In this document: in pieces, positions 1 through 64,000 of the stretch
How the letters are laid out: each line of letters opens with the position of its first letter
How positions within the stretch are numbered: the first letter of the stretch is position 1
Assembly: GCA_965240325.2 (NCBI GenBank)
Contig: OZ251243.1
Location: 1,054,001 to 1,118,000, forward strand
DNA length: 64,000 nt
Reading direction: 5' to 3'
Source: Rebecca billardiae RCC1528
Taxonomy: Eukaryota; Protista; Haptophyta
Notes under the pieces: generated by a model
Told to the model about the DNA's origin: nothing
What the model saw: the letters and a program-made list of their open reading frames with translations, nothing else
The model's database searches: none
Program-made: the position numbers and the translations under genes

Positions 1-347
1 GCCGTCGGGTCCCAGCTGGAAGCCTGCACGGCTTCCGCCGCGGCCGCGGAGGCGGCGCGCCCGTCGCCGCGCAGCAGAGCGGCAAGCAGCTGGTACCGGA
101 GGTGGTCTAGGCGCTCCGAAGCGAAGCGGCCGGGTGGTCGCTCCGCGTAGGTCGCGACGGACGCAAGCTGGACGAGCTCGCCGTGCTGCTCCTCGAGCGC
201 GCGGGAGAGCTGTATTTGCAAGACGCCGCTGCGCGCGGCTTCGCCCAACGCGGCATCGGCGCTTTCGTCGAGGCTGGCGAGCGAGCGGGCGAGCTCCTCG
301 AGGCTGAGGAGGTCCTCATGATGCCGTGCGTTCGGCGATGCGCGCAT
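1..347 (-). CDS. Partial gene running off the left edge; unknown product
   Basis: Minus frame open from about 600 to position 1. First ATG at 347 gives MRASPNARHHEDLLSLEELARSLASLDESADAALGEAARSGVLQIQLSRALEEQHGELVQL... with protein-like composition. Absent from the ORF track because its stop lies outside the window. Confidence 0.5.
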   Translation of the reverse strand, partial: MRASPNARHHEDLLSLEELARSLASLDESADAALGEAARSGVLQIQLSRALEEQHGELVQLASVATYAERPPGRFASERLDHLRYQLLAALLRGDGRAASAAAAEAVQASSWDPT

Positions 348-835
348 CGCTGCGCCCCCCGGCCGCACGACGACTGTGATGTCGGCGCGGGCCCGCTCGG
401 TGGCACTCAAGCTGAAAGCCGCCAAGCCGGCCGCGAGGCAGCCCGCCCGCCAGCTTGTCCACCGAAGCGACCGGACGGGCGAGAGCCGGTGCGAAGTTTC
501 TGCTGGATGAGAACTGAGAACCGCCGGCGAGTTCCGAAGTTGCGCCGGACTTTCGAGCGACGACGGCCGGCGGCGGCCGGCGGACTCCAGCCGTTGGCGT
601 TCACCGTGGTCGTCAGTTGATGCTGACGACTGCTGCTGACTGCCGACGCCGTCGCTGCGGTCATCATCCACGACTTTGCGTCGACAGACACAGTATTTGA
701 CAGTGGTAGTCCAGTAGCAGCCTGGTATATGTCACGACGGTGTCCTGCACACTCACTGGGACGGTGTGACGCCCGGTCGCGGGTCACTCAACAGGCGCGG
801 GTCGGATGGTCATGGTGCCAGCGAGCGTCATGGAT

Positions 836-1415
836 TCACCAGAGGGTTGGCCACGGCCTTAGGCGTCGCGCCTCACCGACACCGGAGTCATCAGCGGGCT
901 CAGCAGCGTGCCGGCGGTGCCACACGCTGGGTCGGGAGCCGCGCGCGGCGCGCCAATGCACGGCCGCAAAGCATGCAAGTGCAGCTCCCAGAAGCAGCGC
1001 AGGCGGCCGGATCCGCCGGTCCAGAGGCACCGCATCCGCCTCGCGCCTTCGCGACGAGCTGGCCGTCCCGGTCCTGCCGAGTCCGGGATGTCGCCGGGGG
1101 CTCGGCTCTGCGCGCGCCCACCAGACCGGCTTGCCGGTGACCCAGAAGGGCGGCGGGGGCGGCATGGATGGGGCCGTTTGTCCGCGCCCGGGTTGTCGCC
1201 GGGGACTTGGAGGTGCGTGCGCCCACCAGACAGGCTTGCCGGTGACCCAGAAAGGCGGCGGGGGCGACCAAGATTGAACTGGCACGGTGGGTGGCGGCGG
1301 CGGCGGCGGCGGGGACGGCGATGGTGGCGGTGGCGGTGGCGGCGATGGGGATGGCGGTGGTGGCTCGGGTGGAGGCTTCGGGCTAGGTGGTGGTGGAGGC
1401 GACGGCGATGGCGGC

Positions 1416-1446
<31 letters not shown>

Positions 1447-1834
1447 GCGGCGGAGGAGGTGACGGTGACGGAGGTGGCGGCTCCGGCGGATAGGGCGGCC
1501 AGAATGGCGGCAGGGGCGGCGATGAGGGCGGCGGCGGGAAGTGGTCGCGCAGCGAGATGCCGGCTGGATCCACGCACGCGCACCGGTGGTAGTGCAGGCA
1601 GCACTCGAAGGGCCGGCAGTGGCACTCGCACGCCTCATCCAACGGCACCGGCGGCCATGGGCCGTTCTCGCAGCCTGGCGCTTTCTCCGCCCACATCAGC
1701 TGCCGCGGCGCGGCCGCCGCTGGGCGCTGCCCTGTCAGCATGCACGTGAGCGCGAGGACACTGGCGAGACGGGCTCTCGCACCCCTGCCGCCAGCGCGGT
1801 GCACAATGGCGCGCGCCCCGGCCACCGCGCCCAT
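836..1834 (-). CDS. Proline-rich, extensin-like (SPPPP) surface protein with Cys-rich N-terminal segment and C-terminal hydrophobic helix
   Basis: ORF 836..1873, likely ATG 1834. Hydrophobic LASVLALTCML, Cys cluster CECHCRPFECCLHYHRCAC, (SPPPPP)n tract, two PPPPFWVTGKPVWWA repeats, TM-like ALLLGAALACFAAVHW. Confidence 0.65.
1083..1267. repeat. Internal tandem duplication (~80-bp unit, 105-bp period) in the proline-rich gene
   Basis: ccggg(a/t)tgtcgccgggg...gcgcccaccagac(c/a)ggcttgccggtgacccagaa(g/a)ggcggcgggggcg at ~1083-1161 and ~1188-1267. Confidence 0.9.
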
Positions 1835-1973
1835 CGTGGCAGGCGGTGGCCGTGAGATGCACAGCTCTTGCAAAAAGGCAAAAGCCGCCGGCGGCGGTTG
1901 GGAGCGGCCGCCGCTCTATGAATTTCATCCTCGGCGCATTTCTCACGCCCGGGATCAAATCGCGCACGTGCAA

Positions 1974-3085
1974 CCAAGGGTGTCCAGGGTCCGCAACAGC
2001 CAGTGCGCAGCGCGGCAGAGGCTGTGACAGAGGCAGGTCGCCGCTCGCCAGTGGGACTCGCCCGCCCGCCGCCCTGCACGGCGGCGGGGCCGCTCGCGCC
2101 GTGCGCTCCTGCGGCCGTCGGATCGGGCTGCGTAGGCGGCGCGCGGCTTGGGCCGTCGGAGAGCCACCCAGCGCCCCTCTCTGCGCCGCGCGCCTTCCTC
2201 GTCCTCGCCTCCTCCGCGCCTTGGAGCAGCACGCACACGCGCGGCGCCGCACAAAGGCAGCCCAGGCGCTCGCGTGCAAGCGTGCGCGCGCGCAGCGCGA
2301 CGGGCTCGACTCGGGGCTCGCGCCGCTGCGGGGGCATGCAGCACCATCACATGCGCGCGCGACGCCACCTCGAGCCTGCGCGTTTGACCGTCAGTGCACG
2401 CTGATGCACGTTACAAAATGGTCTGACTTGGCATCATCACACGTGCGACGGAAGCTTCCACAACGGGCCTTGAGTGCGTCGACGCGATCGATGCGGAGAT
2501 GGTCATGCTTGCGTGCGCTTCTCTTGTGGTCTCCACGCTTGCTGAGAAGCGCCGCGTACGTAGCTGTCATCGTGTCTTGCCTAAGAAGTCGTCCTGACGC
2601 ATGGCAGGTTCTGGTCAGATTGGGCCTACTTCAACACGAGGACGTGTGAGCATTTGGCACGTGACGGTCACAGCGATGCGCAGGCTCGAGGTGGCGTCGC
2701 GCGCGCATGTGATGGTGCTGCATGCCCCCGCAGCGGCGCGAGCCCCGAGTCAAGCCCGTCGCGCTGCGTGCGCGCACGCTTGCACACGAGCGCCTGGGCT
2801 GCCTTTGTGCGGCGCCGCGCGTGTGCGTGCTGCTCCAAGGCGCGGAGGAGGCGAGGACGAGGAAGGCGCGCGGCGCAGAGAGGGGCGCTGGGTGGCTCTG
2901 CGACGGCCCACGCCGCGCGCCGCCTACGCAGCCCGATCCGACGGCCGCAGGAGCGCACGGCGCGAGCGGCCCCGCCGCCGTGCAGGGCGGCGGGCGGGCG
3001 AGTCCCACTGGCGAGCGGCGACCTGCCTCTGTCACAGCCTCTGCCGCGCTGCGCACTGGCTGTTGCGGACCCTGGACACCCTTGG
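1974..3085. mobile_element. Foldback-type non-autonomous element with ~408-bp terminal inverted repeats and TGCAA target-site duplication
   Basis: 1974-2381 is the reverse complement of 2678-3085 with only a handful of substitutions. Ends CCAAGGG...CCCTTGG. TGCAA at 1969-1973 and 3086-3090. Confidence 0.85.
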
Positions 3086-3232
3086 TGCAACGGGCTGGCT
3101 CCCCGAACGGCTCTTCCCGCCCATTTCTTTTCGCTCGAGCGAAATGCGCCCGCAATCCGTGGGGTTGCCATCCGCGACTCCCTCGGAACTACGTTGTAAC
3201 AGTCTATGTACATACGACGGCGCGGTCCGCGC

Positions 3233-4528
3233 CTATTGCAGCGGCAGGCTGCCGACCGATGATGCCACGCCCATCGAGCTCACGCTGAGCTGCCGCCTCG
3301 GCGCGCCCTCCCGCCCCGGACGGCCCGCGCCCAGCGGTCGGAGATCCCGGACGCTCAGCTGCGGCAGCGGCGCCGAGTGCTTGCCGCCGCCCGCTCGGCG
3401 CTGCGCCTGCACGCCCGCCGCGGGCTCGGCCGCAGGCGCGCGTGCGCCCGCCGCCGAGCCGGGTCCCTTGCCGCCGGGCGGGCGCGCGCGTCCGCACAGC
3501 CCGAGCGGCGGCTCTGCCTCGGCCGGCACGAGATCGAACGCAATCCGCATGGCGACTGGCAGCACGCATGCCCACAGGATGGCGGCGGCGGCGAGCGCGA
3601 GCAGGACGGCGCGCGCACGGGTGTCGCGCCAGCGGGACTCGCGCAGCGGCGGCGAGCTGAGCGCGAGCGCGAGCGACACGCCGACGGACACCACGCGCAC
3701 GGGCGCGTACACGCGGTATGGCACGACGCGTGCGTCACACGTGAGGGCGTGCCAGCGCGCGAACACGAGGGGCGGCGAGTTGCGAGCGCCGACCAGCGTG
3801 CTGCTGCGCAGCGGCGCACCGGTGGCGCGGTGGTCGCGCGCGAGGAGCGCGGACCAGCCGAGCCACTCGAGCGCCAGCAGCGCGAGCACGCTCCCGATCC
3901 CGCGGTACGCGCCGAGCAGGGCGAGCGAGAGGGCCCTCAGGCAGACCTCCGCCAGCCGAGCCGCCGCGAGCCAGACGGTGTACCCGGGGAGCCAGCCGCG
4001 CACGTACTGGCGGGCGCGGGGCTCCTCGTCCATCTCGGCGGCGACGAGCGCCCAGCTCACGCTGAGCATGGAGCTCGCGAGCGACGCGCCGAGCACGCGC
4101 TGCTGCGCCGCGGTCCACGCGCGCGCGCCCGCAGAGAGCGCCGCCGTCGCCTGCAGGATCGATTGCGGCATCGCCTCGACGACGGCCTCGACCAGCCGCG
4201 CGTAGCCGAGTGCCTCGAGCTTGAAGCCGGCCCGGAGCGAGCGGATCGCGTGCACGAGGATGTTTACGCCGGGCACCGCCGTCACGGCGGTCATCCACCA
4301 GGCGCTCGAGTCGCTGTGCGCGTAGATGGCCGTGAGCGCGCCGCCGCCCAGAATCACAGACGCGGTGACGGCAAAGAAGCCCCACTGCTCGGCCGCGGCG
4401 AAGCGGAGGAGCATCGTCAGGTCGAGTGCGACATCGACGAGCGCCAGGCCTGTGCCCACGACGAGCAGCGTCCGGCTCGTCCGCGACTCGAGCCTGAAGT
4501 GCGCGCGCGGGTCCAACACGTCCGCCAT
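3233..4528 (-). CDS. XK-related membrane protein (putative phospholipid scramblase family)
   Basis: ATG 4528 (MADVLDPR). DVALDL in the first helices, EAVVEAMPQSILQ (XK E-x-x-PQ-x-x-LQ motif), SLASSMLSVSW, AEVCLRALSLALL; multiple TM segments. Confidence 0.75.
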   Translation of the reverse strand: MADVLDPRAHFRLESRTSRTLLVVGTGLALVDVALDLTMLLRFAAAEQWGFFAVTASVILGGGALTAIYAHSDSSAWWMTAVTAVPGVNILVHAIRSLRAGFKLEALGYARLVEAVVEAMPQSILQATAALSAGARAWTAAQQRVLGASLASSMLSVSWALVAAEMDEEPRARQYVRGWLPGYTVWLAAARLAEVCLRALSLALLGAYRGIGSVLALLALEWLGWSALLARDHRATGAPLRSSTLVGARNSPPLVFARWHALTCDARVVPYRVYAPVRVVSVGVSLALALSSPPLRESRWRDTRARAVLLALAAAAILWACVLPVAMRIAFDLVPAEAEPPLGLCGRARPPGGKGPGSAAGARAPAAEPAAGVQAQRRAGGGKHSAPLPQLSVRDLRPLGAGRPGREGAPRRQLSVSSMGVASSVGSLPLQ

Positions 4529-4673
4529 TGTTTTTTGTGAGTGGTGAAGTGAGAAGTCTGGCCCTTGCTGGAGTCCGCCATTGCCTCCGGTCGCAGGAGT
4601 CATCGACCGGACTCGACCACAAGGACTCGCTTGACGGGACGAGCGCGGCGGCGGCGGCTTGTGCAGCGGCGCC

Positions 4674-6435
4674 ATGGTGCTCGAAGGTGCGGCGCGCTTG
4701 CGCGCCGTGCGGCCGCGCCGCCTCTCCCGCGCGCGCGAATCGTCGCGTGCATGCGCCGTCCGCGCCGCCCAGCCGCGCTCACCGTCCTACCCCTGCCGCG
4801 CGCGCGGCCGGCGCCGGCGCGCGCAGCGACAATGGTGTTGCTGGACACGAGCGAGTACATGCGCAATGGCGACTACCCGCCGTCGCGGCTCGAGGCGCAG
4901 TCGGACGCGCTCAACCTGATCGGCGGCGCCAAGACGCAGTCCAACCCGGAGAACAGCGTCGGCGTGCTCACGACCGGCGCCAAGGGCGTCGAGGTGCTTG
5001 TCACGCTCACATCCGACATCGGCAAGATCCTCGGCTGCTCGGCGCACATCAAGGCGGGCGGCGCGGCGAGCCTGATGGCGGGGATCCAGGTGGCGCAGCT
5101 CGCGCTGAAGCACAGGCAGAACAAGAACCAGCGCCAGCGCGTCATCGCCTTCGTCGGCTCGCCCGTCAAGGAGGACGAGAGCACGCTCGTGAAGCTCGCC
5201 AAGAAGCTGAAGAAGAACGCTGTGGCCGTCGACATTGTGAACTTCGGCGAGGAGGCGGAGAACGCGGCGAAGCTCGAGGCGTTCATCAACGCGGTGAACA
5301 ACGACGACAACTCGCACCTCGTCACCGTGCCGCCCGGCCCGCACATCCTCTCGGACATTCTGATCTCGTCGCCAATCGTCTCTGGAGGCGGCGGCGGCGG
5401 CGACGCGGCGATGGCGGGCGGCGGCGGCGGCGGCGGAGGCGGAGGCGGCGGCGACGCGTTCGCCGAGTTCGGCGTCGACCCGTCGATGGACCCCGAGTTC
5501 GCCTGGGCCCTGCGCGTGTCGATGGAGGAGGAGCGCCAGCGCCAGGAGGCTGAGGCGAAGGCGCGCGCCACCGCGGCGGCTCCGGGCGCGGATGCCGCGC
5601 CGTCGGCCGGCGGTGCTGAGGGCGCGCCGGCGGCAGCAGCCGCGGGCGGCGGCGAGGATGCGGCGATGGTGGACGCCGATGACGAGGCTGCGCTCCTCGA
5701 GGCGGCCATCGCGATGTCGATGGCCAACGACGCCGCTGCCGCCGCCGCCGGGGCGGGCGCGCCGAACGCGGCAGGCGGCGGCGGCGGCGGCGGCGGCGCG
5801 CAGCGCGCTGCCACGGGCGGCGGCGATGCGGAGATGGCGGATGCCGAGGACGACGACGAGGCGCTGCAGGCAGCGATCGCGATGTCCGTGGCAGGCAGCG
5901 ACCGGCCAAAGGCAGAGGCCGCCGGGGGCTCTTCGGGGCCGCAACCAGCAGCAGAACAGCAGGTGCGTGCGAGACACTCGCGCGCGCTCGCTGGCGCGTG
6001 TCCCGCGTGTGCGCCTGGAGGGCACACCACACCACACGGCGCGGCTGCGGCGCCGCAGCGCGTCACAGACGAGCAGCGGGGGGAGCGCCCACGCGAAGTC
6101 ACCGCCGCGCGCACTGCGTGCGCTCCCGTCGCCCGTGCGCGCAGGACAACGCGGCGCTGCTGCAGGACCCAGCCTTCGTGCAGTCTGTGCTCGGATCGCT
6201 GCCAGGTGCGCGCGCCGCGCCGCGCTGCGTCGTGCACCCCGCGGCCGCCGCGCGCGCGGCGCGTGGCCGCTGACACTCGCTCGCCGTCGTCCCCGCGTGC
6301 GCATCCGCGCGGCACGCCGTTGTGCTGGGCGCGTGCGCAGGCGTCGATGTGAACGACCCGCGCATCCAGGCCGCGCTCGCGAAGAAGAAGGACGGCGACG
6401 GCGACGACAAGACCCAGGGCGGCGGCGGCAAGTGA
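4674..6435 (+). CDS. RPN10: 26S proteasome regulatory subunit RPN10/PSMD4 (VWA + UIMs), 4 exons
   Basis: Exons 4674-4686, 4827-5962, 6145-6205, 6341-6435 with GT..AG introns give [71 protein letters not shown], two more UIM-like segments and [22 protein letters not shown]. Confidence 0.97.
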
Positions 6436-6925
6436 GGCGCGCACGCCGAGTGCGCAGCCGGCACCGGTCGGTCGCTGGGTCGCCAAGCCGCTGCAGCCTC
6501 AGCTGCATGGGCCGAGCCCGCGCCGAGATCAGCAGGCGGGGTTTCGCCCAAGCTTCGGATGACCGGCTGCTGCGGCCGACGCGTCACCGGTCTGCCGTGC
6601 CGGGCCGCCCACGCTGTAGCCCGCGCCGGCGAATCGCCTGCGAGCCCTAAACGGCCCGCCGGATTTCTGAGCAGACCCGGCGGCGTCGAAAGGGCCCGAA
6701 CCGTCACTAGCACGCCTGGCTGGTGAACTCACTGGTGATGACCAGGTCCCGCGGCCGACTCGCCGCCGCGCGCCCGCCGGGCCGCGGCCCCGTCAGCGCG
6801 GCCCGCATCGGACTCTGGGGATCTGGCGCCGGAGTGACGCCGGCGGCCGGACGGCCCGGCGTGATCAACGCGCACTACGACTCGTGACGTCGCCGCACGA
6901 CGTCGACGAAGAACCGGAATATCTT

Positions 6926-6968
<43 letters not shown>
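6926..6968. repeat. (TA)n microsatellite
   Basis: Directly visible TA run. Confidence 0.95.
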
Positions 6969-7286
6969 GCATAGTGTGACTCGTCCGAGCTTCAGCTACT
7001 GGTCGCGGGACCCGTAGCTCAGACCGTGCTCAGATAGTATTTTAATTAATAATAAGTGCGATGAAGCAGACAGTCGTATCTAGGATTCTAGCTATAGTCG
7101 CGTGATCCGCCTTCGTCGGAGCGGTCCGGGGTCGGGGAAGCAGTAGACCGTAGTTAGTGACGATGCTCGAGTCCTCGTCACCGAGGACTATACGATGTAT
7201 CGGCACTAGCCACTACTCTACTCTCTCAGTCTCAGATCGATCGCGATCGATGATCTCGATCTACAGCTCTCTTTCTATCATCTCAC

Positions 7287-7289
<3 letters not shown>

Positions 7290-7335
<46 letters not shown>

Positions 7336-7351
7336 AGCTCTCTCTCTCTCT
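7290..7351. repeat. (CT)n microsatellite
   Basis: Directly visible CT run. Confidence 0.95.
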
Positions 7352-8231
7352 AGCTGCTAGTTACGCGTCTCTCTCTCGATCAAAATCGTGCTGATGATCG
7401 TGTCTGCTGGCTCTGCTCTCTGACTCTATTCTCACTTCTAGCTAGCCGTGATCTACTCCGCTAAGCTAGTTAGCCTACAGGCAATCGCGGGCAACAAGGA
7501 GCTGTCACGTTAAGAAGCTGGGGCTTACTATCTGCGGATCTGGCCTAGAAAATGAGACTAGCGATTGGCTGGTTCGCTACAGCACAGGCTTCCCACTAAG
7601 AAAGCGAGACTACGCGTACGTCCTCAGCCGGTGGCCGGCAGCCGGCCGGCAGCCGCTCCGCGGCGGCGCGCGGTGCGGCGCGCGCCCAGCCTGGACTCCA
7701 AGTCACGTCATCATCAGCGCCCTTCTGACCAGTGGCAGTGCGCCGGCATCCTGCAACATATACTTGCGTGATAATGCCATTGATTTGCTTCAAAGGTGCC
7801 CATCAAGTAATAATGTTTTCAGTTCGACGTCAAAATCTTCGCCTTCGGCCTCTCCGGCCGGGCCTAAAGGCTAAAGAAAGCCTCAGCCAGGGGGCTCTGC
7901 CCCCCGCGCTGCGCCCCGGGCCGCCCGCGCTGCTGCTGCCCGCTGCGAGGCGGGCGCGCGGACCTATAATAATATATATATATATATACTTATTATTATT
8001 ATATATATTTAACGACGTGGCAGCATCGGACAAGCGTCAGGCTCAGAGTGCAACAGACACATAGAATGCGTCCGCGCCTTCCGTCCAGGTCAGACAGTGC
8101 GCCACCCGCAGCCCTGCCCCCCTACGGGAGCGGGGCCGGGATGGAGCACCGCCTCGGCCTGGGGCACGCGGCGGCGACGGCAGATGCCGCCGCGGCCGAG
8201 CGCCGAGTCCCGAGCACTTGGATGAGCCCGC

Positions 8232-8520
8232 CATGAGGGTGAGGTCGTAGTCGATGTCGCCGCCCGCCGACCTAGCGGCGAGCAGCTCCGGCAAGCGGCA
8301 GCCGCGGCTGTCGCCCCCGTGCGCCCGCGTGGGCGCCTGGATGAGGATGAGGTCGTAGTACGCGTCGCCGCGCGCCGGCCAAGCGGCGCGCAGCTGCACG
8401 GAAGAGGGGCTTATTGGCCTTGGAGAGTGAGCGCGCCGCCTAGCGCGCTCTGGGCGATGAAGCAGATGAGGTGGTAGTCGATGTCGCAGCCCGGCCCGCC
8501 GGCGGGCTGCTGCAGATGCA
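8232..8520 (-). repeat. Three degenerate ~115-bp repeats with coding-like core (GDIDYDL.L); possible pseudogene fragment
   Basis: Minus-strand cores translate GDIDYDLTLM, GDAYYDLILI and CDIDYHLICF in different frames, separated by a stop. Confidence 0.5.
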
Positions 8521-8674
8521 TGCAGTGCTTGATGCTGGGGAACCTGGCCCCTGGGCGCGTCACACCCCGCACTATATATAAGTATAATTTTGACTGAGCG
8601 GGCGCGGGATGCGGGCGAGCCACGGTCACGGACGCGGACTCGTCGGAGCCGCGGTGCGCTGCATCACGCGCGAC

Positions 8675-9535
8675 CTACCGTCGCGCGTGATGACTCTGAC
8701 TCTGATCATCGGTGGACCCTGCTCGTCGTGGCGACGCTGCGTGCCGATGAGAGTGGTGGTCGTGATGCCGGTCGCGCCGCGCCGCTGGCTTGGGCCACCG
8801 CCAAGCTGTCGGCTTGCCTCCAGGAGCGGCGGCGGACTGCTGCTCGCGCAGCTCGCGCAGCAGCGCGTCTGGTCGCCTGAGTCCGACGGTGCGCTCGGCG
8901 AGCGACGATTCTGCCTCGGCGCCTTGCGCTCTGCGCAGGGCATTCACCACCATGGCCACCTTCTTGCGCATGTACGCATGCAGCGATTGGTCGGTCACGT
9001 AGAACCAGTTGGAGAGGGAGTGCTGCCGGTCGAGGCGCGTCACGGTTGCGGTGAGCTGCAGCTGCGCGTGCTCCGCGCTCGTGAGCACGTACGCGAACAC
9101 CGAGTTGAGGCAGTGCGAGTTGATCCCGTCGAACGCGGAGTCGTCGAAGATCTCCTCCACGATGCCGGCGAACAGAAGGTCCGAGGCGTTCCGCGCTAGG
9201 CCGAATTCCGAGCGCAGCTTGCGCACGGCGCACTCGTACAGGCCTTCGTTCTTGAGGAGGCGGCCGCCGAGGGAGTACCACACGCCCTGCACAGGCTTGT
9301 TCGTCCGCTTGAACAGCAGGGTCATGTCTTTGGCCGGATTCATGAGCAACACGTCGCACGTAGGGATCGGCATGTTCTGCAGAACGGAGCGATAGAGCTC
9401 GTCGCTCATGACGGACTTTCCGCCGCCCGCGGGCAGATCGGCGAGCCGTTCTGCCTGCTGGTGGTGCAGGAGGACGAGCGCCGCCAGCACAAGGGCGGCC
9501 AGCACCCACGCAACGTGAGAGCGCATCAACCGCAT
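8675..9535 (-). CDS. Nudix hydrolase, GDP-mannose mannosyl hydrolase (Gmm/NudD)-like, with N-terminal signal anchor
   Basis: PIPTCDVLLMN..LLFKRTNKPVQGVWYSLGGRLLKNEGLYECAVRKLRSEFGL resembles Gmm ([24 protein letters not shown]..AELGL). SHCL at the catalytic His position. N-terminal VAWVLAALVLAALVLL. Confidence 0.8.
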   Translation of the reverse strand: MRLMRSHVAWVLAALVLAALVLLHHQQAERLADLPAGGGKSVMSDELYRSVLQNMPIPTCDVLLMNPAKDMTLLFKRTNKPVQGVWYSLGGRLLKNEGLYECAVRKLRSEFGLARNASDLLFAGIVEEIFDDSAFDGINSHCLNSVFAYVLTSAEHAQLQLTATVTRLDRQHSLSNWFYVTDQSLHAYMRKKVAMVVNALRRAQGAEAESSLAERTVGLRRPDALLRELREQQSAAAPGGKPTAWRWPKPAARRDRHHDHHSHRHAASPRRAGSTDDQSQSHHARR

Positions 9536-9701
9536 CGTCACGCTCTACTCTCTGGGGAGGCCCGCCATCGCAGCGCGCGGCGACTTCGGTCGGACCGTCC
9601 CGGTCGGAGCGGCAACAGGACTGCTGTCGGAGAGTCTGGTTTGTGTTCGCCGTTGGCCAGCGCCAGGCTACGACGGGGCGAGGCAAGGCGAGGCGGGCGG
9701 G

Positions 9702-10412
9702 ATGAGTGCGCGCGTCGAGAGCGCCGCGTTCCAGAACGTGACTACGGAGAATGCGACCAAATACTGGGGCGCGGTCGACGCGACGGTCGACGGCGTCCTC
9801 GGTGGCTACGGCGTCATCTCCTCCTCCGACGCAGACAGCAGCATCGCCTTCGCCAAGCAGTTCCTTGGTGAGACGGAGGTGGGCCGCGCGCTCGACTGCG
9901 GCGCGGGCATTGGGCGCGTGACACGCGAGGTGCTGGTCAAGCTCGCGCACAAGGTGGACCTTGTCGAGCTCGTGCCAAAGTACATCGAGCAGGCCCGACT
10001 GGAGCTCGCCGGCCAGCCGCGCGTGGGCGACTTCTTCACGTCGTCGTTGCAGGCGTTCTCGCCGGCACAAGGGCACTATGACCTGATCTGGATCCAGTGG
10101 GTGATCGGCCACTTGACGGACTCGGAGTTCGTCGACTTCCTGCGGCGCTGCGCGCGCGGCCTCCGCCCAGGCGGCTGGATCATGCTCAAGGACAACAACG
10201 CCTCCCCCAAGGAGCCTGGGCTGGTCGACGGCCATTACCTGGTCGACGAGGACGACCACTCGGTGATGCGCACCAACAGCCTGGTGAAGGGGCTGATCGA
10301 CGAGGCCGGCCTCGAGCTCGTGAAGGAGACGCGGCAGACGCGATTCCCGCAGGAGCTGTGCACTGTGCGGATGTACGCCCTCAAGCCCAGCCCTGCCCAC
10401 ACCCAGCCGTGA
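9702..10412 (+). CDS. NTMT1: Alpha-N-terminal protein methyltransferase 1 (NTMT1/Tae1 family)
   Basis: YW..VDATVDGVLGGY, ALDCGAGIGRVT, YDLIWIQWVIGHLTD, LKDN, DEDDHSVMR, FPQELCTVRMYALKP. Confidence 0.95.
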   Translation: MSARVESAAFQNVTTENATKYWGAVDATVDGVLGGYGVISSSDADSSIAFAKQFLGETEVGRALDCGAGIGRVTREVLVKLAHKVDLVELVPKYIEQARLELAGQPRVGDFFTSSLQAFSPAQGHYDLIWIQWVIGHLTDSEFVDFLRRCARGLRPGGWIMLKDNNASPKEPGLVDGHYLVDEDDHSVMRTNSLVKGLIDEAGLELVKETRQTRFPQELCTVRMYALKPSPAHTQP

Positions 10413-10797
10413 GCTGGGCTCTGCCGTGCCTCGGCGCCTGGGGAGGCAACCAATTCTGAACCATGTGCCCGCGGCTGCACGAGTGACGAGGCGGCTGCGT
10501 CGTGCCGTGGCGATGCCCCCCCGCCCCCGGCTGTGGAGGGGCAGGACGTCTTCGGGGCACGCCGGTGCCCAGGATCAGCAGCCGTACGCGCTTGCGTGGA
10601 CTACCTCGTCCGTTGTCGCCGTCTGCAGGCGTCCGGTCCGGCGGCCACGCAGCTTGGCACCGCCGGCAGGTAGTGAGGTCCTGTCACTCGGTCGTCAGCA
10701 TCATCACTGCTGATCTTATTTGCTGATTATTACTCTTTAGCCGGCGCGCTTGCCTCGTCCGACTCGGCCGGGTTTATAGTCCGCCTATCGCACGCGC

Positions 10798-13700
10798 CTA
10801 CTCCCTGCGGTAGGATTCGCCGCCACCGTCAGCGTCATCGTCGCCCTCCTCCTCGATCTCCGCGTCGATCTGGACCGTCGGGAGCCGCCCGCCGCCGGGC
10901 GGCGCGATCAAAGTGTCCGGCCCACCGGCCGGCGGCGCGCCCGTGAGCGGATCGGAGGGCGCCGCGCCGCGGCCAAAGCTGCGCGTGCACGAGCGGCCGA
11001 ACCGCCCGCTGTCGGCGCCGTCCGCGCCGCCGCCGCCGCCCGGCGCGCCGCGCTGATGCTCCGAGCGGCTGCTCACCGAGCGCTCCGAGGGCCAGCGCCC
11101 GATGGCCGGCGGCGCAATCTCGGGCACGGGGCGCGCGAGCGCCTGCGCGTACGAATCGTGCGTGCCGTACCCGAGGTCGTGCACGACGTGGCGCAGCACG
11201 GCGTGGAAGCGCGTCGGCGCGAAGAGCGCGTATCGGAGCGTGTCGATCGAGTACATCGTCGAGTCGATCACGGCGCAGATCTGCGTCACGTCCGCGTCTG
11301 TCAGGTCGCCGCCCTGCGCGAGCGTGCGCACGCGGTTGCGCTTGGTCTCGTTCGCCGCGCGCGCGGTGAGCAGGTTGAGCTGGAGCGTCACCACCGACCA
11401 GTTGCGCAGCCGGTGGTCGTGCAGCTCCTCCTTGGCGCGCGCGAGCACCGGCGCGACCGCCTCCTCCACAACCGCCGCCTTCCGGCTGTCGCCGGCGCAC
11501 GCGTGTGCAAGCTCGGCGTGCGCGTGCACAAAGCCGGCGAGCGCCTCGGTCACCTCGTACGTGCGCTGGAAGAGCGCGTGCCGCCACGCGACCTCGCCCA
11601 CCAGCGGCAGCCCCTGCACCGTGCGCGCCCAGCGCGGCTCGAGCAGCGGCAGCTCGTACAGCAGCACGTCCAGCTCCAGCTCGAACGCCCGGCCCGCCTC
11701 GGCGGCGGGGTGCTCTGCCAAATACTCCTCGCCGCTCGAGAGCGCCTCCACGAGCACGGCGAGCGAGGCCCCGTCGAGCTGCTTGTGTTCGTACGCCTCG
11801 AAGTAGAGCCGGCGGAGGACGGCAAAGAGCTGCGTGACGATCTCGTCGCGCTTCTCCTCGAGCGAGCAGTCGGCGCTGGCGCGGCGCGGGCCGAGGGCGC
11901 CGCCCGCGCTGCGCGGGTCGGCGGCCGTCGCGCCGCCGGCTGCGCCGCCGCCAACCCGCCGCCGGCGCATGCCGCCGCCGCCGTTGGCGGCGTTGGCCTG
12001 GGCAGCCGCGCCGTCGTCGTGTCTGGGCGTGTCTGCGCCGCCCTCGCCGTCGACGCGGAGGCTGACCATCTCCGCCGCCGCGTCCGACTCTGCGCCCTTC
12101 CCGCCGAGCGCGCCGCCCGTCATCCGATCCGTCGGCGCGCCCGCCTCGGCCGCCGCCCCGGGGAGCGCCAGCGCCGCCGCCGGCTGCGCGCCGGCCGCAT
12201 GCGCGCCGCTCGCGCCGTGCTGGTGAGGCTCCGCCTGTGCGAGTGACGCAGAGTCTGCCGCCGCCGCGCACGCGCCGCCGGTGAAGCTCGAGCTGTCCCC
12301 CTCCGCGCGCAGAGGCGCGATCTCGATCGCCTCGCGGCCGTCGCCGCAGCGCTCTGCGCCCTGCGCGGCACTCGCCCCCGCGGCCGCGGCCGCGCCCAGA
12401 ATCGCTCCCATGGCGGGCATCGAGGCGCAGGAGCGGATGCCGGACGCGGGGCCGGCGAGGGTGGCGCGCGGCGACGCGCCGGGCGATTTGAGCCGCAGCG
12501 AGCCCGCGCGCGGGCGGAACGCGGCCGCCTCGGCGCGCCACGCCGCGCGCGGGTTGGCCGCGTGCCGATCGCGCATCCGCGGCGCGCTCGGCGGCGCGCC
12601 CGGCGCGCGACCACCTGGGCTTGGCCCACCGCTGGTGCCGCCGCCCGGACCGCCGCCGCCTACGGGGAGCGACCCGGTCGAGAGAGAGCGCAGGCGGAGG
12701 TCGTACGCCGATGCCGCCACGGGCTCGGTCTCGACGCGCAGCCGCGAGGCGCCGCCGCCACCGCCGGCGGCGGCGGCGTCGGCGGCGGCGGCGCACGGCG
12801 CGTCCACGGCAGCCGCCGCAACCGGCTGCGGCGCTGCGCCCGACGCGCCGCCCGCGCCGAGCCACGAGCCGCGCCGCCCCGGCCGGTGCGAGCGCGGGCG
12901 CGCGAGGCGCGCGAGCGGGCTCATCGGCGAGGGCGCCGGCGGCGCCGGCTCCTCCGCCGCGCCCGACGCGCGCACGAAGCCGCTGCTCCCCCCGGCCGTG
13001 TGATCCTGATGGGGCGTGGTGTTCGGATCGCGAGAGTCCAGGGCCTCCAGCCAAGCGAGCACGCGCGCCGCGGGGCCCTCCGGCCGCGCGCTGTCGGCGA
13101 CGATGGCCTCGCGCGTGGGCGCGGTGGTGACGATGCGGCGCACCACCTCCTGCCCGAAGATGTCGATCCGCGTCGACGCCGGGATCTTCAGCCGGTTGTC
13201 GTCCTGCACGAACAGTCCGGTGAAGTCCGGCACCAGCAGCTGCACGACCTCCCAGTCCGCCTGTGCAAACAGCCAGTGCGCGTCGAGCGCCTCGCGGATG
13301 CTCGCCATCGCCTCGGTCTCGAGCTTGGCCACGACGCCGCGGACGAGGACGTCGCGGTACCGGTTGGCCGGGTACAGCTTGAGCCGGTCGTACAGCGCGG
13401 ACGTCGTCGTCCCGTTGATCAGCATCGTCAGCGCGACCGTGCCCGCGACGTGGTAGTGCACGCGCTCGCGGTCGGCGGCAGACACCGCGTCGTCGTGCAC
13501 GACTAGCAGGGAGAGCGAGAGACCGACGGCGCCGCGCAGCCCGGCGAAGATGATGATGGCCGACTCCTTGAGCGTGAGCGAGTAGCCCAGCCGCGAGAGG
13601 ATCGGGTACAGCAGACCCACCGTCAGCGCGCGCACGGCGTGCAGCAGCACGTACAGCGGCAGCGCGTGCCACCACGCGACCGTCGACGCCGGGCCGGCGA

Positions 13701-14772
13701 GCGCCGACCACGCGGCGATGCCCGCGACAAAGAAGATGATGGTCTCGGTGAAGTGCGCGAGCATCGGCATGACCGACTCGGCGACGGCCGTCGCGTGCGG
13801 CGAGAACGCGTACTTGCCGCGCCGCGCCATCAGCAGCCCGAACGTGACCAGCGCCAGCACCCCGCTCACGCCCGCGACCAGCTCGGCGATCCCGAAGCAC
13901 GCGTACACGGACAGCAGTAAAATACCCACCTCGACGCGGAAGTCGTTCTCGACGAAGCGGAGCCAGGTGACCACGGCGTAGAAGCAGGCGACGCCGAGCG
14001 CCGCGCCGCCCACGCACAGCCGCGCGAACACGAGCGCGCCCGAGCCGAACGAGTGCGACTCGCCGCCGAGCGCGTCCTGCCGGATGTTGTGCATCCACAC
14101 GGAGAACATCACCATCGCAGAGCCGTCGTTGAGCAGAGACTCGCCGTCGATCACGTCGGAGAGCTTCTCGGGCGCGCCGAGCGCGTGCAGCGTCGAGACC
14201 ACCGCCACCGGGTCCGTCGCCGTCACGATCGAGCCGAGCATCAGCGAGACGTTCCAGTCCCACGGCGCGCCGTCCTCGCCGTACCCGCTCGAGTACCGGA
14301 GGACGACGCCGACGATGAAGAGCTGGATGAGCACGCCGGGGAAGGCGAGGAGGAAGGCGCTCGCGCCGACGCGGCGGAACACGTGGTAGTTCATGTTCGA
14401 CGCCGACTCGTAGATCAGCGGCGGCAGCAGCACGAGCAGGATCACGTGCGGGTCAATGAACTGCGCAGAGTCGAGCGCGTCCGCGAGCGGGTCGGCCTCC
14501 CTGCGTACCGGCTGGTGGCGGCCGTGCGCGGCGTCGTCGATCACGGAGGCGAGCGCGCCCGTGAGGAACACCGAGAGCGTGTACGGCGGCAGCTGCACGC
14601 GCGGCCAGCGCTGCCGCGCGAGCGGTAGCAGCTGCGTCTCGACGAACCGAAGGGTCGTGCCGACCAGCAGGCCGACGCACGCGAGCACGACGACGTGCGA
14701 GGTGGCGTGGTCGCCCGTCGACACGTCGGCCTCGACGGAGTGCTCGTCGGACTCGACGGGGTGCTCCACCAT
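10798..14772 (-). CDS. SOS1/NHX7-like (CPA1) Na+/H+ antiporter with long cytosolic tail
   Basis: Likely ATG 14772. IDPHVILLVLLPPLIYES, LLAFPGV, ATDPVAVV, IDGESLLNDG, SGVLALV, GLRGAVGLSL, TMLINGTT; SOS1-like helical tail (LAGFVHAH). Confidence 0.92.
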   Translation of the reverse strand: MVEHPVESDEHSVEADVSTGDHATSHVVVLACVGLLVGTTLRFVETQLLPLARQRWPRVQLPPYTLSVFLTGALASVIDDAAHGRHQPVRREADPLADALDSAQFIDPHVILLVLLPPLIYESASNMNYHVFRRVGASAFLLAFPGVLIQLFIVGVVLRYSSGYGEDGAPWDWNVSLMLGSIVTATDPVAVVSTLHALGAPEKLSDVIDGESLLNDGSAMVMFSVWMHNIRQDALGGESHSFGSGALVFARLCVGGAALGVACFYAVVTWLRFVENDFRVEVGILLLSVYACFGIAELVAGVSGVLALVTFGLLMARRGKYAFSPHATAVAESVMPMLAHFTETIIFFVAGIAAWSALAGPASTVAWWHALPLYVLLHAVRALTVGLLYPILSRLGYSLTLKESAIIIFAGLRGAVGLSLSLLVVHDDAVSAADRERVHYHVAGTVALTMLINGTTTSALYDRLKLYPANRYRDVLVRGVVAKLETEAMASIREALDAHWLFAQADWEVVQLLVPDFTGLFVQDDNRLKIPASTRIDIFGQEVVRRIVTTAPTREAIVADSARPEGPAARVLAWLEALDSRDPNTTPHQDHTAGGSSGFVRASGAAEEPAPPAPSPMSPLARLARPRSHRPGRRGSWLGAGGASGAAPQPVAAAAVDAPCAAAADAAAAGGGGGASRLRVETEPVAASAYDLRLRSLSTGSLPVGGGGPGGGTSGGPSPGGRAPGAPPSAPRMRDRHAANPRAAWRAEAAAFRPRAGSLRLKSPGASPRATLAGPASGIRSCASMPAMGAILGAAAAAGASAAQGAERCGDGREAIEIAPLRAEGDSSSFTGGACAAAADSASLAQAEPHQHGASGAHAAGAQPAAALALPGAAAEAGAPTDRMTGGALGGKGAESDAAAEMVSLRVDGEGGADTPRHDDGAAAQANAANGGGGMRRRRVGGGAAGGATAADPRSAGGALGPRRASADCSLEEKRDEIVTQLFAVLRRLYFEAYEHKQLDGASLAVLVEALSSGEEYLAEHPAAEAGRAFELELDVLLYELPLLEPRWARTVQGLPLVGEVAWRHALFQRTYEVTEALAGFVHAHAELAHACAGDSRKAAVVEEAVAPVLARAKEELHDHRLRNWSVVTLQLNLLTARAANETKRNRVRTLAQGGDLTDADVTQICAVIDSTMYSIDTLRYALFAPTRFHAVLRHVVHDLGYGTHDSYAQALARPVPEIAPPAIGRWPSERSVSSRSEHQRGAPGGGGGADGADSGRFGRSCTRSFGRGAAPSDPLTGAPPAGGPDTLIAPPGGGRLPTVQIDAEIEEEGDDDADGGGESYRRE

Positions 14773-15643
14773 CGGCCTCGGCGCGCGGAGCCGCGGCGGG
14801 GCGCCGGCCCAGCTGCCGCCCGGGCGGAGGCTCGAGGCGCCGCCGTGCAATGGGACCGCGATGCGGCGGCCCGACCCACAGGAGGGGGCGCCGAACTTTC
14901 CGCTTTTCACAAAGCCCGTTCCGGCCGCGAGCTCCACAGCTCGCCAGCAGGCGGTGGCAACCCCGGCCGGGGCCGTGACGTCACCGCATGACCGATAGCG
15001 TGCGGCCCGGAACAACCGGCCGGGCGATGGCGGCAGTGCCTCCGCAGTGAACGCCGCCGCCGACGAGGCTGCAAACGGAAGACGACGGGTACCGGGCGCA
15101 TGCTTTCGTGACGACAGCTTTCGTCGGCGTCGCAGGGATGGCCGTAGTCGGATGAGCCCGCTGCTCAAGGAGATGGGCTGCGTCCGAGGCGCGCCGTGTG
15201 CCGCTGTGAGTACTGAGTGTGACTCACCGCGCGGCGGCCCGCGCTGGCGCCCGCCTGGCCGCAGGTGCCACCGCTCCGGCCCTCGGTTCGGACGGCCTGG
15301 ACTGCGGCTGGACGGCTTACACCGCCCTTGAGGCTTGGGCTTCTCATCATGGCATCATCGCCCAGTAAATCTGATCGTCCGAGCCGACTCTTCTTGACTA
15401 TCTCACAGACTCAATCACATCCGAGTTCATGTGAGACCCGCGGGGACTACGCCGCCGGCTACGCCTAACTACGCGCCGCACATCTCAGAACGCGGTTCGC
15501 AACTCGCCGGTACGGACTTATTGCCACTTAGGCAGCAGTGCCGGTAACGCCTACCCGCACTACCGATGTCGTCCGGGCCGCGGCGGCGGCGCCGCCGACC
15601 CACTGTCGGCTCGGCTCATCTGACAGCAGCACTGGCTGCGGCG

Positions 15644-18600
15644 CTAGTAGTGGATGGCGCGCATGCGCGGGTCTGCGCGCAGCCGCGCGTCCATCTCCTC
15701 GTACTTGAGCAGCGCCTGCTTCTCGTGCCGCTTCAGCCGGTCGTCGATGATCTGGATGCGGAACATGGCCGCCTGGCAGTAGCGCTCGTAGTCCTCCTCG
15801 GTCGCCTTGTCCTGGTGGTCGCGGTTGCGCGAGAACGTCGAGGTGCGCTTGGCGAGGTTGGCGTGCTCCTCGTCCAGCCTCGACTGGATGATCGTCGCGC
15901 GCTCGACGAGGCGGTCCTGCACGGAGGGTGGGCGCGGGGGTGGTGGCGGTGGTGGTGGTGTCAGGGCGGTTGCGCGGGGGCGGGCGCGCACGCATGGCGC
16001 CGAGCCCTGGCGATGCGGTGGGCGCGCCGCCTCGCACGGCCGCCCCGCGCCCGCGCCGCGCGCGCGCGCACCCGCAGGCTCTTGAGGCACGCCTCGCGCA
16101 CGCGCAGCGCCGTGTCCTTGTCCAGCGGCTCGCTCGACTTGGGGTTGGGCAGGAAGGGCGTCAGGTAGTCGTGCTGCGTCGCGGCGGCGGCGGCATCCTC
16201 CTTCCGGTCGGCGTCGAGGTACTGCCTGTTACGCGACGTGTCGTACACGGAGACGAGGAGCTGCCAGTCGGCCTCCTCCTCCTTGCGCTTGGCGAGGATG
16301 TCCTTCATCTGTCGCTCCTGCTCCCGGTACGCCTGCCCAGAGCAACGCCCGGAGGTGCGGTGCGGCGCGGTGGGGTGCGGCGCGGTGCGGCGCGGTGCGG
16401 TGGGGAGGCGCGTGTGGGTTGGCGAGAGGGGCACGCGCCGGGTGGCGTGTGCGGCGTGCGGCGGGCATGGCGCACTCGGCGTCGCGTGGCCGGCGGCACA
16501 CCCCGCCACAGCACCCGGTACGCCGCGCGCCACGCAGCCAACCCCCGCGCCCGGCTGCCCGGCCGGCCGCTCGCTCGCACTCGCGCACGCGCTCGCGCGC
16601 GCGCTCGGCGGCGCGGCGCGAACCTGCATGCAATCTCGCTCCGCCGAGATGAGCGCCTGAAACTCCTCGTGCAGCGCGGCGTTCTGCGGCTTCTTGGCGA
16701 ACGGGTCGACGAGCGTGAAGGTCGCCTGCCCCGTCTCCGTCGAGAACGTCCGCGTCGACGCGGTGATCCGCCCCTCGCCGTGGTGGAAGTAGAGCTGGAT
16801 GAACTGCGCGCGCAGCGCAAACACGCGCTTGGCCACGTCCGCCTCTGCCGGGATGGCCTCGTCGCGCGCGTATTTCTCCGTCATCTTGACGATGACGGGG
16901 TCGGCGTCGGACGCGTCGCGCGGCGCGCCGGCCGACGCCTCGTCGAACGTCACCGAGCGGTACACCAGCCGGTCGTCCCGCCCCACGTACCGCTCGATCG
17001 TCTTCACGCCGAACTCGTCCGTGCGCTCCAGCAGCCCGTCCAGCCGCGCGGCCGGGTAAAAGGTGAGTACGCGCAGCTTGCCCGGCGCGGACGCGTTGCC
17101 CGTGACGAGGCGGTGCTCCTTGAGGCCGAAGGGGCGGCCGGGGAGGAACTGCTCGACCACCTCGTTCGTCGTCACCCGCGTCACGCGCGAGACCAGCCGG
17201 TCCTTCCGGTGCTCGAACGTCTCGTGGATCTCAGACGCGTCCGTGCACGGCGCGTCGTCGTAGAGCGTGAGCCGTCGCACGAGCGCGTCTTTGCGCGCGT
17301 ACGGCGCCCAGGTGTGCAGGATGCCCTTCTTGAAGCGGACCTCCTTGGTGCGCCCGGGGCAGCGCGACTCGAACTCGGCGGGCGTGAGCGCGAGCCGGCG
17401 CACCCACGAGGGCGGCATGTCCAGCTCGTTGTCCGGGCCGACCGTGTCGGCGTGTGCGCCGTTGTCGCCGGCCGCGCCGCCGCCGCCGCCGCCGCCGCCC
17501 GCCGCCGCGCCCGCCGCCGCGCCCGCGCCGCCGCCGCCGCTCGCGGCCGCGGCGCTCGCCTTGGGCGTTGGCGGCGCCTGCTCGGCCGCGCCGCCGCCGG
17601 CCGCCGGCGACGGCGCCGCCGGCGACGCGGCCGGCTCGGCGCCGTCCGCGGCCGGCGCGCCGGGCGCACCGCCCTCCGCCGCCGAGTCGGCCGCGGCCGC
17701 GGCCACCGCGGCCTCGTCCTCCTCGTCGCCCTCATCCACGACCTCCTCCTCGCCCTCCTCGAGGGCGGCGAGCGCGTCGAGCGCGGAGGGCGCCGTCGAG
17801 TCGACGAGCACGTGCTCCCACTTGTCCGTGTCCTGCAGGTCCCACGAGATCTGCGGGCCGTGCACGTGCGTGCCCTGCATGTTCACCCACAAGTTGGCCG
17901 CGTTGAAGATCGCCTCGACGCCATAGTAGGGGACAGAGCCCTCGAGCTTGACGCACGCGCCCGTCGACGGCTCGAGGAAGAAGTGCTCGTCGAGCTGGCG
18001 CTTGCCGGCGAGGAGGAGGACCCACGCGTGGATCCGCCGGCCGCGCAGCTCGTCCATCTCCTCCTCGTCGTCCTCGTCCTCCGCGCCCGCGCTCGGGCTC
18101 GTCGGGCCGGCGGCGGGCGGCGGCGGCGGCGGGCCGTGGCCGTCGGCGGTGGGCGGGAGCGGCGGCGGCGCGGGCGTGACGCCGCCCGAGCGCTTCCTCG
18201 CCTCCTCCTCCGCGGCGGCCTCGGCCTCCTGCTCCTTGAGGAACTTGGACTCGAGCGGCGGGCGCCGCGGCAGCCGGTACTTGTTCTCCTGCCCGCCCTC
18301 CGCCTGCTGCCCGACCTCCGCGCCGCTGTCGGCGGAGACGGCCGCCTTGGTCTGGTTGCACTGCGTCGTCTTCTTATGCGCGTACCCGTACACGACGTAC
18401 GCGTCGTAGCCGACGCCGAGGAGGAGCGAGCAGAGCAGGATGGACACGTCGAAGCAGTCCCCCGCCTGCCACCGCAGCACCGCCGAGGGCGAGGGCATGT
18501 GCCGCGGCAGGTGCGTCGGCAACTCGAGCGGCTCATACGTGACGTAGTCTGCGACAAAGTGCGCGCACTTGTCGAAGTCGTACAGCAGCTTGTACGGCAG

Positions 18601-19102
18601 CTTGGTCGGGCGGACGGTGGTGCAGATGAATTTCTGCGCGAAGAAGCGGCCGCGCGCGCGCGCGCGCCGCGCGGGGCGGCCAAGCGTGTCGGCGTGCGGC
18701 GGCGGCGGGCGCGCGCGCGCGCGGCCGCGTGCGACGCACCGGAACGCCGCACTCGTTCAGCGGGGCGAGGAGCAGCGGCGCGCGCGACGGGTAGAGGTCG
18801 ACGTACTGGCGGTTGAAGTTCTCCACGTACTCGAGCGTCAGCTCCTCCTTCTTCGTGTTAGACCGGTAGCTCGCGGGCTGCTCGGCGAAATCGATCTCGG
18901 CGATTCGCTTGAGCTTTGCGTTCGGCGTCCACTCGATCTCCTCCTCCTCCTCGGGCGGCTCGTCGGAGGCGGCGGAGGCGGAGCCGTCCACGTCGTCATC
19001 CGCCACCGCGGCCGGCTGCGGCGCGGGCGGCGCGCCCTCCTCCTCGCGCGGAGGCTCCGGAGGCGCGTCGGGTTGGCCACCGCTGGTCTCGTCGGCCGCC
19101 AT
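15644..19102 (-). CDS. DRC7: Dynein regulatory complex subunit 7 (CCDC135), 4 exons
   Basis: Exons 19102-18740, 18633-16624, 16332-16072, 15916-15644 give SYRSNTKKEE..ENFNRQY..PLNECGVPKFICTTVRPT, GDCFDVSILLCSLLLGVGYDAYVVYGYA, HAWVLLL..FFLEPSTG, DYLTPFL, DRLVERATIIQSRLD, FRIQII. Confidence 0.95.
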
Positions 19103-19188
19103 GGTTGCGCAGCAACGCCCGGGCGCAGATTCGAAACGGACGGGAGAGCCGGCTCTCTCACCAGCAGACTCTCCGTCTTTTCCGAATA

Positions 19189-19783
19189 CAGGTGGGTGAG
19201 GGCAGAATGAGACAAAATCCCGGATCGTATTTTGCGCTCCACCACGATGGCGCTCATGCCGTTGAGGAGCACGAGCACCATCAAGTTTGTCTCACTTTGG
19301 GGGGGTGAGGGCACTTTGAGACAAACCGCGTGCGCACGCCCGACGAGCTCACCAACTGGGGAGAGCAAGCTTCCCATGGGCTCTTGGCGCGTGTCTGACG
19401 TCCCTACTACCTCCCATGGCATGGCCAGCCGTCAGGTTGGCGTCCCCTTGCAGTAGTAGACTACCTTGCTCACGTCACTGAAGGGCACCGTGCATCGCGG
19501 TTCGCGGCCGTCTCACAGTGGCGGGGCACGTTCGGCGGCTACGTTTGGTGCGTGCAGGCCAGGCATGGGCAGCGGAGCGGCCTGCAAACGAGCGGAGGTG
19601 CCAGGCATGCACCTTGGGCACACATGTGACGCGTCTCGACAGACTTGCGTCCACCTCACCGGGCGCTGTAGCGCGTGCGGGGCGGGCGCCATGCACCACG
19701 CCCAGTGGGCGCCACTGGACCGCCACTGGGCCGCCACCTTTGTCTCAAAGTGCCCTCTGTCTCATTCTGCCCTCATCGACCTG
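19189..19783. mobile_element. Tc1/mariner-type MITE (TA TSD, 26-bp imperfect TIR, internal TIR-like repeats)
   Basis: TA|CAGGTgggTGAGGGCAGAATGAGACA ... TGTCTCATTCTGCCCTCAtcgACCTG|TA. Inner inverted pair GAGGGCACTTTGAGACAAA (~19308) / TTTGTCTCAAAGTGCCCTC (~19739). Confidence 0.85.
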
Positions 19784-19987
19784 TAAGCGCATGCTGGCTT
19801 CGGCGCTTCGCCTATGATTTTTTGCGGCTGCTGGTCATCGTTCGTCAGCATGGCTGCCGACCGCCACCCTGGAACAGTCGAACACCCACGTCGCCTTCGA
19901 ACACGCCAGCGCACGCCCCCGCCGCCCCGCGCGTCGCTCCACCATAGCCCAACGGCGGTGCGCACTCTCGCCCAGCGCAGCTGGAGC

Positions 19988-22900
19988 TCAGCCCTTGTTG
20001 TTGGGCGCGGCGCGGTCGGACGAGAGGATGCTGGCGACGAGCTCGTCGATCGACGTCTTGCTCTCGCCGCTCGTCTTCTTGCGCAGCGCCTTGGTGATCC
20101 CGCCCGAGACGCAGATGAACAGCGACTGGATCGTCGCCTGGAACGACCCCTGCGAGAACCACCCCTGCACCGCGAGGAAGATGAACAGGAACAAGAAGAC
20201 GAGCCACAGGATGAGCGCGAGCAGGGAGAGCGCGATCCGCGCCTCCGAGACGCCCATCGAGTCGGCGGCCTCGTCGATCATCTGCGCGACGAGGAAGTCC
20301 CAGCCGTCGTCGAACTCGCGCTGGTCGATCCGCCCGTCCCCCGACACGTCCATGTACGCGAACAGCTGCTCCTTGCGCGCGTCCGACAGCTGCAGGTCCA
20401 GCTTGGAGAACCGCTCGGAGAACTCCTCGAGAGAGAGGCGCGGGTCATCCATCTCGCGCGTGAGCAGACCAAACACGTCGGAGGGCAGCAGCCGCCCGCC
20501 GCCGCCCGCACCGCCGTCGACGGCCACCGCCTCGGCGACCGCGCCGGCGGCGGCCGCCGCGCCCAGCCCATCCGCGCCGCCGCCGCCGCCGCCGCCCGCA
20601 CCGGCCAGCGCCCCCGCCGCCGCCGGTGGCTTGAGCAGACTCACCTCCGCCTCATCGCCGAGGACAAGCGCCTTTGTTCCCAGGAGCTCGGCGCGCGTCA
20701 GCCCGATCTCGCGGAGCTGCGCCCCCTGCTTCTCCGCCTCGATCGCCGCGAGCGCGCGCCGGAGCGACGACTGCAGCCGCGTCTCGAACGCGGCGGACAG
20801 CCGCGAGCGGAGCGCGCTCGCCGCGGCCGAGAGCTCGCGCTTGGTGGAGATGACGACGACGATGCTGACCACGACGGCCGTGCCGGCGGGGAGCAGCCGG
20901 TCCGGGTCGACGATGGACGCGAGGATGCACTGCGCGCGCCGGGGGAGGAGGAGGGGTGCGGGGGCGGGGGCGCACCCGCCGCGCCGCCGCGAGCGCGCGC
21001 CGGGACTCCGCGTGAGGCCGCGGAGCGCAGCGCGCGCGCGGCCCAACACGAAGCAACCCAGTGCGCGCGCGCCCGCTCGGCGCTCGCGTCGCGCTGCTGA
21101 GTACTGCGAGTACTATGGGGGTACTGCGGTGAGTACTTACCCACGTGAGGTTGAGGGTGACGCGCAGCAGCAGCAGCAGCACGTGCAGGCACAGGAGCAC
21201 GGCGTACGCGCTGTCCAGCAGCCGCTTCGCGCGGATCATCCTCGGGCCGAGCGAGAGGTCCGCGTAGTGCAGACCCATGTGCAGCATCGTCGCGTAGACA
21301 AAAACGACCATCTCCACAATCTCGTAACGCACGCTCGGCAGGATCTGCGCCGACTCGCGGTCGAAGAGCGCGGTCCACCACATGCCGCGCATGTCGGTGT
21401 GGAAGGCGTACTGCCAGAGCAGCGGCTGGCGCGTGGCGGTCGTGCGCGAGAAGACCGCCTGCGCGTACACCGCGGTGCACAGCACCGCCATCGACGGCAG
21501 CACGAGCAGCCAGAAGTGCACGAGGACGGTCAGCGCCTCCGCGCCGAACCGGCCGAGCCCGACCGACGCCTCGTCCCTGGGGCCCTCGCTCAGCACGAGG
21601 CCGTGAACGGTGCGCGCGCGCGTCTCGATGCAGCGCACGCCGAGCTCGGCGAGGGCGTGCAGCACCTCGAGCTCCGTCGGCTCGCGCGCGCCCCTCGCCT
21701 CGCACCACAGCCGAAGCTCGGGCCCAAAGCTGCGCTCAGCGCCGGCGCCGCTGGCCGGACCACCCGCAGACTCGGCCGCGTCCGCGGGCACAAAGACGGT
21801 CGCCCCCGCGAGCTCGAGCCGCTCGGACACGAATTGCTTCACGTCCTCCTTGCCACTGAGGAAGTTGGCGGCGGCCTCGGACTCGCCCGCGTGGCTCCCG
21901 CCCGCGTCGGCGTGGCTGCCAGCCGGCCGCGCAAACGACGCGCTGCGCCGCGAAGGCGATGGCCGGCCCGCGGCCGCGTGCAGCTCGGCTGGCGCCGCCG
22001 CCGGCAGCGCCGCCGAGCCAGACTGCGCGCCTGCCGCGCCCTCGGCCGGCGGCACCGCCATCGCTGCCGCGGCCGCGGCCGTCGGCGTCAGCTGCCCTGT
22101 GCACACCGGCAGCGGGGTGCACGCTGACGCCGCGGCGGGCGCACGCTGCGCGTGCGCGGCGCCGCCGCCGGCGGCGGCGGCGGGCGGGTCGGCGTGCGGC
22201 GCGCGCGCGCCGCGCGCCGCCCGCGCCGTGCTGGGGCTGGCGGTCGCCTCCGAGCACGCGTCTTCAAACGCACCGCCGCAGCCGCTCCCGGCCGCGGCAT
22301 AGCCAGGCGGGGGCGCGGGCGGCAGCGGCGGCGCGCCGTCCCGCCACCTCAGCCCGCAGTACCGCTTGACCGGGTACACCGACACTCGGCATCCAAAGTC
22401 GGCGATCAGCGCGCGCTGCAGCGCGTCCCGTGACATCTCGATGTCGAGATCACGCTGGAAGCAGAAGGTCTCGAAGGCGTCGACGAGGTCGGCGAAGGGC
22501 GTAGTGGGGCGCAGCGACGCGGGCGCGCCCGCGGGCGCGCCCGCGCCGCCGGCGCCGCCGCCCGCGCCCCCGCCGCCGCCCGGCGCGAGCCCCGCGCGCC
22601 GGCGCGCGCCCTGCGCCGCCTTGGCCGCGGCGATGCCGTCGAGCTCGCACGCGTGACGCACGAACGCGCGGAGCGAGTGCGTGTGCCGCCGGCGCAGCGG
22701 CGCGACGAAGACGGCGGAGATGAAGACGAGCGGCACCGCGAAGACGTTGAAGCTCGGCACGTCCCCGGACATGTCCGCGCGGTCGGCGTACGCACTCACG
22801 CCGTCCGCCAGCTCCATCGCCAGCCCCTTGTTCTGCAGCACGCGCAGCCGCGAGCGCTGCGCCTTCCACACGCGCACCATCAGCGCGCGCGCGCCGAGGT

Positions 22901-24003
22901 AGAGCGCCCACTCCGCGCCGGCGGCGACGACGAGCGCGGAGAGCATGCTCATCAGCACGGCGATGTGCAGCACGGTCGACAGCGTGGTCGAGCCCAGCGC
23001 CGACTTGGCGGGCGTCTCCGCACCGAGCAGCTGGAAGTCGAACAGCTCATAGGAGGGGCCTAGCCCCAGCCTCGACCAGAACGCGCCGCCGCGCTCCTCC
23101 GAGCCCACCAAGAGCACCTGTCCGCGCGCGCGGCGCGTGTCCTTGCCGTCGGACTTGATCGCGCGGGAGAGGCCGGCGTGCACGGCCGCGAGCCGCGCGT
23201 CGTGGTCCGAGTACACCACCTCTGTGCACGCAGAGTCCGCGTCGAGCTGGTCCGCCAGCATGTACACGGCCGAGCACGCGGCGCGCACCACCTCGCCGCG
23301 CGTCAGGTTCTCATCGCAGTCCGCGTTGTGGAAGCGCACGCGGTAGCGCAGCAGCGTGGGCACGAGGGTGCCTGCGGCACGGCGCGGCGCAGGGTTAGGG
23401 TTCGGGTGAGGGCCGCAGGGGCACGCGCAGAGCGGGCGGGGATCAGTCAGCAGGCGCGCATGCATGCGGCACCGCGCATGCATGCGGCACCGCGCATGCA
23501 TGCGCGCGTGTGCGCGCGTGGCATCCGCCCGGTGGACTCGCCGCCTCCGCGCCCGCCGCGGCATGGCCGCAGCACGGCGCCGCGCCACGCGACGGATCGC
23601 CGCCGCGCGCCGCGCCGCGCCCGAGCGCGCGCGCACCCAGCGAGAGGTGCGCCAACGTCGCGGGGTCGAGGATGTGGAAGACAGGCGCCGTGGCGTACAC
23701 CCACAGCGAGCGCGGTACGCCTGGCGCGGCGGGCACGTCAAAGACGATGTACGCGTGCTCCGTCGAGCCAAGGTCGCCGTACCTCGGCCCCACCTCCTTC
23801 TGCAGCGCCATCGCGTCCGCGTGCAGCATCCGGATGCCGCCATACTTGTTGGCGGGCGAGTACCAGTGCGCGGACTCGGCCGGCCAGAGCGGCGGCCACG
23901 CCGTCGACGCGCCGCGCCCGGAGGCGGCGCGCTCCCACGTGGAGTTGCGCGCGCGGAGGGAGATGTGCACCTGCCCGCCCGTCGCGTCGACCGCGGTCCA
24001 CGT

Positions 24004-24034
<31 letters not shown>

Positions 24035-25635
24035 GGCACGGGGCACACGTGCGAGCGAGAGGGCTTGCACGCGGCGGGCGACGGCGCGGCGGCCGCGCCG
24101 ACGGCGCCGCGCGAGTGACGGTCACGCGCCGCGGGCGACGCGCCGCCGTCGGGGCCGTCGAGCTCGGCGGGCGGCGGCTGCGTCACCGTCAGCCGCTGCC
24201 GGCACTGCGGCACGAACCCCGTGTAGTTGTACGCCATCACCTGCCCGAGGAATGCCGAGTTTGAGAGTACGCCCGCGCGGCCTCCGAACGACGCGTCGGT
24301 TGAGCCGGTGGTAGTCGGGAAGAGCTTCCACGCGACCGGGTCGCAGTAGGTGCCGTACGGGCAGGAGGTGGCGCCGCAGCAGTACGGGATGGCGAGCAGC
24401 GCGGAGAGGAACTCCGAGCGGTCGACGAACCGGTCCCCGTTCGGGTCGAAGAACGCGCTCGCCCCCTCCAGATAGAACTGGCTACGGCACAACTGCCAAG
24501 GGTCGGCGGACGGCGCGATATACGGGTCGACCACGGCAGGCGGCGGCGGCGGGCGCGGCTCCGGGGCGCTCCCCGGCGGCGCGGGCGGGCGCGCGGCCGG
24601 CGGCGAGGGCGGCGGCAGCGGCACGCTCGGGATCTCCGCCGCGACGCACAGGTAGTTCATCGGCTGCCGGATGTTGAGGAGAAGCTCGGCGCCGCCGATC
24701 GCGCTCGGCGCGAGCGAGTCCGGCAGCACGGCGTCGATGGCGATCGTCCCGCCGGAGGAGCGCACGTCGACGTCGGCGGCGCCGTCGATGTCGCACTGGT
24801 CGCAGCGCAGCGAGCCGCCCGCGAGCGTGACGTACAGCGCCTTCCGGATCGTCACCGCGCGCAGCGCCGCGTCGAGCGTCGGGCCCGTCGGTGCCCAGTA
24901 CTGCCCGCCCGGCCCGCGCACGCGCAGCGTGCCGAGCGTCACGTTGGTCACGCGCAGCTGCACCCACGGGTTGGGGTCGTTGGAGAGCTGGTTCACGTGC
25001 AGCTCGAACGGCACGACGCCCTCGGGCACGCGCACCGCGAGCAGGCACGACTCGCTGCACTGCATGAACGGCTGCTTGCGGCAGTCGGCCGTCGAGCTCG
25101 CGCGCGCGTAGTGCACGAGGTTGTGCTCGTTGAACGACCAGCTGACGCGCGTGGTGGAGATGATGCCGCGGAGCTGTAGCTGCGGCGGCTCGTCCGCGCC
25201 GACGCTGAGCACGCGCACGTCGCACCCGTACACGTCGAGCACGAGCGCGCGGCGCGGGTCAAAGTCCTTCTCGATCTGAATCACCTTGAGCGGCAGGTGC
25301 ACGAGCCACAGCACCGCGCCGAGCGAGCAAACGGCGAGCAGCCACCACACGAGGCGCGCGCACCGTCGGTGCCGCAGCGCGCGCTCGGAGAGCCCGTACA
25401 CCCGGGGCACGCGCGCCGCCGGCACCGGCGTTCCGCCGAGCGCGCTCTTCACGCGCGCGAGGATGGGCTCCGCATTTGCGATGGAGAGCGTCCGCACGAG
25501 CGCGCGCGGCGCCCACGGCTGCTGCTGGCCGCGGTGGGCGCCCTCGTCCTGCAGCTCGGAGTAGCCGACGACCGGCGGCGCCGCGAGGCCCCACGAGCTC
25601 GGCCCGGCCTTCTCGACGTCGCGCCGCCGATCCAT
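19988..25635 (-). CDS. ~1,720-aa multi-pass membrane protein with EF-hand loops and two winged-helix-like repeats; function unknown, 3 exons
   Basis: Exons 25635-23637, 23371-21141, 20929-19988 (GT..AG, 5172 nt, in frame). N-terminal TM (LVWWLLAVCSLGAVLWLV), Cys-containing region, EF loops DPNGDRFVDRSEF and DVSGDGRIDQREF, several further TM helices. Confidence 0.8.
23390..23503. repeat. Intronic telomere-like hexamers plus 20-bp tandem repeat
   Basis: cagggttagggttcgggtgaggg at ~23390-23412; gcgcatgcatgcggcacc.. repeated about 2.5 times at ~23456-23503. Confidence 0.7.
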
Positions 25636-25826
25636 CGCGATGGCCGTGTTGCCGTGCTCGCCTGCCACTGGCCGTCGGTCCGCGACCAACTTTGGCACGT
25701 CTTTGCCCTTTCAAAGGTCTTGAATGGATAGATCTTGACAAGACAGTCTTGACTCGGCTTTGCCCGTGCGCTTCCGGTCGGCCACGATGGAGTTCGAGTG
25801 ACGGACGGAGGGGGCACAGCCCAGTC

Positions 25827-26834
25827 ATGATAGCTGCCGCGCTCTGCATCGCCGTGGTTGCGAGCCGCTTGCGGGCCGTGCCGCACGCCGCGTCGCCCGG
25901 CATCGCGGCCTCTGCCGTGCGGAGCTGGCGCGACGAGCTCGTGCGCGCCGCTCTCGCCTCGCCACCCGCCGCTGCGCTCGACCTCGCCGACGCCGAATCC
26001 CGCGGATCGTTCGAAGCGTGCGTCGCCTTCCTCGCGCGGCGCATGCCCGTGTCGGACCGCGTGGCGATCGACCCGCCCCGGCTGGCGCGCGAGTGCGGCG
26101 TCGCGCTCGCCACACGCCACCGCCTCGCCTACGCCCGCGCCGTGCCGCAGCCGCTCTTCCACGAGTACGTTGTGCCGTACGCGTCGTTCGACGAGCCGCG
26201 AGACGAGTGGCGGCCGCTGCTCACGGAGCTGCTCGCGCCGCTCGTCGCCGACGCGAGCACGCTGGTCGAGGCGGCGCAGCGGGTCAACGCGCGCCTGTGG
26301 CACCAGTGGGACCCGCCCATCCGCTTCGTCGCCGAGCAGACGCGCGTCGGCCACCCCGGCCAGCTCAGCCCGTTTGCGGTGATCCGCGCGCGCAACGCGA
26401 GCTGCACCGGACTCTCGATCCTCCTCGTCGACGCGCTGCGCGCCGTGGGCGTGCCGGCGCGCGTGGCGGGCACGCCGGTGTGGAACAAGCCGGGCTGCTC
26501 GCACGCCGCGCTGGCGGACGACGCGTGCGGCAACCACAACTGGGTCGAGGTGTGGACGGGCGAGCGCGGCGGCGCCGTCCGCTCCGACGGCTGGCACTTC
26601 ATCGGCGCCGCCGAGCCGGCCGAGCTCGACCACGCGTGGTTCTACCCCGAGCCGGCGGGGCTGCAGCGCCCGGGCGGGCTGAACGTGTCGATCTACGCGG
26701 CGCGCTTCGGGCCGCCCGGCCCTGGCGACGCCGCACGCCACCACTTCCCGATGGTCTGGAGCTGGGCGGACCACACGGTCGGCGCGGACGACGTCACCAG
26801 TGCGTATCTCGGCAATCTCGCCGCTGCTGAGTGA
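25827..26834 (+). CDS. Secreted transglutaminase-like (Cys-His) domain protein of bacterial type
   Basis: ATG 25827 with signal-like MIAAALCIAVVAS. FHEYVVPYASFDEPRDEWRP, ASCTGLSILLVDALRAVGVPARVAGTPVW, GNHNWVEVW, WHFIGAAE. No introns. Confidence 0.88.
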   Translation: MIAAALCIAVVASRLRAVPHAASPGIAASAVRSWRDELVRAALASPPAAALDLADAESRGSFEACVAFLARRMPVSDRVAIDPPRLARECGVALATRHRLAYARAVPQPLFHEYVVPYASFDEPRDEWRPLLTELLAPLVADASTLVEAAQRVNARLWHQWDPPIRFVAEQTRVGHPGQLSPFAVIRARNASCTGLSILLVDALRAVGVPARVAGTPVWNKPGCSHAALADDACGNHNWVEVWTGERGGAVRSDGWHFIGAAEPAELDHAWFYPEPAGLQRPGGLNVSIYAARFGPPGPGDAARHHFPMVWSWADHTVGADDVTSAYLGNLAAAE

Positions 26835-27580
26835 GGTGTAGTCTGAGGCAGAGGTTGTGTCGTCCTGACGGAAGCCGCCTTTGGCGGCGGCCGCGAAGGC
26901 GTGCTGCGTCACGTCGAGGCGATCGACGTCGCACCTATGCAGGCGCCGCTCGGACCAGCCGCTGCGTGCTGACGATGATGAGGCGGTCTGATGATCCCGG
27001 TGGCTACAGGCTATAAGCTGCTGCTAACTAATTGTCGTAGTAAGTTCATTAAGTACGTCACCTAGTCACTACGTCTACGTGCTGTACGTACTTCATATTC
27101 GGCCTGCTACTGCGCGCCCAGCAGGATTTGCAGCAGCAGCCGGGCGCGGACTCGCCCCGCCGGCCCGCCGCGCGGGCCGCGCGCCCCGCCGGCCGCCGTG
27201 GCGGCGCGGCAGGCTCATCCACGCTGCTGCGCAAATCCGCCCTGCTGCTGCACCGCGGGCCATAGTAATCTGCTGGCGCTATAGTTTCGTCGAGCATACT
27301 ACTGTCGTCCGCCTGTCGTCATCACGATCGATTCACGAATGAATAATATCGATCGCGCGCCATCGGCGGGCCGGCGGCCCGCATCCCGCGGTTGCCACTT
27401 GCCGGTTGGGCGCCGAGTAATGTGGCGTTGCACACTTGCAGGACGCAGGGCGGGTGCGAGGTGAAGCCTTAGCGCACGGTCCTGACGGCCTGACTGCAGA
27501 CGGGTGTCGACTGTTGATCGAGATTCGAGTGTCCGGCGGAGCGGGAGACGGACGACTTGGTGGGCTGAGTCGACCTCCGA

Positions 27581-29187
27581 TCAGTTCGACGCCGCCGACT
27601 TGTCGTCATCACCGTCGTCCTCCTCGTCCTCGTCCTCGTCATCATAATCGTCGTCCTCATCCTCGTCGTCCTCTTCTTCGTCGTCGTCGTCCTCCTCCTC
27701 GTCGTCGTCCCATTCGAACGCGTGGCCAGGGAGTGCGCCAAGCCACTCCTCAATCTCGCCGACGCCACCGGCCGTGTAGACGTGCGGCCGGGAGCGCACG
27801 TACGCGCGGTCGTCGTCGACGAAGCCGTCGAACCAGTTGATGCGGCTCTCGTTGATCCCCGCCGAGCCGCACACCATGTGCGGCGCCGCCACCGCGCGCA
27901 CGTGGTCCTCGTCGCCGAACGGGCCGAACACTCCCCGCGCGCCCGCCTCTGGGTCGCGCTTGGCGCAGCGCGTGTCGGACTTCCTCCCGTGCTGGTTGGG
28001 GCGCATGCACAGCTCCGGCTCCATGTGGTGGCTCGTGGAGCAGCGGACCCACATCGGGCCGCGGTGGCACGGCTCGATGCCCTGGCGCCGCAGGTTGCTG
28101 CACAGCCGGTGGCCGACGGAGGACCGGTTGCACAGCTGCGGCCCCCACCAGCCGCGCGCGCGTCGGAACGCGAGTGGCGGCGCGCGGCGCGCGGGCGCGC
28201 GGCGCGCGGCGGCGTGCGGCGCACTCAGGATGGCCGACATGGGCGCGTCGAGGCGCGCGCGCCTCGGCCCGGCGTCGCGCGCGCGCGCGCGCACGCGCCG
28301 CACCTTGATGTCTCCCGCCTCGAGCGCGTCGGGGCCGCACGAGAGCGCGTGGTGCACCGTCTTGTTGCTGTTGAGAGGCTCGGCGTAGCCCCACAGAAAC
28401 TCGTCCTTGTGCACCTGCAGGCCGGCGTACCCAGTCGCCCGGCAGATGAACTCGGCGGTCTCAAGCTCGTTGGTGTACTGCAGCTCGCCGTCGTCGCCGC
28501 GCCACGCGGGCGTGATGTACTCCCACGCGTGCCGGTGCCCGTTCCACATCTGCGCGCGGCCGATCAGGAACGAGTCGAGGCGGAGGTCCTTGCCGTGGCG
28601 CCTGTCTGCGCACCACGCGCTCTGGTCGACGCACTCGTGCGACTCGGACGCGTAGTCGACGGGGTCGCGCACGCCGTCGGTGAGGTTGCACTGCATGAAG
28701 CTCCGCAGGAAGTTCTTCACCGTGCCGCCGTGCCCTGACACGATGCCCGGCACGGGCCTGGGCGCACGGAGCGCGCGGGTCGCGGCGCCGCGCGTGAGCG
28801 TACGTGCAGGCGGGCCGCCTCGCGGTCGGCTGCGGCTGCGCGGGACGGGGAGCCCGCGCGGGCGCGGGGCGCGCCGCGCGCGCACTTGCACAAGCAGTGC
28901 TGGTCCAGGAGGTGCTGCATCGCGTGGCAGCACGCGCCGCCGCGCGAGCTCTTCTTGCAAGGCATCAGTGCGATAAAGGTTTTGAGCGAGCAGTCGCCAT
29001 GGAGAGAGGTCCACTTCTCGAGCGGCGGCGGCACGTCTGTGCCGACGAGGGCCGAGTCGACGTGGAGGGCCTCCACGCGGAGCACCCACACGCATACGCA
29101 ACCAACGACCACCGACGCGCACGCCGCCACGGCGAGCAGCGCCCCGCGCCAGCGTCGGGTGCCGTCGTCGCTCGAGCGCCGGTCCAT
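27581..29187 (-). CDS. Type II membrane protein: 8-Cys (LTP/prolamin-like) motif + SRCR-like domain + acidic tail, 3 exons
   Basis: Exons 29187-28886, 28757-28304, 28135-27581. TM ALLAVAACASVVVGCVCVWVL; C..C..CC..CLC..C..C; LRL..GRAQMW..AW..TAEFICRATGY..LSC..C..WVRC; D/E-rich C-terminus. Confidence 0.7.
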
Positions 29188-29727
29188 CCTTCCTGTTACC
29201 CAGCTTGTGCGCAGCCGTGCTGCGCAGGGCAAGCTGCGCGACTGCGCGTTCTCGATCGGGATTTCGAATTGCGCTCGGGATCCCACCGGCGGCGGCGCGC
29301 CCGCCCGGTGGCGAGCGGCGACCAACCGCCAACAACTTTTCTTATTCTTATGCGCGCGAATTTTTCTGAGCCGACGGAATTCCGTGGCGTCGCGAGCGCA
29401 GTTATTTTTCCGCTGCTCATCAAGCAAATAAGGAAATAAGCAGGCGGAATCAAGGCGGCAAGCATTGGATGCACATCGTGAGACGAAAGCCGCTGTTCCA
29501 ACGAGGCTTTAGAACTGGGTGGCCGCGTCGACGGTGCGCCAGGTGCCCATTGACCACCGGGCGCCATGCCGCGAGTGGACGTGCAGCCTGAGCGGCCGTC
29601 GCAGCGTCGTCCACCTGTGCCGTGCCCGCAGCGGCCTAAAGAACTGCTGCGCCGCCAGTGTCGTGCGCCAGCTATTCAGTAGATGGTCGCGGGCCGCTCG
29701 GACGCACTCTTGCGATCAGCACGTGCG

Positions 29728-30240
29728 TCATTCCCAGCTCACCTGCTTGTCGAGCTCAGCTGCTGCAGCACCGACAGGTGTGCTCGCCTGCGAGGGTGTC
29801 GCGGGCGCATCGCCAGGCTGGCTGCTCGCTGCCCTGCCCTGCAGCGCGGGCATGGCACTCATCGGCCGGGAGCTCAGCAGCGTGCTCGCCTGGATGGTGG
29901 ACTCGTAGGGCGTGCGCGGGCGGTAGTGGTCGCGCTGTGACGTCGTGTGGAGGAGATAGCCAAACGGCAGCCCCTTGTCCGAGGACTTCAAGTGCCGCGT
30001 GCTGTATCCCGCGATGATGTTGGGGCGAGACTGAGGATACTGCCACGCGCCCGGCGAATCGAACCGCGTCTTGTACGGCGTGGCGGAGACACGGTTGGAG
30101 GCGCGCGCGACGGGCGACAGGTAGTAGTCGACCCGATCCTGGTATGCCGGCAGCGCGCTATGCCTTCTGTCGATCGCGTCCTGCTTCGTGCAGTACTCAA
30201 TCCAGAAGTGCGACTCGACTGCGCCGCGCAAGTTCTTCAT
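29728..30240 (-). CDS. Small unknown protein (Tyr/Pro/Ser/Arg-rich)
   Basis: MKNLRGAVESHFWIEYCTKQDAIDRRH..LLHTTSQRDHYRP. Non-GC-biased composition; divergent from the RING gene. Start and 3' end uncertain (may be spliced). Confidence 0.55.
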   Translation of the reverse strand: MKNLRGAVESHFWIEYCTKQDAIDRRHSALPAYQDRVDYYLSPVARASNRVSATPYKTRFDSPGAWQYPQSRPNIIAGYSTRHLKSSDKGLPFGYLLHTTSQRDHYRPRTPYESTIQASTLLSSRPMSAMPALQGRAASSQPGDAPATPSQASTPVGAAAAELDKQVSWE

Positions 30241-30503
30241 CGTTTCGCCCACGTCCGGGGTTCCAACCTGGCGGCTCTGTATCTCCCTGGCGAGCAGTGG
30301 GGAGCCGTGGCGAAGGCGACCTCATCACACGTCACGGCAACCCTGCCCACTCATGAACAGGACTCCGCAACTCCGGACAGGCAGGGGCGGGAATTCACGG
30401 AGGGGGACCGGTCCGCCTCGGTCGAGCGAGTCGCCTCTTCACAGCCTCGCCCGGCACAGCCCGAACCTCCCCCGCACACCGCACGGCGCACGCCCACATC
30501 ACG

Positions 30504-31454
30504 ATGTCGCACCGCTCCGCGCTCCTGGACGAGATCCGCCTCTCCGCGCACGCCCGTCGGCTTGCTCTCAACCCCGAGATTGCCCCCATCGGCGACGATG
30601 TGCAGGACGCGCCGCCCGCCGGGGGCGCCACCGAGCTCGGCTCGCTTCGCGCGTCCGGCCTCGTCTCCGCGCCTGCCCGGCTCGCGTTCCGCGATCGGCT
30701 GACGCGCGCGCTCCAGGTCCGACTGGGCGGGGGCACTGACGAGCCGATGGCTGAGCCTGAGCCGCCTTCGCCCGACTCTCGCGCCGGCGCCCTCGCCGAC
30801 GACCTCGACTCGCTCGTCGAGAACGCAGTGGTGCAGCACCTGCTGGAGAGCGAGTTCCGATCGCAGCTCGAGGACGTGGTGAGCCGGCGCGCGTCGGAGG
30901 CGATGGGTCGGCTTGGCCGGCGTCGTGATGCCCTGCCTACCCGCCCTCCGCCACCGCCGCCGCCGCCGGTCACGGCCGCGATGCGCGCGCGCGCCGCTGG
31001 CGCTGTCACCGGGCGCACCGCGCCGCGCGCCGAGTCCTCGGCGGAGCTCGAGCAGATCGCACGCCGGATGGAGCGGCTCGAGCGCATGGTCGCCGCGTCG
31101 TTCGAGCTCCAGCTCGAGGTGCAGCGCATCGTCAAGCAGGAGGTCGCCGCCGCGCTGGCGTTCAGCGACGCGCGCACGGGCCAAGAGCTTCAGGAGGACA
31201 GCAAGGCTGGGACGGCCGCGCGCGCGCGCGCGGGGCCGCCGCGCGCCCCGGACTCCAACCCGCGCTTGGGCGCGTGCATCATCTGCCTCGACCATGCCGC
31301 CGACTGCGCCTTCCAGAGCTGCGGCCACATGTGCTACTGCATGCAGTGCGCGTATGTCTCGCACGAGCGCGGCGAGCGCAACTGCCCGGTGTGCCGCGCG
31401 CCGGTGCGCGACCGGCTGCGCTGCTTCCCGCAGGGCACGGAGCTCACGGGCTAG
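30504..31454 (+). CDS. C-terminal RING-HC (C3HC4) E3 ligase, plant PIR/neuralized-like
   Basis: LLESEFRSQLE, coiled coil FELQLEVQRIVKQEVAAAL, CIICLD..SCGHMCYCMQCA..CPVCRAPV. Confidence 0.9.
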   Translation: MSHRSALLDEIRLSAHARRLALNPEIAPIGDDVQDAPPAGGATELGSLRASGLVSAPARLAFRDRLTRALQVRLGGGTDEPMAEPEPPSPDSRAGALADDLDSLVENAVVQHLLESEFRSQLEDVVSRRASEAMGRLGRRRDALPTRPPPPPPPPVTAAMRARAAGAVTGRTAPRAESSAELEQIARRMERLERMVAASFELQLEVQRIVKQEVAAALAFSDARTGQELQEDSKAGTAARARAGPPRAPDSNPRLGACIICLDHAADCAFQSCGHMCYCMQCAYVSHERGERNCPVCRAPVRDRLRCFPQGTELTG

Positions 31455-31875
31455 GCAGTGCACGTCACACACGCGACGGGCGTTGGGGAGCAGCGCGCGG
31501 CGTTAGCACTCCCGAGGCGGCAGTCGGGGTCCAGCGCGTGCTTTGGTTTGTCCGGCCGGCGGCGCGGCGGTGCGCATCGCCCAAGCCGCCGTTGCCGCTG
31601 CCGCGTGCGCGTTTATCTTTTCTGCGTCGAAAGAAATCTATCGGAAAAATTCCGGACCCACCGTGCCGGTTCACACGGATGTTCAATGTTTCATTGGCTG
31701 ATGACGCTTTGTGGAGATCTGCTGATTGGCGGATAGTCGTCGCCAAAAGGCCGTTTTCGTCGGCGAGCCGGCCGCCGAATCAGACGAAACACAGTACCGC
31801 GCGACCGTCCAGTCGAACTTCCACCTCCGCCCGCTCCCACGCGTCGCTCGCTGCGCCGCCTGGGCCACACCTCCG

Positions 31876-34200
31876 ATGTCGACGCAGCCGCCGCACCCGG
31901 AGCGCGTCGAGCTGCGCACCCGGCGCAGCCGCGCCGGATCCATCGAGCTCGGCTGCGGCGCGCACGCAGCCGCCATCGCGCGTGCCACCGCCCACGCCGC
32001 CGTGACGACCGTCCCCGAGCCAACAGCCTCCAAGCTGCTGCAGCCGTTCAAGTTCGACCTGCGCGCCGAGCGGCGCGACGCACAGCCGCGACGGCGGTAC
32101 AGCGAGCTCGACCGCTCGATCTACGACACCCTCCCGCCCGCCCTCGCCGGCCGCTCCGCCTTCCGGCGCGACACGCCCGCAACCTCGCGCCACCGCGAGG
32201 TTGCGGTGGACCTGCTCGAGTCGTGGGGCGCAGACGGTCTGGTCGCGCTGGCGGACCGGATGCGCGCGCAGCCGAGCGGAGGCGAGAGCGAGACGCGGTG
32301 CATCGCCGCCTTCGCCCGCTGCTTCGAGCGCGCCAAGATCCGCTGGACCTCGCACGAGCGCGTGCCGTGTGCGGACGAGCTTTGGGCCGTCGGCCGCGTG
32401 ATTGCGCAGCAGCTGAGCGCGCCGCAGCAGCTCAAGCTGATCCGCGCGCTGTCGCACGACGCGGACCAGCTCTTCATGTTCGAGGCGGTGGTCGCGGCGT
32501 GCGCCGGCTGGCGGCACGCCCACGCGCACACCGACGAGCAGCTCGCCGCCGAGTGGCGCGCGCACCACGACAGTTGGCTCGCGCAGGAGGCGGTCGCGCG
32601 CGCGGCGCACGAGCAGCCCAGCGCGCCCATGCGCGCGTACGAGGACGACGGGCAGTTCTGGGAGCCCGCGGACCTGCGCGCGGCGGTGCGCGCGTGGCAC
32701 GTCGCCGCCGCGGACCGCGCCGACGCGTGCTTCTTCGACCGCTGCCTCGAGCTCGCGCGCGCTCTCGCCAGCGAGCTGTCTCGGCTGCAGGCGAGCGCGG
32801 AGGCGGCGGCGGCGGCGGCGGCGGCGGCGACAGTGGCGGCCGCCGCGGCCGCCGCAGCGCCCGCGGCGTGGACGCCGCGGGCGGAGGGTGGTTGTGCCGG
32901 CTCCACGCCGCCGATGGCCCACACGCCCGCGGCCCACGCACCCGCCGCCGCTGCGCCTCTCGCGAGCACGCGCCGCGTGTCCGCCGCGCCGCGCGCCGAG
33001 GCGCTGGGCGCAGCGCCGCCGCCCGCGCTGCACGCCCTGTGCAGCCTGCGCGCGCTGGGGTGCGCGCTGGCGCACCAGCTCACGCTGTCGTGCGCGCTCG
33101 GGCTGAGCTCGCCCGAGAGTCTCGGCGGCGTGTCCACCCTCTCCCTCCGCGGCTCCTCCGCGCTCCCCGTCTCGCGCGTCCTGCGCGCGGTGGACGCGTG
33201 TCCGGCGCTGACTGCGCTAGATCTGAGCGGCCATGCTGCGTGCGTCGATGGCTCGCTGCTCGTGCACATTGGGCGCGCGCTGCCGTGGCTGCGCGTGCTC
33301 AACCTGGGCGGGTGCGTGCGGCTGACCGACGCCGACGTGCGCGTCTTCGCCGAGGCGCTGCCGCAGACCACGCCCCTCGAGGCGAGGGCAGTCGCCCCGG
33401 GTCATGCTGCGGCGCGCGGCGCGGCCGGCGCGCCGCCGTCGCCGCCGTCGCCGCCGCCGCCGAGCGGCCTCGGCGGCCTGGGCCCGGCGCTGACGCACCT
33501 GTGCCTGGCGGGCGCGCCCAAGCTGACCGACCGCGCGGTGCAGGGCCTCGCGGCGAGCGTGCACCTGCTGCAGGACCTATGCCTCGCGCACATCCCGGCC
33601 CTGACCGACCAAGCCTTGCACGCGCTCGCCGCCGACAGCGCGTGCCCCGACCTGCGCTGGCTCTGTATCGCCGCGGCGTTTGGCGTCTCCGAAGCGGGCG
33701 TGCACGCGCTGCACTACGCCAAGCCGCGCGTGCGCATGTACCACCACCACGACGACTTCCCGCACGGGCAGCCGCGCGCGCGGAGCCAGGACGCGGCGGC
33801 CGTCGGCCCCGCAGCCGAGGGCAGGGACCTCGCCGCGGCCGAACGGAGCGCGACAGGCGGCCCGGCCGCCGACGCAGCCGCCGACGCGCCCGCGCGCCGG
33901 CCGCCGGGCATTGGGGGCATTGTCACGCCGGCGGCGGGTGCCGCCGGCGCCAGCGCCGCGACGCCCGCGCCTCCGCCTGGCAGCGGCGCCAACGCGCTGC
34001 ACACGCGCGCGCTGGCGTTGGGGCCCTGCTCGACCGCCGAGCGCACCGCTCTGTCCGCTGCCGAGCCGGTGGGCATTCCGACTGTCGCCGCTGCGTCGGC
34101 GCGTGCTGCTCCTGACAAGCGCAGCGCGGCGTCAGCACGCGGCACATCGCCGGCAGCGTCCGCGACATCGTCGGCACTCGGTGAAGTGGGTGGCGGATGA
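31876..34200 (+). CDS. Cys-containing LRR (AMN1/FBXL-type) protein
   Basis: CPALTALDLSG, LRVLNLGGCVRLTD, LTHLCLAGAPKLTD, LQDLCLAHIPALTD, CPDLRWLCI. First ATG 31876 (frame open from 31726). Confidence 0.8.
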   Translation: MSTQPPHPERVELRTRRSRAGSIELGCGAHAAAIARATAHAAVTTVPEPTASKLLQPFKFDLRAERRDAQPRRRYSELDRSIYDTLPPALAGRSAFRRDTPATSRHREVAVDLLESWGADGLVALADRMRAQPSGGESETRCIAAFARCFERAKIRWTSHERVPCADELWAVGRVIAQQLSAPQQLKLIRALSHDADQLFMFEAVVAACAGWRHAHAHTDEQLAAEWRAHHDSWLAQEAVARAAHEQPSAPMRAYEDDGQFWEPADLRAAVRAWHVAAADRADACFFDRCLELARALASELSRLQASAEAAAAAAAAATVAAAAAAAAPAAWTPRAEGGCAGSTPPMAHTPAAHAPAAAAPLASTRRVSAAPRAEALGAAPPPALHALCSLRALGCALAHQLTLSCALGLSSPESLGGVSTLSLRGSSALPVSRVLRAVDACPALTALDLSGHAACVDGSLLVHIGRALPWLRVLNLGGCVRLTDADVRVFAEALPQTTPLEARAVAPGHAAARGAAGAPPSPPSPPPPSGLGGLGPALTHLCLAGAPKLTDRAVQGLAASVHLLQDLCLAHIPALTDQALHALAADSACPDLRWLCIAAAFGVSEAGVHALHYAKPRVRMYHHHDDFPHGQPRARSQDAAAVGPAAEGRDLAAAERSATGGPAADAAADAPARRPPGIGGIVTPAAGAAGASAATPAPPPGSGANALHTRALALGPCSTAERTALSAAEPVGIPTVAAASARAAPDKRSAASARGTSPAASATSSALGEVGGG

Positions 34201-35253
34201 CTGGTGACGAGCGAGCGGCGGCGCGCGCGCGTGCCGGCGCCTGCGGCCTGCGGCGCCCGTATGTCACGGACACTTCACACGACGCCAGTGACGACGCGGA
34301 GCTACGCATTCAGGCCTCAGCTGCAGCAGGGCCTCAGCAGCTGCAACGACTTAGCAGCGTCGTACTCATAATCAGGCTCATCAGAAGTTGACGACCGCAC
34401 GGATGGCGGCGACTGGCGCATGGCAAGACTGGCGGCGCACTGACTAGTGCCGATGCTTGCAGCTTATTGGGTGACTTGATAGTCATAGTTGATGGCAGGA
34501 AGAGTGAGTCGATCGTCTGCGCGCCCAGTGAGTCTTCGATCGGCGCAGACGAAACAGTATAACTATATATAGCGCGTCGTACGTATAGACTACATACATA
34601 CTGCTGCGCGATCAGACTCTGCTGCTGAGTGCTTATTTACTAATTTAGTCAGCTAGTATATATATATATACACACACATATATATATGTCCTTACCGCTG
34701 AGTTGCCGAAAGATGTTGGTCGGTGCACGCGACGCGCCACCCGCGTGCGAGCCGCCGCCGCCGGCGACGCAGGGCCACGAGCCCGGCTGCAGCCATCTCG
34801 CGCGCCCGCGCCTGGCGAAGCAGCCAGGGGGCGCCGGAAACAGCAGATCTCCGCGGCGACAAACCCGGACAGACTGTTTGTCCGGGAGCAGCGCTTTGAG
34901 GCGATGGTCTGGTAGAGGGCGATGTGGCTGATGAGCGGCGCTGGCGCCCGGCGTTCTTGTCGTCCTCTTAGACAATCAGTTATTGTACCAATAACCCCAC
35001 ATATATACTTGGCAGTGACGGATGACGCCACGGCAAAGCCCTACGACCGGTCAATGCAGCACGGGTGATCGCGCTGTCGCGGAGTCTCGCGCCGTCCCAG
35101 CGCAGCCCGCGGCGCCAGCAGCGCTGACGATGATGGTGATCACAAGGATGATCAGCTGCTCCCAGCGCTCGTTGCGCTCGTCGACCGCGCGATGATGGCC
35201 GCCGGGAGCGGGAGGCGTCCGCCGGCTGCCATGCTGCCAGCCTCACGCCTCGC

Positions 35254-37498
35254 TCAGTCAGCGGCTGCCCCGCCCGCGGCCGCTGCGGCGCCAACCTCCG
35301 TGTCGCCGTTGGATGCAGCAGGGCCGTCCGCCGCGTCTCCGAGGTGTGAGTCTCGCTGCTCGCCCCAGACCGAGTACATGCCGCGCCCGCGCATGCCACG
35401 GCCGCGCGTCGGCGTGGGCGCGGACTCGGCAGCACCCTCGGCGTGCGCGCCCTCGCCCTCGCCGTCGGCCGCGTCACGCCGCCGGCTCTCACGGCCCCTG
35501 TCGCCGCCGCCGCCGCGCTCGCGGGAGCGCTCGCGGCGGTAGTCTCGCTCGCGCCGGTCGTGCCGGCCGTACCGGTCGTAACGGTCGTAACGGTCGTCGT
35601 ACCGGCTGTGCCGCTCGTACCGGTCGCCGTGCCGGTGGTCGTGGTACCGGTCGCGCCGGTCGTACCCGCCGCGCTCGTCGAGATAGCGATCTCGGCGCCG
35701 AGGGCTGCGCTCGCGCTCATCGCGGCCGCGGCGGCGCGGCGGCGATGGCGTGGGCGAGCGCCGCCGGCGCATCTCGCGCGTGTTGCCCTCAAGCATCGAG
35801 GTGTGCGCGCCCTCGCCGCCGCCCGCGTGCGGGGGTGGCTCATCCGCCTCGCGCCGCGCGCCGCCGCCGCCCGCCGCCCCGGACTCCGGAGCGTCGGAGC
35901 GGTCTGCGGCCTCGGCCGCACCGGGCGCGCCCGGCGGCGGCGGCGGCGGCGGCGCGGCGCTCGCGAGCTTACTCTGAAGCGAAGCGAGCGCCTGCTGCGC
36001 GGCGGAGATCTTGGCCTGCGCCTGCGAGGCGCACGGGGCGCGCGGGCGCTCGCTCGCACGGACGGGCGTGAGCCGCGACGCGCGCGCGCGCGCGCGCGCG
36101 CGGGCTCGGTGCCAGCGGCGTGGGGCGGGCGCGGGTGCTGCCCGCGTCGCGTGCCGACAGCCCACCCCCGCTTGTGCGGCGGAGCGCGGGCGGAGGCGGT
36201 CGCAGCACGCGCGCGCGCGCGCACCTCGACTGGGTCGACGACGGGCGGCGGCGGCGGCGCGAGCACGCCGGGCATCCCCGGCGCGGCGCCGAGGCCGCCG
36301 AACGCGCACGCGCCGCCGAGCGGCGCCTTGCCCTGCCGCACGCGGTCGGCGAGCACCTCCGGATGATCGGGCGGCAGGTGTCGATATTTGCATGCCTCGC
36401 CGCGCTGCAGCCGCGAGCACACGCCCTTATTGACGAAGTCGAAGCAGAGCGCAACGCCGGCCTCCGGGTTGAGGGCGGGCATGCCGAGCGGCGCGGGCGC
36501 GACGGGCGGCATGAGCGGCGGCGGCGGCGGCGGCGGCGCGGACGCCGCCGCCGCCGCCTGCGCCGCGGCCGGGTCCGCGCCATGCAGGATCGCCTCGGCG
36601 ACCGTCGGCAGCAGCTTGCCGTTCCGGACTCTGTCGTTCAGCACGTCCGGGTGGTTGGGCGGCAGGTGGCGGTAGCGGCACGTCTCGCCGCGCAGCAGGC
36701 GCTGGCACGAGCCGTTGTTCACGTAGTCGAAGCACAGCGGCTGGTGCGCCCCCGGGTCCGGAGGCACCCCAGGGAGCATCGGCGGGATCGGCCCTGTGAG
36801 GCCTCCGCCTCCGCCCAGCAGGCCGGCGGCGGCCAGGCCGGGCGCGAGGCCGGGCGGCGCGCCCGGCAGCCCGGCGCCGAGGCCGGCGGCGCCCAGCAGC
36901 GCCGGGTCGGCCGAGGGGAGCCCCGCCGGCCCCGCCCCGCCGCCCGCGCCCGCCGTGGCGCCCGGCGGCAGCTTGCCGTTCTTGATTCGGTCTGCGACTA
37001 CGTCCGGGTGGTCGTGCGGCAGGTGGCGGTACCGGCACGACTCGCCGCGCTGCAGCCGGCCGCACACGCCGCTGTTGATGTACTCGAAGCAGAGCGGGTC
37101 GCCCGGGTTGCCCTGCGGCAGCTCGGCCGCCGCCAGCAGCCCCGGCGCCGCCGCCCCGGCGGCGGCGAGCGGCGCCGCCAAGCTGGTCAGCGGCTTGGCC
37201 GGCGGCGGCGGCGGCGGCTGCTGCGGCTTGCTCGGGTCAGTGAGCTGGCCGGGCGGCACCCACGCGCCCTTCTTGCCGTCCGAGCGGACGTAGTGCATGT
37301 CGTACACGTAGTGCTCCGGGATCCACGACGGCCGATCCGGCGCCTTGTCGATCGTGCCCTCGATCGTGCCGCCTTTCGTGAAGCCACCCATGCCGCCGCC
37401 GCCGCCCATGCCACCGCCGAGGGCGGCGGGGAGGGGCGCCGGCGCCACCGACGCGCCGGGCGGCGGCGGCGGCGGCGCGCCCGCCGGATCCGCGCCGC

Positions 37499-37529
<31 letters not shown>

Positions 37530-37568
37530 GGACGCCGAGCCCTGGCCTGGCGCGGGCCACGGCTGCAT
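35254..37568 (-). CDS. Triple CCCH zinc-finger protein with Pro-rich linkers and RD/RS-rich tail (RNA-processing factor-like), 2 exons
   Basis: Exons 37568-36225 and 36021-35254. Three LCF(D/E)(Y/F)..NG.C.RL.RGE.C(R/K)YRHLP..HP repeats; RERSPRRRDRY..YDRYDRY tail. Confidence 0.8.
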
Positions 37569-38797
37569 GGCGACGCTCACCTGTCCTTCTTTTTTCCTTC
37601 CCTGCCGCGGGCGGATGCGGCGAGGGATCGCGGGGGCGCGCGCGGGGCGGAGGGCGCGATTGGGTCAGCGGCCGGCTGCGCGAGGTCGGGGCGCGGCGCC
37701 GGGGCGGGCGAGTGGGCGCGAGAGCCCACGCCCATGCGGCGCCGCGCGGGTCAGATTAATCAATCAATGAATGAGATCAGGGGTGGCGGCCGCCGTATTC
37801 GGAAGGGCCGCGGGGGTGTGGGCCGGTCGGCGCGGCGCGCGCGCGGAGCCAGCGGCGGAGACGTGGGCGGAGGGGACGGCATGGGGTGCAGTGACGTTGT
37901 GCCGCCTGCCTTTGCGGGACACCGGCGCTCGAGGTGAGCCCGCCTTTGCCATCTGCGGCGGCCGTTTCCTCTTCTCCACCCGCGTGGCCCACCCGCGGCG
38001 CGCGGCGCATGACTGCGCGCCGCGGCGCACGGGCAGCGGGTGCGGGGGAGCACCGCGAGCCCATCCAGCGGACTGTGCCAGCTCATTCCTTTTACTCTCG
38101 TCGCGTCATCCCCGCGGCCGCGCGCGCAAGCCCCCGCGGCGCGAGCGCGAGGCGCGTACGTGCGCGTCGCGTGCACTCGTGCCGGCAACTCGGCAGACGA
38201 GCTGGTCTGGTGGCAGCCCCGGACCGGTTGAGACTTGAGATCAAGAATGCCCGGCCGGACCCAAGCGCGGGCGCCTAGGTTCATAAAGACTGGCCGCTTC
38301 GGCGGCTCTCTCATAGCTTGTTCCTGACTGCGCCAGGTCCGAGTGGTCGCCTACCGTGAAATCGACGCAAAAAAAGATTTTCGCGCATTTGCGGAAACGC
38401 GGGGCCCGGCGGCCCGTCAGGCTGGCGTGCGCCGCTGGCGAAACGCACTGGGGCTTGACCACTCGGACCTTCGGCCGTCAGACAGGAGGTCGTCTACCGC
38501 CCGCGCGCCGCGGCCTCGCACGGCGCGGAGAGGCCGATCCAGGGGGCGACAGCCGCTTGGGCGCGGTCTACCTTGACGCCCTCGAGGCGCCCACAGCGCC
38601 GAACGACCCTACACAGATCACCTCGCCGCGCGCGAGCGCGTTCAAAACGGCCTCCATCGAGGCTCTCTGCTGCGGCCAGTCTTTATGCGGGGCGGGCGAA
38701 TCCGCGCATGCCTGTCCTCGTCGGCTGGACCTGGGCCGCCCCGCACGACCTCGAGGGCGCCACGCCCGCTCCCGCGCCACGGGCGCGCTGAGTCGCG

Positions 38798-40960
38798 ATG
38801 GCCGAGTCGGCCGAGCCGCTGCCCCCCGCGCTGACCCTCAGCCGCCACGCCTCGGAGGACGACTCGATCGCCGGACCGGGCTATGAGGATCTCTTCCTGC
38901 CGCAGCACCCGCCGTCGCCGTGGTCGGGCCCGCGCATGCACGGCATCGAGCCGGACGACGACGAGCCGTTCTCGCTGCTGCCGCCGGCGCAGCAGCACGA
39001 GGGCGCGCACGAGGCCGGCGCCGAGCACGACGAGCACGACGAGTGCGGCACGCAGCACTCGAGCGGCAGCGCCGCGCCTTCGGAGCGCGTGCTCGGAGTC
39101 GTCGCCGTCGCGATGATCAGCTTCTTCAACGTGAGCGGCGGGCCGATCGGCTCGGAGGAGATCGTGGCGAACGGCGGGCCGCTGATCGGCCTGAGCTCGC
39201 TCTGCGCCATGTGGCTCGTCTTCTCCATCCCGCAGGCGCTCATCACCGCCGAGCTCTCGTCGGCCTTCCCGCACAATGGCGGCTACAGCCTGTGGGTGGA
39301 GGCGGCGTTTGGGCGGTTCTGGGGGATTCAGGAGTCGTACTGGTCGTGGTGCTCGGGCGTGGTGGACAACGCGTTGTACCCGGTCCTGCTCTACTCCACG
39401 CTCACCGCCATGATCGGCGGCTCGTGGGACAACCTCATCAACGGCGGCGACGACGACGACGACGACGGCTCGGCGGGCGGCGCGGGCGGCGGCGCCGGGC
39501 TCGGCGAGGAGCCGACGGACTTGTGGGCGTGCATCGGCACGTGGCAGTGCGCGCGCGCGTACCTGATCAAGGCGGCGATCACCGCGCTCTTCACCCTGCC
39601 CAACGTCGTCTCGGTCAACCTCGTCGGCCGCGGGCTGCAGGCAATGTGCGCGCTGGTGCTAGCGCCTTACGCGGCGCTGTGCGGCCTAGCGCTCTCGCGC
39701 GCCGAGCCCTCGCGCTGGTTGGCGCGCCCCCGCTCGGGGCGGGTGAAGTGGACGGCGCTGCTGTCGTGCGTGTACTGGAACGTCTCGGGCTGGGACTGCG
39801 CCTCCACCTTCGCCGGCGAGGTCAAGGACCCCGGACGCACCTACCCGCGCGGCCTCGGCGCCGCGCTCGTGCTGATGCTGCTGGCGTATGCGCTGCCGCT
39901 GCTCGCGGCGAGCGGCACCGCGCTCGGCGGCGACTGGAGCGAGTGGCGCGAGGGCTCGTTCTCGCAGGTGGCCAGCGGGATCGGCGGGCGCTGGCTGGGC
40001 ATGTGGGTCGTCGCGTCCTCCGCGCTGGGCAACTGGGGCCTCTTCGCCTCCGAGCTGCTCGAAGATTCGTACCAGCTGCTCGGGATGGCCGAGGCGGGCA
40101 TGGCACCCTCCTTCTTCGGCCGGAGGCACGCGCGCTTCCACACGCCCGTGAACGCGATCGTGCTGCAGCTCGCGATCATCCTCGTGCTGATCGGCTTCGA
40201 CTTCGACGCGATCCTCGCGGTGGACAACTTCTTCTCCGCCACGCAGGCCACGCTCGAGTTCGCCGCCGCCGTCAAGCTGCGCAGCAGCCACGCGCACCTG
40301 CCGCGCCCCTTCCGCATCGGTGTCTCCACGGGTGGCCTCGCGCTGCTGCTCGCGGCGCCGACGGTGCTGAGCGTGGCGACGGCGGTGATGTGCGTCACCT
40401 CGTCCGTCTTCTCGGCGGCGACGACCGCGCTGGCGTGCCTCGGCGGCTGCGCGCTGTACTTTGCCCTCGAGGGCCGATGCTGCCCGCAGTGGCTCCTCAC
40501 GCCAGTCGGCCGGAGGCGACACCGGCGACGCTCGTCCAGCGGCGGCGGCGGGCAGCACGGCGGCGGCGGCGCGCACGGCGCGCAGCACGCGCACGGCGCG
40601 GCGGCCGAGCCCGGCAGCGCGTCGCTCCGGCCGAACGCCATCGAGGCGTACGCCGACCCGACCGGGCTGCACGCGCGCCTTCTCGACCACGACGCACACT
40701 CGCAGTTCCTCGCCGTACCCAACGGTGGCGGCGCGCGGCCGAGGCGAGCCGAGCGCGCGAGCGCGGCGGATGCCGCCGAGCGCGGCGGCGGCGGCAGCGG
40801 CGGCGGCGGCGCAGAAGACAGTGGGCTGAGCTTCGCACTGCCGCCGCCCGTGGTGGACGCGCTCAAGCTGCCGCCAGGGCGGCTGACGGGTGCCAGCGCG
40901 GCGGCGGACGCGGGAGCGAGCCCCGGGACCGCCGCAGCGCCGAGCTCTGACGAGGGGTAG
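38798..40960 (+). CDS. APC-superfamily polyamine/amino-acid transporter (PUT/LAT-like)
   Basis: FFNVSGGPIGSE, PQALITAELSSAFPHNGGY..WV..AFG, VDNALYPVL, WNVSGWD..STFAGEVKDPGRTYP, SYQLLGMAEAG, LPRPFRI. Confidence 0.93.
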   Translation: MAESAEPLPPALTLSRHASEDDSIAGPGYEDLFLPQHPPSPWSGPRMHGIEPDDDEPFSLLPPAQQHEGAHEAGAEHDEHDECGTQHSSGSAAPSERVLGVVAVAMISFFNVSGGPIGSEEIVANGGPLIGLSSLCAMWLVFSIPQALITAELSSAFPHNGGYSLWVEAAFGRFWGIQESYWSWCSGVVDNALYPVLLYSTLTAMIGGSWDNLINGGDDDDDDGSAGGAGGGAGLGEEPTDLWACIGTWQCARAYLIKAAITALFTLPNVVSVNLVGRGLQAMCALVLAPYAALCGLALSRAEPSRWLARPRSGRVKWTALLSCVYWNVSGWDCASTFAGEVKDPGRTYPRGLGAALVLMLLAYALPLLAASGTALGGDWSEWREGSFSQVASGIGGRWLGMWVVASSALGNWGLFASELLEDSYQLLGMAEAGMAPSFFGRRHARFHTPVNAIVLQLAIILVLIGFDFDAILAVDNFFSATQATLEFAAAVKLRSSHAHLPRPFRIGVSTGGLALLLAAPTVLSVATAVMCVTSSVFSAATTALACLGGCALYFALEGRCCPQWLLTPVGRRRHRRRSSSGGGGQHGGGGAHGAQHAHGAAAEPGSASLRPNAIEAYADPTGLHARLLDHDAHSQFLAVPNGGGARPRRAERASAADAAERGGGGSGGGGAEDSGLSFALPPPVVDALKLPPGRLTGASAAADAGASPGTAAAPSSDEG

Positions 40961-42271
40961 GGCCCTGCCGATGCGACGGCGCACGGCGACGGCGCGCGGA
41001 ATGGGGACGGCGGCGGCGGCGCGAGCGCGGCTGGTTGGCCGCAGTCGCCCACTGTACAGGCGGATCAGGCTGCCCGGCGAGGGGCGGGTGGGCGCGGGCG
41101 CCGCCGGACGCCGGTGCGCATACCGACGCCGGGGCCCGGCCACCGGGGCCCCGGCCGGCAGCCCGGCACAGGAGTCGCCCCGCACGCCGCGCACGCGGCC
41201 CGCACGGAGACGGAGTGACGGACCGTCCGGGCGCAGGTACTAGGCAGTAGTGCTGATCGATTCCGAGGAGTCGTTATTATTATAATACATATTAAAATAA
41301 ATAGTATATATATATTATTGATATATATATACATATATATATACACACACTGAGATACTACGCGACGAAGAGCCTGCAGTCGGCCATGATGATGATGCGC
41401 TGCCGGATCGGATACTACGCGACTGTATATATATATATATCTGCTGCTCGTTCTGCTACTACTGTCTCTGCTGCTCGCTCGATCTGCTGCTACAGCTTGC
41501 TGACTCTGACGCCTGCCCGTTGCATACCACGTCGTTAATATTGAAACGGGCTTCCTCCATTTTAAGCGGGTACATTTGCGTACGACGGAAAAAAGGCAGG
41601 GGCTTCAGGGATATGAGGGAGCCACTGTGGCGGGCGTGAATCCCCGTCCGATATCCAAGTCAACAACGTCCCAGCGCCACGGCCAGGTCACCAGGGCGTG
41701 GCGTAGGCAGGTCGGCGCGGCCGTACGAGCGCGTGAGCATGAGTGACAGCTTCCCTTCAACCTTTTTGACCACTCTCACGTCCACGTCCACGCCCTCGTG
41801 CGACCGGGTCGCACGAGGCTGCGCCGCCGCCGCCGCGCTGACATGGAAAGGATGGGCAAGCAGGGGCCAGGATCACCCTTCTGACGGCCATAGTACTGCC
41901 CTGTACTGCCCTCTGGGGCATGCCATGTGACGGTGCAGACACAGCAATGCTCCGTCTGACCCCGCACGCCGTCAGCCTGACGAGCAAAGTTGGCTGCGCG
42001 GTAGTGGTGCGACTGCCGTCGCGCTGACGGCTGCTGTCGTGCAAATGCGTTATTGGCGCGTGGGGCAATCATCGACCGACATGGCTAGTGAGCTGATCAG
42101 GGCTGATATCAACCTGCTCTGGAACCACGCCACGCCGTTTGGCGACCTCGCCACGGCTCAATGCCCGTCCAGAGGCACGGACGTGCCGCACTACCTGGCC
42201 AGCCATACTGTACCACCAACGGCGGCGCCATCTTCAACAAAGCAAGCCCGGACGGGACGAGCGGTCACACA

Positions 42272-43321
42272 ATGGCGGCGCGCCGGCGAGGGCGCGGCTA
42301 TCTGGCCCTCTACCTGATACTTGCCGGCACACTGGTGCTGCTCATGCCCCTGAGGGAGGTGAGGGAGAGGTCGGCGGCCTTGAGCCATTCAGTGCGCGCG
42401 CCCTCCTCCATAGCCTCCAGACGGCGCCAGTCCGAGGCCACATTCCACCCGGTCTGCGATGCGTGCACAACGCGCGCCATCCCGTGGCTGTCTGAGCGCG
42501 GCGGGCGAGCTGAGGGCGACGACGGTCGTACCGCACGCGATGAGTGCGGCTGGTCGTGCGACGTGGTGCTCGTGGGGACGTCAGGCGGCGCGGCGTACGG
42601 CGCGTGGCCTCTCTGCCTCGACCGGCTGCCGCGTGCGCCCGAGCAGGTGGTCGTCTTCTCGTACGGCATCGGGGAGGACATGACTTTCGACCTGGAGATG
42701 GCGCGCTCGGTGCGGGCGAAGGTGTACGCGTTCGATCCAACGCCCAGGGCGGTTCAGCACGTGGCGAAGGAGCTCGACGCCCTCCGCGCCACCGACAGCC
42801 GCGCGGCCTCGGCCCTGCACTTCGAGCCCGCTGGCCTCGGCACGGCGGACGAGCAGGTCGAGATGACGCTGCCGGAGAATCCGGCGCACGTCAGCGGGAG
42901 GACGGGGTCGGAGGGGGAGCTGCTGCGCGAGCGCATCGCGGCGTCCGCGGGCGGGCGCGCCGCGCCTCGCACCGCACGCGTGCAGCTCCGTCGGCTGCGC
43001 TCGCACATGGCTGCGAGCGGGGTCGCGCACGTTCACGTTCTGAAGATGGACATCGAGGGAGCAGAGTTTGCGGTGCTCGAGCAGCTGCTGGACGAGGCGG
43101 ACGGCGGCGTGGCGCTACCGTTCGACCAGCTGCTCGTCGAGTTCCACCACCGCTGGGTCGACGAGCGCGCCAAGGGCCTCGGCTCGGAGCAGCGCGACCG
43201 CATCGTCCGGCGGCTTGAGCGGCACGGCTTTGCACAGCAGTGCGTTGTCAAGGGCGAGGAGGCACTGTTTGTGCGCGCGCCGCCCCCGGCAGCACGCAGC
43301 GACGGTGGCGGCGGCCGGTGA
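42272..43321 (+). CDS. Signal-anchored FkbM/Methyltransf_22-like SAM methyltransferase
   Basis: ATG 42272, TM YLALYLILAGTLVLLM. YGAWPLC, VFSYGIGEDMTFD, VYAFDPTP, LKMDIEGAEFAVL, DQLLVEFHHR. Confidence 0.88.
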   Translation: MAARRRGRGYLALYLILAGTLVLLMPLREVRERSAALSHSVRAPSSIASRRRQSEATFHPVCDACTTRAIPWLSERGGRAEGDDGRTARDECGWSCDVVLVGTSGGAAYGAWPLCLDRLPRAPEQVVVFSYGIGEDMTFDLEMARSVRAKVYAFDPTPRAVQHVAKELDALRATDSRAASALHFEPAGLGTADEQVEMTLPENPAHVSGRTGSEGELLRERIAASAGGRAAPRTARVQLRRLRSHMAASGVAHVHVLKMDIEGAEFAVLEQLLDEADGGVALPFDQLLVEFHHRWVDERAKGLGSEQRDRIVRRLERHGFAQQCVVKGEEALFVRAPPPAARSDGGGGR

Positions 43322-43474
43322 AGACGACGATGCGAGAGCCTGGCTTCGCCGTGCGACCACCATTACAACGGCCACTGGTCGGGCCTGACGCGAGAGTCTG
43401 GCTCCGCCCGCTCCCGCCCCCAGTCAGGGCCTGACGCCGGGCGTCAGCGTCTGGCCGTCTGATGCTTCGAGTGA

Positions 43475-44137
43475 TTATATAAAAACTGTGCCCTGGCGGG
43501 CGGGGGGGTCGGCGGGCCGTGCCAGTGCTGTCGCAATGTATCCTTTGCGGGTTCGGCGTCTTTCCACATTCGCTCGCGTGGCCGTGGGTGACGGACAGTC
43601 GAGTGCAAGGACCAGTGACACGTGAAGTTGGCTCCCCGACGTGATGTACACACGTTTCACGGTCTGTACTCTTAGAGTATTGTATGCGCATCAGCGAGGC
43701 CCACACCCACGAGGGAATGTGCAGCACGCGGGGCGGGGCGGGTAGCCCGTTGCTCCGCGCGAGCGCGGGTACGCGTTGTATGTGCCGCATATCGACCGCG
43801 ATGGCGTAATCGAGCGCCTCGCCGCCGTGGGCTCGGCGCAGGTCGCGTTGACGTCGTACACGGCCACCACGCTGAGCACGAGCGCGTTGACGTTCACGCG
43901 GTCGTCGCTCTTCGCATCTTCGACAGGTCTGGCGCCCGCGTGCTCGGCGGCACGAGGAGCTGTTGGTTGTGCGCGCGCGCGCGCACAGCGACAGCGTGTG
44001 CACTCGCGATCGAGAGTGGGCAAGCGCTGCTCACGCGAGCACACGAATCGCAGCGCATCCGTCACCGGCGTGACGACTTCCGCCTCGTCACGCAGCGCCT
44101 GCGCCATGGACGAGGCCATGGCGCGGCGATGTTGCAT
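43475..44137 (-). pseudogene. Possible decayed gene: protein-like segments in three frames
   Basis: DDRVNVNALVLSVVAVYDV, ALDYAIAVDMRHI..LHIPSWVWASLM and KRVYITSGSQLHVSLVLALD lie in different frames, with an intron-like GC tract near 43950-44005. No family recognised. Confidence 0.25.
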
Positions 44138-44916
44138 GCTCGACGTTTCATCTCTCTGCGGATGGCATCACGGGCTTGTCTGTGTCGCGCTGCGGCGAGG
44201 GTCGCCAACTCGCGATGACGCGGTTGCTGCCACGGCGACAGACCCGGGAGGTGCGTCCGCTGCGCGTCGTACGCCGTTGGCGCTGCGCTTCCGTCGCATT
44301 GGTCACCGTCGACGCCATGCAGGCCGGACGTGGGCTTACGGCTGAGGGACCGGACCGCGAGCAATGACTGAGTCCGGTGCGCGGATCCCGGCGATCGAGT
44401 TCAGAAGGCCGCGCCAAATCTTGCGTCGCGTGCGATGGCGCTTCCCGCCCGCGAGACGCCTCGTGATGAGGGCTTTCTCGCACCGAGCCCGACGCGCGAC
44501 GGTGGATCACGCGAGGCGGTCATCGTGCGCAGCGCATGATGTTATGGCCGGTGCGAGCTTTCGACGTGCACGTCGGGCGAGGATCGCCCCAGGTCGCACG
44601 ATCGTGTCGACGCGCCGAGCGTACCGCTCCAAACGTGTCGATTTAGCCCCCGTTCGACCTGCACACGAGACGACGAGGGCAGCAATCGCGAATCGGGCGA
44701 AAACCCCCCTCGGGAGTCCTCTCGCGATGTCCGCGCCGGCGTTGGATTTGGCGCGCGCCGCCCATGCGCTCCGCGCCATCCGTCTGTTGTTTTCGGCCGA
44801 GCGTCCCCAGTGGGAGCTGTGAGGGCGCCCGGTAGTGAGCGAAGCGATTTTCTTTTCTTGGCGAGGCGATTTTATTTTATTTTATTTTTCTTATCTTTTT
44901 CCCGGGCACCACAAGG

Positions 44917-45096
44917 GGCGGACCTCCACCCGTCCCAGAAAGCCTCTGAACCCGTCTTCGGCTCAGCGGGCTCAAAAACTTCGCAGCGAGGTTTTTGAGC
45001 TCAGTGTCTATGAAATGGACTGGCAACGGATAGCTGCGGGTATTTTTCAATACCAGGGGCCTTGATGTAGGGGGCTGGGACGGGTGGCGGCCCGCC
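44917..45096 (+). ncRNA. Candidate structured RNA or small hairpin-rich element (unassigned)
   Basis: 22-bp closing inverted repeat (2 mismatches), inner helix aaagcctctg/caggggcctt, hairpins gggctcaaaaacttcg..cgaggtttttgagctc, gtctat-gaa-atggac and ggtatt-tttc-aatacc. Confidence 0.4.
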
Positions 45097-45385
45097 ATAC
45101 TACTGCTGCTACTCAGACTATACTACTATACTACGACGGCGGGCACGGCGGAGTCGGCGGACTGCATCCGTGCGCAGTAATACTGAAGTGAGAGTCCATA
45201 TGCACCCAATTATAAGTAATAACGGCTCAGTGCCTACTCGGCGGCGCTCGATGAATCCGGGCCAGCGCCCAGCGGGCATTGTATCCGGTACGATCCTGCT
45301 TCGTAGCGGAGGGACGGAGACGGCGGTCATCCGGCGTACCGCGATTGCGCGGCATGGCGTACTCGCCACCGGTGGCGTGGGCGCA

Positions 45386-46806
45386 ATGGCACTACTCGCG
45401 CTGGCCGCGCGCGCGTGGCCGGCCACCACGCCGGAGTCGGATGCGCCCAGCACGCCGGCAGTGATGAGCATGGCTCCTCCGACTCGGGGCGTCGTCCCGG
45501 CGCGTGATGCCCAAACGCCGTCGTCATCGTCATCGCCGTCGTCGAAAGAGCCGGCGGCCAGGTCGTCACCCACGAGCCGGACCGCGCATATCGCCGCGGT
45601 GCGCGACCCCAGGCGCGGCAAGAGCAGCACGAGGCCGGGCGACATGACGACGCCACCAAAGGCGCCCGTTGATCGGACGCGGTGCGACACGTGCGACACG
45701 GCAGACCGCCCTCCGCCGTGGTGCAAGCAGGAGCTGTGCGTGCGCGACCCGCGCGCGTGCAGCGTGACGCACGGCGACAGCAGCGCGCTCAGGGCGCACA
45801 TCGCGTGGCTCGGCACGCTCGACGCGCCGAGCGTCGAGCGCATCATGTCTGCGCCGGTCGCGCCGGACGCACGCGTGATGGTCCTCCCGAGCGCGACGCG
45901 CGACGGCTTCTGGGCGCACGTGCTGTCCGTTCTCAACGGCGCTCTGCTGGCCAGGTCGCTCGGGCTCGACTACGTGATCTGGCGCAACGGCACGCGCGAC
46001 ACGTACTGCGATCTCTCCGCGTCGACCGAGTGCTGGAGCACCTTCTTCGCCCCGCGCCCGATCGGCGCGGATCGGCCGCGCGCGCGCGCGGTCGCACGCC
46101 GGCTTGCGCACGCGCTGCCGCTCGCGCCCGGCAGTGCGGCCGGGTCGAGCTGCGCCGCGCGCGCCGCGCTGTGGCGGCAGCTCAACCACATCTACCCGAG
46201 CACGGCGGCGGAGGCGGCGGCGGAGCGCGCGCGCAAGGCCTTCCTCGTGCGCCACCTCGCCTGGCCATCGCCGCGCATCGCCTCCTTTGCCGAGTCCTGG
46301 TGGACGCGCCACGTGCGCCCGCTCGGGCCGGGAGCCAAAGTGCTCGGAGTGCACGTGCGCGGCACGGACAAGTGGGTGAAGAAGATGGTGAACGTGAGCT
46401 GCTACTACGGCCTGATCGAGGCGTACGTGGCGCACCACGCGCCGCGCGCGGCGGTGCGCATCTTCCTCGCCACCGACGACGCGCGCTTCGCCGACGCCTC
46501 GTCGGGCGGTACGGCGCCGAGCGCGTGCTGCAGCAGTCGGGCGACGTGCTCCGGGGCTCGAGGGAGCGGCCGGTGTGGACGCAGGCCGACGCGAGCGCGA
46601 ACTGGCGGCGGGGGTTCGAGGTGCTCGCCGACACGCTCCTCCTGAGCAGGTGCGACTTTGTGCTCAAGTCGATGTCGGCAGTCGCCGAGTTTGCCCACTA
46701 CTACGCGCCCGGGCTGCAGTCGTACGACCTGCAGATGGCCGACCCGGACCAGCCGCGGCCGCCTTGGGCCGGCGCGGCGGGGGGCGGCGCCGACCGCTAT
46801 TGCTAG
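45386..46806 (+). CDS. NodZ/FUT8-like (GT-B) fucosyltransferase; one frameshift near 46498
   Basis: GFWAHVLSVL, VLGVHVRGTDK, IFLATDD in frame 1, continuing in another frame with GFEVLADTLLLSRCDFVLKSMSAVAEFAHYY. Start uncertain (45251 or 45386). Confidence 0.8.
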
Positions 46807-46995
46807 AGGTGACAGTACTCAGTAGGACCCCGCCGCCCAACGCGGCTCATCGTCGCGCGTTTAGTATATCTACTATCATATTATTAATATTATTAAGGCG
46901 CCGGGCCGCTATCACACCATCATGATGCCGCGCGTGAGCGTGCGCGGTCGGAGCAGCCATCGAGCCTCATCGGCGTCATCAAATAAGTCTGACGA

Positions 46996-47787
46996 TCAGG
47001 TGTCTGCCACTTTCGTGATTCGCCGCCTGTGCTGAGCAGACTGCATCGTTTCGCTGATGATGCGCGGATGTTCGGTGGCGGGCGCATCGAGCGCCCGGCA
47101 GATGGCGCCCTGCAGCGCGATGACGTCGCCAATCGTGGGCGCGTTGAGCCAGATGCGCCCGTTGCAGCCAACCGCCACCTCGAACGGCACGTGCTCGCCG
47201 AGGCTGGCCAGCAGCTCGGCGCCCGGCGCGCCGTCTGCAATCAGCGAGCGGCAGTCGCTCAGCCCGCGCGTGAAGACGGTGCCGCCCTTGAGCTCGCCGA
47301 AGAGCGACTGCCCCGTCATCCAGTCCTTCGGGACCACACCCGGCGGCGCGGCGCAGCTCAGCTCGGGCTCCATGTCCTTGTGCGCGAGGACAACGCGCGC
47401 GTACACAAGAGCTCCAATCTGAAGGTTTGGCCGGTTCTTGCGCGTGGCGCCGTCGAAGGCGAGCACAGGGAGCGAGGCCGTGGACGCGCCGCCGAGGTCG
47501 ATCCGGTACTCCTCGGACTGCTTGTCCGACACGAGGCCGACCACGTGGTCGTCGAGTACGGGCACGTACCGTTTCTGCTCGGCGTCAACCCACAGCCGTG
47601 CACGCTCGCGCTCGAAGCGCACGATGCCCGCCTTCGAGGCGAAGACGGCGCCGCCGCCCTCGCGGAGCACGCCCACCCCGAGGACTACGACGGCGGGGGC
47701 CTCCGGCCCGAACGTGATGCGATCGCCTGGGAACACCGCCTCACCCTCCTGCACGACCGGCTTCCCCTCGGCAGCAGCCGCAGCCAT
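46996..47787 (-). CDS. RRP40: Exosome complex component RRP40 (EXOSC3)
   Basis: VFPGD, KRYVPVLDDHVVG, LPVLAFDGATRKNRPNLQIGALVYARV..KDMEPELSC, FGELKGG, FEVAVGCNGRIW. Confidence 0.96.
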   Translation of the reverse strand: MAAAAAEGKPVVQEGEAVFPGDRITFGPEAPAVVVLGVGVLREGGGAVFASKAGIVRFERERARLWVDAEQKRYVPVLDDHVVGLVSDKQSEEYRIDLGGASTASLPVLAFDGATRKNRPNLQIGALVYARVVLAHKDMEPELSCAAPPGVVPKDWMTGQSLFGELKGGTVFTRGLSDCRSLIADGAPGAELLASLGEHVPFEVAVGCNGRIWLNAPTIGDVIALQGAICRALDAPATEHPRIISETMQSAQHRRRITKVADT

Positions 47788-47919
47788 CGTGCGACACGAG
47801 GCCAAAGCGGGCGGCGTGAAAATCGCGCTTCCTTTTTTTCACTCGAATCTCGCCTGCCTGAGCTGTGTGCGTCTCTTATTCTTAGTAAACTGTAGTCTTG
47901 CCAGCGCGCTTTTGAAATA

Positions 47920-48894
47920 ATGGCGGGCGCGGTGCAACCGGACCGGGACCGTGCGGCTTGGACCGACGAATCTGAGATGTTGCGGCAGCGAATCGGGGAC
48001 GACGAGTGGGACAGCCCGGCCGGGGCGCATCTCATGGTTGCTGCAGCGTTCGCATCGGTCGAGCGGGCCGCCGCGGTGCGCTCCGCCGCGGTGGCGCCGC
48101 GCATCGCCCTGTGCGTGCCGGAGCAGTGGCAGCGCCTCTTCTTCAAGCCGGCCGCGCTGCGCAAACGCGACGACGACGAGCTCTCCTTCTACTCTGCGTC
48201 GGACGATGACTCGGCCGAGATCTCGGGCGCGGCGGCGGATGTGGCCGTGCTCGACGTGAGCGCGGCGGACGACGCGGCGGACGCGACGTCGCCCCTGGCG
48301 GACGACGGCGCTCACGAGAAGCCACTCCAGCCCCCCGCCGCCGCGCCGACCGCCGCGCCGCGCGCCGAGCCGTGGAAGCTTGCGTTCGAGGGCTCGTGGA
48401 GGCTCGAGGGCCATCGGCCGGATTACGACGATTGGCTGGCGCTCAAAGGGATCAACAGCTTCAAGCGCAAAGTGGCGGCGTCGCTGCCCGCGACGAAGCA
48501 GTTCGTGATGAGCGAGTGCGGCCGGCACGTCGTCCACGTGTACACGCTCATCTCGATGGTCGAGCTCACGCAGCGCTGGGACATGGCGGACGCGGACGCG
48601 TGGCGCGAGGAGTGCGAGGCCGGCCTGCGCTGTATGATCTCGTCGTCGTGGGGCGACGGGTGCCTGGTGATCAAGAAGCGGTTCGAAGAGCTCGGACTCC
48701 TCGAGGTCGTCGTGAACACGCTCTCCGACGACGGCCAGCGCCTCATCGCCAACATGACCACCACGGTCGTGAGCACGGGCGAAGCGCGCTCGACGAGTGA
48801 CACGTTCGCCAGGATCGGCCCGGGTGCGCACGGGCACGAGGCGGGAGCGGGCACCGCGGCGCACAAGGTACGGCCTGCGCCGGCGGCGGAGTGA
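47920..48894 (+). CDS. Protein with C-terminal FABP/iLBP-like (calycin) lipid-binding domain
   Basis: FEGSWRL..DYDDWLALKGINSFKRKVAASL..CMISSSWGDGCLVIK..NTLSDDGQRLIANM..STSDTFAR matches the FABP pattern (F.G.W.L..nfd.yl.alGv....Rk.a). Confidence 0.65.
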   Translation: MAGAVQPDRDRAAWTDESEMLRQRIGDDEWDSPAGAHLMVAAAFASVERAAAVRSAAVAPRIALCVPEQWQRLFFKPAALRKRDDDELSFYSASDDDSAEISGAAADVAVLDVSAADDAADATSPLADDGAHEKPLQPPAAAPTAAPRAEPWKLAFEGSWRLEGHRPDYDDWLALKGINSFKRKVAASLPATKQFVMSECGRHVVHVYTLISMVELTQRWDMADADAWREECEAGLRCMISSSWGDGCLVIKKRFEELGLLEVVVNTLSDDGQRLIANMTTTVVSTGEARSTSDTFARIGPGAHGHEAGAGTAAHKVRPAPAAE

Positions 48895-49199
48895 AGCCGC
48901 GCGCCGCCGAGGAGTATGCACGCCGCCTGGCCGAGCGTGCCACGGCCACTGCCGGCGCGAACGCCGGACTGTGTCGGGCGCGGGCGCGGCAACGTGGCCG
49001 TGCCGTCCCGGCTGAGCTACTCGCCGATCCCGTCAGGCGGCACTGCGGGACCGGCGGGCCGCAGGTCACGGAGACATCAGGCCTTCAGGGAGCATGTGTG
49101 TGACGTCGGGCAGCAACTGGGTCGTCGTCTGACTGGGCGTGGGTCGCCCTGACGTCCGATCGGCGACTGTAAGTGTAGAGTCGCCGGTGGGGCCGTGGG

Positions 49200-50031
49200 C
49201 CACTGGCCCGTTTTATTTCTACGAGAGCCCAAAGGCCACATTCGCCGAAAAGCCAGAAAAGCGGTATAAATGGCGCGGCTTGCCCGCTGGTGGTGGGTAT
49301 CGGCGCGATTGCGGAGTAGTGACGGCACGTCGTTGGCGCATGTTCGTGCTAGGGCGCTGAGCTGTACTGAAAGATGATGCCAAGGTTTGCTGCTAAGCCT
49401 TGCCATGATGCTTCGCCATGACACAGAGCCAGAGGTCACTCGCAGGGCACGGCGGTGAGACGATCACCGCGCCGCGGCGCCCAAACCGCAGTTGCGGGCG
49501 CGCTGCAAGCTGCAAGCACTCTGCCTTGGCTGCGTCGCGCCCGTGTCAGTTGGTGAACCAGGATTGTTGAACGATAGATGAGCTGCAAACGATACCAGCT
49601 CTACTCGCTCCGCCGCCACTTCCTTGTCGAGCGTGAGATGTTTCCGTTGCGTGCGCTCGCATGCAGCTTGCCGCCTGCATTTGAACGTGGTCACGGCAGG
49701 TTGGTGGGCCGGGTGTTCAGGCCTCCTCGGCGTAGATGACGACAAGGTGCGTGCCGCGCGCACCCTTGTCGCGCGGAAAGGCGTGCACACGCGTCCTCGC
49801 GCATCTTTCAGGCTGCAGTCTTGGCCAAGATGATGAGAACAAGCCTGCCAGTGCCGCGCAGGCGCGAGCGCGCGGAGAGTTCTGGGATCCGACCCATGGT
49901 GTTGGGTGTACCTCGTGTGCGACAACGACGAGGCGGACGAGCGCCGCAACTGGATTCGTGCACTCACCGGTCACCGAGGAGTGCACGAATCGCATTCCTT
50001 GCGCATGTGGGGGCCGCGTGATCGGCCGTGA
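49200..50031 (+). pseudogene. Possible degenerate PH-domain gene
   Basis: Fragments FYFYESPK, RRWRMFVL and VYLVCDNDEADERRNWIRALT (PH-like terminal helix) interrupted by stops and frame changes; intron-like 49747-49810. Confidence 0.3.
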
Positions 50032-50910
50032 GACTGAGAGCTACACCCAACGGGGCGTGACACCGATTCCCACTGCCACTGGCGAGCACGGGTTTGTCGC
50101 CGTGACATCATGGTAAATGGAATCTGGTATAGAAATAAAACAGGCCTACTATATATTATCGTAATATTATATTATATTATTATTATATATTATTTATAAT
50201 TATTCATCATTAATATTAATCGTGATGACAGACTGAGACTCGACACTCGTACCGTCTGTGATGAGACTCTGTCAGTCTGTGAACACAGAAAACTTATACG
50301 CGTCTATGATACCTACGAGTACGAGTGCCGCGGGACCGGCGGCGGCGGTCGCGCTGCCGCCTACTGCGCCGACGACATATTATAAGTATACGTATTCCTA
50401 CGACGACGACGCGACACTGGATTCCTTGATTTAATTTTACGTCGTATTATATATTTTATAATTATTGTCATACACTCATAGCAGACGACTGACAGTATTA
50501 CGACGACTCTCCCTCTCTCTCTATAGCTAATAATATATATATATACATCATTATTATTATATAACTAGTAAGCGATGACGGCGTGCTGCCGTGCAGCACC
50601 GGCCGCGGCGGCTGCCGGCTGGCGGAGCCTCGCGCGCGCCGCGGCTCGCCACCGACTCGCGGCCCCGATCAGATCGACCGATCACCGCCGCCGCGGGCGC
50701 GGTCCGCCTGCGGCCCGCGCCGGACACACGCAACCGAGCCGCCTGTCAGTGCGCCGTGCGTCGCCCTGGCTGGGCTGAGCAGCGGCGCAGTGGACCGAAT
50801 ACCCGGGTCCGACCGACATCCGTGGGCCGTGGGGCCGTGACCCGTGCTCGGGCCGGTCGGGGGCCGCGTCGCGCGCCCGTGGGCACCCTGCTCGGGAGGC
50901 GGCACCGCGC

Positions 50911-52202
50911 TCAGTACACGACCGCCAGCTCGGTGCGCACCTGCCAGCGCAGGTCCGCGCGCGCCTTGCTCGTCGGCGGCACGTACGTGTTGGGCACGCG
51001 CGGCCGCGAGAACTTGGTCTGGTGCGGCACGTGGTCGCGCCGCAGCCGCTCGCGCGTCTCCCAGACCACTCGGTCGCGCCGCTTCTCTGTCGGGACCTGG
51101 TACTGCGCGGCGCGGGCGACGCGGTCGTGGTGCACGCGGTAGCTCTCGGTGGTCGCGTGCGTCGTCGTGATCGGCGCGTGCCGCGGCGTCGTCGACTGCC
51201 GGCTGCGCAGGAAGGCGTTGTTGCTCCTGCGCGCGCGCGCCCAGAGCAGGGCGGGTTTGGAGGCGCGCGGTGCGGGGCGGCCGCGTGATGGACGATTGCG
51301 AGTAGGGGCGGGTTCGAGCTTGGCGGGCCCGGGCCCACGTGGTGCTCATACTGCGCGGGCGCGTGCTCCCCGTGCGCTCTCGGAGGCTAGGGCCGAGCCC
51401 AGTAGAATCCGGGTGCGTCCCTGGGTTGCGCGTGCGCTGAAGGCGCACAGGGCATGGCGGCACACGCGCGCGGCGCGCGGGATGCGCGCACCACTCGCGC
51501 ATCTGCTGCTGGCGCATGCTGACCGGGTCGGACTTGACGCGGCCGGGGGTCGACTTCTGAGGCGCGATGAAGCCCATCGTCGAGCCCGAAGGCGCGAGCC
51601 GGCTCGCGCTCGGCGGCGTGCGCGGAGCTGAGCGCGCGCTGCGCGCCGTGCCGGGGCGCGGCGCCGAGCTCGGCGCGGCTGGTGAGGAGGCCGGCGGGCG
51701 GCCGTCGGAGTGGACGCCCCGGGCAGAGCGCAGGGGGACTTCGGATGCCGTCGCCGGGCGCGCGCGCGCGGTCTGAGGCCGGTCGGGCGTGCGCCTGGGC
51801 GTGTGCGGCTTGCGTGCCCTGCCGCCCCGATGCGCAGCGCGGCGCGCAATGGATTGACACCGCGCGGCGTGAGCGCGCGCGCGCGCGGCGTGCGCGTGAG
51901 GCGACGCGCGGCGCATGCGCGCACCTGCCAGACAAATGCGCCTCGTCCAGCCCACCCGCGTAGTCACCCGGCCGGGCGGACGCGCCTGCGGGCACGTGCG
52001 GCACAAAGTCAACGCCGACCGCGGTCGGGAATGCGAGCGGCTCGGCGCCGCCGGTCTGGGGTGGGCCCTCGGCGGCGATGGTGAGGTCGGAGAGGATCGC
52101 GCGGAGCACATCGTCTGAGAAGGACGAGGCGTCGTACCCCAGCTCGCTCTGCAGCTGCTGGCGCACGCGCTCGATGTCGACGTCGTCGTCCTCCGCGCTC
52201 AT
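50911..52202 (-). CDS. HYLS1: HYLS1-like centriole/basal-body protein, 3 exons
   Basis: Exons 52202-51925, 51818-51492, 51226-50911 give KSDPVSMRQQQMREWSNNAFL..YQVPTEKRRDRVVWETRERL..PNTYVPPTSKARADLRWQVRTELA (HYLS1 C-terminal pattern); N-terminal VRQQLQSELGY. Confidence 0.85.
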
Positions 52203-52413
52203 CGCGGTGCTTGTCGCTTGAACTGCCCCCCTCGCGCCCTTTTCGCAAGGGGCGGCCGCCGTCCGTTGCAAGGCCTTGCTGACGAGTCCGGGCGCGGAGG
52301 CCGGACACGGTGCGCATTTTTGCGCAGAGCGCCGCACAGGACCAACGGCCTTCGTGACGCGGGCACAGCGCCATCGCAGGGCGAGCGCGGGTCGCGGCCG
52401 CGCCATCGGCGTG

Positions 52414-55400
52414 ATGGTGGGCGACGGGCCGTGGCGCCTCGGCGAGGTGGACGCGCCGCTGGCGAGCCAGATCGAGGCCACCGCCGACGCCGACGGCTGC
52501 CTGCTCGTCGACGAGCGGCCGGGCGCGCGCCGGCAGATGCTCGTGTACGCGCGCGGCTCGGACGTGCGGCCGACCGCGCGGCTCGCGGACGCGCACGGGC
52601 ACCACATTGGCGTGCTGGTGAAGGCGGGGCACGTGCACGCCCGCCTGCTCTCCATCTCGCCGCGCAGCGCGCGCGTCCGCCTCTGCCTGCACCGCAGCTT
52701 CTTCTACGAGCACACGCCGGCCACGGAGCACATCTCTCTCGCGTGGCTGCTGCGCGCGCTCCGGCCCGCGCTGCGGCCCGCGGTGGACTGCGCGGTGGCG
52801 GACGGCGTGTCCACCGCGCTCTCGAGCGTGTACGCCGTCCCGCCCGCCGACGAGCCGCCGCGCGCCACCGACGCACCCGCCGCCGCGGCCGACGCGCCCG
52901 GTGGCGGCGCGGCGAGCTGCCTGAGCGCCGCCGAGCGTGAGCGGAGTCATCGCAACCGGCAGCGCGCGCAGGCGCAGCGCAGCGCGCGGCAGGCGAAGGA
53001 GCGCGCGGAGCAGAAGGCGCGCGCCGAGGCGCAGCACCGCGCGTGGCTCGACGAGCGCAGGCGGCTGCTCATCGAGCGCCACGGCCACAGCATGGAGGCG
53101 CACCTGCGGCTGCAGCAGCTCACGCGCGCCGCCGGCGCTGGCGTCGGCGTCGGCGGTGGCGGTGGCGGTGGCGGTGTGCACGGAGGCGTCGGCGGCGGTG
53201 GCGGCGGGCCGTCGGGCTCGTGGCCTTCGGCGCGCGAGCCCGCGGCCGCCGCCGCCGCCGCCGCCGTCGAGGCGGGCTGGGCGGGCGGCGCGACCGTGGC
53301 TGAGCTCACGGAGAGTTTGTGCGCTGGCGCGCCCGAGGCGGCGGCGGGCCTCCCCGCGACCCTCCCGTCGCCCGCGCTCGCGACGGCGCTGTACCCGTTC
53401 CAGCTGCAGGCGGTGCGCTGGATGCAGGCCCGGGAGGCGCGCGCGGTCGAGCGCGAGGCGCTGCACCCGGACTGGGCGGAGTACGCCCTTCCGCCGGAAG
53501 GCGCGGCCGGCGGCGCGGAGGGCGGCGCGGACGCGGCGCGGCGCGGCGCGCACGGCGCGGCCGGCGGCGACGGCGTCGGCAGCGCCGGCGCGCAGGGCGG
53601 CGCGGCGGCGCCGGGAGCCGCCCTCGCCGAGCCCGCGCCGCCGCCGCTCCTCCGGCTCTACGTCCACGTCGACGCGGGCCTCGTCACGCTGGATCGGCCC
53701 GACGGCGCCTCCGCAAAGTCCGGGGGCATCCTGGCGGACGGACCAGGACTGGGTAAGACGCTCACGGCCATTGCCCTGATTGCAGCCGACCTGTTCCCTC
53801 CGGAGGCGGCGGCGGGCGCGCCGCCCGCGCCGGAGCAGCCGGGCGCGCCGGAGGCGGCCGTGAGTGCGCCGCCCGCGCCGGAGGCGATGCCCGCCGCTGC
53901 TGACGGCGGCGGCTCACCGCCCGCCGCGGCGGACGCGGCGCGCGCGGCGCCATCCGCAGCCGCCCGGTCGATGTCGCCGCCGCGGGCGGCCGCGCCGGCG
54001 GCCCCTACCGCGAGCAGCGCGGCGCCGCCCGCCGACGAGAGCGCCGCGCCCGCGCCACCGCGCTCCGACCCCGCGTGCGATTCGCCGGGCGCAGCGGACG
54101 CGCGGCGACTCGCCTCGCCGCGTCGCGCGCCGCATCCGTCGGACACCGAGCTGCGCACTCCGTGTCACTCGACTCCGGCGCGCGCCGCGCGCAAGGTCGG
54201 GGGATCGGAGGCGGAGCGCTGCCCCCGCGGCGGCAGTGGCGGCGGCGGCGGCAGGGTAGCCGCGTCGACGGCCGGTGCGCGCGCTGCGCCCATCGATCTG
54301 CTGAGCGATGGCGGCGACTCGGCTCCGGTCGAGGTGGCTGCCGCGCCCGCGGCCGACCGACGCCCCGCCGAGTCCGCCGCCGCGGCCGCGGCCGCGCCCG
54401 GCGCATCCGAGCCAGGCGGGACAGCTGGCCCTGCCGCCATGCTACCTGGGCGCTCGCGCGGCGGCGCGCGGCTCGTGGTGGACCTGACTGGCGGCGCGGC
54501 GGGCGCGCCGATGGCGGACGGCCCGCGCAGCTCGCCCGCTGCCTCGCCCGCCTCCGAACCCGAGCGCAGCCCCTGCGCGAGCGGCCGCGCGCGCGACGCG
54601 CCGGCGGCCGTGGCGGAGGCTGCCGCGGCGCCAGCCGCCCACGCCGCGCCCGCGGCCGCCCACGCCGCGGCTGCGCCGGCCGAGGCGGCGGTGCGCGAGA
54701 CTCTGATCGCGATGGGCTTCGAGGCTGGCGCGGTGGCGTGCGCACTGCGCGCGTGCGCCGCCACCGCCGCCGCCCCGGCGCCGCCCACGGTGGAGGCGGC
54801 GGTTACTTGGCTCTGTGAGCATAGCGGCACGGCCGCCGCGTCCAGCATGGCCGCCGGGCCTGTGCCGGGCGGCGCGGACGGCGCCGGCGCGGCAGCTGGG
54901 GGCTCTCTGCGCGCCGCGCCTCGGCGCGCGGAGCTGAGCGGAGGCGGGCGCGGCGGCGGCAAGCGCGCGCGCTCGCCCGAGCGCGGAGGGGCGGGGACTG
55001 CGGCGCGGGGCGGCGGCGGCGGCGCCTCGTCCGCAGCGGCGACGGCCGCGTCGGCGGCGGCCGGCGGCGTCGGCGGCGGCAGTGCCGCCGGCGTCGGCGG
55101 CGGCGGCGGTAGGCGCAACGCCTTCGACGCCTTGCTGCTCGGCGCGCGCGCGGGCCGTGGCGGCGGCGCGAGCGGCGGGCCTGGGGCGGGCCCGAAGCGC
55201 AAGGCGGCGGCGATGCTCGGCTCGCGCGGCGCGGGCGGCGCGCGCGGCGGCGGCGGCAGCGGCAGCGGCGGCGCGGCGGACGCCGGTGGCGCGCGCGCGG
55301 CCGACGCGCCCACGGACGCGGGCGCGGGCGCGCGCGAGCCCAAGCGCGCGCGCGCGCCCGCCGACGCGCCCGCTGCGAGGCCGCCCGCGCGCGATGGGGG

Positions 55401-56172
55401 CGCCCGCGCGGCGCCGGGCGGCGGCGGCGGCGGCGCCGCCGCCGCGCCCTCCGCGCGCCACGCCGCGCCGAGCGGCGCCGCTGCCATGCTCGCCGCGTCG
55501 AACGGCCGGCTCGTCGATTCGCGCGTGCGCGCGGGCGGCGCACACGCGGGTGTGACGCTGGTCGTCACGTCCAAGTCTCAGCTCGCAGAATGGCGGCAGC
55601 AGCTCGGGGCTCACCTGCGGCCGGGCGCGCTGCGCGTGGTGGAGCACGGCAGCGCGGCCGGGTGGGGCGGCGGCGCGGCCGGGCCGAGCGCCGCCGCGCC
55701 GCTCGGCCCGGCGCGTGGCTCGGCGCGCGGCGGCGGCGGCGGCGGCGCGCTCGCGCTCGCGTCCGCATCCGCCGACGGCGCCGATCGCGCGGGCCGCGCG
55801 TTCGGCGGCGCGCACGTCGTGCTGTGCACGTACGGGGCGCTCGCCGCCGAGCACGCCGCCGGGCATCGCGGCGGCGGCGGCGGCGCGGGCGCGGCGGCGG
55901 GCGGCGCGGCGGCGGGCCCGCTGCTCGGCTCGAGCTGGCACCGACTCATCCTTGACGAAGCACACCTGCTGGCGGAGCCCATCGCCTCCGACGCGGCGCG
56001 CGCGGCGTGCGCGCTGCGCGCGCCGCGCCGATGGCTCCTCACCGCGTCGCCGCTGGCGCGCGGGCTCGGCGGCGCGCACGCGCTGCTGCGACTGCTGCAG
56101 GTGTGGCCGTACCGGTATCCGGCGTGGTGGGGGCTCAGCGTGGCGGCGCCGCTCGCGCGCGCGCGCGCCACC

Positions 56173-56203
<31 letters not shown>

Positions 56204-58308
56204 GCGCGACGGGTGCGCAGCCTGCCGGCGCGGTGGCGCCGCGCGCCGCCGCGCGCGCGGGCGCGCCCGCCGCCGCCGCCGCCGCCGCGCGCGCCGCCGC
56301 GCGGGACGGGCTCGCGGCCGCGCGGCGCGCGCTCGGCGGGCTCACGCTGCGGCGCACGGCGCACTCGCGCACGCCTGCCGGCGAGTCGCTCGTCGCCCTG
56401 CCGCCGTGCCACGAGCGAACGGTCTGGCTGGAGCTCGGACCGGCGGATGCGTCGCGGTACGCGCGGCTCGCCGCGGCGGCGCGGCGCGCGCTCGACGCCG
56501 CGCCGGCCGGGGCGGCGGGCGCGGCGGAGGCGGGGGCCGCCGCGGGTGCGGGCGGCGCTGGCGGCGGCGGCGCGCGCCCCGCGCGCCGCCCGTCAGCCGG
56601 CGGGGGCAGCCTTGAGGCTCACCTGCAGCGGCTGCGCCAGTGCTGCTGCCACCACCTGCTGCTCTCGCATGGCTCGGACGAGGAGGAGGAGGCGGGGGCG
56701 GGGGACCCTACCCCTAGCCCTACCCCTAACCTGCTGCTCACGCATGGCTCCGAGGAGGAGGAGGAGGCGGAGGAGGCGGGGGCGGGGGCGGCGGGGGCGG
56801 AGGCGGCGGAGGAGGCGGGGCGGCGGGGTGAGTCTGCTGCTGCTGCGGCGGCTGAGGCTCCGGCCTCAGAGCTGGCGCCTGCGGCTGAGGAGCAGGCGGC
56901 GGCGGCGGCCGCACCGCCGACGGCCGCAGCACCAGGGCGGGCTGCTGCGGCCGGCGGGCGCGGCTGCACAGCAGCGCATGAGCCGGCCTCGCCGCGCGCG
57001 CGCGCGCGCAGCACCGAGCGCCGCGCAGATGGTGGCAGCCCGGCGGCGCGCAGCACGCCGCTCGGTGGCGCCACGCCCCCTGGCCGCTCGCCGCCCGGCG
57101 CGGCGCGCGCGGCCTCGGTCGCGGCGCCGCCGCGCCGCGCGTCGCCGCAGCGCCCGCCTGCTGCCGCGCCGGCGCGCACGGCCGCCGCTGACGCGCACGT
57201 CGAGTGCGCCATCTGCTTGGAGCCGCCAAGTGCGCCGGTGCTCACGCGCTGCGGGCACGTGTTCTGCCGGGAGTGCCTCTGCGAGTACCTCGGCTCGCAC
57301 GCGGCCTCCGCCGCAGCCGGCGGCGGCGGCGGCGGCGGCGGAGGCAGCGCGGCCGCGAGCGCGCCGCCCACACCCGCGAGCGCCGCCGCGCCGTGCCCGC
57401 TCTGTCGCGCAGAGGTGACGGCGGTCGAGCTGATGGCGGTGTCGCGCTCGGCGGCGGGAGGCGTGGGCGTGTCCTGGCAGCCATCGCCCAAGTGCGAGGC
57501 GCTGCTGCGCGAGCTGCTGCTCGCGCTGCGCGACGGCGCGGCGGAGGGCGCGGCGCGGGGCGCGAGCGCCGACGCTGCCGCGCCCGCGGGCACGACGGCG
57601 GCCGCGCCCGCCGACGCGGCCGAGCCCGCCGCCGAGCCCGCCGCCGAGCCCGCCTCCTGGCCGCCCTCGCCCTCGAGCTCGGTGCCGCCGCCCTCGCTCC
57701 CGCCGCCCTCGCTCCCGCCCAAGGCGCTGGTGCTCAGCCAGTTCGACGCGCTCCTCGACCTGGTGGGCGCGCACCTCCGGCGGCACCAGCTGCGCTGCAG
57801 GCGACTCGACGGCGACGCGCCGGCCGAGCAGCGCGACGCGACCGTCGGCGCGTGGGCGCGCGACGCGCAGCCGTGCGCGCTGCTCTCGCCGCTCCGCGCG
57901 TGCGCGAGCGTGCGCGGCGCGGGGCTCACGGCGGCGAACCACGTCTTCCTGTTGGAGCCCGCGTGGCCCGCGGCGCTCGAGCACGCCGCCCTCGCGCGCG
58001 TGCACCGCGTCGGCCAGAGGCGCACCGTCCGGGTGACGAGGCTCGCGGTGCGCGGCGCCGCGGACGAGCGGCTGCTGGCACTGCGCGCGCTCGGCGCGCC
58101 GGCCGGCGGCGGCGGCGGCGGCGAGGGCGGCCGCGGCCTCGGCGGCGCGGCGCGCGAAGATGAGGGCGGGGCCACGGAGTGGCGCGCGCACGTGGGCGTG
58201 CCCGCCGAGCAGCAGCCCAGTAGTAGCACCGCCGCGGCGGAGGAGGAGCGCGCCCAGGACGTCGAGCGCGCACTCCGCTTCGTGCTCGCTGGGACTACCG
58301 CGTCGTAG
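52414..58308 (+). CDS. RAD5/HLTF-like SNF2 ATPase with RING finger, UBA-like domain and possible HIRAN-like N-terminus
   Basis: LYPFQLQAVRWM, GGILADGPGLGKT, WHRLILDEAH, RWLLTASP, LRQCCCH, ECAICLE..TRCGHVFCREC..CPLCR, KALVLSQF, RLDG, LTAANHVFLLEPAW, RVHRVGQRRTV; UBA-like LIAMGF..VEAAVTWL. Confidence 0.9.
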
Positions 58309-59138
58309 CCAGCGCGCCCACAGCGGCGCCCGACGCTCCGATCCGGCCGCAGCGACTCGCGAGCGGTGCCACCGCCGTTGGACGGGCGTCGCCACTCGTC
58401 GGGTGGTGGCGGCCTGCTGCTGCTGACTCGGACGACGACAACGCGCTGCGTGGTCAACGTGACGCGGTACTGACGCATCATGCATGCAGACATGTCACAG
58501 ACAGGGCGTGAGGCAGCAGCATCATCATCCGGCGGATGAATATATGACGACGACTGGATATCACTCACGACGACTACTAGTCCGACTGTGCTGTCTATTA
58601 ACGAGACTGACTGCCGTGACTAGTGTGACAAGTGCAGGCGGTCCGCGGGTACCGTGTAGTGGCGGTACTCGCGGTCCGCAGACGGTAATGCCCGGCCTCA
58701 TATTCCGTTCGGGATGCGAGTCGCGTACTGCGGTGCAGCAGAGCAGGCGACTGCGTTCTAAAGCAGCCGTCCCGCTCATAGTAATCATGCGCGCTGCCAC
58801 TGCTGACGATGATGATGATTGCCGTCCTACGAGAGACAGTCTCGCAGTCACGCGGGGCCCGGGGCACTGCTAGTACAAAGGGCCCCGGCGTACCGCATTC
58901 CGGCGCGGCGCCGCGGAGAGGCTGACTCAGGGGACGACTGCCGCGTGGGCGCGGGCGTCCCTGACGCCACCAAGGCGCCCCCAGCGCCGAACGCCCGTGC
59001 ACGCGTCGCCTCGCCAGTGCCCACGCGCGTTCAAGACGGCCTCCATCGAGGTCTATCTATCGGCTCCAGTCGTCGCTCCGATCCGGAAGGGTGAATATCC
59101 TTTGATCGCGGCAAGGGATCGCGGGACGGTTGGCAGAT

Positions 59139-59231
59139 ATTACAGTTTACTATGATTTAACGTGCACACTTGGTTAAGGCGTGATTACAGTTTACTATGT
59201 TTTAACGTGCACACTTGGTTAAGGCGTGATT
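59139..59231. repeat. 45-bp tandem duplication in a low-GC upstream segment
   Basis: attacagtttactatg(a/t)tttaacgtgcacacttggttaaggcgtg at 59139-59183 and 59184-59228. Confidence 0.95.
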
Positions 59232-59562
59232 GACGCCATCCAACAACAGTAGTTCGTCAAGGAAACGAGGAGAGCTTCCCCCGCGAATCGGGTGGGTACC
59301 GTACTAAAGTTGAGTACTTTACTACTCGGGCGCTCCAAAATGTTGGATGGTTGATTAGCAAGCTGTGGGGGTGGCAAGGATGGGGGAACAGTAGCAGCTG
59401 TTAAGATCTTGATCCCGTGCGAGGCGACATTATTTGAGAGAGGACGTGGCTGTCCACGCGGAACGATGCTCATCAATCCCATCATCAAGCTGACGACAAT
59501 TTCACGATACCGTACCGAGGGGGTTACCGTACCCACCTAATTACGTCATTTGTTTAAGGGTC

Positions 59563-62500
59563 ATGACCCAATTCTATCTGGACCGCGGAGCTGCTGTGGA
59601 ACGAACTGCTTTCATGCCGCTCACTCCTTCCGCCCTCGTGGCTCCGGCGGCGCCGTCCGCCACCAACGACAGCGGCGTGGCCGATGGCGAGCGGTGGGAC
59701 GTGGAGGCCCCGCCGCCGCCGTCTGGCCCTCGGAGCGCACATCGCGCGCACAAATTGCGGCAGCACGGTATATTGCGGCGCTTGTCGCGCTCGTCGCCAA
59801 GGTCCTCAGGCCCTGCGCCGCCCGCGTACAAGTGGCATGGGGAGTTCAGCGATCGCAAGCTCGAGGAGGAGTACATGCGGGACGAGGTGCTTCCCATTCT
59901 TCCCGGCCGTGTCGCCTTGTCCTTCCTCGTCATGCTCATGCTCGGGGTGATGATGATCATCGTCGAGCTCGTCTCGTCGGGCGCGGACGAGGTGAACCTC
60001 CACCGCGTGCTCTTAGAGACGGCTGTCTGCGTCTTGTGGATCCTTGCGTCGGCGTATGTGCGGATCGCCCCTCGTAGGGGCTGGCCGCTCGCGTACGTCG
60101 AGTACGCGGTGACCTGGCTCTTCGCGACCTCGTCGGTGGGCGGGCTGTGCGTGATTCACTTTGCGCCCGTCTTCATGTCGAGCATGGGCGCGAGGTCCGT
60201 GCTGCACGAGGACCCGCTGATGGTGTACGTGATCGCGATGGTGGTCCTCTCGGTGCTCGCCATCGCGATGCCCATCCGCCCCGTCCTCTTCGGCGCGATG
60301 GCGTTCACGCCCGCCATGACCGTCGCGACCATCGAGTCTTTGCACCACTTCTTCTCGATCGGCAACCTCGAGAACAGGGAGGCGACGGCGCTCAAGCACG
60401 TGGTCGGGACGGCGTTCTTTTGCCTGTTCGCCCTCTCCGCCGCGTGGGTGCACGCCCACGTCGAGCGCGTGCACCGCGGCGCGTACCACTTCTTCCGCGA
60501 CGTCGAGCTCGCGGCGGTTGAGAACGCGGCGCTGCAGAGCGCGGAGGCGGAGGCCAAGATGCGCATGCGCACGGTGGAGGCGGTGAAGATGGCGCGCTCG
60601 CGGATGATTCGAATGGTGCGGCGGCGGCGCCACGCACTCGCTGAGCCTCGCCCTTGCGCCAGCGGCCGGCGCACGTGTGTGCCCACGCCGTGCCTCACAC
60701 GCCCCGCCACGCCACGCGATGTGCGCGCACGCGCGCGCACGCGCGCGCGCACGCGGCCGCGCTCATCAGGTGATGCACGACCTGCGCAGCCCCCTGCTGA
60801 GCGTGGACAACATCGCCGTGACGCTGAGCGGGCTCCCACCTCACACGCGCTTCGACGCGCCCGCCGTACCCGCGCTGCTACGCTCGCTCGGCAAGTGGTA
60901 CGCCGCCGCGCCGAGCGCGGTGCCGCGCGCGCGGGCCGCGCTCTCTCCCTGCGGTGCGCTCCCATCGTTGCGGGCGGGCCGCGCGCGGCCTCATCAGCCA
61001 GGCAGCGCGCGCGTGTTCGCGTACCGGAGGCCGCTTAGTGGACAGCGCACAGCGCTCTGCGCGCACAGTGGGCTCACCCGCCAGACCTCATCCTCTGCCA
61101 CCCCGCGATGCCCCCCGATGCCTCCGCTGCCGCGCCGCGCGTTGTACTGCGCAGCTCGACGCTGATGCAGACGATTGTCTCGGACATGCTCGACTTCGAG
61201 CGGATCGACAGCGGCCGGCTCGTGCTCGTGCGCACGCCGTTCCGGCCGGAGGCGCTCCTGCAGGGGGCATCGGACGCGTTCTCGGGGCTCGCGGCCGCGA
61301 AGGGCGTGCGGCTGCGGCTGGAGTCGCCGTCGGAGCGCGTGCGCGCTGTCGTGTGCGTTGGAGACGAGCGCCGGCTTCAGCAGTGCCTCAACAACGGCGT
61401 GTCCAACGCGGTGCGCGCGCGGCGCGCCGCCCGCCGCGCGCACGCGCCCCCATGCTCGCCATACAACCAGGCGCGCCACGCGGCCGCCGCCCTCGCAGAT
61501 CAAGTTCACCGAGCGGGGCGGGACCGTCACACTGCGCGTGAGGTTTGATGACGACGACGCCGCCGCCGCGGGCGCAGACCACGGCTGCCCCGAGTGCACA
61601 GAGGACCGCTGCCCCGAGGGCGCAGACGACTGCTGCCCAGCGCCGCCCACGCCGCCCGTCGCTCCGTGTGGGCCCGCGGCTGCGCGCGCGGATGGCGCCG
61701 GCGCAGCGGCCGCGCCGCCTGGCTGCTGCGCCGCGCCCCCGGCTGGCCAGACTGTGCACGCGCTGCGCTTCGAGGTCGTGGACACCGGGCCCGGGCTGAG
61801 CGCGGAGGAGATCCGGACCCTCCTGTCCGGGGCGGCGTTCACGCAGGTGGGCCTCGGCCAGCTGCAGGGCAACGGCGGCACCGGCCTCGGCCTCACGCTC
61901 GCGCGGCACATCCTGAAGCTGCACTGCGGCGGCTGCGGGGACTGCGGGCTGCACCTCGCTTCCAAGGGGCGCGGCCACGGCGCGACGTTTGCCATGCGGC
62001 TGCACCTGCCCGCCGCGCGGCCGGACGCGCTGCCGGCGGTCGCGCCGCCCACCAAGCCCGCCACCGGCGGGCGCACGCCGGACCCCGCTCAGAACTTCCC
62101 GCCCGGCTTTCGCGTCCTGCACGTCGAGGTGAGCGCGGCGTGCGCGCAGCGCGCGCGGCACGCAGCGCGCCCGGCTCGGCAGAAGAGCTCGCGGTAAGGT
62201 GCTCGCGCGGACGCCGCGCTGATGCGATGGCGCCGCGCCCGCCCGCCGCGCGCCCGCCCGCAGGACGACAGGGTGCTGCGGCACACGCTCGCGCTGCGCA
62301 TCTTCAAGAGGCTCGGCGTGGCGCACGAGGCGGTGGAGGACGGCGCGCGCGCGCTCGAGCTCGTGGGCGCGCGCGGCCTGCGCCACTTCGCCCTGGTGCT
62401 CATGGACAATCAGATGCCAAACATGGGCGGCGAGGCGGCGACGCGCGCGCTGCGGCGCATGGGCTACGAGGGCGTCATCGTGGGAATGACAGGTGCGCGC

Positions 62501-62871
62501 GGGCGCAGCGGCCGCTGAGCGTCGCGCGCGCGCGGCGCCGAGCGCGAGGCGCGGCGCCGCCGCCCTCCGTCCCGTCTGCGCCACACGGCGGCTGCTGAGG
62601 GAGCGCTGCTGCGCGCTGTGCGGTGCGCATCGTGCGCGCTGACGATGTGCCGCCCGCGCGCCCCGGCTGCGGCGGCGCAGGCGACCCGCGCGGCTCGGAC
62701 GACCGCGACGAGTTTGAGAGCGCCGGGCTGAACGAGTGCCTGGACAAGGACGGGGCGGGCGTCGAGCGCGTGAAGCAGCTGATACTCGAGCTCGGCTCGC
62801 GGCACTCGGCTGTCGCCACGGACTCGGAACCAGAGGTGGACGTCGAGCCGCCGTCTACTACGACAGTCTGA
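59563..62871 (+). CDS. Membrane hybrid histidine kinase (TM + HisKA + HATPase + receiver), 6 exons
   Basis: Exons 59563-60615, 60770-60897, 61155-61410, 61499-62128, 62264-62492, 62681-62871 give MHDLRSPL, SDMLDFERIDSG, GDERRLQQCLNNGVSNAIKFT, VVDTGPGL, GTGLGL, SKGRGHGATF, VLHVEDD, LVLMDNQMPNMGG, IVGMTG, CLDK. Confidence 0.93.
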
Positions 62872-63116
62872 CGAGTCCACTCGGACGACTGGCGATGTGT
62901 ATGACGGCTTCGGACGACGAGTCGTCCGGTGGCGTACTAGTCGTCGTCGCGGAAGCGTCAGCGTGTGTGGACGGAGTGAGTCCCGGAGTCGCGTGTCGTA
63001 CTACGGCCCGCGGTGATGTGATCTGATGAGTGAGTGATGACTGTCAGAGCGGTGAGGCGTGACGACGTACGTGCCGCCGCGCCATATTATCGCGTACGAC
63101 GACAGATGATTATATA

Positions 63117-63920
63117 CAGGGGTCTCCGAACAATTATTAGCTGTATCAGTATCACACTCATCTGTTTGTGCCACTGGACAGGCATGTGAGCTGACTTGAT
63201 TGCCTGGCTAGATGTGGTCTAGCACAGCCCACTCCCTGGCCATTCTGACGAGTGGGTGGCTGCTTGGCCAGCTCCCCATGCTGGGCTGTGGTGCCATCCA
63301 GAGTGCGCATGTGCAGCAGCCCAGGTGGGTGCAGCGAGGGGTGCTGCAGGCAGCAGTGGGTGCGGTCAGCTTGAAAATCCATGCAGGCCAGCCACCAGCA
63401 GCTAGGCTGCAGAGCTCTTGGCTGCACCAGCCCCACTCCAGCCCCCTCAAGTCGGGTGGCTGGCCACCCTCTGGGTGTGTCAGCGGGTGCTGCTGCTGGC
63501 CTCCCAGTGCAGGGGAGCTGACCCGACACGGGTCCTTGCGCAGGTGGGGGTGCGGGATTGGGCACTGTGCCACTGCAGCTGCATCCCATGAGCTCCCCCC
63601 CAGGTGGCATGCAGCCCTCCCTAGGGGGTACCAGATCCACTGCCAAGCACAATTTAGGCCTGGTCTGTGTGGGCACACTGCCCGCGACCAGTGACGACAA
63701 GCCTGCGGCAGGATCTGGCCAGCTGCGACAGGCTGTACGCCTGCAGCCGTGTGACCTGCTGGTGTGCCCAACTCCAGCCCACGCGCGCTGGGGCTGACGC
63801 GCTGGGTCGAAACCGTCGTGCACGGGCCGTGGGGGCCGCCTGGATCAGCCCAGGGGAGCAGGGTGAGCAGTGGCGTGCAGCTCAGTCAGAATATGTGACG
63901 TTTAATTGTTGAGACCCCTG
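63117..63920. mobile_element. Tc1/mariner-type non-autonomous element (TA TSD)
   Basis: TA|CAGGGGTCTC(cg)AACAATTA ... TAATTGTTGAGACCCCTG|TA. Interior is CpG-poor and has no transposase motifs that I could recognise. Confidence 0.85.
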
Positions 63921-64000
63921 TATACGACTACTCGGCTACATCACGGTGCTGAGTCTGATATGATGACGCGACGTATTAATACATATATATATATATTAAT

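What the first reader, a model, noticed from the sequence alone, without database searches (positions are those of the whole stretch)
19988..25635. Large membrane protein combining EF-hand loops with two tandem RFX/D5-type winged-helix-like domains: candidate membrane-tethered, Ca2+-linked nucleic-acid-binding receptor
Seen: a three-exon, ~1,720-aa frame with an N-terminal TM, a Cys-containing putative ectodomain with an EF loop (DPNGDRFVDRSEF, ~24410-24448), further TM helices and a second EF loop (DVSGDGRIDQREF, ~20312-20350). Between TM blocks lie two mutually similar units: SLRAFVRHACELD..TPFADLVDAFETFCFQRDL..LQRALIADFG..VKRYCGLRWR (~22680-22341) and DVKQFVSERLEL..FGPELRLWCEARG..VLHALAELG..TVHGLVL (~21851-21590). 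Known: the pattern F..e.ce...ly..y..(f/w)C...g/l...f...l...g...y.Gi/l is that of the RFX DNA-binding domain and the C-terminal winged helix of D5/P4 primase-helicases. Inference: such a fold inside a polytopic EF-hand membrane protein is an architecture I do not recognise. It could be a one-component sensor, a proteolytically released transcription factor, or a chromatin/viral-DNA tether.
Basis: partly seen in the sequence, partly recalled or inferred. Interest (0 to 1): 0.78.

Follow-up and report, generated by a model that had tools for sequence, protein, structure and literature searches.

The report
Algal membrane protein with winged-helix pair
This is a real three-exon gene for a large multi-pass membrane protein of an unstudied family seen so far in green algae and marine samples. 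Its probably cytosolic loop holds two copies of a winged-helix fold, and the closest known relatives of that fold are the DNA-binding domains of RFX factors and phage P4/D5 primase-helicases, an arrangement not described before.

Summary
The minus strand at 19988-25635 carries one three-exon gene of 1,723 codons. Third-codon-position GC of 0.9-1.0 switches frame exactly at two GT..AG introns. The three exons are colinear with single proteins elsewhere, including one intronless 4,014-nt ORF.

The exhaustive protein search found 39 relatives, all unnamed or called "EF-hand domain-containing". Named sources are Mantoniella, Tetraselmis, a Symbiodinium assembly and marine metagenomes.

Sequence-level membership in RFX or Pox_D5 is not shown. 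Positive-inside counts put the units and the EF-hand pair in the cytosol.

Nucleic-acid binding is untested. Release as a transcription factor is unlikely, because membrane segments flank the units on both sides.

The scan flagged a paralogue on another piece of this genome (s1-336796).

Verdict: a new architecture built from known folds. Interest is moderate to high.

The parts
19988..25635 (-). Whole gene: 3 exons, 1,723 codons plus stop
   Evidence: ORFs and splice sites were read.
23637..25635 (-). Exon 1: cytosolic N-tail, TM1 and most of the ectodomain
   Evidence: It aligns to P0001 residues 75-612.
23372..23636 (-). Intron 1 (265 nt, GT..AG, phase 1). It holds an 18-nt x3 tandem repeat at about 23455-23503.
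   Evidence: The frame switch is seen.
21141..23371 (-). Exon 2: end of the ectodomain, TM2, NVF helix, the two winged-helix units and three TM helices
   Evidence: This exon was the query of the exhaustive search.
20930..21140 (-). Intron 2 (211 nt, GTAAGT..GCAG, phase 0)
19988..20929 (-). Exon 3: TM helix, coiled coil, EF-hand pair, two C-terminal hydrophobic helices and the stop codon
25288..25356 (-). TM1 (RLVWWLLAVCSLGAVLWLVHLPL), preceded by RHRRCAR
   Evidence: Hydropathy. Coordinates.
24586..25290 (-). Membrane-proximal ectodomain module, possibly a beta-helix of the DUF4097 type (a lead only)
   Evidence: The language-model look-alikes are all DUF4097 clusters at score 0.86, below the level the tool calls reliable.
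24226..24528 (-). Cys-rich ectodomain module with an EF-like loop (24409-24447)
   Evidence: Pfam EF-hand_1 gives E 0.052, below threshold. The loop ligand positions 1, 3, 5, 9 and 12 and the CCG..CP....C pattern are conserved in 17 relatives.
22995..24006 (-). Best-conserved ectodomain module next to TM2, spanning intron 1. Its fold is unknown.
   Evidence: It shows 53% identity to P0001 over 135 residues. P0019 is 78% identical over exon 2 residues 1-41. The Atlas gave no lead.
22896..22976 (-). TM2
   Evidence: It is followed by a K/R-rich stretch.
22686..22751 (-). Short hydrophobic helix (FNVFAVPLVFISAVFVAPLRRR; NPF..PL..PLRR in most relatives). It is probably interfacial rather than membrane-spanning.
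   Evidence: The motif is conserved in about 40 sequences. It is a 17-residue helix with pLDDT about 90. Mean hydropathy over 24 relatives is 0.68, against 1.9-2.3 for clear TMs.
22332..22679 (-). Winged-helix unit 1: helix 1 (22638-22676), a 45-residue Gly/Ala-rich insertion, then the core (22335-22502)
   Evidence: Alignment A1. hhalign against unit 2. AF2 gives pLDDT above 90. Basic residues on helix 3 and the wing are conserved.
21858..22331 (-). Low-complexity Ala/Gly/Pro linker between the units (about 160 residues), modelled as disordered
   Evidence: pLDDT is below 50. Relatives have linkers of variable length here. GC3 stays high but discriminates the frame only weakly, so an in-frame intron is not excluded.
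21579..21857 (-). Winged-helix unit 2
   Evidence: Alignment A2. hhalign against unit 1. AF2 gives pLDDT 85-98.
21141..21539 (-). First three helices of a four-helix TM bundle (21450-21539, 21255-21344, 21141-21221)
20840..20929 (-). Fourth helix of the TM bundle
20657..20839 (-). Long cytosolic helix (coiled-coil-like) after the bundle
   Evidence: In the relative's model it continues the last bundle helix as helix 384-448. Coordinates.
20279..20491 (-). EF-hand pair. The first loop is degenerate. The second loop is canonical (20312-20350).
20075..20242 (-). Two C-terminal hydrophobic helices (20159-20242 is strong; 20075-20146 is weaker) before an RKK tail

Best explanation
The locus is one three-exon gene. 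It encodes a member of a conserved, unnamed family of large multi-pass membrane proteins found in green algae (Mantoniella, Tetraselmis) and in marine metagenomes.

Shown:
- The family architecture is: short N-tail, TM1, an ectodomain of about 680 residues, TM2, a short hydrophobic helix, two tandem homologous winged-helix units, a four-helix TM bundle, a long helix, an EF-hand pair, and two more hydrophobic helices.
- The ectodomain is Cys-rich and has a conserved EF-like loop. Some relatives also carry a thrombospondin type 1 repeat.
- The winged-helix units belong structurally to the subclass of the RFX DNA-binding domain and the P4/D5 primase-helicase origin-binding or tail domain.

Inferred:
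- The winged-helix pair and the EF-hand pair both face the cytosol. The pair is tied to the membrane at both ends, so it lies against the inner leaflet.

Most likely mechanism (inference): it is a surface receptor-like or adhesion-like protein. Its cytosolic face combines a Ca2+-sensing EF pair with a rigid, membrane-proximal winged-helix platform.
- Unit 1 keeps a conserved basic helix 3 and wing, and would dock an anionic partner. That partner could be nucleic acid, acidic lipid or a protein.
- Unit 2 looks mainly structural.

The units probably derive from a mobile-element or viral D5/P4-type domain, or share an origin with RFX. Sequence evidence for that is lacking.
For: Gene model:
- Splice sites and phases were read.
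- Exon junctions are contiguous in P0001, P0009, P0016, P0040 and P0041.
- P0009 is one uninterrupted 4,014-nt ORF on an 832-kb contig.

Family:
- The search found 39 hits, nine of them 1,337-1,662 aa long with the same domain order.
- The EF-hand pair, and TSP1 in the ectodomain of four of six relatives scanned, are above or near Pfam cut-offs.

Repeats: hhalign of unit 1 against unit 2 gives 96.6%, E 6e-10.

Fold:
- Two independent AF2 models (the window's own segment, and relative P0009) give each unit H-b-b-H-H-hairpin at pLDDT about 90.
- In BFVD the best hits are phage helicase/primases, at probability 0.98 and 0.94.
- In the ESM Atlas, 9 of 10 rows are Pox_D5/DUF5906/D5_N primase-helicase clusters.
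- The literature treats RFX DBD, P4 OBD and the pRN1/ASFV tails as one winged-helix subclass (PMC2777425, PMC10516667).

Topology:
- K+R counts over 20-30 relatives fit a model with the units, the post-bundle flank (3.0 K+R against 0.9 D+E), the EF pair and the C-tail inside.
- The helix before unit 1 is short and weakly hydrophobic.

Unit 1: mean net charge is +3.4, with R/K conserved at 67-93% on helix 3 and the wing.
Against: - No significant Foldseek hit in the PDB (best E 1.2 and 0.018).
- The aligned ranges (for example 31..393 and 47..241) span both units. I cannot say which unit, or what combination of the two, is being matched.
- No unit sequence hits Pfam RFX_DNA_binding or Pox_D5. 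hhalign against a 10-sequence P4-type profile gives only E 0.0067, probability 5.7%, for unit 2, and nothing for unit 1.
- The alignments behind the models are shallow (32-36 sequences).
- Topology rests on charge counts only.
- There is no expression data: no RNA run was listed.
- The window's own units are acidic (net -1 and -5).
- The function is inferred from architecture alone.
Confidence: 0.55

Rival explanations
1. The winged-helix pair is a true nucleic-acid-binding module. The protein would then tether or sense DNA or RNA at a membrane under Ca2+ control. Possible forms are an inner-nuclear-membrane chromatin tether like LEM2/MAN1, or a sensor or anchor for incoming viral DNA.
For: - Both nearest structural relatives bind double-stranded DNA through helix 3 and the wing (PMC2777425).
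- Unit 1 keeps basic residues at exactly those elements in 67-93% of relatives.
- A DNA-binding winged helix in a two-TM inner-nuclear-membrane protein is a known precedent (PMC4719305).
- The Atlas and BFVD neighbours are all replication proteins of phages and giant viruses.
Against: - The ectodomains carry TSP1 repeats and disulfide-type Cys patterns typical of surface proteins, not of the perinuclear lumen.
- The pair is pinned to the membrane at both ends.
- Unit 2, and the window's own units, are not basic.
- Many winged helices bind proteins. Cullin WHB, Slx4 CCD and Cdt1 are also in the hit list.
- No binding test was possible.
Confidence: 0.28
2. The protein is primarily an ion channel or transporter, similar to TRPML, polycystin or two-pore channels. 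The EF hands and winged helices would then be cytosolic gating domains.
For: - The large ectodomain sits between the first two TMs, as in TRPML and PKD2. This comparison rests on my own knowledge.
- Foldseek lists TRPML1/3 and AtTPC1 at E 0.02-0.06.
- An EF-hand pair next to a TM bundle is typical of Ca2+-regulated channels.
Against: - Those alignments have probability 0.2-0.3, TM-score 0.10-0.15 and rmsd 19-30 Å, so they are not real matches.
- No pore-loop or selectivity motif was seen.
- VIA matches for the bundle are generic helical hairpins such as Chs1, NINJ2 and HtrII.
- No Pfam channel family hits.
Confidence: 0.12
3. The winged-helix resemblance is an artefact: AlphaFold over-confidence on a shallow alignment, or a generic small alpha/beta arrangement. 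On this reading the units are a lineage-specific domain unrelated to RFX or P4.
For: - There is no sequence-level link.
- Foldseek PDB E-values are not significant.
Against: - Two models built from different first sequences give the same topology.
- Four libraries searched by three programs converge on the same narrow subclass.
- RFX1-DBD is covered 76 of 76 residues at 2.0 Å.
- Nearly all of the top 50 rows are winged helices.
Confidence: 0.1
4. The gene model is wrong: the three ORF pieces are separate genes, or a pseudogene.
For: No RNA run could be listed. The long low-complexity stretches could hide errors.
Against: - Canonical splice sites in the correct phases.
- The GC3 signal runs through all three exons.
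- The junctions are contiguous in five relatives, including transcript-derived proteins and one intronless ORF.
Confidence: 0.03

Closest known systems
RFX DNA-binding domain (RFX1 1dp7, RFX5 8zjr; Pfam PF02257)
   Different: No hit to the Pfam RFX profile in 53 unit sequences. Sequence identity in the structural alignments is 8-12%. The units sit inside a polytopic membrane protein, not in a soluble transcription factor with dimerisation domains. RFX factors are reported missing from Chlamydomonas and rare outside Amorphea (PMC10530576).
Origin-binding or tail winged helix of P4/D5-type primase-helicases (phage P4 alpha 1ka8; ASFV C962R 8wvz; Pfam PF03288 Pox_D5)
   Different: That hhalign match is not significant (probability 5.7%), and unit 1 gives nothing. 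There is no Pfam PF03288 hit. The protein has no helicase or primase domain. The units are duplicated in tandem and embedded between membrane segments.
LEM2/MAN1/Src1 MSC domain (a winged helix in inner-nuclear-membrane proteins)
   Same: A winged helix on the cytosolic or nucleoplasmic side of a membrane protein, close to TM segments. It is a precedent for membrane-tethered DNA binding (PMC4719305).
   Different: No LEM/HeH domain and no MSC hit in Pfam. MAN1 is not among the top 50 structural matches. This family has about eight TM helices and a large Cys-rich, TSP1-bearing ectodomain.
EF-hand-regulated membrane proteins (for example PKD2 or two-pore channels)
   Same: A canonical EF-hand pair in a cytosolic loop next to a TM bundle.
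   Different: No credible structural or sequence match of the TM bundle to any channel.

Membership tests
Winged-helix fold (structural class) | H1-b1-H2-H3-b2-wing-b3 order of secondary structure | tested here: met
   DSSP of two AF2 models shows it. In the window model, unit 1 is H30-38, E39-41/E87-89, H90-103, H112-123, E126-140, and unit 2 is analogous. The P0009 model gives the same.
Winged-helix fold (structural class) | Superposes on solved winged-helix domains | tested here: met
   Nearly all of the top 50 of 48,161 chains are winged helices: RFX, P4 OBD, MCM8, cullin WHB, ORC/Cdc6, MukF and Cdt1. The aligned ranges span both units, so assignment to a single unit remains open.
RFX_DNA_binding (Pfam PF02257) | Sequence match to the family profile | tested here: not met
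   No PF02257 hit at E<=10 in the window pieces or in 27 + 26 unit sequences. The PDB profile search did not find RFX chains.
RFX_DNA_binding (Pfam PF02257) | Structure superposes on the RFX DBD over its full length | tested here: met
   [not shown]
RFX_DNA_binding (Pfam PF02257) | X-box DNA binding through the wing and helix 3 | not testable with these tools
   The only related observation is conserved basic residues on helix 3 and the wing of unit 1.
Pox_D5 / P4-family primase C-terminal domain (Pfam PF03288) | Sequence match to the family profile | tested here: not met
   No PF03288 hit. P4 alpha itself carries PF03288 over this domain.
Pox_D5 / P4-family primase C-terminal domain (Pfam PF03288) | Profile-profile similarity to P4-type origin-binding domains | tested here: inconclusive
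   hhalign against a 10-sequence profile (A5) gives E 0.0067 and probability 5.7% over 54 columns in the expected register for unit 2, and nothing for unit 1. The profile is shallow and drawn only from Enterobacterales.
Pox_D5 / P4-family primase C-terminal domain (Pfam PF03288) | Lies C-terminal to an SF3 helicase and primase | tested here: not met
   No helicase or primase domain in the window protein or in six relatives.
EF-hand pair (Pfam PF13499) | Score above the gathering threshold | tested here: not met
   The window's exon 3 scores 18.1 bits against a cut-off of 30. Relatives P0009, P0016, P0020, P0021 and P0031 score 35.6-42.9 bits, so the family meets the threshold and the window copy is degenerate in its first loop.
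EF-hand pair (Pfam PF13499) | Canonical 12-residue loop (D-x-[DNS]-x-[DNS]-G-x-[ILV]-[DSTN]-x-x-E) | tested here: met
   Loop 2, DVSGDGRIDQRE, fits at every position, read directly. The ectodomain loop DPNGDRFVDRSE fits except that Gly6 is Arg.
Membrane-tethered transcription factors released by proteolysis (SREBP/ATF6/Notch type) | DNA-binding domain at a free cytosolic end, so that one cleavage event releases it | tested here: not met
   The pair lies between TM2 plus the NVF helix and the four-helix bundle. Two cuts would be needed to release it.
LEM2/MAN1 group (HeH/LEM + MSC) | N-terminal LEM/HeH motif and C-terminal MSC domain separated by two TMs | tested here: not met
   No such Pfam hits, and the TM count and domain order differ.

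The most novel reading that the evidence does not exclude
The tandem units are functional nucleic-acid-binding domains captured from a D5/P4-type primase-helicase of a giant virus or mobile element, or they share an ancestor with the RFX DBD. They now sit on the cytosolic face of a Ca2+-responsive surface protein. That would make a eukaryotic membrane receptor that directly tethers or senses DNA or RNA, for example incoming viral genomes. It would also point to a non-opisthokont relative of the RFX domain.
Probability: 0.2. Interest if true: 0.85.

Novelty: new variant of a known kind. Interest (0 to 1): 0.62.

Why it matters
RFX-type and P4/D5-type winged helices are known as DNA-binding modules of soluble transcription and replication proteins. 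Finding a duplicated pair of this subclass built into a conserved multi-pass membrane protein family, next to EF hands, is an architecture with no description that I could find.

It matters in three ways:
- It defines a new, completely unannotated protein family with several unnamed domains: an ectodomain module, a TM bundle and the winged-helix repeat.
- It gives a concrete, testable candidate for membrane-proximal nucleic-acid or lipid recognition in marine algae that live with giant viruses.
- It bears on the unresolved origin of the RFX domain, which is reported as largely confined to Amorphea (PMC10530576).

If the units prove to be protein- or lipid-docking modules, the finding remains a useful case of a DNA-binding fold put to another use.

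Tried and rejected
1. The word-index protein search with the exon 2 ORF found nothing. The exhaustive search was needed.
2. BLASTP of the window's two units against each other found nothing.
3. Pfam and NCBIfam scans of the window pieces gave only sub-threshold EF-hand hits.
4. PDB sequence and profile searches with exon 2, A1 and A2 gave only noise.
5. Per-member Pfam scans of the units at E<=10 gave only faint Cdc6_C hits, in 2 of 27 and 1 of 26 members.
6. Foldseek against the PDB was not significant for either model. I rejected the TRPML/TPC rows as non-matches (rmsd 19-30 Å).
7. I tried to build a P4-type comparison profile.
   - The phage collection held only 4 records.
   - My last word-index search listed only sequences at least 92% identical to P4 alpha, so that search was poorly spent.
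   - Ten plasmid and phage sequences gave profile A5. Its comparison with the units was not significant.
8. RNA evidence: no run was listed.
9. The Atlas look-alike search for the juxtamembrane ectodomain module gave no usable hit.
All searches were made exon by exon, by reference. In one search a script concatenated the exons only to count codons and to scan hydropathy. It printed only the hydrophobic segments and saved only the length.
11. I considered a signal-released transcription factor and an inner-nuclear-membrane tether. I rated both unlikely, for the reasons given in the full report.

Full report
**1. The gene.**

The window is about 72% G+C throughout, so long ORFs appear in every frame. 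The coding frame therefore had to be shown, not assumed.

Three minus-strand ORFs (23443-25698, 20652-24125 and 19988-21049) are linked by two canonical introns:
- The first donor is CTG G|GTGCGC at 23637/23636. Its acceptor is ..CCGCAG|GC at 23372/23371, in phase 1, giving G+GC = Gly.
- The second donor is TGG|GTAAGT at 21141/21140. Its acceptor is ..GCGCAG|TGC at 20930/20929, in phase 0.

G+C at third codon positions is 0.9-1.0 in the model frame in nearly every 150-nt bin. It jumps from frame 0 to frame 2 to frame 1 exactly at the two introns, and is flat outside 19988-25650.

The junctions are confirmed by relatives:
- Exon 1 ends at P0001 residue 612 and exon 2 begins at 615.
- Exon 2 and exon 3 are likewise adjacent in P0001. 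All three exons align in order to P0009, P0016, P0040 and P0041.
- P0009 is encoded by one uninterrupted 4,014-nt ORF on an 832-kb metagenomic contig.
- Several relatives come from transcriptomes.

No RNA run could be listed for the locus, so the splice sites have no direct read support.

The neighbouring genes are an Na+/H+ exchanger and a DRC7 (flagellar dynein regulatory complex) homologue. This is ordinary nuclear context in a flagellate.

**2. A conserved, unnamed family.**

The word-index search was blank. The exhaustive phmmer search with exon 2 gave 39 hits, 15 of them below 1e-10. Nine are 1,337-1,662 residues long.

Reading five of them shows the same order of parts as in the window protein.

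Sources name them 'hypothetical protein', 'unnamed protein product' or 'EF-hand domain-containing protein'. Identified organisms are Mantoniella antarctica, Tetraselmis sp. GSL018 and a Symbiodinium sp. KB8 assembly. The rest are marine metagenomes and metatranscriptomes.

Pfam sees only two things in relatives: the C-terminal EF-hand pair, above threshold, and a thrombospondin type 1 repeat in the ectodomain of four of six relatives scanned.

In the window protein itself both EF signals are below threshold:
- The second loop of the C-terminal pair is canonical (DVSGDGRIDQRE) and the first is degenerate.
- The ectodomain loop DPNGDRFVDRSE keeps ligand positions 1, 3, 5, 9 and 12. In 17 relatives it is followed by a conserved CCG..CP....C pattern, so it looks like a disulfide-braced extracellular Ca2+ site.
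- A language-model search hints that residues 116-350 form a DUF4097-like beta-helix (score 0.86, a lead only).

The scan's notes record a second gene of the same description on another piece of this genome (s1-336796). I could not inspect it.

**3. The two units.**

Pairwise, the window's two units are not detectably similar. Across the family they are.

A conserved motif, NPF..PL........PLRR..x.S...F(V/I)...C.V, ends in helix 1 of unit 1. A variable insertion follows (45 residues of Gly/Ala-rich sequence in the window), and then the unit 1 core.

Separate alignments of 27 unit-1 and 26 unit-2 segments (A1, A2) match each other by hhalign at 96.6% probability, E 6e-10, over 86 columns. The units are therefore tandem homologous repeats.

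**4. Fold.**

AlphaFold2 on the window's own segment 21570-22763, with a 36-sequence alignment, gives pLDDT above 90 on both units and below 50 on the Gly/Ala insertions. Each unit reads helix-strand-(insert)-strand-helix-helix-beta hairpin.

A second model, of the compact relative P0009:700-1337, gives the same for both units.

Foldseek against the PDB was not significant. Its weak list does hold ORC1-WH, MukE/F, RFX-DBD and FoxH1.

Exhaustive VIA-align comparison with 48,161 chains gave, for the window model:

Two further libraries agree:
- In the viral library the best hits are phage helicase/primases (probability 0.98 and 0.94; E 0.19-0.4). Many D5-like entries lie lower in the list.
- In the ESM Atlas, nine of ten rows are Pox_D5/DUF5906/D5_N primase-helicase clusters.

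Published work already groups RFX-DBD, the P4 alpha origin-binding domain and the pRN1 ORF904 and ASFV C962R tails as one winged-helix subclass (PMC2777425 and PMC10516667).

Caveats:
- Foldseek E-values are weak.
- The alignments behind the models are shallow.
- The reported model ranges (for example 31..393 and 47..241) run from helix 1 of unit 1 to the hairpin of unit 2. I cannot tell whether one unit, or a swapped combination of the two, is being superposed.

**5. Membership against resemblance.**

No unit sequence hits Pfam RFX_DNA_binding or Pox_D5 at E<=10. The only faint signal is Cdc6_C in three sequences. PDB profile searches are blank.

I built a P4-type profile from P4 alpha and nine plasmid homologues. 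Unit 2 aligns to it in the structurally expected register but without significance (E 0.0067, probability 5.7%). Unit 1 does not align.

So the units work like, and look like, RFX/P4-type winged helices. They cannot be filed as members of either sequence family.

**6. Topology and mechanism.**

Hydropathy gives TM1, TM2, the short NVF/NPF helix, four bundle helices, and two C-terminal helices.

The ectodomain must be extracytosolic, given its TSP1 repeats and conserved Cys pairs.

Counting K+R and D+E around each hydrophobic segment in 16-31 relatives gives this picture:
- The NPF helix is only about 12-14 hydrophobic residues between two prolines. Its mean hydropathy is 0.68, against 1.9-2.3 for clear TMs, and it has basic residues on its C-terminal side. 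It is probably interfacial.
- The flank after the bundle is basic (3.0 K+R against 0.9 D+E).
- The loop between the last two helices is acidic and short.
- The tail begins with RRR or RKK.

The consistent model places the winged-helix pair, the coiled coil, the EF pair and the C-tail in the cytosol. This is inference, not proof.

The pair is then tied to the membrane at both ends. Helix 1 of unit 1 starts two residues after the NPF helix. The hairpin of unit 2 ends about ten residues before the next TM.

Unit 1 has a mean net charge of +3.4 across the family, with Arg/Lys conserved at 67-93% on helix 3 and the wing. Unit 2 is near neutral. The window's own copies are -1 and -5.

From this I propose, as the most likely mechanism, a surface receptor-like or adhesion-like protein. 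Its cytosolic side joins a Ca2+-sensing EF pair to a rigid, membrane-apposed winged-helix platform that docks an anionic partner.

My rough estimates for that partner:
- Nucleic acid is a live possibility, about 0.3.
- Acidic lipid or a protein is at least as likely.

Release as a soluble transcription factor would need two cuts, so I rate it unlikely. A channel reading has no structural support.

**7. Novelty.**

I found no paper describing an RFX/D5-type winged helix in a polytopic membrane protein.

The nearest precedent for a membrane-tethered winged helix is the MSC domain of LEM2/MAN1 (PMC4719305). It differs in every other respect.

RFX factors themselves are reported missing from Chlamydomonas and rare outside Amorphea (PMC10530576).

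The folds are known. The family and its architecture are new.

Searches were made exon by exon, by reference.
- A script concatenated the exons only to count codons and scan hydropathy.

Noticed in passing
[not shown]
   Followed up: no
window about 23455-23503 (inside intron 1): An 18-nt unit (GCATGCATGCGCGGTGCC-like) is repeated three times in tandem. In the exon 1 frame it reads HACAVPHACAVPHACAP, which could mislead an ORF-based annotation.
   Followed up: no
window 10801-15168 (-) and 15964-18522 (-): The neighbouring genes are an Na+/H+ exchanger (Pfam E 3e-51) and a dynein regulatory complex subunit 7 homologue (MORN_DRC7, E 1e-64). The source is therefore a flagellated eukaryote.
   Followed up: partly
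window 52001-58000: G+C rises to 0.79-0.84 over 6 kb, well above the window mean of about 0.72.
   Followed up: no
relatives P0016, P0020, P0021, P0031 (ectodomain): These relatives carry a thrombospondin type 1 repeat and extra Cys-rich sequence in the ectodomain. The window protein, P0001 and P0009 lack them.
   Followed up: partly
P0001 residues about 1390-1609; P0013 C-terminus: The C-terminal parts of these metagenomic predictions read like out-of-frame, Arg/Ala/Pro-rich translation. The likely cause is an unrecognised intron at the position of the window's intron 2 or later. They were trimmed before alignment.
   Followed up: partly
The genome therefore probably has at least two paralogues.
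   Followed up: no
window 21141/20929 (intron 2): Intron 2 falls between the third and fourth helices of the TM bundle, at a point where the model of relative P0009 has only a one-residue break between two long helices.
   Followed up: no
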